32,000 nt of DNA, taken from Halomicronema hongdechloris C2206 (GTDB lineage: Bacteria > Cyanobacteriota > Cyanobacteriia > Phormidesmidales > Phormidesmidaceae). The position numbers were made by a program, and so were the translations under genes. The stretch spans positions 5,160,001 to 5,192,000 of the forward strand of contig NZ_CP021983.2 in NCBI RefSeq assembly GCF_002075285.3, read 5' to 3'. The notes beneath the pieces were generated by a model. The model had not been told where the DNA came from. It saw only the letters and a program-made list of their open reading frames with translations, and searched no databases. Each line of letters opens with the position of its first letter. Position 1 is the first letter of the stretch. Below are positions 1 to 32,000 of the stretch, one piece after another.

Positions 1-346
1 AACCTAGCAGATAGGCTGCTAACAGCACCCCCACCATGGCAAGCCACCCTACCATTTCATCCTCTTTCATCCTCTACATTGCGCTCAGTAACAGTTTAAG
101 AGCTGAGGGGGCTGTCCTCGATGGCCAGCCATGAAGTTTTTAACATCCAGGCGGCCCCCAATAACTCACGGCAACCGGTAACCGACTAGTATTCTGCGGC
201 AGCAATAATGCCCCTATTGACTAGAGCGGCAAGGCTGCTATTCATCAGGATCTCCCTGTCTGCCTTCCTACTTCTGCCTTGGCAGACTAGTCCCTCTGTC
301 GCTAGTAATGGGAGTCGCCCGGACGCCACCACCTGTTAGGGGGGGA

Positions 347-1390
347 TTAGTAGTAGTCATACTCCGAGCTGGGATTCATCGGATCGGGAGCAAAGGCCAA
401 CCACAGGGGGAACCGCAACAGGGATAGGCTCACCTTGTCTTCCGATTCGTCGATGATGATCAGGGGTAGGCGATCACTCTCGACTAGGCGCTCTGCTCGC
501 TGGGCTAGGGGGTCTGGTGCTTCGAATAGAACAATGCCACGGCCGGTGCCGAAATCAGCCCGGGACACGCCCAAGCAGTCCTGTAGACCCCGTCGCCACT
601 CGCCCAGGCGCTCGGGAGTGTTGGCCAAGATCAAGGTGTGCAGGCGATTGCCATAGAGGGTATGCAGAATTGAGATCGCTGCCGAGGCCACCAGGACATT
701 TTGCAATCGGCTGCTCATGCTCTTGAGGGCACCCCGGCCGCCCTGGGTAAAGAACCAGTTGGCGACACGCTCGGCATGAAGCGGCTCAAAGGTGCGTCGC
801 AACTGCCAGACTGGGCCGTAGTAGTCGGGTCGCATCCGGTACTGATCGAGCAGATCCCGAATCCGTTCGGTTTGGCTTTGAAAGCGTCCGGCAGCAAAAT
901 CGGCTGTCGGCTGAGTCTTAGGAGGCGGGGCCGGTTCCGGCGCCGGAGGCTCAGCTGCGGCTGGGGTGGGTGGGGCCAGTTCCAGTTGTTCGGCGGCGGC
1001 AGCGAGATCCTGCAGACTGCCCACTAAGTATTCCTTGAAGCCCTGGACTCGAATGGCCAAATCTTGGGAAACACCGGCAAAGCTGGTACGCATTTCTGCC
1101 TGGATGCGATCGCGACGGCGCTCTAACTTCTCAATCTCGAGCTGTAATGAGCGCTGCCGCTGCTCTAGATCTGAGAGACTGCGCTTGACCAGCTGGTTAA
1201 TGTCCACCTGCGCCTGCTGCAGTTGCTCCTTGATCAGGCGATCGTAGCTAGCCTGTAAATCTGCAATCCGCCGCTTCAGGTCGGCTTCCTGACGCTGTAG
1301 CTGGTCCAAGTTGGCAGCCTTGCCCTCCGTGTTTGTGGACGAGGCGGGTGATGAAGACTGAGGGGAATTGACGAACTCGTCTGAAGTCAT
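347..1390 (-). CDS. Conserved cyanobacterial coiled-coil protein (DUF3086-like, name recalled from memory)
   Basis: 347-aa ORF. Residues ~25-105 form a Q/E/R/L-rich coiled coil (QRQEADLKRRIADLQASYDRLIKEQLQQAQ ... LQLEIEKLERRRDRIQAE), followed by a Pro/Ala linker and a globular C-terminal domain. The plus-strand ORFs over it are Arg/Ser-rich shadow frames. Confidence 0.7.
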   Translation of the reverse strand: MTSDEFVNSPQSSSPASSTNTEGKAANLDQLQRQEADLKRRIADLQASYDRLIKEQLQQAQVDINQLVKRSLSDLEQRQRSLQLEIEKLERRRDRIQAEMRTSFAGVSQDLAIRVQGFKEYLVGSLQDLAAAAEQLELAPPTPAAAEPPAPEPAPPPKTQPTADFAAGRFQSQTERIRDLLDQYRMRPDYYGPVWQLRRTFEPLHAERVANWFFTQGGRGALKSMSSRLQNVLVASAAISILHTLYGNRLHTLILANTPERLGEWRRGLQDCLGVSRADFGTGRGIVLFEAPDPLAQRAERLVESDRLPLIIIDESEDKVSLSLLRFPLWLAFAPDPMNPSSEYDYY

Positions 1391-1438
1391 AAAGGGCAGG
1401 GATCACCGTAAAAAACGTAGGACAATGGGGCGGAATGC

Positions 1439-1825
1439 CTAGCCGCTGGATTGACGCGGGTAATGATGCTCTAGTTGGCGCTGGAGTTCCTCCGCATCAA
1501 AGAGGATGGGCAGGAAATGAATGCTCTTTACTTCGCGAAAATAAAACAAAACTGGGAATTTAGGCGAAAAAATCTGCCAAAATTGCCAGTCAGCATAGGG
1601 AAAGTGACGAATCCGGCCCTCCCCTCGATAAATATCCAGGGCGGTGTCGGTGAAATGCAGCCGCAGAGTCAGGGCCTGAACCAACAGAAACATGCCGAAC
1701 AGTGCGATCGCACCGGCTAGCCAAGGCGTGACCCACAAACAGGGAATGGCCACTAACACCAGTACCGTGGGGATGGCATAACTAGGAGCCAAGATCGTTG
1801 TTTCGGTGGTAGAGGTAGATGTCAC
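1439..1825 (-). CDS. Small membrane protein (DUF3119-like, name recalled from memory)
   Basis: 128-aa ORF with two N-terminal hydrophobic helices (AIPTVLVLVAIPCLWV; LAGAIALFGMFLLVQAL) and a soluble tail. It is on the same strand as the DUF3086-like gene (347..1390) and 48 nt upstream of it. Confidence 0.65.
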   Translation of the reverse strand: MTSTSTTETTILAPSYAIPTVLVLVAIPCLWVTPWLAGAIALFGMFLLVQALTLRLHFTDTALDIYRGEGRIRHFPYADWQFWQIFSPKFPVLFYFREVKSIHFLPILFDAEELQRQLEHHYPRQSSG

Positions 1826-1974
1826 AGCACACCAGAGAGTATCGTCAATGAACAGAAATGAGTAGATTTGGCCGTCGACCCCACAGCATGTAAGGCCAGC
1901 GATTCCCGGGCCATTGTTGGATACATCAGAATGGCAGGCAAGCTTACGCTCCCCATTCTATCGGGTGCCCGCCG

Positions 1975-2772
1975 CTAAAAGCCATCTAGCAACGCACTAC
2001 CAATTCCCTGGAACATCAGCCAGGAAAGGAAGAAATTGCTGATGAAAATGGCCAGCAGCGAAGTGACCACCGCTGTCGTGGTGGATTGGCCCACCCCTTT
2101 GGCTCCCCCCGTTGTGGTTAATCCCCAGCTAGAGCCAATGATGGCAATCAGTACGCCAAAGAAAAAGGCCTTGATCAGCGAACTCAAGAGATCCCAGGTG
2201 CCGAGGAAATTCTGGGCTGAGTCCAAAAAGACCGAAACTGAAATGCCATAGAGGCTATTGGCAATCAACAGGCCTCCGGTCATGCCCGTCACGAAGGAGA
2301 GGAGCGTCAAAATGGGCAGCATCAAGGCGCAGGCCACCACCCTGGGAATCACCAGATAGTCAATGGGGTCTGTCTTTAAGATTTGCAGCGCATCAATCTG
2401 TTCCGTCACTCTCATGGTGCCGATCTCGGCGGCGAAAGCAGAGCCCACTCGACCGGCCAAAATCACCGCTGTCAGCACTGGGGCCAGTTCGCGAGCTAAG
2501 GTCAGGGCTAGTACGCCTCCTACGGCGGTGCCAGCCCCGAAGGTTAAGAACTCCCGCGTCACCTGAATGGTGAACACCATGCCCACAAAACTGGCCGTGA
2601 GCAGGGCAATCAGTAGAGACTCTGGCCCCACCACCGCCATTTGTTCCAGGCTATTGCGCCGATGAATCGGGCGGGACAGCAAATGCATGACTACCTGCCC
2701 CAGTAGGAGAATGGCGGCCAGCAGCCGACGGCTCCAGCGGCTAAGACTAGACGATGAGACAGATGGGCTCAA
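1975..2772 (-). CDS. mlaE: MlaE/TGD1-family ABC transporter permease (lipid transport)
   Basis: 265-aa polytopic ORF with the MlaE-type core ELAPVLTAVILAGRVGSAFAAEIGTMRVTEQIDALQILKTDPIDYLVIPRVVA. No cognate ATPase or substrate-binding gene is adjacent. Confidence 0.9.
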   Translation of the reverse strand: MSPSVSSSSLSRWSRRLLAAILLLGQVVMHLLSRPIHRRNSLEQMAVVGPESLLIALLTASFVGMVFTIQVTREFLTFGAGTAVGGVLALTLARELAPVLTAVILAGRVGSAFAAEIGTMRVTEQIDALQILKTDPIDYLVIPRVVACALMLPILTLLSFVTGMTGGLLIANSLYGISVSVFLDSAQNFLGTWDLLSSLIKAFFFGVLIAIIGSSWGLTTTGGAKGVGQSTTTAVVTSLLAIFISNFFLSWLMFQGIGSALLDGF

Positions 2773-2989
2773 TCGGATTCCTCACCAGCAATCAGCCCGC
2801 AGGGCAAAACAGGCAGCAATCATCGTTGCTAAGGGAACTGTACTGAGTAATGCCTGGATTGACAATGATGTCAGCTAGAGATGTCAGGCAGACCATTTGC
2901 AGTTAAAGATTTCTGACAGAGGGGGAATGTGACTGGAATGGTGCCTTTAAGGTAAATGGAGGGCTGAGGTCACCCACCTCGACTATATC

Positions 2990-3020
2990 AAGCCCATGTA
3001 TTAAAGCCCATAAAGCCCAT
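2990..3020. repeat. Three direct copies of AAGCCCAT upstream of ORF 3051
   Basis: AAGCCCAT occurs at 2990-2997, 3004-3011 and 3013-3020, about 30-60 nt upstream of the 3051 start. Function unknown. Confidence 0.3.
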
Positions 3021-3050
3021 AGGTGTTCTCAAATACGAGTAGAGCCAAGG

Positions 3051-3347
3051 ATGAATCGACTCCGACACTATCTATTCTCTCTAGTAATGACTGGCCTGAT
3101 CAGCTTTACGATTCCCGTCGGCCTGACGGGGAGTCTCTGGCTAGTCCTGTCACTGCTACAGCGGGTCCCTGGGAGAGTTGCTCTGGGCCAGGTAGGTCTG
3201 CACCAGTTGCAGCGGGTTCTCATCATCTTAGGGAGCGGTCATCCCTGGCAGGGCCTGATGGTGATAGGACTGGCCTTTAGCAGCGTTGGCATTCTATTCG
3301 ATACCTTTACCTTCTATCGTTATCAGCACTTGAGCCATCACCAGTAG
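3051..3347 (+). CDS. Hypothetical small membrane protein
   Basis: 98-aa ORF with three hydrophobic segments (YLFSLVMTGLISFTIPVGL; LWLVLSLL; LMVIGLAFSSVGILF). Preferred over the overlapping frame 3023..3280, which is Ser/Pro/Arg-rich. Confidence 0.5.
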   Translation: MNRLRHYLFSLVMTGLISFTIPVGLTGSLWLVLSLLQRVPGRVALGQVGLHQLQRVLIILGSGHPWQGLMVIGLAFSSVGILFDTFTFYRYQHLSHHQ

Positions 3348-3472
3348 GTTGCGATCGCAAGGTTACCGGCTAACAATCATGGCTGCGGCAACTGGCTGAG
3401 GCGGCAGATGCTATACCCACTTGTCCCGAAAGTCCTTATGCTGGAGCTAGTTTGATCGTCAGGACATCAACG

Positions 3473-5074
3473 ATGCTGGGATGGCAAGGGGCAACCATAG
3501 GGCTACGGCGACGGATAGAGGCTATGGGACCTGGGGGCCGCATACGCTGGAGGCCGCTGCTAGGCTTGGTCGTGGTGCTGGTCTGGCTAGGGCTACCAAC
3601 GACGGCTGTGGCCCGGGAGAGCACTGACTCCACCAGTACGGTGCAACCGTATTTGCAGCGGGTGGCCGAGGAAATCAGCGAGTTTACCCTCGACAATGGC
3701 ATGAAGGTCATTGTCTTAGAGCGTCATCAGGCACCGGTGGTCTCTTTTATGCTCTATGCCAATGTGGGGGCTGCCAATGAAGCGGCAGGCAAAACCGGCC
3801 TAGCCCACTACCTAGAGCACCTGGCCTTCAAGGGCACTACCCAGATTGGCACCCGTAACTATCGGGCTGAAAAGCGAGTCCTAGAGGACATGGATCAAGT
3901 CTTTGCGCAGCTGCTGGCGGCTGAGGATCGAGGCGATGACGCCACGGCTAAGCAGCGGCGGCAGCAGTTAGAGACTCTGAAAGCCAAGGCCGCTGAGTAT
4001 GTAGAGCAAAACCAGTACGGGCAAATTGTTGAGCAGGCCGGTGGGGTAGGGTTGAATGCCACTACAGGGGCCGATGCCACCCGTTATTTCTACAGCCTGC
4101 CCTCGAATAAACTAGAGCTGTGGATGTCTCTGGAGTCGGAGCGCTTCCTGGAGCCGGTTTTCCGGGAGTTTTACCAGGAGAAAGAGGTCATTTTAGAGGA
4201 GCGCCGCACGCGGGTAGATAATTCCCCCATCGGCAAGATGGTGGAAGAGTTTCTAGAGGCCTCCTTCGTGGAGAATCCTTACCGGCGGCCAATTATTGGC
4301 TACGCCGAGGATCTGTACCGGATGACTCGTGAGGATGTGCAGCAGTTCTTTAAAACCTACTATGGCCCTCGTAATCTGATTGCGACGGTGGTGGGGGATG
4401 TGGATCCGGCCCGGGTGCAGGAGTTGGCCGCGGTATATTTTGGCCGCTATCGGAGTCGGGCGACACCGCCTCCGGTGGTGTTTGATGAACCGGCCCAGAC
4501 TCAACCGCGAGACTTTACCCTGGAGTTGCCGTCGGAACCCTGGTATCTGGAGGGGTATCATCGACCGGCCATCACCCATCCCGATCATGTGATCTATGGC
4601 ATGATCGACAGTCTATTGGTGGACGGCCGCACCTCCCGGCTCTATAAGACCCTGGTGGAGGAAACTCAGGTGGCCCTGGATACAAGTAGCCTCAATGGGT
4701 TTCCCGGCGATAAGTATGCCAATATCTTTCTGCTGTATGCCCTGACGGCTCCGGGCCACACCCTAGATGAGGTGGCAGAGCAATTGCGGCGAGAACTGCA
4801 ACGGCTGCAGCAAGAGCCTGTGGCCGACGCGGATCTAGACCGAGTCAAGACCCAGGCGCGAGCGAGGCTACTGCGCCGCCTCGACTCCAATGCTGGCATG
4901 GCGGCGCTGTTGGCGGAATATGAGGCGAAAACCGGCAGCTGGCGTAATGTGTTTAAGGAATTGGCGGCCATTGAGGCGGTGACGGCGGCAGACGTGCAAC
5001 GGGTGGCCCGGGCGACGTTTCGTCCTGACAATCGAACCGTGGGTAGGTTGATAACGAGCCGGGACGAGTCCTGA
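3473..5074 (+). CDS. M16 (pitrilysin/insulinase) family zinc peptidase, catalytically competent subunit
   Basis: Carries the HxxEH zinc motif (GLAHYLEHLAFKGT) and the downstream NATTGADATRYFY block. A signal-like segment is present (LLGLVVVLVWLGLPTTAVA). The start is ambiguous: TTG 3452, ATG 3473 or ATG 3524. Confidence 0.9.
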   Translation: MLGWQGATIGLRRRIEAMGPGGRIRWRPLLGLVVVLVWLGLPTTAVARESTDSTSTVQPYLQRVAEEISEFTLDNGMKVIVLERHQAPVVSFMLYANVGAANEAAGKTGLAHYLEHLAFKGTTQIGTRNYRAEKRVLEDMDQVFAQLLAAEDRGDDATAKQRRQQLETLKAKAAEYVEQNQYGQIVEQAGGVGLNATTGADATRYFYSLPSNKLELWMSLESERFLEPVFREFYQEKEVILEERRTRVDNSPIGKMVEEFLEASFVENPYRRPIIGYAEDLYRMTREDVQQFFKTYYGPRNLIATVVGDVDPARVQELAAVYFGRYRSRATPPPVVFDEPAQTQPRDFTLELPSEPWYLEGYHRPAITHPDHVIYGMIDSLLVDGRTSRLYKTLVEETQVALDTSSLNGFPGDKYANIFLLYALTAPGHTLDEVAEQLRRELQRLQQEPVADADLDRVKTQARARLLRRLDSNAGMAALLAEYEAKTGSWRNVFKELAAIEAVTAADVQRVARATFRPDNRTVGRLITSRDES

Positions 5075-5120
5075 CTGCAACGGCATTGGGTAGTGATTTA
5101 GAAAGGCTAGCGAGAATTCT

Positions 5121-6608
5121 ATGAACCGGCGTCTGGGTATTGGGCACAAGTGGCTACGGACTCTCCTGTTGGGGCTAGCAACTCTGGTGGTGTTGCTGGG
5201 GGTGAATTGGTCGGCCCCTGCGATCGCAACCCCAGCCCACCATTACACGGAGCTAGACTTTCCGCCCCTGGGCCAGGTGCAAATTCCAGACTATGAACGC
5301 TACGAATTAGCCAATGGTCTGGTGGTGTATTTAATGGAAGACCACGAGCTGCCCCTGGTCAGTGGCACGGCCAGCTTCCGCACTGGGTCTCGCCTGGAGC
5401 CTGCCGATAAGGTGGGCTTGGCGGCTCTGATGGGAGATGCCATGCGCCTTGGTGGCACCGAGACCTATAGCCCCGATCAACTCAATCGCCGCTTAGAGCA
5501 ACGGGCGGCTGCGGTGGAAACTGGCGTGGACGACACCTCTGGCAGCGCCAGTTTCAATGCCCTCAGTGATGATTTAGCCGATGTCTTTGCCCTCTTCGCC
5601 GATGTGATTCAGCATCCGGCCTTTGCCCCCGATCAAGTCGAGTTGCTGCGGAAGCAGTATCGGGGCAGTATTGCTCGCCGCAATGATGACCCCGGCGATG
5701 TGGCTTCCCGGGAGTTTCGCAAGTTGGTCTATGGGGCGGAGAATCCCTATGCTCGCACCATGGAGTATGCCACCCTGGCGGCCATTAGCCGCGACGATAT
5801 CATCGACTTTTATCGTGCCTCCGTCCGTCCCGAGCGGACCATCCTGGGAATCGTGGGCGATTTTGACTCGGCCCAGATGAAGGCGCTGATTGCCGAACAG
5901 TTTGCGGACTGGCGTCCCCAAGGGACGGCCCTGGATACGACGGTGCCGATGCCGAGCCAACAGGCTCAAACCGGTGTGTTCTCGGTAGATCAGCCCCAAC
6001 TGAGCCAAAGCTATGTGCAACTGGGCCATCTGGGGGGGCAACTCAGCAATCCTGACCATCCGGCCCTGTCGGTCTTAAATGAAGTCCTGAATGGCTTCGG
6101 CGGTCGCCTGTTCAACCAAGTGCGATCGCGTCAGGGCTTGGCCTATGTGGTCTATGCCTTCTGGGCACCCCGCTATGACTATCCCGGCATGATTATCGGT
6201 GGTGGCCAAACCCGCTCCGATGCCACGGTGTCCTTCATCGAGTCAGTACAAGCCGAACTGCAGCGGGTGCGATCGCAACCGATCACCCCAGCAGAACTGC
6301 AGCGAGCCAAAGATGGAGTATTAAATAGCTTCGTCTTCAACTTCCAGAGCCCAGACCAGACCCTGTCGCGCCTGATTCGCTACGAGTACTACGACTATCC
6401 CTCCGACTTCATCTTCCAATTTCAACGGCAGGTCGAAGCCGTCACGGCCGAAGCTATCCTAGCGGGAGCCCAGGCCAATCTACAGCCGGATCAGCTAGTG
6501 ACCCTGGTGGTCGGCAATCAAGCTAACATTCAACCCACCCTAGACAGCCTGGATCCGGACACTGACGTCACCCAAATCGACATCACCATTCCGTCTCCGC
6601 CGGCCTAG
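5121..6608 (+). CDS. M16-family peptidase-like protein lacking the HxxEH motif (probable non-catalytic partner)
   Basis: 495-aa ORF 46 nt downstream of the first M16 gene. It has an N-terminal signal-like helix (LLLGLATLVVLLGV) and M16-like architecture, but the position equivalent to HxxEH reads GLAALMGDAMRLGGT. Confidence 0.88.
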   Translation: MNRRLGIGHKWLRTLLLGLATLVVLLGVNWSAPAIATPAHHYTELDFPPLGQVQIPDYERYELANGLVVYLMEDHELPLVSGTASFRTGSRLEPADKVGLAALMGDAMRLGGTETYSPDQLNRRLEQRAAAVETGVDDTSGSASFNALSDDLADVFALFADVIQHPAFAPDQVELLRKQYRGSIARRNDDPGDVASREFRKLVYGAENPYARTMEYATLAAISRDDIIDFYRASVRPERTILGIVGDFDSAQMKALIAEQFADWRPQGTALDTTVPMPSQQAQTGVFSVDQPQLSQSYVQLGHLGGQLSNPDHPALSVLNEVLNGFGGRLFNQVRSRQGLAYVVYAFWAPRYDYPGMIIGGGQTRSDATVSFIESVQAELQRVRSQPITPAELQRAKDGVLNSFVFNFQSPDQTLSRLIRYEYYDYPSDFIFQFQRQVEAVTAEAILAGAQANLQPDQLVTLVVGNQANIQPTLDSLDPDTDVTQIDITIPSPPA

Positions 6609-6647
6609 GCTCGCCCTGCAGGCACAACCTTGCGGAACCTGGCCCTG

Positions 6648-6678
6648 AGCCCTTGTAGAACAACTACAAGGGCTTTAT
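6648..6678 (+). terminator. Putative intrinsic terminator of the M16 pair
   Basis: Perfect hairpin AGCCCTTGTAG-aacaa-CTACAAGGGCT followed by TTAT, 40 nt after the stop at 6608. The T-tract is short. Confidence 0.5.
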
Positions 6679-6927
6679 CGGCTCTGCTGCCGTGCCCCTG
6701 CCAATCCTGTAGCCTCAATCGCGAAGGCTGGTACAGCCACCGCCACCAAACATTGTGCAGTGGCGAGCTGGTCACCTTCCTAGACTAGGCAGTTGATCGA
6801 TTAACCATGTCCTAAGCTGACTGGTCAACGCTATTACCTGATGCAGAGCAGCTGCTGAGGGAAAAGGGTCCAGTTGGTAGCGCTAGTTACCGTCGACGGC
6901 TTGCTAACCCCGTAGCCTACACTAGGC

Positions 6928-6949
6928 AAACAAAAATTAACTTTTGTTT
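6928..6949. repeat. 8-bp perfect inverted repeat AAACAAAA-attaac-TTTTGTTT upstream of ORF 6976
   Basis: The arms are 6928-6935 and 6942-6949, about 27 nt upstream of the ATG. A possible operator or promoter element, but function unknown. Confidence 0.3.
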
Positions 6950-6975
6950 ACACCTGTGGAATTCGAACCTGTTTC

Positions 6976-7569
6976 ATGCAAGATGTTGCCGTTGAATTAT
7001 TTCAGCTTTTGGTGCAAGCAGGCGCCGTGCCCGGAGACGATTTTTCCTGTGACGGCGCCAATCGGGTTTACCGTCTAAACGAGCGCTGCCTACATCTGCT
7101 ACAGCACGCCTACCCAGAGGTAGACTGGTTTGACCTCGTGGATATCCAGCAACAGTCTTCAGATGCCATGATTTCTGCCCTGCATGAGCGTTTAGGGGTT
7201 CCCTTCGTCGATAACCTGATCGCGCGCATGGAGCAACGGCTGCAGCGACTACCTGAGGCCCAGGCAGCTTGGTATGTGCGGCACATTCTGTCAGGGGTAG
7301 AATATTGTACTGGACTAGCCCTCTTCCCGGTGTTGTCAGAACGCCTACCCTTGATGGCTAAAGCCAAATTGGAATGGTTGTTGCGGCAAGACGATGGGCA
7401 GCCAGGAGATGAATGGATCGCAGACTTAGTCCTGGCAGCGGGCGGGTGTCCTCGAGATTTACGCCATACAGGTCACGGCCTGGGGCTGACAGAGCAAGGA
7501 TTACAACGGCTGCAATTAGTCTGGGCTGGGGACTGTGAGGTGACGCTATTGCCCCCTAAACAGCCCTAA
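6976..7569 (+). CDS. Hypothetical cytoplasmic protein
   Basis: 197-aa ORF with balanced composition, no TM segment and no signal peptide. I recognise no family. The antisense ORF 7110..7367 is Arg/Ser-rich. Confidence 0.6.
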   Translation: MQDVAVELFQLLVQAGAVPGDDFSCDGANRVYRLNERCLHLLQHAYPEVDWFDLVDIQQQSSDAMISALHERLGVPFVDNLIARMEQRLQRLPEAQAAWYVRHILSGVEYCTGLALFPVLSERLPLMAKAKLEWLLRQDDGQPGDEWIADLVLAAGGCPRDLRHTGHGLGLTEQGLQRLQLVWAGDCEVTLLPPKQP

Positions 7570-7810
7570 GATGGCTGGCTAGATAGGCCTCTGTCCTCCG
7601 TGATCTCGTGAGTTCGAGTCATACTTTTTTCAATCTTTATGATCGAGGCGGGGATCATCTCGAGGAAGATCCGTTAGCCTCAGAGTAGATGCCGTTGTTA
7701 GCCACAGCGATCGGCTTCCAGGTGTGGGAGGAAAGCTAGAGAGTCTTCCCGGATGTGGTCACTGAGCGCTCACCCTCGCCCTGCACTAACTGGTTACACC
7801 CTGTAGTCCG

Positions 7811-7860
7811 CTGATATCTGTTCTGATATCTGTATAGTCAGTATCTTTATCAGTATCTGT
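7811..7860. repeat. Four iterated ~12-nt direct repeats (CTGATATCTGT / CAGTATCT core)
   Basis: Reads ctgatatctgt-t-ctgatatctgt-atagt-cagtatct-ttat-cagtatctgt, about 130 nt upstream of the 7991 start. Confidence 0.4.
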
Positions 7861-7990
7861 AGATGTCTCGATAGAGCATGAGGGGCGACTCTCCCCTGCA
7901 GACTTTTGGGCTTCCCTGTTAGGCTGCTGATGAGCTCCCTGATTAGCCTGATTAGATCTACATTCGCTGGATTGACTATTTCTATCCTTT

Positions 7991-8752
7991 ATGAATATCC
8001 AAGGCTTAGGATTAGCGAACCAAGATACATCCTTCGATCCTCCCATGAGCTTTACCACGGTTCGACCCGATCACCTGTCGATTATTGCCAGTGACTTCGA
8101 TGCTCGCCCTATGAGTTTTCTGAAGGATGGCGAGCGGATGGGATACGAACCGGCGGTGACTAAAGCCGTCTGTGAGCTGCTGGGGCTGAAACCGATGTGG
8201 TTTAACCTGCCGATGCAAGACTTTTATACGGCCTTGAGCACGGGGCAGTACGATGTCATCTGGTTCAAGCAGGCGATTACCCAAGACCGGCGAGCCTGGG
8301 CCGACTTTACCCGCCCCTATGGCCGCTTTGATGAGGCAATCCTGGTACGGGATGAGAGTCCCATCCACGAGCCTAAAGACTTAGCCGGTAAGCGTTTGGG
8401 AGGCTTAGACGGTGGCACCAGCTTGGACCTGGCTCAATATTTGCCGGAGCTGGAACTGATGCCGTTTCCCGGTAACAATCGGGTCTTGCCGGATATGCTG
8501 CAGGCGCTCAAGGATAAAAAAATTGACGCCATTATCGATGATGCTCTGGTGTTGATGGCCGCAGAAGCCAACGATCCTACCTTTCGGGTGGCGTTTCCGA
8601 TGCCCACTCGCCTGCCCTTCGGAGTGGGCGTTTTACCTGGTAACCGAGAATTACTAGAAGCCCTGAATCGAGCCATCACCAGTTTGATCGCTGACGGTAG
8701 CCTGAATAAGCTCTGGGGCCGCTGGATTCCCTACGTGCCATATCCGTTCTAG
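7991..8752 (+). CDS. Family-3 (amino-acid type) solute-binding-domain protein without signal peptide
   Basis: SBP_bac_3-like blocks are present (GYEPAVTKAVCELLGLKPMWFNLPMQDFYTALSTGQYDVIW; DFTRPY; KRLGGLDGGTS; KKIDAIIDDALVL). The N-terminus (MNIQGLGLANQDTSFDPP...) is hydrophilic. An alternative ATG lies at 8045. Confidence 0.8.
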   Translation: MNIQGLGLANQDTSFDPPMSFTTVRPDHLSIIASDFDARPMSFLKDGERMGYEPAVTKAVCELLGLKPMWFNLPMQDFYTALSTGQYDVIWFKQAITQDRRAWADFTRPYGRFDEAILVRDESPIHEPKDLAGKRLGGLDGGTSLDLAQYLPELELMPFPGNNRVLPDMLQALKDKKIDAIIDDALVLMAAEANDPTFRVAFPMPTRLPFGVGVLPGNRELLEALNRAITSLIADGSLNKLWGRWIPYVPYPF

Positions 8753-8899
8753 CTGGTTGACACATTGGGGAAAGCTCCTTAAAAACGTAGACAGGATTGG
8801 CTTATAGCCCCTTGGTGTCGCGGGTTTGGCGGCTTGATGCCCGCTTTGGCGTTTCAATGGAAATTCCTGCCGACGGCTTTACGAGCTAACGATTGCGAG

Positions 8900-9490
8900 C
8901 TAACGATAGACGCTGCGCCCTTCGCCAGGCAGCAGGGTGAGGCTATTGGGGCGGATGACTCTGCCGGCGGTGACTTCGATATCGCCGTCCCAGTCTTCTA
9001 CGGCCAGAACTTTGTGGCCAGGACCTTCGTAGTCGTAGTAGCGGCAACGCTCCACGTTGGGACGTCGGAGGCTGCCTTCCCGCCGCATCTGGGCGCTGCC
9101 CGACTCGACGCACTCATAGGTATCGCCCTCGAACTCCAGTTTTTGCGGAGGGGGCAAGGTATTGATATCGAGGGATGAAACGGAGAGCGACAAGGCCACT
9201 TCGACTAGATCATCTTCTTCTACCGAGAGCCAGCGAATATCATCGCCGTCTTGCAGCATATACTCCAGCCAAGTGAAGCCCTCGTCGTCGTAGAATAGCT
9301 TGCCTTCGACCACCCAGTCGCGGCCCTCGTATTGAACGATGTCGCCAATGAGTAGATCGAAGAGGGAGGGTTGGCGCAGCCGGGAGGCGGTGTGATTCTG
9401 GGTCGATGGTTGCGAAGACCGCGATAGCCAAACCGCCAGGGCTGCAACTACGGCAATGACGAGCACAATTAATAAAGCAAGGGAAACCAT
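8900..9490 (-). CDS. DUF4178-domain protein with N-terminal membrane anchor
   Basis: TM anchor (LALLIVLVIAVVAALAVWL) followed by the DUF4178-like core IGDIVQYEGRDWVVEGKLFYDDEGFTWLEYMLQDGDDIRWLSVEEDD. Last gene of the minus-strand cluster. Confidence 0.8.
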   Translation of the reverse strand: MVSLALLIVLVIAVVAALAVWLSRSSQPSTQNHTASRLRQPSLFDLLIGDIVQYEGRDWVVEGKLFYDDEGFTWLEYMLQDGDDIRWLSVEEDDLVEVALSLSVSSLDINTLPPPQKLEFEGDTYECVESGSAQMRREGSLRRPNVERCRYYDYEGPGHKVLAVEDWDGDIEVTAGRVIRPNSLTLLPGEGRSVYR

Positions 9491-9537
9491 GGGTATGAGG
9501 AAGAGGAGACGTCATGACATCGTAATCTCAGGACACA

Positions 9538-11085
9538 TTAATCATAAAAGGCCCAGCGCGGGTCGGCTTGATAGCGAACGATGATGGGATGGGTTAAGCG
9601 ATTCACCTGGACGCCGTCTAGGGAAATATCGGCGGGGAGAATGAATAGAGTAGGCAAGAGATCGGGGGTGAGAAACCGGGTAGGCACGGGCAGAGGTAGG
9701 GAGGCGGGCTGAATTGGCTGCTGACTGGCTAGGACAAAGCCCCAGGGACCAAAGCTGGGGACCTGGGTCTGATAAGGATGTACGGAAAAGTCTGTGGCTG
9801 CCAGGGTGGTAGCGATACAGGCGAAGGCTTTGGAGGCGAAAAAGGGGCTGGAGGCCTGGGTGACGAAGATACCATCGTTGGCCAGGTGCTGACGGATCTG
9901 ACCGTAGAAGCCGAGGCTATAGAGTTTTGCGATCGCAGCCTGGTCCGGGTCTGGGAAATCGGCGATGACCACATCAAAAGCCGCCTCCAACTCAGGGACA
10001 ATTTGGAACGCATCCCCATAGCGAATCTGTACCCGCTCATCGGCGAAGGCATGGTGATTGGCCCGCACCAGAGCCGGGTAATGACGGGCCAGCTGCACCA
10101 TGGCGGGATCTAACTCCACCACTAGCACCTGTTCCACCTGGGGCCATTTCAGAATCTCCCGCAGGGCCATACCATCCCCCGCCCCCAGCAGCAGTACCCG
10201 ATGGGGATGGGGACTAGCGGCCATGGCGGGATGGACCAGGGCTTCGTGGTAGCGGTACTCATCCAGGGTAGAAAGCTGCAGATCGCCATTGAGAAACAGT
10301 CGCACATCCTGGCCATAGCGTGTGAGGACGATGCGCTGATAGGCCGATTGTTGTCGGACCACGACTGGGGCACCATAGAGGGTATTTTCCAGCCGATTAC
10401 TCAGGGGCACTGTTAGGGGGGCCAGGAGCAGCAGGGCGATGCCTAAGACCAACCCCCAACGGCGCCAGCGGCGTTGACCCGGAAATACGCGTCCTAGACC
10501 AAAGACCATCCAGGCCGGTAGGGCCCCGATGACAGCGGCTGAGGGAAACATGCCGATCAGCGGCAATAGCAAAATCGGGAACAGCAGGGAGCCAGCCAAG
10601 GCCCCAGCATAGTCGAGGGCCAGGACCCCAGCTAGGGCCTCGCGCACCCCCTGATCCAGTTCAATCAACCGGGTCAGCAAAGGGACCTCCATCCCGGCCA
10701 GGAGCCCCAAGATCACCGTCGCCAGGGCCAATCCTAACCAGAGGGGACCATCCAGGGCAAACAGGCTGAATAGCCCCAGGGGGAGTAGGGCCGTCAGGGG
10801 AGCAATCAGCATCTCTACCTGCAGAAATCGCCTCAGCAGGTGTCGTTGCATGGGCTCCCCAGTGTCTTGAGTCGCCACGAAGCGACTGAGATAGGACCCT
10901 AGGCCCATGGCCGCCAAAAAGCCGCCTACTGCCACACCGTAGGCCAAGGCCTGGTTGCCCACCAGATAGCTGGCCAGGGTGCCCAGCAGCAACTCTGCCG
11001 CCAGCCCACAGGCCGATGACACGGCGGCGGCTGCCAAAAGCCAGCGGACCTGGCGCTGATTTAGTTGGGCCACCGAACGGCTCAT
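9538..11085 (-). CDS. Membrane-fused polyamine aminopropyltransferase (spermidine-synthase-like)
   Basis: The N-terminal ~230 aa are polytopic membrane. The C-terminal domain has SpeE-type motifs (YHEALVHP; VLLLGAGDGMALREI; VVIADFPDPD). Its start overlaps the upstream small ORF in an ATGA junction. Confidence 0.9.
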   Translation of the reverse strand: MSRSVAQLNQRQVRWLLAAAAVSSACGLAAELLLGTLASYLVGNQALAYGVAVGGFLAAMGLGSYLSRFVATQDTGEPMQRHLLRRFLQVEMLIAPLTALLPLGLFSLFALDGPLWLGLALATVILGLLAGMEVPLLTRLIELDQGVREALAGVLALDYAGALAGSLLFPILLLPLIGMFPSAAVIGALPAWMVFGLGRVFPGQRRWRRWGLVLGIALLLLAPLTVPLSNRLENTLYGAPVVVRQQSAYQRIVLTRYGQDVRLFLNGDLQLSTLDEYRYHEALVHPAMAASPHPHRVLLLGAGDGMALREILKWPQVEQVLVVELDPAMVQLARHYPALVRANHHAFADERVQIRYGDAFQIVPELEAAFDVVIADFPDPDQAAIAKLYSLGFYGQIRQHLANDGIFVTQASSPFFASKAFACIATTLAATDFSVHPYQTQVPSFGPWGFVLASQQPIQPASLPLPVPTRFLTPDLLPTLFILPADISLDGVQVNRLTHPIIVRYQADPRWAFYD

Positions 11086-11312
11086 TTACCAGCGCCAATG
11101 CCGCCGCCGCGAAAGTCACCATAGGCCCTCCGGTTGGGTAGCGGCACCCACTGGCCGCCGCGATAGAGACCAGAAATACGAGTGCCGCGGCGAGACCAAT
11201 AGAAGGGTTGGGTTTCTTGGCCTAATCGTAGGGCCGCGACTTGGGTATAGCTGCCGTAGATGGCCAGCAAGGCGATGACATAGGCGGCGAGGGCGGCAAC
11301 TTTAGGCAGCAT
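11082..11312 (-). CDS. Small single-TM protein translationally coupled to the SpeE-like gene
   Basis: 76-aa ORF with a TM helix (VAALAAYVIALLAIYG) and a Gly/Arg-rich tail (GDFRGGGIGAGK). Its stop overlaps the SpeE-like ATG by 4 nt (ATGA). Confidence 0.6.
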   Translation of the reverse strand: MLPKVAALAAYVIALLAIYGSYTQVAALRLGQETQPFYWSRRGTRISGLYRGGQWVPLPNRRAYGDFRGGGIGAGK

Positions 11313-11482
11313 AGGAGTCTCCTTAGAATCGAACTGAAAGATGATTTGCAGAACACCTAAACACTAGTCAGAACAGGGTTTAGAAACTTTTCAGAGACAT
11401 TGTCAGTGCTCAGGCAAGATGGCTAGACGTTTTGACAGAGCCTGCTTTGAAGACCTTGTAAGATGTCCTGTGCCAATTAGCG

Positions 11483-12469
11483 TTAGGTGCGTAGGCGAAT
11501 GATTTCCGTAGGCTGTAAGGTGCGCACCCCTTCCTTGACAGCCAGGTAGGTATAGTCCACCGGGCCATCGGGCATCACTTCCACAGAGAAGCCATAGGAA
11601 CCGCGCGGCTCTAGGACCAAGTCTAGGCTGACATGGCCCTTGGCACTGTCGATCTTGCCGTCTTCCCGGCGAAAGGTCAGGGGCACGGATAGACGGCGGC
11701 TGTAGATCTGCTCGCCATAGCCATCTTTAATAATCAGATGCGCCTGTAATTCCCGGGGAGAGGTTTCGTCTGATATCACATCGATGTTAACTCGCACTAG
11801 CTTGTCGGCACCGCCCAGGGTGGCCCGCCCGGCCACATCGCTATCATTGGCCCGCTCTGAAACCACCTTGCGGCCTGATTTGCCCACGGCCAGGCTGGTG
11901 ATCAGGGCGATGACCAACACCCCGAAAAAGCCCACCCATAGGAAACGACTGTCAATGACTCCGTCTCGCACCGTGACCTCGAAGGACACGGGCTGGGCTA
12001 GGGGTTGACCACCGGTGCGGCCCTGCTCTAAGACGGTAATGGCTAGGGTAATGGGCTGATCGATGCTGGCTCGCCGAATATCGAAGCGCCCTTTTAGGTC
12101 TTGTTCTGACCAAGTGCCGCTTTCTCCGTCTTCCCGCCAGATGCCAGATTCTCGCCAGGCTTGTTTGATGCCAGAGGCCAGGAGATTATTTTGGCTGTCG
12201 AACACCTGTACCTCGAAGGTGAGCCAGGTATTTTTAGGTAGGCGGGCCCGGGTATCGATGCGAAGGGCCCCCAGCCCTCCCCGGGGTTGTACTGCTTCCA
12301 GACGAGTGGTCTCTTCTGGGGAGACCTGTACGGTGGTGTTCAACAGCCGGCGGGATAAGAAGGGGGAGACTACCACTGCGATCGCAAGTATCCCCAAGGC
12401 GCCTAGAGCAGCCAGGGGGGACCAATCCGTAAAACGGCGAGTGCGGTAAGGTTGAACATCAACCGGCAT
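11483..12469 (-). CDS. Uncharacterised two-TM membrane protein with two beta-rich extracytoplasmic-looking domains
   Basis: 328-aa ORF with TM1 (LAALGALGILAIAVVVSPF) and TM2 (FLWVGFFGVLVIALITSLAV), each followed by a ~130-aa beta-strand-like region. First gene of the minus-strand cluster. Confidence 0.75.
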   Translation of the reverse strand: MPVDVQPYRTRRFTDWSPLAALGALGILAIAVVVSPFLSRRLLNTTVQVSPEETTRLEAVQPRGGLGALRIDTRARLPKNTWLTFEVQVFDSQNNLLASGIKQAWRESGIWREDGESGTWSEQDLKGRFDIRRASIDQPITLAITVLEQGRTGGQPLAQPVSFEVTVRDGVIDSRFLWVGFFGVLVIALITSLAVGKSGRKVVSERANDSDVAGRATLGGADKLVRVNIDVISDETSPRELQAHLIIKDGYGEQIYSRRLSVPLTFRREDGKIDSAKGHVSLDLVLEPRGSYGFSVEVMPDGPVDYTYLAVKEGVRTLQPTEIIRLRT

Positions 12470-12827
12470 AGCCTAACCCCAGTGGTGTAAACGCTAGTAA
12501 TACCATGGCAATAGTCGCTACCGATGCCCTTCTCTCTTAACAGCCTTTAATACACCTTGTCCAGAATTGCCTCGAGTGGACTCTAGCGCCAGGGTGATTA
12601 CCACTATTGCAGGCAGACAGCCAGAGAGCTGGGGAGCAAATATTGGCCAATGGCTAAAAGCCCTGCCCGGTCTAAACAGTAGGCAACTTACCCAGCCCCT
12701 TTCAGGCCAAGCCCGAGACGGTGTCATAAATCTTGACTGGGTCAGCTTTCAGTTGCCTGCCACCCCGGCTCAATTCAGTCCCCAACCTTGGTAGGCTAAA
12801 GGCAATCTGAATTCTCAGGAGGTTGCT

Positions 12828-13034
12828 GTGCCAGTACTGCAAGATGTTTTGGCCACTGTCGGTTGGACCATACTATCTGTGGTGTTGTTTTACGGTGGGG
12901 TGCGGTTATTTGATCTGCTCGATCCCATTGACTATCAGGCGGAAGTCCGCAAAGGCAACATGGCGGCAGGGATCTTACTCGCTGCCGTGGTCGTAGCCCT
13001 AGCGGGCATTATCATTGCGATTATCTTTACTTAA
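12828..13034 (+). CDS. DUF350-domain small membrane protein
   Basis: 68-aa ORF with two TM helices (VGWTILSVVLFYGGV; AAGILLAAVVVALAGIIIAIIF). The GTG start is preceded by AGGAGG at 12817-12822 with a 5-nt spacer. Confidence 0.8.
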   Translation: MPVLQDVLATVGWTILSVVLFYGGVRLFDLLDPIDYQAEVRKGNMAAGILLAAVVVALAGIIIAIIFT

Positions 13035-13107
13035 AGCTGAAGCAACCAGAATGATACTGGCATGGCTATCAATAGCACCCAGTAGCGCCGACTTCCGGAG
13101 CCGTTCC

Positions 13108-13446
13108 CTAGCGACAGCTGCAGTGGTTGAATACGGGAATGGGAGTTGGATCGGCTGGCTGAGATTGATAGCTGGAACAGCCGTCACAGGGGCCAGAAGG
13201 GTTCACGGCACAGCGCAAATAGGGGGAGCGAGCATTCAGCTGACAGGTGGCATCACCGATGATGTAACCTGCCCCTTCCACATAATGTAAGCCCCGATCA
13301 CCCTGCAACATGGTTTGCAAATTGGAGGCCGAGGGCGGCTCTAGACGGACAGGCTCAATGGTGGGCTGGCGATAGCGATAACTGATCCAAGCCGACACCA
13401 TGGCCGGTCCCAGAGCAATCAGAAAAATTAAGAGAATGACTACCAT
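13108..13446 (-). CDS. Small membrane-anchored Cys-rich protein (possibly DUF6464, recalled from memory)
   Basis: 112-aa ORF with an N-terminal TM (VVILLIFLIALGPAMVSAWI) and a Cys-rich tail (DATCQLNARSPYLRCAVNPSGPCDGCSSY...CSC). Confidence 0.65.
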   Translation of the reverse strand: MVVILLIFLIALGPAMVSAWISYRYRQPTIEPVRLEPPSASNLQTMLQGDRGLHYVEGAGYIIGDATCQLNARSPYLRCAVNPSGPCDGCSSYQSQPADPTPIPVFNHCSCR

Positions 13447-13520
13447 AGATCCTGCTTATCCCTAGGCAATCGATCCTATCGTGGTCCTTCGATGGATCGA
13501 GCTGGTTTTAGCAGTTCTTA

Positions 13521-13632
13521 AGAGAGAGGGAGAGGGGGGGGAGAGGGAAGAATGAAGGATGAGGGATGAAGGATGAAAGGTGGGTAGGTGGGGTGATGGG
13601 GAAAAGGAAAACGGCATAGGGCATAGGGGACA
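13521..13632. repeat. Purine-rich tract with heptamer tandem units (copy A array)
   Basis: Reads agagagagggagaggggggggagaggg, then gaaggat-gagggat-gaaggat-gaaaggt-gggtagg, then ggcatag-ggcatag-gggacag. Almost all G/A on the plus strand. Confidence 0.8.
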
Positions 13633-13762
13633 GGGTAGGGGCGCGGTTGCCGCGCCCAATGTAGAAAATCTGAGCTAAACGATTAAGCGTGGTCTGATCG
13701 AGGTCTATCGCCACTGATTGATATGCCCTTCCGCAGAGTCCAGGGCAGCGGTTTGACTGCGC
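13633..13762 (+). repeat. Modular hairpin-rich dispersed repeat, copy A (modules 1-2-4)
   Basis: Module 1 is GGGTAGGGGCGCGGTTGCCGCGCCCAATGTAGAAAA (8-bp GC hairpin at 13639-13657). Module 2 is CGATTAAGCGTGGTCTGATCGAGGTCTATCGCCACTGA. Module 4 is ATGCCCTTCCGCAGAGTCCAGGGCAGCGG. The copy ends at the aspS stop codon. Confidence 0.85.
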
Positions 13763-13763
13763 T

Positions 13764-15557
13764 CTAGGCATTGGCATTGGGGTCATAGGTAGAGGCCACA
13801 TGCAGTTCGGCCAGTTGCCGGTCGTCTACCCCGGAGGGAGCCTGAGTCAACAGACAGCGAGCTTGTTGGGTCTTGGGAAATGCGATCGCATCGCGGATGG
13901 ACTCTTCCCCTGCCAGTAGCATCACCAAGCGGTCGAGGCCATAGGCGATGCCGCCATGGGGCGGGGTGCCATACTCGAAGGCCTCGAGTAAAAAGCCAAA
14001 CTTGTCATGGGCTTCCTGGGGCGAGAGGCCAATGGCGGCGAATACCTGCTGCTGCACATCGGGCTGGTAAATCCGCAGGCTACCGCCACCCAATTCATAG
14101 CCATTAAATACCAGGTCATAGGCTTGGGCCCGCGCCGTCTTCAGCTCGGCTAAATCCTCTGGATAGGGGGCCGTGAAGGGATGGTGCAGGGCTTCCAAAC
14201 GCTCCTCATCAGCGTTCCACTCAAACATGGGAAACTCGGTGATCCACAGCAGATTGCATTGATCTGCCGGAATCAGATTCAGCTCCGCGGCCAGGGCTTG
14301 GCGCAACCGATCCAGGGTGGCATTGACCACCTCGGTCGGCCCGGCCCCAAACAAGAGTAGATGACCGTCAGTTGCCCCAGTGCGCTCCAGTAATCCCTGC
14401 TTTTGGGCCTGACTCAAGTTGTCCTTGATGGCCCCGATGGTGTCGAGGCTACCGCCATCCCGGACCCGCACATAGGCCAGTCCCTTGGCCCCAGCACCGA
14501 TGGCAATCTTAAACAGGTCACCCCCCGGTTTAATGCGCACATTGGAGATGGCGTCGTTTCCCCCGGGAATGGGCAACACCTTCACCTGGCCCCCGGCGGC
14601 CACAGCAGCAGAGAACACCTTGAAGCCTGAGTCGACCACTAAATCGGAAACATTGACCAACTCTAAGCCGTAGCGCGTGTCTGGCTTGTCGGTGCCGTAG
14701 CGATCCATGGCCTCGGCGTAGGTGAGGCGCGGCAAGGGCAGTGGCAACTCCTGTCCCGTCACGATCTTGAAGATATGGGCCATCAGGGCTTCGTTGAGGG
14801 CCAGGATCTCCTCCTGATCCATGAAGCTCATCTCCATATCCAGCTGGGTAAACTCGGGCTGGCGGTCGGCCCGGAGGTCTTCGTCGCGAAAACAGCGAGC
14901 GATTTGGTAGTAGCGATCCAGCCCTGAGACCATCAGCAATTGCTTAAACAGCTGAGGGGACTGCGGCAAGGCAAACCATTCCCCCGGATTGGCCCGAGAG
15001 GGGACTAAATAGTCCCGCGCCCCTTCCGGCGTCGAGCGGGTCAGCACCGGGGTTTCCACTTCCACAAACCCCTCTTGGTCTTCTAGGAAGCGGCGAATGG
15101 CCTTGATCACCTGGTGCCGCAGCTGTAGATTGTGGCCCATGCGCTCTCGCCGCAAGTCTAGGTAGCGGTAGCGCAGTCGCAATTCTTCCCGCACCGGTTC
15201 TGGCTCGATGGTCGAGACTTGAAAGGGGAGCGGTTTGCGCACCCCGTTTAAAATTTCCAACTGATCGGCGTAGATTTCTACCGCGCCGGTGGGCAGCTTG
15301 GGATTTAGGGATGCCTCCGGGCGCTGGCTGACGCGGCCGGTGATCTTAACCACATATTCATTGCGCACCTGATCGGCAAAGGAATGGGAGGCGGGGGTGC
15401 GTTCTGGGTCGCTGACAATTTGCACGATACCGGTGCGATCGCGCAGATCCACGAAAATGACGCCCCCGTGATCTCGCCGTCGGTCGACCCAACCAAATAG
15501 GGTGACGGTCTGGCCGATATGCTCTGGCCGCAGCTGGCCGCAGTAATGGGTGCGCAT
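13764..15557 (-). CDS. aspS: Aspartate--tRNA ligase
   Basis: 597-aa ORF with class IIb AspRS blocks ([10 protein letters not shown]; [12 protein letters not shown]; [25 protein letters not shown]; GGGSLRI; [15 protein letters not shown]). Confidence 0.97.
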
Positions 15558-15655
15558 GGTGAAGGTGCGATCGCAACAGCGTAACTACAAAACCTCTCCA
15601 TTATCCAGGATCATGGAAATCCTGACGCCCTAAATCAGCAGAAATTGTGAACAGC

Positions 15656-15717
15656 GGGGGAGAGGGGGAGAGGGGGAGAGAGGGAAGGCAGAAGTCAAAA
15701 GGCAGAAGTCAGAAAGG
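15656..15717. repeat. G/A-rich tandem array (copy B array): GGGGAGA x3, then a 14-15-nt unit x2
   Basis: Reads gggggagagggggagagggggagagaggg, then ggcagaagtcaaaa-ggcagaagtcagaaa, about 100-160 nt upstream of the aspS start on the opposite strand. Confidence 0.8.
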
Positions 15718-15756
15718 TCCATCGCCTCCCCGCCGATGCGACGCGATCCATCACGA

Positions 15757-15920
15757 CTAACTGACAGGCCCTTCCGCGGGGTCCAGGGCGGCGGAACGCC
15801 CTGGTCGTAGGAGTCCGAGGGGAACGAGATCCCCTCGGGTGAGCCCCCCGAGCTACATGATTAAGCGTGGCCTTATCGGGGGCCACCGCCATTGATCGAC
15901 ATGCCCTTCTGCACGAGCAG
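15757..15920 (+). repeat. Modular hairpin-rich dispersed repeat, copy B (modules 4-3-2-4')
   Basis: Module 4 is GGCCCTTCCGCGGGGTCCAGGGCGGCGG. Module 3 is CCCTGGTCGTAGGAGTCCGAGGGGAACGAGATCCCCTCGGGTGAGCCCCCCGAGC. Module 2 is GATTAAGCGTGGCCTTATCGGGGGCCACCGCCATTGA. A second, partial module 4 reads ATGCCCTTCTGCACGAG. Confidence 0.85.
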
Positions 15921-15954
15921 TTCGCCGCACTCATCCACTGGTCTACTCCCTGCC

Positions 15955-16998
15955 TCAATGACCAACACCTATCTCTACCGAGTCTTGCTCCTGCAGCAGA
16001 CCGGTCAATAGAGACCTGGGCTGATGATCATGGGGCCAGGCGAAGGCATGGCGGAAAGCAACTTCCTGGCACCGCTGTAATTCATCGAAGCCAATGATGT
16101 CGTAGGTGAGTAGCGTCTCGTATTCGAAAGGCAATCGCACATTGTGCAATCCAGCATTATCGGTACAGATGGCAATATCAACCCCGGCGTCAAAGCAGCG
16201 ATCAAAGACTGGTCGCAGTTGCTGCAAGCTGTCTAGGGTACCGGTCTTGAGATAAGTGGTAGGACAAACTTCTAAGCACTGTCCTCGAGCCGCTATCTCT
16301 GGCAATAAGTGTGGATACTGCAGGGGAATTTGAATGCCATGGCCAATTCGCATTAAATAGGGCAACAGCTCTGGATAGCAACCCTGAGGAGTCTCATACA
16401 GATGGCCAGTGGTATTGAGGCCCAGCTCCCGAGCATAACCGTAGAGCTGCACAAACTCCTCTAAGCGTTCACCGTATTGGGCATCCCCCCCAGCCATATC
16501 CACGGCACAGACATAATCAGGATACTGAGCCGCCAACTCTACAATGGCCCGATTCACCTCATAGGGTAGGCGTGAATGCATGCACAGAATTTGGCGGGCC
16601 ATAATGGGATATTCCGACTGTTGGCTAGCTCGACCGACAATCTCCACAATCTCCGTCATCCTATCGATGCGCTCGGTTTGAGGCAAATAGTCTGGTGTCC
16701 GCAGATAGGGAGTGTAGCGCAACTCTAGATAGGCCAGATTCTCGAACACATAGGCCCCCCGTAGCAGGCGATAGATAAAGTAAGGCAATGCCTCCTGGGT
16801 TTGCACACTCTCAACCAGGGTGTGTAACTCCAGATATTCAGCTAAAGTCTTACGGGGTTGGGTATAGAACTGCTCGAAAGCAGCATAGTCGGCAAAGGGC
16901 TGGGTCAGATCAGGGCGGTTGCGTTGAAAATAACGCCAGAGAATGCGGGGCACCACTGAGCCCCCCAGATGGCGGTGCAGTTCAGCATACAGACTCAT
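15955..16998 (-). CDS. Adenosine/adenine-deaminase-family metallohydrolase
   Basis: N-terminal metal motif MSLYAELHRHLGGSV (HxH), plus later HSRL, TTGH and CTDNAGLH blocks typical of the ADA amidohydrolase family. I place the start at ATG 16998. The ORF extension to 17154 looks non-coding. Confidence 0.82.
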   Translation of the reverse strand: MSLYAELHRHLGGSVVPRILWRYFQRNRPDLTQPFADYAAFEQFYTQPRKTLAEYLELHTLVESVQTQEALPYFIYRLLRGAYVFENLAYLELRYTPYLRTPDYLPQTERIDRMTEIVEIVGRASQQSEYPIMARQILCMHSRLPYEVNRAIVELAAQYPDYVCAVDMAGGDAQYGERLEEFVQLYGYARELGLNTTGHLYETPQGCYPELLPYLMRIGHGIQIPLQYPHLLPEIAARGQCLEVCPTTYLKTGTLDSLQQLRPVFDRCFDAGVDIAICTDNAGLHNVRLPFEYETLLTYDIIGFDELQRCQEVAFRHAFAWPHDHQPRSLLTGLLQEQDSVEIGVGH

Positions 16999-17270
16999 AG
17001 AAACCTCGGTGTGAAGAGTGCGTCGACAGCGATGAATACCTAGTGCCATCCCTATCCAAATCGGCACCTGGATATCAAGCAAGCTATTGTCCCCGAACCC
17101 GATGGGGTTGTTAAAAAAGGTGTAGTTATTCCTATGTTCTATCGTATATATCAAAAATTGCGTATATAATCTCTACCCTAAATTTAGTTTGGTTGTGTGG
17201 CGGCTGGATAGCTGGTCTAGTGATACAGCCACTCCGGCCTCGGGAGAGTGGCTATCTAGGAGTGTTGTTG

Positions 17271-17764
17271 ATGAACCCTACCATTCGCTGCCGTCAAGCC
17301 TCGATGGCTGATCTGCCTGATATCCTGCGCCTCTATGCCCAGCCAGATCTAGATAATGGCAAGGTACTCTCTACGGCTGCAGCCACGAGTATTCTGGAGC
17401 ACTTAGACAGTTACCCTGACTACCACCTCTACGTGGCCCTGGGGGACTCCCGCGTCGTGGGCACGTTTGCCCTATTGATCATGGATAATCTGGTCCATGC
17501 TGGCACCCCTTCGGCCGTCATTGAAGCCGTAGCTGTCGATCCGAGTTGGCAGCACCAAGGGGTGGGGACATATATGATGTACTATGCCCTGCGTCTAGTC
17601 AGCAAAAGGGCTGTGACAAAGCTACCCTGTCATCGAGTTTGAAACGCACTCGGGCCCATCGGTTTTATCAATCCCTTGGCTTCGAGCTCCATGGGTATAG
17701 CTTTCGTGCCTCAACGTCAACCATGGCAACTATGAATTATGTTGACATTGGGTACAGGCCCTGA
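17271..17764 (+). pseudogene. GNAT-family N-acetyltransferase interrupted by a 1-nt frameshift
   Basis: Frame A (17271..17642) encodes the N-terminal part up to motif A (VAVDPSWQHQGVGTYMMYYALRL). The C-terminal part (SQQKGCDKATLSSSLKRTRAHRFYQSLGFELHGYSF) continues in another frame (ORF 17546..17764). The switch point is near 17595-17605. Confidence 0.75.
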
Positions 17765-17799
17765 GGATAATGGTCATTTGTGTGAACGATAGCTTTTGA

Positions 17800-19140
<1,341 letters not shown>

Positions 19141-19184
19141 TCCGTTCTCTGTCTCTTCGAGTACTTGTTCAGGTAAGTCATCCT

Positions 19185-19826
19185 ATGGAACTCACGATTG
19201 AATGTAGCACCCGCGATCCGAAAGCCAAGGCCAATGTCCTGCGGCGGCAAGGGCTACTGCCTGCCGTACTCTATGGTCACAATGGCACTGAGTCTCTATC
19301 ATTGACGGTGCCAACCCTTGATGCTGAGGCGTTGCTGCGGCGAGCCTCGGTCAACAATACTCTGGTCAATGTCAAGGTCTCCGATACCGCTTGGAAGGGA
19401 AAAGCCCTGATTCGAGAGGTACAGACCCATCCCTGGAAAGAAAAGTTGGTGCACCTCAGCTTCTTCGCCGTGGCTGGCCAAGACGAAGTGGAGGTAACCG
19501 TGCCTCTGAACTACTCTGGTGAGGCCTCAGGGGTCAAGGACGAAGGAGGCATTCTGAATACGGAGCTGAATGAATTGACAATTAAGTGCAGCCCCGAGTC
19601 GATCCCCGAGGTGATTGATATTGATGTGTCTAATCTAGGAGTTGGTGATTCCCTGACCCTAGGAGACCTGGTGTTGCCCAAAGGGGTAGAAGCCGTGGGC
19701 GAGTCTGAGGTATCTGTCGTAGCCGTGCTGCCTCCGAAGAAAGAAGCGGCCCCTGAAGAAGAATTGGCAGAAGAGTCGGATGTGACGATTCCTTCAGAGA
19801 TTGCCGAAGTCCTGGGGAATGAGTAG
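19185..19826 (+). CDS. rplY: 50S ribosomal protein L25 / general stress protein Ctc
   Basis: 213-aa ORF. The N-terminal block is RRQGLLPAVLYGHNG...SLSL, and the tail is acidic, as in the long Ctc form. Confidence 0.92.
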   Translation: MELTIECSTRDPKAKANVLRRQGLLPAVLYGHNGTESLSLTVPTLDAEALLRRASVNNTLVNVKVSDTAWKGKALIREVQTHPWKEKLVHLSFFAVAGQDEVEVTVPLNYSGEASGVKDEGGILNTELNELTIKCSPESIPEVIDIDVSNLGVGDSLTLGDLVLPKGVEAVGESEVSVVAVLPPKKEAAPEEELAEESDVTIPSEIAEVLGNE

Positions 19827-20203
19827 ATTTTAAGCCAGCTCTAATCCTTGCCCCCTGCTTGATTGTCAACGCAAAGCTAGGGACGCTTCCCTGGCTTTTG
19901 GCGTTCTCTGGGGAGCAGAGCATTTGACTAGGGAGCAGCTATTCGCTCCAATGATCTCGGGAGACATGCCCGTTGCTATCAGGGCTCTCGGGACGAGGCT
20001 GTTGGCAGAGGCATCCCCAGGATAGCCCCTGGCGTGATGATCTGATCGTAGCCGCCTCTGAGGGGGGCTATACCGTCCCCTAGGGGCCTTTGTCGTCGGG
20101 CTGTCGAGTTTAGTCGTTGTCCAGGGCATGCCCGATTCTCTAGGGGATTCCCATGGGAGCTGCTGGGTAAGTAAGACTGTTGTTGTTTACAGTGACATTA
20201 TTT

Positions 20204-21748
20204 ATGGCTGAGTCCACCCTGCCTGCGCTGATTCAAGCATTATTACAGCCCCAGGCCTATCCCCATCCAGTGACGCAACCGATGCGGCTGATGCAGACCC
20301 ATGTGTCTTATGTGCTGCTCACGGGGGAATATGCTTACAAACTGAAAAAGCCAGTCAACTTCGGCTTTCTAGATTACTCCACCCTGGAGAAGCGCCACCA
20401 TTTCTGCCAGGAAGAACTCCGCCTCAATCAGCGAGCTGCCGCTCCCCTCTATCTAGACGTATGTCCTGTGACCCAGCAGGGGGATCAATATCGTCTGCAG
20501 GGGGAAGGCCAGGCTGTGGACTATGCCGTCAAGATGCGTCAGTTTCCTCAAGATGCACTGCTCAGCCATCTATCTGAGCAAGGAGAACTGAGTGAAGAGC
20601 TCCTACGCCGCTTAGCCGAACGGGTAGCCGATTTCCACCGTCGGGCTGAGACCAGCGACTACATTCGCGCCTTTGGGGAGCTATCTCAGGTACGCCAAGC
20701 CATCGATGAAAACTATGACCAAACCGTAGATTTCATCGGCGGTCCCCAGACTCAACAACAATTTGACGAGACTAAAGCCTACACCGATCGCTTCTTTGCC
20801 GAGCGGGCTGACCTATTTCGCCAGCGTCAGGAACAGGGCTGGATCAGAGCCTGCCATGGTGATCTGCATCTGGGCAATATTTGCTACTGGCAAGACCAGC
20901 TACTGTTATTTGACTGCATCGAGTTCAACGAGCCCTTTCGCCTCGTCGATGTCATGTACGACATCGCTTATATCGTCATGGATCTTGTGCTCAGGGAGCG
21001 GTCGGATCTCACTGGCCCCTTCTTGAGTCACTATGTCGAGCAAACAGGGGATTGGGAAGGGTTGCAGATATTGCCCCTCTATGTCAGCCGTCAGGCCTAT
21101 GTGCGGGCCAAGGTGACTTCATTCTTATTGAAAGATCCCTCGGTGGCTGAGGCCGATAAGCAGCAGGCTAGTGCCACTGCTGCCCGTTACTATCGGCTGG
21201 CTTGGTCCTATGTGCAGCCGCAGACCGGGGCTTTGTATGTCATGGCGGGGCTCTCTGGCTCTGGTAAGACCACAGTGGCTCGAGAATTGGGGTGCCAGTT
21301 GAGCGCCATTCATCTGCGCTCCGATGCGGTACGGAAACATTTGGCTGGGGTGCCCTTACACCAGCGGGGCGGTGATGATCTCTATACTGCCGAGATGACT
21401 CAACGCACCTACAAGCGGCTGCTAGAGCTGGGTCTAATGCTGGCTCAGCAGGGATACCGAGTCATCTTAGATGCCAAGTATGACCGGCAGGCGCTACGGC
21501 AATCGGTGATCGAACAGGCCCAGGCCCATGGGTTGCCCCTCCAGATTTGTTACTGTACGGCGCCCCAGGCGGTGCTGGAAGAGCGGCTCCAGGCTCGGCA
21601 AGGAGATATTGCTGATGCCACCGTGGCGGTATTGACCAAGCAGTCTATGGAGTCGTTTACGGCCGCAGAAGAGCCCTGGGTGACCACGGTCGACACTACT
21701 CGAGATTTGTCTGACCAGGCGGCCAATATTGTCAACCGTACTCGCTAA
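20204..21748 (+). CDS. Bifunctional APH-like kinase / P-loop (AAA_33-type) ATP-binding protein
   Basis: The N-terminal domain has the kinase catalytic loop CHGDLHLGNI. The C-terminal domain has a Walker A motif (MAGLSGSGKTTVA). I prefer ATG 20204 over the TTG at 20180. Confidence 0.85.
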   Translation: MAESTLPALIQALLQPQAYPHPVTQPMRLMQTHVSYVLLTGEYAYKLKKPVNFGFLDYSTLEKRHHFCQEELRLNQRAAAPLYLDVCPVTQQGDQYRLQGEGQAVDYAVKMRQFPQDALLSHLSEQGELSEELLRRLAERVADFHRRAETSDYIRAFGELSQVRQAIDENYDQTVDFIGGPQTQQQFDETKAYTDRFFAERADLFRQRQEQGWIRACHGDLHLGNICYWQDQLLLFDCIEFNEPFRLVDVMYDIAYIVMDLVLRERSDLTGPFLSHYVEQTGDWEGLQILPLYVSRQAYVRAKVTSFLLKDPSVAEADKQQASATAARYYRLAWSYVQPQTGALYVMAGLSGSGKTTVARELGCQLSAIHLRSDAVRKHLAGVPLHQRGGDDLYTAEMTQRTYKRLLELGLMLAQQGYRVILDAKYDRQALRQSVIEQAQAHGLPLQICYCTAPQAVLEERLQARQGDIADATVAVLTKQSMESFTAAEEPWVTTVDTTRDLSDQAANIVNRTR

Positions 21749-21821
21749 AATGAACAGGCGCGGCGATGGCCTACTACGCAAGGGGCTGCCGTCGTGGTAA
21801 GTCGTCCTATGATGGACTGCC

Positions 21822-22136
21822 GTGGTTGACAAAACTGATTTGTTCGACAAGGCGGCTCCGGTCGCCCTCAAAATCTGGCTGGCGTTTCTGCTGATCTTCG
21901 TAGTTCTGGGCTATCCGGTGCTGGCCAGTATCCTTTTTGGTGCGATCGCAGGTATGGCTGGGGGCATGGTCTCGGCCTGGTGGGCCACCCCTGGAGGAGA
22001 ACCTATCCCCGATGCCAATACGCCCTTGCGGCGGGTGGGACGGCGGCTGAAACAAGGCCAAGAACAGCTGCGGCGCCTGCCTATGCCCTTCGGGAGTCCG
22101 CGGCAGCGGCAGCGCTATTCTCGACCGCGCCGTTAG
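21822..22136 (+). CDS. Hypothetical small membrane protein with basic tail
   Basis: 104-aa ORF with a GTG start, two hydrophobic helices (IWLAFLLIFVVLGYPVLASILFGAIAGMAGGMV) and an Arg-rich C-terminus. It ends 8 nt before the YdcF start. Confidence 0.5.
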   Translation: MVDKTDLFDKAAPVALKIWLAFLLIFVVLGYPVLASILFGAIAGMAGGMVSAWWATPGGEPIPDANTPLRRVGRRLKQGQEQLRRLPMPFGSPRQRQRYSRPRR

Positions 22137-22144
22137 AGCCCTCC

Positions 22145-22933
22145 ATGTTTCTGCTGCTGTCTAAACTGTTGCCGCTGCTGCTCTATCCTCTGGGGTTGGC
22201 CTGCCTATTGTTATTAGTGGCCTTGGTGTTGTTGTGGCGGCGACCACGGTGGGCTGCCGGTGCGATCGCAACCTCCTTAGCCCTATTATTCATTAGCAGC
22301 AATAGTTGGGTGGCCGATCGATTCCTGCAATCCCTGGAATGGCAACATCTTCCTAGTGAGCTGCCCAACGCCGACGCCATTGTAGTGTTAGGCGGGGGAA
22401 TGCGTCCCGCCAGTTCCCCCCGAGCCTGGGTAGAAGTATCAGAAGCGGGCGATCGGGTTCTGCACGGTGCTCGTCTTTACCTGGCTGGTAAAGCCCCCTG
22501 GCTGATCCTCAGTGGTGGCCGCATTCCCTGGTTAGATGGCGGCGGTGCTCCCGAATCATCCGATATGGCTGCCTTGGCCACCGCCTTAGGGGTGCCCGAG
22601 GAAGCCATTCTGCAGGATCCCACCTCCCTCAACACCTATCAAAATGCCATCAATGTCAAGGCCCTACTGCAGACCTATAGCCTAGAGCGGGTGTTACTGG
22701 TCACCTCAGCCCTGCATATGCCTCGGGCCCTGGCCCTCTTTCGCCATCAAGGCATTGATGCCGCGCCTGCCCCTACAGACTTTCTCCTGTCCAAGGCCCG
22801 CCTGCAGACAGCCCCCCAGTGGCAAGCCCACCTGGTGAATTTCTTTCCCGACGCCCGCTACCTCCATGAAGTCACCCAAGCCCTTAAGGAGTATCTGGGG
22901 CTGCTGGTCTATCGCCTGCGGGGGTGGCTTTGA
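22145..22933 (+). CDS. YdcF/ElyC-family (DUF218) protein
   Basis: Has N-terminal TM helices, a DAIVVLGGG block and the TSALHMPRA block typical of DUF218. The start is placed at ATG 22145 (MFLLLSKLL...). The upstream ORF extension overlaps the previous gene. Confidence 0.85.
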   Translation: MFLLLSKLLPLLLYPLGLACLLLLVALVLLWRRPRWAAGAIATSLALLFISSNSWVADRFLQSLEWQHLPSELPNADAIVVLGGGMRPASSPRAWVEVSEAGDRVLHGARLYLAGKAPWLILSGGRIPWLDGGGAPESSDMAALATALGVPEEAILQDPTSLNTYQNAINVKALLQTYSLERVLLVTSALHMPRALALFRHQGIDAAPAPTDFLLSKARLQTAPQWQAHLVNFFPDARYLHEVTQALKEYLGLLVYRLRGWL

Positions 22934-23091
22934 GGGGGAGGACGGAGGGCGGAGAGCGGAGGGCGGAGGACGGAGGGCGGAGAGCGGAGAGTAAAGAGTG
23001 AAGAGTGAAGGGTGAAGGGTGAAGAGTGAAGAGTGAAGAGTGAGGGGTGAAGGGTGAAGAGTGATGGGGTGATGGGGTGATGGGGAGTGAG
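22934..23091. repeat. Heptanucleotide tandem array (STRR-like): 19 in-phase 7-mers, then 8-mers
   Basis: Starts on the base after the ydcF-like stop. Eight units of RRCGGAG (gggggag gacggag ggcggag agcggag ...) are followed by about ten units of RGTGAAG, then gggtgatg x3. By hand-phasing, 22934-23066 is exactly 19 x 7 nt. Confidence 0.9.
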
Positions 23092-23264
23092 TAGCGTGGG
23101 TCATTTTACCTAGGCGGGGGAAATTATGAGTGGCCAGAGAAGGACCCACGGGGGAAAGAGAGGACGGAGGGCGAAGGAAAGTGATGAGTTTTGAGTTTTG
23201 AGTGAATGGTTTGGCTCCCTGTCAAACAGTGGTTGGGCGGGAGAGTAGGTCGATAGCGGATAGA

Positions 23265-23464
23265 GGGTAGGGGCGCGGTTGCCGCGCCCAATGCAGAAAA
23301 CTCCTCCGGAGCCGCTTCGCGAACACTACAAGCGGTTTGCCCTGGTCGTCAGAGTCCGAGGGGATCTCGTTCCCCTCGGGTGAGTACCCCGAGCGACACG
23401 ATTAAGCCTGGTCTTATCGAGGTCTATCGCCGCTGACCAACAAGCCCTGCTGCAGGGGTCAGGG
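23265..23464 (+). repeat. Modular hairpin-rich dispersed repeat, copy C (modules 1-X-3-2-4'')
   Basis: Module 1 is identical to copy A apart from 1-2 nt (hairpin 23271-23289). The extra X segment has the CTCCGGAG palindrome and a CCGCTT...AAGCGG hairpin. Module 3 carries the flipped hairpin loop (23356-23379). Module 2 is CGATTAAGCCTGGTCTTATCGAGGTCTATCGCCGCTGA. The copy runs into the stop codon of the DUF928 gene. Confidence 0.85.
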
Positions 23465-24190
23465 TAGAAGGGTCAGGGGCGTAGTTGCTGCGCCTAGGAA
23501 AGGCTGCTCGGCGATCACCGCCAGGCCCACAGACTCTAACAACTCTTGCCAGCGGGCTTGTAGCTCTGGATCCTCCGGATCAGCCATTTGCAGCTCGGCT
23601 AGGGTACCCACAGCATCGAACCAAACGCCGTGGCTAGCGTAGAGGCCAACCTGTTCAGAGCGATTGGCGGTAGCCAAGGCAGCTGCCAGATCATCTTCGG
23701 GGGTTATCCGATGTACCCAGCCATCGACCCGTAGGTCCCCGCGGCGGTTGTTGGGGTTGCAGATGATTGCCACGGACCATTGATAATCTTGACCGATTTC
23801 GAGGGCAGGCAGGCCACTGTGCTGCGGCAATGAGACACTGGCAATGCCGGCCTCATTAGCCACACTTAGGGTGCTGCTATAAATCAGTTGCCGGTCCCCT
23901 TCTGGATTAGCTTGATAGAGGCTGAACTCAACAAAGCGGGCCTGGCTGCGAGGCATGTACCAGAAAAAGGTGGGATAGGCCTCGGTGGTTAAGCCTAGGT
24001 TGGTGTCCGGCAGTAGGGCCACTAAACGACTAGGGCGACCCAATACACAGCCCCGAGTCGCGGCACCTTCTCGCCGACCGGGCAACCCTCGATTGGGTGG
24101 CTGAAAGGGTTCGGCCCAGGCCAGAGGTGCAACCGCCATGCTGCTAAGCCACAAATAGCAGACAAGTCGAGCAATGGAGAGGTGAGTCAT
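23459..24190 (-). CDS. DUF928-domain secreted protein
   Basis: Signal peptide (LVCYLWLSSMAVAPLAWA) followed by the DUF928-like core PPNRGLPGRREGAATRGC...LVALLPDTNLGLTTEAYPTFFWYMP. Confidence 0.8.
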   Translation of the reverse strand: MTHLSIARLVCYLWLSSMAVAPLAWAEPFQPPNRGLPGRREGAATRGCVLGRPSRLVALLPDTNLGLTTEAYPTFFWYMPRSQARFVEFSLYQANPEGDRQLIYSSTLSVANEAGIASVSLPQHSGLPALEIGQDYQWSVAIICNPNNRRGDLRVDGWVHRITPEDDLAAALATANRSEQVGLYASHGVWFDAVGTLAELQMADPEDPELQARWQELLESVGLAVIAEQPFLGAATTPLTLLP

Positions 24191-24408
24191 GGGCTATGCC
24201 CCCGGTGTAACAACAGAGTAGACAAGTGCACCCAAAACGCTTGATTATGACTTAGACGGCGAAGCAGCCAGAATTGCCTCGAAGGGACTTTAGTCTAGCT
24301 CACCCATAGTGTTCCTGCTCATAGCAAATCCAAGGTGGGACTAGTCGTTATCCGTTGGGTGACCACGACCGCTGGATGGAGCCGAGATGTATTAATGACG
24401 GAGATGCC

Positions 24409-24993
24409 ATGATGGCTCGATCGCTACTGATGATGACCCTGGTAGGCATTGGCTTGATGGCAACCATGCCGATCCTGGCAGGACTGGACCGGCCATCCGT
24501 GGCTGCGGACCAATCGACTGGCAATGATGCAGCCGACTCAGGGTCTCCTGAGTTGCAGACCCATGTGGAGCCGGGACAGTTCCAACTGCGATTTCCGCTG
24601 GCTTGGCAGGTAGAACAGCATCAGGATGGCTCTATTTCTATTACCAACCATGGAACAGATGATCCGGAACGAGCCTCCCAAGCCACTGATGTCCTCACCG
24701 AAGTCCGTCTCGTGCAAGAACATCCTCAGGACTATGTGCCTCAGGCGATTGAAACTATTGCCGAGAATGGATATCAGGTGATTCATTATCGTCCAGTGGT
24801 CGTAGATGAGCGCTCGGCCTTGCGACTGTGGATGGCAGAATTACCGGACGATCTAGCCAATGCCATGACCACCTATGTGGGCTATGCCAGCTACGGCACT
24901 GCCGTGATTACTAGCTACTATGGGGAGCCCACTGCCGAGGGTGAGGCGCTGATTGAGCAAGTCCATGACTCGTTTCAGTTGGTCTTCGACTGA
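24409..24993 (+). CDS. Hypothetical secreted protein
   Basis: Signal-like N-terminus (MMARSLLMMTLVGIGLMATMPILAG) followed by an acidic ~160-aa domain. Divergent from the DUF928 gene. The ORF opens at 24355, but the ATG-ATG at 24409 gives a proper signal peptide. Confidence 0.65.
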   Translation: MMARSLLMMTLVGIGLMATMPILAGLDRPSVAADQSTGNDAADSGSPELQTHVEPGQFQLRFPLAWQVEQHQDGSISITNHGTDDPERASQATDVLTEVRLVQEHPQDYVPQAIETIAENGYQVIHYRPVVVDERSALRLWMAELPDDLANAMTTYVGYASYGTAVITSYYGEPTAEGEALIEQVHDSFQLVFD

Positions 24994-25074
24994 TAGGTGA
25001 TGGTGGTAAGGGAGCCTACTAATCGGGCGTGACACCCCTGTTACAGTGGGAGACAACGCATTCAAGATAGTAGT

Positions 25075-25797
25075 GTGAGCCAAGTTCTCATGGTGGTGCA
25101 TCAAGCCACCTCTGATCCAGGCCTGGTAGGGCAGCAATTGCGGCAGCGGGGCTATGGCTTGGATATGTGCTGTCCGGCCGAGGGAGAGCCCTTACCGCAG
25201 GATCTAGAGGCCTATGAGGCCGTGGTGGTCTTCGGCGGCCCCATGAGTGCCAATGACGATGACACCCTGCCATTTATTCGGCAGGAATTGCACTGGATTG
25301 AGCGGATACTGACAACAGACACTCCATTTTTGGGTATCTGCCTGGGGGCGCAACTGCTGGCCAGAACCCTGGGAGCCCAGGTTTATTCCCATCCGCAGGG
25401 CCTGAGAGAAATTGGCTATTTCCCATTGCAGCCGACGGTGGCTGGCCAGGCCTATTTTGCTGACCCGATGGCGGTATATCACTGGCATCAAGAGGGGTTT
25501 GAGTTACCTCGCCGAGCGATGTTGCTGGCTCAGGGCAATTGGTTTCCCCATCAGGCCTTTCGCTACGGCCAGGCCTATGGATTGCAATTTCACCCAGAAA
25601 TCACCACCGAGTTGATCCACACCTGGACGACTAAGGGAGCCGACCAACTGACTTTGCCCGGTGCCCAGCCCCGTGATCGCCAGCTAGCTGGCCACCGCCA
25701 ACATGGTCCAGGTGTGGCCCATTGGCTGCAGGGATTTCTGGAGCGTTGGCTGATCTCAGATAAGGCGAGCCGTGAACAAGATCGTCTCATCGCCTGA
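25075..25797 (+). CDS. Class I glutamine amidotransferase-like protein
   Basis: Nucleophile elbow FLGICLGAQLLA and the His-Glu pair in LQFHPE. 240 aa. Last GC-rich gene before the compositional break. Confidence 0.85.
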   Translation: MSQVLMVVHQATSDPGLVGQQLRQRGYGLDMCCPAEGEPLPQDLEAYEAVVVFGGPMSANDDDTLPFIRQELHWIERILTTDTPFLGICLGAQLLARTLGAQVYSHPQGLREIGYFPLQPTVAGQAYFADPMAVYHWHQEGFELPRRAMLLAQGNWFPHQAFRYGQAYGLQFHPEITTELIHTWTTKGADQLTLPGAQPRDRQLAGHRQHGPGVAHWLQGFLERWLISDKASREQDRLIA

Positions 25798-26018
25798 GAT
25801 TACGGCAAATCCCAATTGGGTAAAGCACAGTGCCAAGATCTCTCCAACCCCCATTACCAAGATACCGCTAGCGTTTTCAGCAAGCCTTATATGATATGAA
25901 GTGCTATTGCCGCTTACTTATCTCCGAGATGTAGACTACAACACTTACCATTTGTGGCGAAGTTCGGTTAAAGTCTGAGGTATAACCAAGCTACAGTCGA
26001 AGCACATAGGTCAATTTT

Positions 26019-26402
26019 ATGAAGGCAAGGGCGCTGATTGTCTACGGTGCAATTACAATCTCGCTTATATCAGGGGTGGCTCTGGGCAAGCGGGCACTAG
26101 GCGATCCTGTTTGCTATCTTGAATTTCAAGACGGAGAGGTGATGGATTTGGAAGAACTCTGTGGCACTAGAACACCTAGCACACCGGCTAACCCTCCGAT
26201 TGAACTAGGTGATTCAGAGACACGGGCTGCTATGGCAGCTACCGGTATCACGATAGAAGATATTCAGGAATTGCGGCAGATGGCGGCTCAAGATCCTAAT
26301 GCGGCAGCTGAACGTTTGAGGAATATTCTTTGTTCTCAAATGCCGGATGGTGAATGCACTATTTCACTGGCAGAGATCCATATTGACACTGGCTTAGACT
26401 AA
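26019..26402 (+). CDS. Small secreted four-Cys protein (orphan)
   Basis: 127-aa ORF with a signal peptide (MKARALIVYGAITISLISGVALG) and two Cys pairs (VCYLEFQDGEVMDLEELCG; LCSQMPDGEC). It stops 3 nt before the next ATG. Confidence 0.6.
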   Translation: MKARALIVYGAITISLISGVALGKRALGDPVCYLEFQDGEVMDLEELCGTRTPSTPANPPIELGDSETRAAMAATGITIEDIQELRQMAAQDPNAAAERLRNILCSQMPDGECTISLAEIHIDTGLD

Positions 26403-26405
26403 GTT

Positions 26406-27173
26406 ATGACACCTGCTGAACAGCGTCTTGGAGTGGAATCAACAGATCTAAATCAACAAGTTGTTTTAGTCCGAAAGAAAGGTTCGATAACAATTTCCTT
26501 CCTTTTGCAAATTTTATCTAATAAATACTCAATCAATATTTTTTCTCCTGACTCAATAGCATCAAATGACTATTGCTACTTGGTCATTTACAGCTTAAAG
26601 GGTCACGATTGGATATTAGTTCAAGAGTTTGGCCCCTGTGCTAGTGATGATATTGGAGATGAGAGTCTGGCAAGAGAGTTTTCTTGTAGAATAACTACTC
26701 CCGTATTTGTTTTCGAGCAAAGTGACACAGGCCTTTTCTTAAAATATTCTATCTGGGAAAGCTGCTTTGTTAAGGAAAAATTCGAGTTCCGCGAAGAAGG
26801 ATTTTTTGGCAATGAAGATGTAAATTTGAGTAACTTTAACCAGCAACCAAATATTAGTAGATTGTTGCTCATGAGTGATGATTTAGTAGAGGAATATGGT
26901 GGCAATATTCCATTTGAACATAATTGTATCGTTTGCTCTTCTTTTAGAAGAGTATCTGCAAACGAAGTTGGTAATCCATACAAATTTGTTTCTAATACCT
27001 TTGAGAAAGCAGGTGCGTATATTCCTGGATTAGAGTGGAGCCTGAGCAGGAGTAAAAGTAAAAGACAAAAACTAATCGATTCCTTATTTTCTATTGGTTC
27101 TTCAATTTATCTTAGTGATTTCCGAGAAATAGTCTTTACTAAAGTTAATCAGAGCCTAACAGGAGAGTCTTAG
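26406..27173 (+). CDS. Orphan cytoplasmic protein
   Basis: 255-aa ORF with no TM segment or signal peptide, very AT-rich. Its stop TAG shares a base with the GTG start of the next ORF. Confidence 0.65.
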   Translation: MTPAEQRLGVESTDLNQQVVLVRKKGSITISFLLQILSNKYSINIFSPDSIASNDYCYLVIYSLKGHDWILVQEFGPCASDDIGDESLAREFSCRITTPVFVFEQSDTGLFLKYSIWESCFVKEKFEFREEGFFGNEDVNLSNFNQQPNISRLLLMSDDLVEEYGGNIPFEHNCIVCSSFRRVSANEVGNPYKFVSNTFEKAGAYIPGLEWSLSRSKSKRQKLIDSLFSIGSSIYLSDFREIVFTKVNQSLTGES

Positions 27174-27919
27174 TGATACTTACAAAAATACTGCTTTCAA
27201 GGTTATTAGTTACTTTGTCTACTCTAGTACTTGTTGAGGCATTTCTTAATATAGAAGTAAAAGCTCAAACTATTCCACATAGTACTATTATTGATCTTTC
27301 GTGTAGCGATGATACTCCAGTTACTAGAACACAAATTGAAAGTATTCGAGCTCGACCAGGAATTGTCTACAAAGATGCAACGACACTAGAGCTTGCTTTT
27401 GAGGCTTTTGCACTAGAAAGCGCTTATAAGCAAAAGTCGGACGATATTTTTTATTCTCCGCGAGCCGATAAAAATGTAATGCCTGATGCGGTCACAACGT
27501 TCATCTATATTAACTTGAATCCGTTTAGATTCAGAGTTTACTATCCTGGTGTGTTCATTGATGCCAAATCAGGAAGGAGCAGAATTATGCTCAGTTCGGG
27601 AAACAACCAAACACTAGGATTTATTGATCACTTAGCAAATGTCGCCCAAATCGGTAGAGAGGGTTTTGTACTACCACAACTCAGGTATCTCACAGTTGGC
27701 GATACTGTTATCGGTAACAGTACAATTGCTGAGGCTCAAAAAGAAGGAGTTATGCTGATGCAGCGCATCGCCTGTAATAATCCTGGTGGGGCCATCGGCG
27801 TTGATGAATTCTATATGGGTAGGCTAGTTACGTTAGAATCGGGTCAGGTTTTTAGCGCTGGAAGACCGGGGACAATGTTCAGAAACATTAATCCGCTACC
27901 TCCACCGAATCCTTATTAA
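27173..27919 (+). CDS. Orphan secreted protein with a PD...DxK-like motif
   Basis: 248-aa ORF with a GTG start and a signal-like N-terminus (LLSRLLVTLSTLVLVEAF). E73/E77/E82, P104-D105 and D130-A131-K132 are spaced as in PD-(D/E)xK folds, but this is a weak motif-level observation only. Confidence 0.6.
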   Translation: MILTKILLSRLLVTLSTLVLVEAFLNIEVKAQTIPHSTIIDLSCSDDTPVTRTQIESIRARPGIVYKDATTLELAFEAFALESAYKQKSDDIFYSPRADKNVMPDAVTTFIYINLNPFRFRVYYPGVFIDAKSGRSRIMLSSGNNQTLGFIDHLANVAQIGREGFVLPQLRYLTVGDTVIGNSTIAEAQKEGVMLMQRIACNNPGGAIGVDEFYMGRLVTLESGQVFSAGRPGTMFRNINPLPPPNPY

Positions 27920-28074
27920 GCCTACATGCCCATCTATGTCTTGATTCCTTGATTTATATTTCCGAGCGTTTTTTTAAGCAATGTTGTTAGGCGTCATAGC
28001 ACCAAGCTAGTTTAGTTTGCTTTTGACGTCCAGTGAAGAAACTAATCAGCGCAACAGACTGCAAAGATGTTAGG

Positions 28075-28190
28075 ATTAAAGCTCCATTAGTCTTCCATAG
28101 GTATGCATTACTTTTTTGCCTGACGGTCATTGCAATCAATCTTTGCGCTGTTACCCGAGGTGGTATTTGAACCCAACCCAAGATATTATG
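28075..28190. repeat. Decayed duplicate of the beta-helix/Wzy divergent 5' junction
   Basis: My hand alignment to 30060-30175 is ungapped, with about 98 of 116 identities. In the Wzy frame a Trp codon (tgg) has become a stop (tga) at 28168-28170. Confidence 0.85.
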
Positions 28191-28449
28191 GAGTGGGCAC
28201 TGGTCTGGTAATGTAGGATGAACGCCGTTAAGCTTCATTGGGTAAGGGTTTTAGAAGTTTAGCGACCGATTGCCTCAAACCTTGGCTGGGTGAACGTTTG
28301 GGCAGGCCATCCCACTTTTAGAAACCAGTGCCAACCTTGATACCAGCAATCTCGATTTCTTCGTTCATGACTCCAACTTAGCGAAGCTTGCTACCTCCAT
28401 TCCCTAAGTTTCCTTTAATTTCCTGGGACGGTTATTGATCGGCTTACAC

Positions 28450-28482
28450 AAAAATCTGAACACTCTGATCTTCATTTCAGAT
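28450..28482 (-). terminator. Possible intrinsic terminator of the beta-helix gene
   Basis: On the minus strand: ATCTGAA, a 15-nt loop, TTCAGAT, then TTTTGTGT. The stem overlaps the stop codon and the loop is large, so support is weak. Confidence 0.3.
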
Positions 28483-30115
28483 TTATTATTTCAAAATTTA
28501 TATTATTTTCTAATTTTACATCAGATGAAAAATTTATGGCGTTGTCGCCTTTACTTACATTATTGCTGACAATGTTATGATTTCCTCCTAGACTGGCTTT
28601 AATCAAAATACTGCCGTTTAATATGTTTTGATTGATTTGTACACCATGCATTTGTCCAGGCTTCTGATTTGTGTCTGCATTCACGTATATTAATTCTGTG
28701 TCCGTGATGTTTGACAAAAGTTGATTACCAAGAATCATAACGTTCATAATATCAGGAATTTTGTATAGCCCAATGTAACTGTTGCCAACGTTTTGCTTAA
28801 TACTGACCCCTTTTACTTTTGTGCCTCCACAGCACTCTTGAATAAGAATCCCCTCACCATCAATGCTTTGATTTGAGGTATTACTAAGGAAATGTCGATA
28901 AACTTGGTAAGTATTTCCCTCTATAATGACATTCCAACCAGACCAATCAATCGCTCGGTTCTCATAAGTAATATTCGGTGGTATTCGATCTGAATCATTC
29001 AGATAAGGTGGTCCTAGTCCCCATCTATCTGTGTACCAGCGTTTATCGGCCTTATCAAGGACAATATTATCCTTAATAACTAAACCATCACCAGAAGCAT
29101 GAATACCAACACTCATGGTGTGATAAACCCAATTATTTCGAATTATAATCCTCTTCCTAAATAAACCCTTCTCTTTTTCAGGAGTTGCTAATGGCTCAAA
29201 GAGAATAGAGCCATTCTTAAAGCGGTTGACGCTAATGCCGTAATGATTAGTGTAATTAAAGGGAACCTTCCAGCCTTCTGCCAAAACTTCTACAGAGCCA
29301 TTCTTACGCTGTATCTGATAGTTATCTTGTTCAAAGCTGTCAGTAATATTATCGTTCAGACGATTATTTGCAATCAGGACATTACTCTTTGCTGTAACTT
29401 TGATATTGGCTGACAGCAGGTCAGAGAACCGTAGCCATGGCGACTGAAACTCAAGATTAGGGACATATGGGTTGGGTGTAGCTACATTGTTTTGGCGAAT
29501 GCCATAGATAACGATATTGCTATTCTGAGACTCGTCAATATTGTTTCCAAAAGTTACCGCAGCACGATTAATATCGAGATTAATCAACCCTATATTTCTA
29601 TCAATGTCTGGGTTCGTAGTTCTGATAGTTTTAAAGGCTGTCTTATTAGGTGTCCCCGTACCAGATTGAACAGGCTGATATTGAGGGAAAATTAATTTGG
29701 TCCGAGGTGAATAGCTATCATTTTTAGCATCTTGTAGTATTGGAGACGCTCCCCGTATTACAATACCTTCCTTCAAAACTAAGTCTTCTTCGAAGATGTA
29801 GGTACCTGCAGGTAAGAAAATAACTCCACCTCCTCGTGTGTAGGCAATATCCCGTGCCAAGTTAAAACGTTCTTGATCAGAACTTCCTGAAAAATCTTCA
29901 ATATTATATACACATGACCATGGCAAGGAGTTGGTCCAGCTATATTCAGGGTATTGGTGTGCAAGTGGATTGTTGGTTGGTCCACCAAGATAACTACCAC
30001 AGGCTGTGTCCTGGTATCCTATGCGACAGTTAATCAGCACAACAAACACGAAGACGAGTACTAAAGCACCTCTAATCTTCCATGTATATGCGTTGTTCTT
30101 TTGCCTCACGGTCAT
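28472..30115 (-). CDS. Secreted right-handed parallel beta-helix (PbH1 repeat, pectate-lyase-superfamily-like) protein
   Basis: Signal peptide MTVRQKNNAYTWKIRGALVLVFVFVVLINC. N-terminal cap block ARDIAYTRGGGVIFLPAGTYIFEEDLVLKEGIVIRG. Repeated coil motifs are present (NIVIYGIRQNNV; NVLIANNRLNDN; IIIRNNWVYH; LVIKDNIVLD; VIIEGNTY; VSIKQNVG; VMILGNQLLSN; VQINQNILNG; NIVSNNVSKG). The start is chosen at ATG 30115; the ORF is open up to 30490. Confidence 0.85.
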   Translation of the reverse strand: MTVRQKNNAYTWKIRGALVLVFVFVVLINCRIGYQDTACGSYLGGPTNNPLAHQYPEYSWTNSLPWSCVYNIEDFSGSSDQERFNLARDIAYTRGGGVIFLPAGTYIFEEDLVLKEGIVIRGASPILQDAKNDSYSPRTKLIFPQYQPVQSGTGTPNKTAFKTIRTTNPDIDRNIGLINLDINRAAVTFGNNIDESQNSNIVIYGIRQNNVATPNPYVPNLEFQSPWLRFSDLLSANIKVTAKSNVLIANNRLNDNITDSFEQDNYQIQRKNGSVEVLAEGWKVPFNYTNHYGISVNRFKNGSILFEPLATPEKEKGLFRKRIIIRNNWVYHTMSVGIHASGDGLVIKDNIVLDKADKRWYTDRWGLGPPYLNDSDRIPPNITYENRAIDWSGWNVIIEGNTYQVYRHFLSNTSNQSIDGEGILIQECCGGTKVKGVSIKQNVGNSYIGLYKIPDIMNVMILGNQLLSNITDTELIYVNADTNQKPGQMHGVQINQNILNGSILIKASLGGNHNIVSNNVSKGDNAINFSSDVKLENNINFEIINLK

Positions 30116-31406
30116 TGCAATCAACCCTTTCGCTGTTACCCGAGGTAGTATTTGGACCCAACCCAAGATATTATGTGTATTCGCTATTGTCATCCTGCAC
30201 CTTCTAATCCTCTTTAAGGAACGGCAGCCAATAAGGCGTCCTAACCAGTGGAAGTTACAAGTATTTGGTTGGCTGGCCTTACTGGCTTCAGGTATTATCT
30301 CAACCCTACTGAGTCCATTTCCTAGCCGTTCTTTCTTTGGCCATAGTATTACCGCTGATGGATGGCTGTATTGGTTATTAATAGCAGGCTTTGTACTCAC
30401 AAACAGCCTGGTTTTGAAGCAATATCCTCGTCTATTTCTCTGGCAGCTTAGAGGAATTCTAGTTGGCGCGACGCTGGTAGCATTAAGCATGTATCCCCAG
30501 TTTTTGAACTGGAAATTAGACTATACAGCTGATTCAGGACAACTTTGGCCTGGCACTGAACACGTATTGGCTACTGGCATCTATCAGGATCACCAGCCAG
30601 TTGGGTTATACTCGCATCGGGGTTACGCAAGCTTTGCCTTAGCCATTGCATCAGTTCTATCTCTGGTAGCCCTGAAAAAGCAATGGCTTTCTGCTCGAGT
30701 AGCACTTCCTTTGACTGCACTCCATGCAATAACGCTTAGTCTGGCTCGGGTCAGAGGTGCCATGCTTGCGATGCTTTTAGCCTGGCTCTGGCTCGCTTGG
30801 ACCACACCCCGGCGTCGGTCTACGCAGCAACTGATCATCGCTTTGAGCTTAATAGGCCTATTAAGTTTTGGTTGGACTACGATGGAGCGACGAGTTATCA
30901 ATGCTGATTTCTACGCTTCTACGCCATTCAGAGTAGCTCTCAAGCATTTTACCTCTGATAGAATATTTCTATGGCAGAAAGCTTGGCAAGGTATCCTGAA
31001 ACGCCCTTGGTTCGGTTGGGGCTTCAGCGGCTATTCCATTGCAGATACATACTATCTGTGTCCTGAGGGAACAGAACCAGTTATTTTAGAGGACTACTTC
31101 ACGCATTGTCAGCTAGAGACTGGTGAAACCGTTCAGGTTTCTGCCAAAGCAATTCATGCCCACAATGTTTTCTTAGACAAGTACATAGCACTGGGCGTAG
31201 TTGGAGCAAGCATCTACCTTGTTCTCATGAGCTACTATGCTTTAGCCGTACTTAAGGCCAAACCAGAGATATTAGCCTTGGTGATCACATATGCTAGCTA
31301 TATGCTTACCTGGTATGATTGTGGACAACTCAGTCATTTAGGTTGGTGGGCACTCAGCATTCAAACTAGTCTTCGGCACACTTCGGTTATTAATAACGAC
31401 CACTGA
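30006..31406 (+). CDS. O-antigen ligase / Wzy-like polytopic membrane protein
   Basis: 466-aa ORF with at least 10 hydrophobic helices, a periplasmic-loop-like segment and the HAHNVFLD block typical of Wzy_C domains. The start is GTG 30006 or ATG 30021. Confidence 0.82.
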   Translation: MSWYPMRQLISTTNTKTSTKAPLIFHVYALFFCLTVIAINPFAVTRGSIWTQPKILCVFAIVILHLLILFKERQPIRRPNQWKLQVFGWLALLASGIISTLLSPFPSRSFFGHSITADGWLYWLLIAGFVLTNSLVLKQYPRLFLWQLRGILVGATLVALSMYPQFLNWKLDYTADSGQLWPGTEHVLATGIYQDHQPVGLYSHRGYASFALAIASVLSLVALKKQWLSARVALPLTALHAITLSLARVRGAMLAMLLAWLWLAWTTPRRRSTQQLIIALSLIGLLSFGWTTMERRVINADFYASTPFRVALKHFTSDRIFLWQKAWQGILKRPWFGWGFSGYSIADTYYLCPEGTEPVILEDYFTHCQLETGETVQVSAKAIHAHNVFLDKYIALGVVGASIYLVLMSYYALAVLKAKPEILALVITYASYMLTWYDCGQLSHLGWWALSIQTSLRHTSVINNDH

Positions 31407-31599
31407 TATGCTCTCTAGGTGTCCCACTATCGCATGGGCACATGGATCTAGTTTCAAGGCTAACCATAAATCGCTTATCAGGTTTGATTCTGGCGTTAGT
31501 TAACTACTGAAGTAAGTGTATACTAGTTACTATGGTAGAAAAGTTGCGAATAAGTCTTACACTTATCCACCCCTAAGTCGCTAGATAGATAACTGTTTG

Positions 31600-32000
31600 A
31601 TGAGTCAGCACTTGTCAGATTCTGCTGCAACGGTTCAAGGATTGCTAAACCTTATCTTCTCAGAAGAAGAAGATATTGAAAATTTGCAGAATCAGTGCAT
31701 CTTAAATCAAGAAAAGTACGATCAGAAGGCATCCCTAGAGTTAGAATTTCATAGGAGTAAAGATGAAGTAGAAATCCCGGAAGACCAAAAAGAAATAGTC
31801 TGGTACCAAATTCGAAAAGAACTATCTGAGCTTCTGGATGAAATAAAACTACTGGAATATTCCATTACTTCTAAGCAGGAAATTATTGCCATTCTATGTG
31901 GCAGCATCCTCGAGATCGCGAAATATGGAATGATGGTTAATTATTCTAGATTAAGCGAATGTCCTGATGTAAGATTTATCGGAAAAGAGTCAATTAAAAA
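31600..32000 (+). CDS. Orphan ORF truncated by the window end
   Basis: Not in the supplied track. ATG 31600 (in-frame stop at 31582) is open for 133 codons to the window edge: MSQHLSDSAATVQGLLNLIFSEEEDIENLQNQ...ILCGSILEIAKYGMMVNYSRLSE. AT-rich like the rest of the island. Confidence 0.5.
   Translation, partial: MSQHLSDSAATVQGLLNLIFSEEEDIENLQNQCILNQEKYDQKASLELEFHRSKDEVEIPEDQKEIVWYQIRKELSELLDEIKLLEYSITSKQEIIAILCGSILEIAKYGMMVNYSRLSECPDVRFIGKESIK

What the first reader, a model, noticed from the sequence alone, without database searches (positions are those of the whole stretch)
25798..32000. Abrupt switch to a low-GC, HIP1-free accessory island
Directly after the glutamine amidotransferase stop (25797) the sequence changes character.
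- Spot-counted 60-nt lines fall from about 55-65% GC to about 30-45%.
- Codons become A/T-ending.
- HIP1 (GCGATCGC) occurs 14 times in the first 22.3 kb, but I see no copy in the last 6.2 kb.
- Gene content changes from housekeeping and conserved cyanobacterial families to orphans and surface-polysaccharide genes.

This combination is the classic signature of horizontally acquired DNA that has not ameliorated. I see no integrase, transposase, tRNA or direct-repeat boundary at the left edge. The right edge is outside the window, so the mobilisation mechanism is unknown.
Basis: partly seen in the sequence, partly recalled or inferred. Interest (0 to 1): 0.75.

Follow-up and report, generated by a model that had tools for sequence, protein, structure and literature searches.

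The report
Laterally acquired low-GC cell-surface gene island
The last 6.2 kb of this Halomicronema hongdechloris window is foreign, low-GC DNA inserted just after a housekeeping gene, carrying an uncharacterised cell-surface gene cassette that also occurs next to plasmid and transposon genes in other filamentous cyanobacteria: a well-supported but ordinary kind of genomic island.

Summary
GC falls from 56.2% to 41.1%, with a best-fit step at 25852. GC3 falls from 0.55-0.71 to 0.29-0.44. The tetranucleotide correlation with the core drops from 0.66-0.93 to below 0. All 14 HIP1 copies lie at or before 22269.

The source is Halomicronema hongdechloris C2206. Its nearest sampled relative keeps the flank in the same gene order but has an empty site: the amidotransferase gene is followed by a histidine kinase at normal GC. 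That relative carries part of the island elsewhere, beside an IS701-like transposase. There the shared genes have synonymous divergence of 0.17-0.24, against 0.58-1.43 for 13 core genes. This points to lateral exchange after the lineages split.

The island is a mosaic. It contains a Wzy_C membrane protein, an exported beta-helix carbohydrate-enzyme-like protein whose gene overlaps it head to head, and three orphan genes (A, B, C). The Wzy gene and the trio recur together in five contexts; the beta-helix gene is in three. In one community the set sits in a near-identical 7-kb unit with a MobA/MobL relaxase.

All homologues found are cyanobacterial. The cassette is low-GC wherever it is seen next to higher-GC host DNA, so low GC marks the mobile pool rather than recency. 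The right edge, the integration mechanism and the biochemical function remain unknown. This is a new member of a known kind.

The parts
25798..25899 (.). Left junction: about 100 bp that match neither the relative's empty site nor the relative's island copy.
   Evidence: blastn homology to the empty-site relative L086 ends at 25802. Homology to the island copy L081 starts at 25900. The maximum-likelihood GC change point is 25852. There is no tRNA or repeat here.
25900..25996 (.). Conserved left-end segment of the island.
   Evidence: 90% identical to L081 9769-9861, which lies between an IS701-like transposase gene and the Wzy gene in the relative.
26019..26402 (+). Orphan A: a small exported protein of 127 aa with an N-terminal hydrophobic segment and conserved Cys residues.
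   Evidence: No match in any family library. Weak homologues lie next to the Wzy gene in L081, L084, L090 and L093. Hydrophobic segment at residues 5-23. The whole block 25997-27901 is absent from L081.
26406..27173 (+). Orphan B: a 255-aa protein with no signal sequence, presumably cytoplasmic.
   Evidence: No family match. Weak homologues in L084, L090 and L093 (blastp E from 1.5e-4 to 7e-18 among themselves; alignment A5). No hydrophobic segment.
27173..27919 (+). Orphan C: an exported 248-aa protein with a PD-(D/E)xK-like motif set.
   Evidence: Homologues in L081, L084, L090 and L091. Only 43 representatives among 1.84 billion proteins. Confident model (pLDDT 87) with an alpha-beta-beta-beta-alpha-beta core. 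Conserved E/Q...PD...(D/E)xK...Q motifs. No significant PDB fold match.
27902..28190 (+). Displaced Wzy upstream region plus a remnant of roughly the first 150-170 bp of a Wzy gene (copy A).
   Evidence: 92% identical to L081 9870-10158, the relative's Wzy upstream region and start. Direct repeat of 28072-28190 with 30057-30175 at 84% identity. In alignment A2, L081 resembles copy A at its 5' end and copy B at its 3' end.
28472..30115 (-). Exported right-handed beta-helix protein, carbohydrate-enzyme-like (XM38_049370; 547 aa with the start proposed here).
   Evidence: Weak Pfam Pect-lyase_RHGA_epim match, E 1.2e-4 and below the cutoff. The 120 best homologues are at 48-58% identity, and every one that carries a taxonomic name is cyanobacterial. 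Full-length ones cover the longer N-terminus. Model pLDDT 88. Best PDB fold matches are AlgE4/AlgE6 epimerases, polygalacturonases, phage tailspikes and the RbmB lyase, at TM-scores normalised by query length of only about 0.2-0.4. Absent from L081.
30021..31406 (+). Wzy_C (O-antigen ligase family) polytopic membrane protein (XM38_049380, 461 aa). Its first 95 bp overlap the beta-helix gene head to head.
   Evidence: Pfam PF04932, E 5e-13, 49.5 bits against a cutoff of 31.7. At least 8 hydrophobic segments. All 66 homologues carry the Wzy_C domain, and all but one of the named ones are cyanobacterial. 93.5% nucleotide identity to L081 with dS 0.17. It shares a 90% cluster with P0001.
31385..31596 (.). 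212-bp insertion relative to L081, lying between the Wzy 3' end and the next gene.
   Evidence: Alignment A4. It adds six codons to the Wzy gene and separates two genes that overlap in L081. It contains the only terminator-like hairpin found in the region.
31597..32000 (+). 5' part of a 206-aa orphan gene (XM38_049390). The island runs on past the end of the window.
   Evidence: 92% nucleotide identity to L081 11368-11771, dS 0.24. It shares a 90% cluster with the L081 gene. The next L081 gene (191 aa) clusters with XM38_049400.

Best explanation
Window 25.8-32.0 kb is the left part of a laterally acquired, mosaic accessory island in the chromosome of Halomicronema hongdechloris C2206. It starts within about 100 bp after the stop codon of a conserved class-I glutamine amidotransferase gene. 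It continues beyond the window at least to XM38_049400, so it is roughly 7 kb or longer.

**Cargo.** The island carries a cassette so far found only in cyanobacteria:
- a Wzy_C (O-antigen ligase/polymerase family) membrane protein;
- an exported beta-helix polysaccharide-enzyme-like protein, whose gene overlaps the Wzy gene head to head;
- a fast-diverging trio: a small exported protein A, a cytoplasmic protein B, and an exported protein C with PD-(D/E)xK-like motifs.

**Origin (shown).** The cassette belongs to a low-GC, HIP1-poor gene pool. That pool is found next to plasmid, transposon and IS genes among filamentous cyanobacteria. Part of the island was shared with a related Halomicronema-like lineage well after the two lineages split.

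**Rearrangement (inferred).** After arrival the island was remodelled by block insertion and deletion. One such event appears to be recombination between a duplicated Wzy 5' end.

**Function (inferred, not shown).** The cassette most likely remodels a cell-envelope glycan or matrix polymer. This would change the surface seen by phages, grazers or neighbouring cells, which would explain its turnover. The integration mechanism at this site is not shown. No integrase, tRNA or flanking repeat lies in the window, so it was either recombination without a site-specific enzyme or an element whose mobility genes lie past 32000.
For: - **Composition step.** GC, GC3 and tetranucleotide usage all change at 25.80-25.90 kb.
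- **Source.** The amidotransferase is 100% identical to XM38_049330. Ten further core proteins match C2206 exactly.
- **Empty site.** The nearest relative has DUF928, a 193-aa gene and the amidotransferase, then 198 bp and a convergent 1013-aa histidine kinase. GC there is 0.53-0.62 and HIP1 is present. Genes on both sides of this site are recorded on one 499,083-bp contig.
- **More distant relatives.** The 15 with at least 1 kb of sequence after the amidotransferase gene show no comparable sustained fall in GC directly after it.
- **Different location.** The relative's island copy (L081-L083) comes from the same metagenome samples as its core contigs. Its flanks have a Halomicronema-like tetranucleotide signature, r 0.80-0.88. 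Its neighbours differ from those in the window and include an NF041680 IS701-like transposase, E 2e-169.
- **Age discordance.** dS is 0.17 for the Wzy gene and 0.24 for the 206-aa gene. Thirteen core genes give 0.58-1.43. No closer relative exists in the protein collection: 7 of 10 core proteins have no partner at 90% identity or more.
- **Mobile context.** A 7.0-kb unit at 99.8-100% identity holds a MobA/MobL relaxase, Wzy, the beta-helix gene, B, A and C. It sits in three different flanks that carry Tn3, resolvase and IS genes.
- **Shared foreign signature.** Cassette DNA from four hosts correlates at r 0.79-0.91 with itself and about -0.2 with the host DNA.
- **Mosaic structure.** Three blocks in the window are absent from L081, and a 119-bp direct repeat brackets the beta-helix gene.
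- **Protein assignments.**
Against: - The right edge lies outside the window, so the island's size, its second junction and any mobility genes are unseen.
- That L081 belongs to the same organism as the empty-site contigs is inferred from co-occurrence and composition. It is not shown by physical linkage.
- The trio block and the beta-helix block have no close relative (best 58% at protein level), so their time of arrival cannot be dated.
- The HIP1 gap alone is only marginally significant.
- There is no glycosyltransferase, flippase or sugar-nucleotide gene, so a role in surface glycans rests on two domain and fold assignments.
- More distant beta-helix homologues are ordinary chromosomal genes with host-like GC and HIP1 copies. 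The protein family itself is therefore not intrinsically mobile.
Confidence: 0.8

Rival explanations
1. This is an ancestral, vertically inherited surface-polysaccharide locus. It is kept AT-rich by selection or local mutation bias, and it was lost from this position in the relatives (differential loss, not gain).
For: The cassette is low-GC wherever it is seen next to higher-GC host DNA. All homologues are cyanobacterial. No integrase, tRNA or boundary repeat is present. O-antigen polymerase genes are commonly AT-rich in other bacteria (general knowledge).
Against: Synonymous divergence of the shared genes is 3-8 times lower than that of core genes. The relative carries its copy at a different locus and has an uninterrupted site here. 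None of the 18 more distant relatives has any island gene downstream of the amidotransferase. Near-identical copies sit in three different flanks with a relaxase.
Confidence: 0.07
2. This is a remnant of a prophage lysogenic-conversion module. A phage-borne O-antigen polymerase and a tailspike-like beta-helix depolymerase were left behind after the prophage decayed.
For: The beta-helix model resembles the HK620, Sf6 and Det7 tailspikes at fold level. Serotype-converting phages that carry wzy genes are known (general knowledge).
Against: No PHROG match for any island protein. No relative of either protein in 2.9 million viral contigs, although that scan finds close relatives only. No phage gene lies in any of the related contexts, which instead hold relaxase, Tn3 and IS genes. 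The tailspike matches are weaker than those to the alginate epimerases, and all TM-scores are low.
Confidence: 0.04
3. The segment is an assembly chimera or contaminant DNA joined to the Halomicronema chromosome.
For: The composition changes abruptly within about 100 bp, and there is no boundary structure.
Against: According to the protein records, the source is a single 5,577,845-bp record with consecutive locus tags across the junction, XM38_049330 to 049400. An independent metagenome assembly joins the same cassette DNA to Halomicronema-like flanks in three samples.
Confidence: 0.02

Closest known systems
Genomic islands detected by low GC, atypical codon usage and scarcity of HIP1 in cyanobacteria (for example Synechococcus elongatus PCC 7942; Delaye et al. 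2011, PMC3025956)
   Same: The same three signals coincide here: deviant GC, deviant codon usage and no HIP1. The segment is also absent from related sequences.
   Different: The donor pool here is cyanobacterial, not from outside the phylum. No island-type integrase or tRNA is seen. Lateral origin is additionally supported here by a synonymous-divergence contrast and an empty site.
Low-GC, hypervariable O-antigen or cell-surface glycan islands, such as enterobacterial O-antigen clusters and the cell-surface islands of marine picocyanobacteria (general knowledge)
   Same: It has a Wzy-family membrane protein, atypically low GC, block-wise mosaic structure, recombination scars and fast-diverging exported proteins.
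   Different: It is not a complete biosynthetic cluster. There is no glycosyltransferase, Wzx flippase, chain-length regulator or sugar-nucleotide gene. It does not occupy a fixed locus between conserved flanks: the relative holds it elsewhere.
Cargo modules of mobilisable plasmids or integrative mobilisable elements with a MobA/MobL relaxase
   Same: In one community the same gene set lies in a near-identical 7-kb unit with a MobA/MobL relaxase. That unit sits among Tn3, resolvase, IS and toxin-antitoxin genes.
   Different: No relaxase, replication or integration gene lies in the window. Whether one lies past 32000 is unknown.
Alginate-type beta-helix polysaccharide modifiers (AlgE4/AlgE6 C5-epimerases, alginate epimerase/lyase, RbmB lyase)
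   Same: Right-handed parallel beta-helix fold. The profile matches the AlgE4 N-terminal motif at E 3e-6. These are the best Foldseek matches.
   Different: TM-scores normalised by query length are only about 0.2-0.4 and identity is about 12%. Catalytic residues were not compared. This family has its own conserved Cys pattern and a signal anchor.

Membership tests
Genomic island (classical criteria) | Base composition and codon usage differ from the rest of the genome | tested here: met
   GC is 0.41 against 0.56. GC3 is 0.29-0.44 against 0.55-0.71. Tetranucleotide correlation with the core is below 0.
Genomic island (classical criteria) | Absent from the same site in closely related genomes | tested here: met
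   The nearest relative has an empty site, with the flanking genes placed on one 499-kb contig. No island gene lies downstream of the amidotransferase in 18 other cyanobacterial genomes.
Genomic island (classical criteria) | Inserted next to a tRNA or tmRNA gene | tested here: not met
   ARAGORN finds no tRNA or tmRNA anywhere in the window. The right edge was not seen.
Genomic island (classical criteria) | Flanked by direct repeats (att-like) | not testable with these tools
   The right junction lies beyond 32000 and the source genome is not in the contig collections. No repeat of the left junction occurs inside the window.
Genomic island (classical criteria) | Carries an integrase, transposase or other mobility gene | tested here: not met
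   None by Pfam or NCBIfam on the ORFs scanned. tblastn with a small panel of mobile-element proteins from related loci finds no remnant. This holds for the window only. Related copies sit beside an IS701-like transposase or a relaxase.
Wzy-dependent O-antigen or exopolysaccharide biosynthesis cluster | Wzy or WaaL-type polytopic membrane protein | tested here: met
   PF04932 Wzy_C, 49.5 bits against a cutoff of 31.7. At least 8 hydrophobic segments.
Wzy-dependent O-antigen or exopolysaccharide biosynthesis cluster | Glycosyltransferases, Wzx flippase, chain-length regulator and sugar-nucleotide synthesis genes | tested here: not met
   No such domain in any island ORF in the window, nor in the related cassettes in L081, L084, L090-L092 and L093.
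Prophage or lysogenic-conversion module | Phage structural, packaging or integration genes, or relatives in viral genomes | tested here: not met
   No PHROG match. No relative in the viral contigs. No phage gene in the related loci.
PD-(D/E)xK nuclease superfamily (orphan C only) | Alpha-beta-beta-beta-alpha-beta core carrying E, PD and (D/E)xK motifs on the expected elements | tested here: inconclusive
   The motifs F(E/Q)xFA, V.PD, (D/E)(A/V)K and Q..G.ID are conserved in 22 sequences, and they fall on the predicted helix and strands. There is no significant match to any Pfam family, PDB sequence or PDB fold.
Known anti-phage defence systems (PADLOC) | A match to any catalogued defence protein | tested here: not met
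   No match at E of 0.1 or better for six island proteins.

The most novel reading that the evidence does not exclude
The cassette (Wzy_C, overlapping exported beta-helix enzyme, small exported protein A, cytoplasmic protein B, exported PD-(D/E)xK-like protein C) may be one functional unit carried by mobile elements of filamentous cyanobacteria. In this reading it pairs remodelling of the cell surface with an exported nuclease and its cytoplasmic inhibitor. It would act as a barrier to incoming DNA or phage, or as an antagonism system, and so would be an uncatalogued kind of exclusion or defence module. The rapid divergence of the trio fits diversifying selection: 20-36% identity between contexts, against 51-92% for the Wzy protein. 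So does the presence of two unlike trio sets in and near the C2206 island.
Probability: 0.12. Interest if true: 0.6.

Novelty: new member of a known kind. Interest (0 to 1): 0.35.

Why it matters
- **For this genome.** It marks a genuine, relatively recently exchanged piece of accessory DNA in the model chlorophyll-f cyanobacterium H. hongdechloris. It also shows that gene flow occurs through a cyanobacteria-specific low-GC mobile pool.
- **For method.** Low GC and lack of HIP1 identify the mobile pool, not the date of transfer. Dating needed a synonymous-divergence comparison with the core genome.
- **For biology.** It defines a recurrent, uncharacterised gene set that travels with relaxases and IS elements and probably alters the cell surface. 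This is relevant to phage resistance, aggregation and the genetic tractability of filamentous cyanobacteria. The general phenomenon of a surface-related genomic island is well known.

Tried and rejected
- **Source contig.** Exact-sequence look-ups of window proteins failed. The single scan of genome contigs did not contain the source genome; its best hit was 64-65%. Nothing beyond 32000 could therefore be read.
- **Viral contigs.** Scans with the beta-helix and Wzy proteins found nothing.
- **RNA genes.** Rfam and tRNA scans were empty.
- **Orphan proteins.** Pfam at relaxed thresholds, NCBIfam, PHROGs and PADLOC gave nothing for the orphans A, B, C and the 206-aa protein.
- **Protein C.** Sequence and fold searches of the PDB gave no significant match.
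- **Literature.** A search on Halomicronema hongdechloris plus horizontal gene transfer turned up nothing on this locus. A search for a described cyanobacterial pairing of O-antigen ligase and pectate-lyase-like genes found no paper.
- **Mobile-element remnants.** tblastn with a small panel of mobile-element proteins from related loci, and with the relative's histidine kinase and GatC, found nothing in the window.
- **Rejected ideas.**
  - A donor outside the cyanobacteria: all homologues found are cyanobacterial.
  - A complete polysaccharide biosynthesis locus: the defining genes are absent.
  - The HIP1 gap as decisive evidence on its own: P is about 0.035, and the gap starts before the GC step.


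Full report
**1. The observation**

- The composition step is real and sharp.
  - GC is 0.562 over 1-25797 and 0.411 over 25798-32000. A single-step likelihood scan places the change at 25852, 55 bp after the stop of the amidotransferase ORF 25075-25797.
  - Third-position GC of the 19 ORFs to the left is 0.55-0.71. For the five ORFs to the right it is 0.29-0.44.
  - The tetranucleotide profile of 3-kb windows correlates with the core at 0.77-0.93 inside the core. It is 0.66 for the window that straddles the edge and -0.08 to -0.29 inside the segment.
- HIP1 (GCGATCGC) occurs 14 times against 0.59 expected from shuffles, and all copies lie at or before 22269.
  - The HIP1 gap alone is weak evidence. 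At the core rate, 3.4 copies are expected in 6.2 kb, so P(0) is about 0.035. The HIP1-free stretch also begins 3.5 kb before the GC step.
- The window holds no tRNA or tmRNA and no Rfam family. None of the ORFs scanned carries an integrase or transposase domain.
- tblastn with two transposases, a relaxase, resolvases and other mobile-element proteins from related loci finds no remnant in the window.

**2. Source and gene content**

- The amidotransferase is 100% identical to XM38_049330 of Halomicronema hongdechloris C2206, recorded on a 5,577,845-bp record. Ten further core proteins of the window are exact matches to C2206 proteins, including AspRS, L25, spermine synthase and an M16 protease.
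- The low-GC part encodes the following.

| Coordinates | Strand | Product |
|---|---|---|
| 26019-26402 | + | A, 127 aa, one N-terminal hydrophobic segment |
| 26406-27173 | + | B, 255 aa, no hydrophobic segment |
| 27173-27919 | + | C, 248 aa, one N-terminal hydrophobic segment |
| 28472-30115 | - | beta-helix protein, XM38_049370 |
| 30021-31406 | + | Wzy_C protein, XM38_049380, 461 aa, at least 8 hydrophobic segments |
| 31597-32000 | + | start of a 206-aa orphan, XM38_049390 |

  These assignments rest.
- Only two proteins match a family.
  - The Wzy protein matches PF04932 at E 5e-13, above the curated cutoff.
  - The beta-helix protein matches Pect-lyase_RHGA_epim weakly, at E 1.2e-4 and below the cutoff.
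- NCBIfam, PHROGs and PADLOC give nothing for any island protein.

**3. Is it absent from relatives?**

- The genome-contig collection did not contain the source. It gave 80 loci with the amidotransferase orthologue, the best at 64-65%.
  - In several cyanobacterial loci the small gene group DUF928, 212-aa gene and amidotransferase is kept. No island gene follows in any of them.
  - Of 18 cyanobacterial loci examined, 15 have at least 1 kb of downstream sequence. None shows a comparable sustained fall in GC directly after the gene, and HIP1 continues. A few (L023, L020) have lower-GC stretches further downstream.
- The protein search found a closer relative, P0068, at 80% identity.
  - On its contigs the amidotransferase is followed after 198 bp by a convergent 1013-aa PAS/GAF histidine kinase. 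GatC, a TPR protein, a GGDEF/EAL protein and EPSP synthase come next. GC there is 0.53-0.62 and HIP1 is present throughout.
  - blastn homology between the window and this relative ends at 25802, five bases after the stop codon.
  - The relative's genes on both sides of this site are recorded on one 499,083-bp contig. The site is therefore continuous and empty.

**4. The island exists elsewhere, in a different place, and is younger than the core**

- The Wzy protein has a 92%-identical homologue, P0001, on three JGI contigs (L081-L083). blastn aligns the window to L081 as follows.

| Window | L081 | Identity |
|---|---|---|
| 25900-25996 | 9769-9861 | 90% |
| 27902-28190 | 9870-10158 | 92% |
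| 30031-31384 | 10011-11367 | 94% |
| 31597-32000 | 11368-11771 | 92% |

- L081 also has a low-GC, HIP1-free patch from about 9.8 to 15 kb (GC 0.36-0.46), set between flanks at GC 0.51-0.61 that carry HIP1.
- Its neighbours differ from those in the window.
  - On the left is a 435-aa NF041680 IS701-like transposase (E 2e-169). Its 90% cluster has 112 members.
  - Further left are DJ-1, flavodoxin, SDR, HxlR and toxin-antitoxin genes. On the right are amidase, GerE and Rieske genes.
- These contigs come from the same samples as the relative's core contigs and empty-site contigs (3300023218, 3300023283). The L081 flanks have a Halomicronema-like tetranucleotide profile, r 0.80-0.88 with the window core, L094 and L086.
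- Synonymous divergence (Nei-Gojobori with Jukes-Cantor correction) differs sharply between island and core.

| Genes compared | dS | Nucleotide identity |
|---|---|---|
| Wzy | 0.17 | 93.5% |
| 206-aa gene (partial) | 0.24 | 92% |
| Ten core genes in the same order as the window | 0.58-1.24 | 80-89% |
| Three genes next to the junction | 0.85-1.43 | 76-79% |

- No closer relative of C2206 is present in the protein collection.
  - Seven of ten core proteins have no partner at 90% identity or more.
  - The three that do have partners pair with the 499-kb-contig organism.
- In contrast, the Wzy protein, the 206-aa protein and the next gene (191 aa, XM38_049400) all share 90% clusters with the L081 genes.
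- Taken together, the shared island DNA has a more recent common ancestor than the two genomes have. It also sits at different loci in them.
- The inference has one unproven link. That L081 belongs to the organism with the empty site rests on co-occurrence and composition, not on physical linkage.

**5. Mosaic structure**

- Relative to L081, the window has three extra blocks.
  - 25997-27901 holds the trio A, B and C.
  - 28191-30030 holds the beta-helix gene.
  - 31385-31596 is a 212-bp insert that adds six codons to the Wzy gene and separates two genes that overlap in L081.
- The beta-helix block is bracketed by a direct repeat, 28072-28190 and 30057-30175, at 84% identity.
  - Copy A (27902-28190) is the relative's Wzy upstream region plus roughly the first 150-170 bp of a Wzy gene.
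  - In alignment A2, L081 resembles copy A in the 5' part and copy B in the 3' part.
  - This fits a deletion of the beta-helix gene in the L081 lineage by recombination between the repeats.
- GC3 also differs between blocks, from 0.29 to 0.44.

**6. The cassette recurs and travels with mobility genes**

- All 66 Wzy homologues carry the Wzy_C domain. All but one of those that carry a name are cyanobacterial.
- The 120 best beta-helix homologues are at 48-58% identity. Every one that carries a taxonomic name is cyanobacterial.
- Full-length beta-helix homologues cover the longer N-terminus, which has a basic stretch followed by a hydrophobic stretch.
  - This puts the gene's start at 30115, so it overlaps the Wzy start at 30021 by 95 bp, head to head.
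- The divergent Wzy and beta-helix pair is found again in L090-L092 and L093.
- blastp shows that homologues of A, B and C accompany the Wzy gene in L081, L084, L090 and L091. L093 shows A and B within its 5.9 kb. Gene order and orientation vary.
- In sample ERZ25039505, a 7.0-kb unit (L090 7342-14305) is 99.8-100% identical on three contigs with different flanks.
  - It holds a MobA/MobL relaxase, Wzy, the beta-helix gene, B, A and C.
  - The flanks carry Tn3 transposase, resolvases, IS elements and toxin-antitoxin genes. One copy is split by an ISAZ013-type insertion.
- Wherever higher-GC host flank is visible (window, L081, L084, L090-L092), the cassette has GC of about 0.36-0.46 against flanks of about 0.5-0.6.
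- Cassette DNA from four hosts correlates at r 0.79-0.91 with itself, about -0.2 with the host DNA, and 0.6-0.8 with low-GC Oscillatoriales-like loci.
- More distant beta-helix homologues (45-55% identity, 14 metagenome loci) are ordinary chromosomal genes. Their GC is host-like, some contain HIP1 copies, and none has a Wzy gene or the trio nearby.
  - This suggests that the mobile pool drew on low-GC filamentous cyanobacteria.

**7. What the proteins may do**

- **Beta-helix protein.** The model is confident (pLDDT 88) and is a right-handed parallel beta-helix.
  - The best PDB fold matches are AlgE4/AlgE6 mannuronan C5-epimerases, an alginate epimerase/lyase, the adhesin PfbA, polygalacturonases, the HK620 and Sf6 tailspikes, and the RbmB lyase.
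  - TM-scores normalised by query length are only about 0.2-0.4. A profile search matches an AlgE4 N-terminal motif at E 3e-6.
- **Protein C.** It belongs to a small family, with 43 representatives among 1.84 billion proteins. Some members are fused to FG-GAP or VWA domains.
  - Its model (pLDDT 87) has an alpha-beta-beta-beta-alpha-beta core.
  - A 22-sequence alignment conserves F(E/Q)xFA on the first helix, V.PD at the start of a strand, (D/E)(A/V)K at the end of the next strand, and Q..G.ID on the following helix.
  - This is the motif pattern of PD-(D/E)xK nucleases. No Pfam family, PDB sequence or PDB fold match supports it, so it remains a hypothesis.
- **Missing functions.** No glycosyltransferase, flippase or sugar-nucleotide gene is present in the window or in the related cassettes. 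This is not a complete polysaccharide pathway.
- **Most likely role.** The cassette probably acts on a glycan that the host already makes, altering the cell surface or matrix.
  - The fast divergence of the trio fits diversifying selection on exported products: 20-36% identity between contexts, against 51-92% for the Wzy protein.
  - This functional reading is inference.

**8. Comparison with what is known, and verdict**

- Using low GC, odd codon usage and scarcity of HIP1 to flag recently acquired genes in a cyanobacterium is established practice (PMC3025956).
- Low-GC, mosaic, surface-related islands are a known kind (general knowledge).
- The segment meets the compositional and presence/absence criteria for a genomic island.
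  - It fails the tRNA and mobility-gene criteria inside the window.
  - Flanking repeats cannot be tested because the right edge lies outside the window.
  - The donor pool is cyanobacterial and associated with mobile elements.
  - Low GC is a lasting property of the cassette rather than a clock.
  - The content is an accessory cassette of unknown biochemistry rather than a polysaccharide synthesis locus.
- Interest is moderate to low. This is a clean example of an ordinary phenomenon, plus a recurrent uncharacterised cassette that may deserve experimental attention.

Noticed in passing
window 30021-30115: The Wzy_C gene (+ strand) and the beta-helix gene (- strand) overlap head to head by 95 bp. 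Each strand encodes a plausible N-terminus: a first transmembrane helix on one strand and a signal anchor on the other. The same overlap of about 77-80 bp appears in L090-L092 and L093.
   Followed up: partly
window 28472-30115 (XM38_049370): The public annotation gives 484 aa. Homologues of 545-600 aa align over a further 63 N-terminal residues, including the signal anchor, so the annotated start looks too far downstream. The C-terminus of this copy also lacks two Cys residues that are otherwise nearly invariant: SCHV is SSDV here, and the terminal PC is missing.
   Followed up: partly
window 22932-23085: A dense array of heptamer tandem repeats (GAGGGCG about 8 times, AGAGTGA 11 times, then GTGATGGG) lies in the gap between the DUF218 and DUF928 genes. 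A nearby 33-bp stretch (23266-23298) matches L081 20514-20546 at 94%, which suggests a small dispersed repeat in this lineage.
   Followed up: no
window 31385-31596: A 212-bp insertion relative to the close relative sits exactly at the Wzy stop and the next gene's start. It contains the only terminator-like hairpin found in the region (minus strand, 31570-31546). Whether it is a miniature mobile element was not tested.
   Followed up: partly
L084 9781-10000: The region upstream of the L084 Wzy gene, read on the opposite strand, still resembles the N-terminus of the beta-helix protein (38-43% over about 115-135 aa, partly inside the Wzy coding region). This looks like a remnant of a lost beta-helix gene. 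L084 also has two paralogues of protein A, at 59% identity, on either side of the Wzy gene.
   Followed up: partly
L081 8003-9310: An NF041680 IS701-like transposase lies directly left of the relative's island copy. Its 90% cluster has 112 members, so this IS is multi-copy in those metagenomes.
   Followed up: partly
C2206 beyond the window (XM38_049400 and onward), inferred from L081 12052-14662: The C2206 island probably holds a second, very different trio downstream of the 206-aa gene. XM38_049400 shares a 90% cluster with the L081 B-type gene. The L081 A-type and C-type genes have no partner in C2206 at 90% identity or more.
   Followed up: partly
window 21980-25797 compared with L086 and L007: Gene order just left of the junction already varies among relatives. 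A NUDIX gene precedes DUF928 in the nearest relative, while DUF218 precedes it in the window and in L007. This stretch of chromosome is therefore somewhat rearrangement-prone even outside the island.
   Followed up: no

Follow-up and report, generated by a model that had tools for sequence, protein, structure and literature searches.

A three-gene cassette of Halomicronema hongdechloris C2206 as a candidate Sec-dependent, polymorphic-toxin-type locus

A 32,000-nucleotide stretch of Halomicronema hongdechloris C2206 DNA (hereafter the window) contains three adjacent genes, ORF1, ORF2, and ORF3, which probably form a Sec-dependent cassette of the polymorphic toxin type, encoding a toxin (ORF3), a cytoplasmic immunity protein (ORF2), and an exported accessory protein (ORF1). 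Nuclease activity and toxicity are predicted for ORF3, neutralization of the toxin for ORF2, and export and disulfide formation for ORF1 and ORF3. An earlier note on this DNA had suggested a toxin/immunity, bacteriocin-like, or surface-modification module in acquired DNA. Homology to RHS toxins, co-occurrence of the gene families in other cyanobacteria, and presence or absence of the cassette between relatives agreed with the first suggestion, whereas no evidence was found for surface modification. Linkage of the neighboring Wzy gene to the cassette was confined to the Halomicronema-type locus, with none in other lineages, and surface-modification genes were rejected as an explanation on this account.

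The features of the cassette are listed in Table 1. The three genes are co-directional and, judging from their arrangement, probably co-transcribed. The coordinates of the three packed same-strand ORFs and both junctions were confirmed, although the second junction depends on the start codon assigned to ORF3. At the ORF1/ORF2 junction, the sequence reads TAA (26400-26402), gtt, and ATG (26406), giving a 3-nt gap; at the ORF2/ORF3 junction, TAG (27171-27173) and GTG (27173-27175) have G27173 in common, giving a 1-nt overlap. The start of ORF3 in GenBank is TTG 27215 (234 aa), which abolishes this overlap. GTG 27173 is the better supported start, because an AGGAG sequence lies upstream at a distance of 7 nt and the resulting N-terminus fits the signal peptide length of the family. 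Neither terminator-like nor plus-strand promoter-like sites were found between the genes, and one weak plus-strand promoter match was located inside ORF2. No terminator-like hairpin was found 3' of ORF3, and an Rfam scan of 25000-32000 gave no match. The segment upstream of the cassette possibly holds a promoter or 5' region; a sigma-70 scan of this segment gave no plus-strand site.

Table 1. Positions of the cassette, its genes, and the sequence elements discussed, numbered within the window.
Feature	Position	Strand	Remarks
Upstream segment (left cassette flank)	25900..25996	+	89.7% identical to L012 9882-9790
Three-gene cassette as insertion/deletion	25997..27901	+	Missing from L012/L014
ORF1	26019..26402	+	127 aa, pI 4.3, acidic, small; signal-peptide-like N-terminus
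ORF2	26406..27173	+	255 aa, no hydrophobic segment; putative immunity/inhibitor protein
Shine-Dalgarno-like AGGAG	27161..27165	+	7 nt upstream of ORF3 GTG, within the end of ORF2
ORF3	27173..27919	+	248 aa from GTG 27173; signal-peptide-like N-terminus, toxin-domain protein
ORF3 signal-peptide-like region	27173..27265	+	Residues 1-31, MILTKILLSRLLVTLSTLVLVEAFLNIEVKA followed by Q
ORF3 Cys44	27302..27304	+	Putative disulfide partner of Cys201
ORF3 Glu77 (FExFAL helix)	27401..27403	+	E/Q in almost every member; first putative active-site element
ORF3 Pro104-Asp105 ('PD' motif)	27482..27487	+	Nearly invariant in 34 sequences
ORF3 Asp130-Ala-Lys132 ('(D/E)xK' motif)	27560..27568	+	D/E130 and K132 nearly invariant
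ORF3 Gln146	27608..27610	+	Sole invariant residue of the family
ORF3 Cys201	27773..27775	+	Putative disulfide partner of Cys44
ORF3 last codons (PPNPY, stop)	27902..27919	+	Kept as a scar in the cassette-less relative

In the island around the cassette, the 5' end of Wzy lies stranded and a segment of 148 bp is duplicated. These rearrangement scars would suit a reading in which the ORFs are functionless, whether as genes in decay or as artefacts of annotation in foreign DNA rich in AT. We consider this hardly credible. The region was shuffled 500 times, and no stop-free run in the shuffled sequences (mean 91, maximum 171) reached the length of ORF2 (255 codons) or ORF3 (248 codons); GC content by codon position followed the order expected of coding sequence, GC1 > GC2 > GC3. 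In addition, ORF3 retains all the catalytic-type residues described below and both of its cysteines, and ORF1 retains all four of its own. The length of ORF1 (127 codons) was not significant by itself against the same shuffles; this gene was accepted as real because it has conserved homologues with four invariant cysteines.

As the earlier note had stated, ORF1 is less AT-rich than its neighbors (GC content 0.487, compared with 0.355 for ORF2 and 0.406 for ORF3; the native flank is at about 0.55-0.60). The mosaic operon that the note derived from this difference was not upheld. ORF1 and ORF2 belong together as a conserved tight pair, and the closest such pairs elsewhere show the same offset (0.417/0.364 in locus L001 and 0.425/0.386 in L002), so the difference in GC content alone is no proof of separate origins.

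The three genes had been described as orphans. Indeed, when 5.8 billion proteins were searched by word index, only the three proteins themselves were returned; in contrast, an exhaustive HMMER scan uncovered distant families for ORF1, ORF2, and ORF3, showing that word-indexed searches can make genes look orphan artefactually. The statement that no family could be assigned holds for the curated collections. None of the three proteins matched Pfam, NCBIfam, PADLOC (E <= 1), or PHROGs, sequence and profile searches of PDB returned nothing, and database annotation of all three families reads only 'hypothetical protein'. When whole families were scanned against Pfam (E up to 10) and NCBIfam (E up to 1), only accessory RHS, FG-GAP, vWA, and ankyrin domains were detected. 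Genome contigs searched with ORF3 alone gave no match, nor did scans of viral and metagenome contigs, and the annotated plasmid and phage collections contained no relatives. An anti-phage defence system was rejected in view of the PADLOC result.

Export was assessed heuristically from the maximum 15-residue Kyte-Doolittle hydrophobicity (KD15), with cleavage sites placed by the -3/-1 rule. The claim that the first and third products carry signal peptides was supported, as both N-termini were signal-peptide-like by this heuristic. ORF3 has K5 and R10, a hydrophobic segment (KD15 maximum 2.29 at residues 11-25), and a putative cleavage site between VKA and Q; its homologues share matching N-terminal hydrophobic segments. 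ORF1 begins with MKAR, is most hydrophobic at residues 6-20 (KD15 maximum 2.09), and has a putative cleavage site between ALG and K, so that the signal-peptide-like region spans about residues 1-23. In ORF2, the KD15 maximum is only 1.23 and no hydrophobic segment is present, in agreement with the earlier description of the middle product. A toxin-antitoxin addiction module was rejected because two of the three products are predicted to be exported.

The ORF3 family carries the signature E...PD...(D/E)xK...Q, which matches the pattern of toxins with a restriction endonuclease fold. Across 34 sequences, E77, P104-D105, [DE]130-x-K132, and Q146 show conservation, and none of these is lost in ORF3; in the family alignment, with ORF3 read from the GTG, the E77 column falls on residue 76 in ORF3, P0008, P0011, and P0033. 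Because a PD...(D/E)xK pattern also arose in 6% of ORF3 shuffles, the case rests on conservation across the family and not on ORF3 alone. Curated Tox-REase and PD-(D/E)xK models did not match any of the 34 members (Pfam E <= 10; NCBIfam E <= 1), and a PDB profile search with the ORF3 family returned nothing. Membership in a named Tox-REase clade was thus set aside, with neither a curated model nor a solved structure to match. Single-sequence AlphaFold2 gave pLDDT values of 31 for ORF3 and 33 for ORF2. The unreliable ORF3 model (helix, strands, helix, strand) is compatible with an alpha-beta-beta-beta-alpha-beta core, and Foldseek found no match to it at E <= 0.001.

Members of the ORF3 family occur in two forms. 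Those with a signal peptide stand alone, measure about 250 aa, and are found in many cyanobacteria; the named ones are all cyanobacterial (Scytonema, Myxacorys, and Microcoleus). In the second form, represented by P0045 and P0051, the TIGR03696 RHS core lies upstream of the ORF3-like domain (60.7 and 58.4 bits, cut-off 32.5), which begins 7-11 residues after DPxG. A reciprocal, non-circular profile test gave an E value of 2.7e-23 over ORF3 residues 45-222. Judged from these alignments, mature ORF3 matches the RHS C-terminal toxin domain in extent, and the two domains are homologous. The signal-peptide-type members, ORF3 among them, have both C44 and C201, and the RHS-fused members have neither, which suggests a C44-C201 disulfide in exported ORF3. 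In two RHS loci, L007 and L008, a small unrelated gene comes next after the C-terminal domain and overlaps it by 1 nt, and L008 is an array of two cassettes of C-terminal toxin and immunity-like genes. These immunity-like genes belong to a family other than ORF2.

The neighborhoods of the homologues were surveyed in other cyanobacteria, and the families were found to co-occur; a consistent lack of co-occurrence would, by the earlier note's own criterion, have refuted the idea. Signal-peptide-type ORF3-family genes have an ORF2-family gene at a distance of up to about 2 kb in four other, independent lineages: Coleofasciculaceae (L003/L005), Microcystaceae (L004), Chroococcidiopsis (L006), and a relative of Halomicronema (L012-14). 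An ORF1-family gene accompanies them in three of the four, several of these contigs being short; it is missing from the Microcystaceae locus, in which the toxin is degenerate. The ORF2 family comprises 13 clusters among 1.84 billion representatives, its named members coming from Leptolyngbya and Nodosilinea. Two relatives (P0046 and P0048) are fused to ankyrin repeats, and solitary homologues were detected in L001, L010, and L015. In L001, the toxin gene is absent, the ORF2 homologue is intact, and the ORF1 homologue is truncated before its signal peptide. We infer that ORF2 is the cognate immunity or inhibitor protein of ORF3; since the RHS-fused relatives pair with another immunity-like family, this role is drawn from adjacency only.

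Comparison with the Halomicronema relative showed that the cassette behaves as a single insertion or deletion. In L012/L014, the positions corresponding to 25996 and 27902 of the window are only about 8 nt apart (GGGGCATC). The flanks of the missing block are 90-94% identical to the relative, with homology stopping at 25996, and L012 9781-9764 is identical to the last codons of ORF3 (CCACCGAATCCTTATTAA). These codons belong to a C-terminal tail that is conserved across the ORF3 family. L012 has a module of its own, the products of which are only 26%, 20%, and 31% identical to ORF1, ORF2, and ORF3, respectively.

Tight ORF1-ORF2 pairs with gaps of 3-4 nt recur in L001, L002, and L011 as well as in the window and are the closest and most constant unit of the locus, whereas gene order varies and ORF3 shifts relative to the pair. 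This arrangement could reflect two side-by-side modules, that is, a small secreted bacteriocin-like peptide rich in disulfides (ORF1) with its immunity protein (ORF2), next to an unrelated toxin (ORF3) for which the immunity gene lies at another place or has disappeared. Such a separation is very unlikely. L004-L006 and L012 were found with an ORF3-family seed, and each has an ORF2-family gene even though that family numbers only the clusters given above. Furthermore, no other immunity candidate adjoins ORF3 in the window, and the window cassette was gained or lost as one block.

Another reading is that ORF3 is a secreted 'public' nuclease with ORF2 as an intracellular safety inhibitor, breaking down nucleic acid outside the cell or in the periplasm to scavenge nutrients, remodel biofilm, or guard against incoming DNA, instead of serving as an interbacterial weapon. 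ORF3 combines a signal peptide with a catalytic-type domain and has no delivery or receptor-binding module, and the stand-alone size of the signal-peptide members and the cytoplasmic nature of ORF2 fit this picture. Barnase/barstar and Anabaena NucA/NuiA are two-component systems of this kind, each made up of a secreted nuclease and an intracellular inhibitor. The cassette resembles them in that a signal-peptide-bearing candidate nuclease is encoded with a cytoplasmic putative neutralizer, but the folds and families are unrelated, and those systems are not known to be RHS-linked, to behave as variable cassettes, or to include a conserved exported third protein. We regard the public role as unlikely, because the ORF3 domain also serves as an RHS C-terminal toxin beside immunity-like genes, close relatives differ in whether they carry the cassette and show strong divergence in it, and an ORF2-type gene survives in L001 without the toxin gene. 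Such features are usual in antagonistic toxin/immunity loci but untypical of housekeeping nucleases.

ORF1 is the third element of the cassette. The HMMER scan identified P0005, P0010, P0029, and P0049 as homologues, and in an alignment of eight family sequences C32, C48, C105, C113, G39, and L44 were invariant. No lipobox cysteine follows its hydrophobic segment. The extracytoplasmic cysteine patterns support export of both ORF1 and ORF3, and ORF1 is best described as a predicted exported accessory component.

If ORF3 acted in the cell envelope, exported ORF1 could be the true, periplasmic immunity protein, and ORF2 a chaperone or regulator acting before export. Consistent with this arrangement, ORF1-family genes stand beside the catalytically intact toxins (L003/5, L006, L012, and the window) and not beside the degenerate one in L004. 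The immunity-like protein of L008 has a lipoprotein-like N-terminus and the ORF2 relative P0052 a signal-peptide-like one, both compatible with action outside the cytoplasm. However, the conserved E/PD/(D/E)xK/Q residues are a hallmark of nucleases, a signal sequence is lacking in the L007 counterpart of the L008 protein, and L001 keeps ORF2 intact and ORF1 truncated. ORF2 relatives also adjoin the toxin more consistently and with stronger matches (E values of 1e-46 to 1e-57) than ORF1 relatives (1e-6 to 1e-11). We therefore give little credence to an envelope target.

The preferred reading, a polymorphic-toxin-type cassette, can be compared with several known systems. In nuclease colicin and S-pyocin operons, a toxin is encoded together with its closely co-expressed immunity protein and a lysis or release protein that is small and exported. 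The cassette is similar in having a putative nuclease-type toxin, a candidate immunity gene, and a small third protein predicted to be exported. Colicins, however, have receptor-binding and translocation domains and no signal peptide, and for lysis there is a lipoprotein of about 30-50 residues; in the cassette, ORF3 has a signal peptide and ORF1 has no lipobox, and the gene order differs and varies between loci.

The E, D, (D/E)xK, Q pattern of the ORF3 family is shared with the Tox-REase polymorphic toxins (Zhang et al. 2012, PMC3482391). Tox-REase-1, -6, and -7, with the pattern 'E, D, ExK, Q', are delivered either by the T2SS, with a signal peptide only, or by RHS (PMC3482391). Further similarities are that the domain is found in both signal-peptide-only and RHS C-terminal form and that a small gene of immunity type stands next to it. 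Immunity-type genes without a toxin, immunity-type proteins fused to ankyrin repeats, and variability in the manner of a cassette are likewise found on both sides of this comparison. By its sequence characters, the cassette would fall in the known polymorphic toxin class with signal-peptide-only delivery ('T2SS' class, PMC3482391). It differs in that no Pfam Tox-REase or Imm model matched, the candidate immunity family (ORF2) is unannotated, the signal-peptide subfamily has ORF1 as a third conserved, predicted exported protein with four cysteines, and the named members of that subfamily are all cyanobacterial. The earlier suggestion of an undescribed system fits the evidence as far as curated families are concerned, but the class of signal-peptide-only polymorphic toxins was already known.

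The MafA-MafB-MafI system of Neisseria offers an analogy only. This is a three-gene island module that encodes a Sec-exported polymorphic toxin, an accessory protein that is exported as well, and an immunity protein of the cytoplasm (PMC7738311, PMC4287609), in which MafA is needed for MafB to pass through the outer membrane (PMC7738311). Unlike MafA, a large oligomer-forming outer-membrane lipoprotein, ORF1 appears soluble, has about 100 residues and four cysteines, and contains no lipobox; ORF3 lacks the MafB-type N-terminal domain. Neither ORF1 nor ORF3 matched the Maf families in Pfam or NCBIfam.

In the mechanism that we propose, the cassette would use the general Sec pathway instead of a dedicated injection machine. 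ORF3 would be exported across the inner membrane by means of its signal peptide, be stabilized by the C44-C201 disulfide, and act as a nuclease toxin of the PD-(D/E)xK-like kind, its metal-binding and catalytic site being made up of E77, D105, D130, K132, and Q146. No domain for outer-membrane crossing or target-cell entry was recognizable in ORF3, which counts against this mechanism. ORF2 would remain in the cytoplasm and bind and neutralize the toxin before export, or after its re-entry or entry from sister cells. ORF1, the conserved third partner of the signal-peptide subfamily, would be co-exported and form two disulfides; it may be a periplasmic or extracellular chaperone or neutralizer of ORF3, or a helper in release or targeting.

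Interbacterial toxins of cyanobacteria are poorly explored. The present result ties a stand-alone exported cyanobacterial family to RHS toxin tips in other loci and assigns a candidate immunity family, ORF2. It also provides concrete putative active-site residues and a natural cassette-minus relative, which can be used for competition experiments, as well as a conserved third partner, ORF1, whose role is directly testable. More tentatively, ORF1 may be obligatory, which would make the signal-peptide subfamily a toxin system of three components that is specific to cyanobacteria. Immunity might then work in two compartments, with ORF1 acting outside, in the periplasm, and ORF2 inside; alternatively, ORF1 might be a soluble release or targeting helper for a Sec-exported nuclease toxin, with no known secretion machine needed. 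Either mechanism, if true, would be one not described for polymorphic toxins.

The three genes are packed on one strand, and their coordinates are listed below with those of the neighboring features. As the earlier note had claimed, ORF1 and ORF2 are separated by a 3-nt gap (taa-gtt-ATG), and ORF2 and ORF3 overlap by 1 nt (TAGTG). Its assignment of signal peptides was also borne out, since hydrophobic, signal-peptide-like N-termini were seen only in ORF1 and ORF3. The H. hongdechloris C2206 record carries the locus tags XM38_049340 and XM38_049350. In GenBank, ORF3 starts at TTG 27215, giving 234 aa; however, the true start is probably GTG 27173, which would restore a complete signal peptide (K5, R10, a hydrophobic core, and VKA|Q). 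This codon is preferred because an AGGAG Shine-Dalgarno-like site lies 7 nt upstream and because the distance from the resulting N-terminus to the first conserved helix equals that of the homologues.

Features of the window around the ORF1-ORF2-ORF3 cassette (L012 and L014, loci of a close relative)
Feature	Position	Strand	Description
DUF928 protein	23459-24190	-	PF06051, E 3e-59; native-GC neighbor
Class-I glutamine amidotransferase	25075-25797	+	NF005072-like; native-GC neighbor
Segment	25900-25996		90-94% identical to L012/L014
ORF1	26019-26402	+	127 aa, ATG start
ORF2	26406-27173	+	255 aa, ATG start
ORF3	27173-27919	+	248 aa from the probable GTG start
Segment	27902-28190		90-94% identical to L012/L014
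Stranded native Wzy start (MKKLISATDCKD…)	28033-28170	+	Trp-to-stop change, TGA 28168-28170
Direct repeat	28043-28190 and 30031-30177		~148 bp, 84% identical; 5' end of Wzy_C gene
Insert relative to L012	28191-30030		Second insertion, flanked by the direct repeat
Pectate-lyase-like gene	28472-30490	-	Weak PF12708 match; second insertion relative to L012
Wzy body	30006-31406		Intact, N-terminus replaced
Wzy_C gene segment	30031-31384		90-94% identical to L012/L014
Segment of gene after Wzy_C	31597-32000		90-94% identical to L012/L014

The GC content drops at ~26000 from about 0.55-0.60 to 0.35-0.46 and stays low until the window end; the drop starts directly after the glutamine amidotransferase gene. 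The values for ORF1, ORF2, and ORF3 are 0.487, 0.355, and 0.406. ORF2 and ORF3 exceed the longest stop-free run (171 codons) found in 500 shuffles of the region, and ORF1 does not; ORF1 is validated by its conserved homologues. An unlikely rival reading takes the ORFs for decaying remnants.

None of the three proteins matched an entry in Pfam, NCBIfam, PADLOC, PHROGs, or PDB. When 5.8 billion proteins were searched by word index, each came back only as itself, a singleton, whereas exhaustive HMMER searching found 50 relatives (E values to 1e-60, 45% identity). For this phmmer scan, the three proteins were concatenated as the query against 1.84 billion cluster representatives (E <= 1e-3), and the 52 matches separated cleanly into three families. 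There were 4 matches for ORF1 (best P0005, 48% identity, E 1.7e-27), 13 for ORF2 (best P0004, 45%, E 1.4e-60), and 33 for ORF3 (best P0008, 33%, E 4.7e-15), so the operon is not the orphan it had been taken for. All named members are cyanobacterial and labelled "hypothetical protein"; the genera include Scytonema, Myxacorys, Microcoleus, Nodosilinea, and Leptolyngbya. "Orphan" calls by word-indexed search are thus untrustworthy for AT-rich, fast-evolving genes.

Some ORF3-family proteins are parts of larger proteins. In the homologues P0045 (687 aa) and P0051, the RHS-associated core domain TIGR03696 scores above the NCBI cut-off, and the ORF3-like domain starts 7-11 residues past the DPxG motif closing the RHS core; the same junction motif was found in P0044 and P0034. 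Two separate profiles were built to guard against circularity, and the profile built solely from RHS-type members matched residues 45-222 of the window ORF3 (E 2.7e-23). Directly 3' of RHS-type C-terminal domains lies a small gene with a 1-nt overlap, and one locus (L008) has two cassettes of a C-terminal toxin and an immunity-like gene in tandem. Taken together, the RHS fusions, the RHS-only profile match, and the adjacent small genes indicate that the predicted mature ORF3 (residues 32-248) corresponds in extent and sequence family to the toxin domain at the C-terminus of polymorphic RHS toxins. A less likely rival reading is a secreted housekeeping nuclease with its inhibitor.

In the 34-sequence alignment of the ORF3 family, few positions are conserved: FE(77)xFAL … vxPD(104-105) … SxFx[DE](130)xK(132) … Q(146)xxGxxD … T174xxD … Q197, with Q146 invariant. 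ORF3 keeps all of them except S126, which is Gly. This pattern is the E/D/(D/E)xK/Q signature listed for the restriction-endonuclease-fold toxins Tox-REase-1, -6, and -7, which are delivered both by signal peptide only ("T2SS") and by RHS proteins (Zhang et al., PMC3482391). The pattern arose in 6% of shuffles of ORF3 alone, and its weight comes from family-wide conservation. Structure predictions from the single sequences of ORF3 and ORF2 gave pLDDT values of 31 and 33, too low for an informative Foldseek comparison, and none of the family members matched a curated Tox-REase model or a sequence in PDB. For these reasons, ORF3 is likened to REase-fold nuclease toxins and placed in no named clade.

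C44 and C201 both occur in members with a hydrophobic N-terminus and neither occurs in RHS-fused members, whose delivery route is through the cytoplasm; no sequence spanning both columns has just one of them. We infer a C44-C201 disulfide that would form outside the cytoplasm, and the correlation with the N-terminus supports export of ORF3. A C-terminal tail, tL..PP.NP[YF], is common to ORF3-family proteins (window 27902-27919; P0011, P0027, P0030, P0024), and some tails run on into a Cys-rich extension ending VGKW.G.SWK.

Six-frame ORFs of every fetched locus were scanned with an HMM for each family. Among loci found via ORF3 relatives, the order is ORF3-ORF1-ORF2 in the near-identical pair L003/L005 (L005 being a Coleofasciculaceae MAG) and in L012-L014, from the close relative of the window genome. 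Chroococcidiopsis (L006) has ORF3-ORF1, with ORF2 1 kb off on the opposite strand, and Microcystaceae (L004) has ORF2-ORF3 and no ORF1. The L004 ORF3 homologue, P0014 (5926-7401), has neither the S.F.DAK strand nor the N-terminal Cys region, and a vWA domain has been added at its C-terminus; with the DAK strand missing and the vWA domain present, this toxin has probably been inactivated or repurposed. In L002 and L011, short metagenome contigs found via ORF1 relatives, ORF1 is followed after 3-4 nt by an ORF2 homologue and the contig end. Via ORF2 relatives, we found Nodosilinea (L001), where an intact ORF2 homologue is followed by ParE, ORF3 is missing, and a stop codon has cost the ORF1 homologue, located 4 nt upstream of ORF2, its signal-peptide region; metagenome contig L010, with a solitary ORF2-family domain (via an ankyrin-fused relative); and metagenome contig L015, where an IS630 transposase adjoins the ORF2 homologue.

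ORF1-ORF2 is thus a conserved, closely spaced pair, and ORF2 can persist alone, like orphan immunity genes. The earlier note had suggested a survey of gene neighborhoods; in all lineages examined, ORF3-family genes of the signal-peptide type were accompanied by ORF2-family genes. A rival reading, which we consider unlikely, is that two independent modules are involved. Since the downstream gene of RHS-type relatives belongs to a different family, an immunity role for ORF2 is founded on adjacency, not universality.

All eight ORF1-family sequences have hydrophobic N-termini and keep C32, C48, C105, C113, G39, and L44. Past the second Cys lies a Pro/Ser/Thr-rich linker, for example GTRTPSTPANPP (ORF1 residues ~49-62, window 26160-26210). 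A Wzy_C (O-antigen-ligase/O-oligosaccharyltransferase-type) gene adjoins the module in the Halomicronema-type locus and is not kept as a neighbor in other lineages; any connection to glycosylation is pure speculation. Two exceptions bear on the toxin's site of action: the ORF2-family protein P0052 (Leptolyngbya, 325 aa) has a signal-peptide-like N-terminus, and in L008 (2917-3651) the immunity-like protein that follows an RHS-type ORF3 domain has a lipoprotein-like one, absent from its L007 counterpart. A less likely rival reading is a toxin that acts in the envelope, with ORF1 conferring immunity in the periplasm.

The L012/L014 DNA is 90-94% identical to the window over four segments, with no synteny to L012 left of 25900. 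The L012 equivalents of 25996 and 27902 are only ~8 nt apart (…GGTATAACCAATCTACAG-GGGGCATC-CCACCGAATCCTTATTAAGCC…), indicating that the whole ORF1-ORF2-ORF3 block (25997-27901) is absent there. What is left as a scar is the 3' end of an ORF3-type gene, encoding PPNPY and the stop. Because exactly this tail survives, it may mark the boundary at which cassettes are exchanged by recombination. The relative's own trio sits across Wzy and shows 26%, 20%, and 31% identity to ORF1, ORF2, and ORF3; polymorphic toxin loci typically show such strong divergence of toxin/immunity alleles between nearly identical flanks. The cassette forms a discrete unit that is mobile or variable. In L012, a second, divergent module of the ORF3-ORF1-ORF2 type (5001-8280) comes after Wzy and a 206-aa gene. 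H. hongdechloris may have a second module, on the opposite strand, just beyond the window, because the window end cuts through its homologue of that 206-aa gene.

The reading that we consider most likely, with moderate confidence, is a joint mechanism in which the three genes would share one transcript, ORF3 would be a metal-dependent nuclease toxin exported by Sec and oxidised at C44-C201, ORF2 would neutralise it in the cytoplasm, and ORF1 would be a co-exported partner, either an extracytoplasmic chaperone/neutraliser or a release/targeting helper. The nearest functional precedent among known systems is Neisseria MafA-MafB-MafI, which combines a toxin exported by Sec with an immunity protein and with an exported accessory protein required for crossing the outer membrane (PMC7738311). 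Unlike MafA, ORF1 is soluble-looking, and the two are not homologous. The class itself is known: a polymorphic toxin with an immunity protein, signal-peptide delivery, and a REase-like toxin. What is new are toxin and immunity families without annotation in the curated libraries searched, a signal-peptide subfamily so far found only in cyanobacteria, and an exported 4-Cys third component conserved beside that subfamily.
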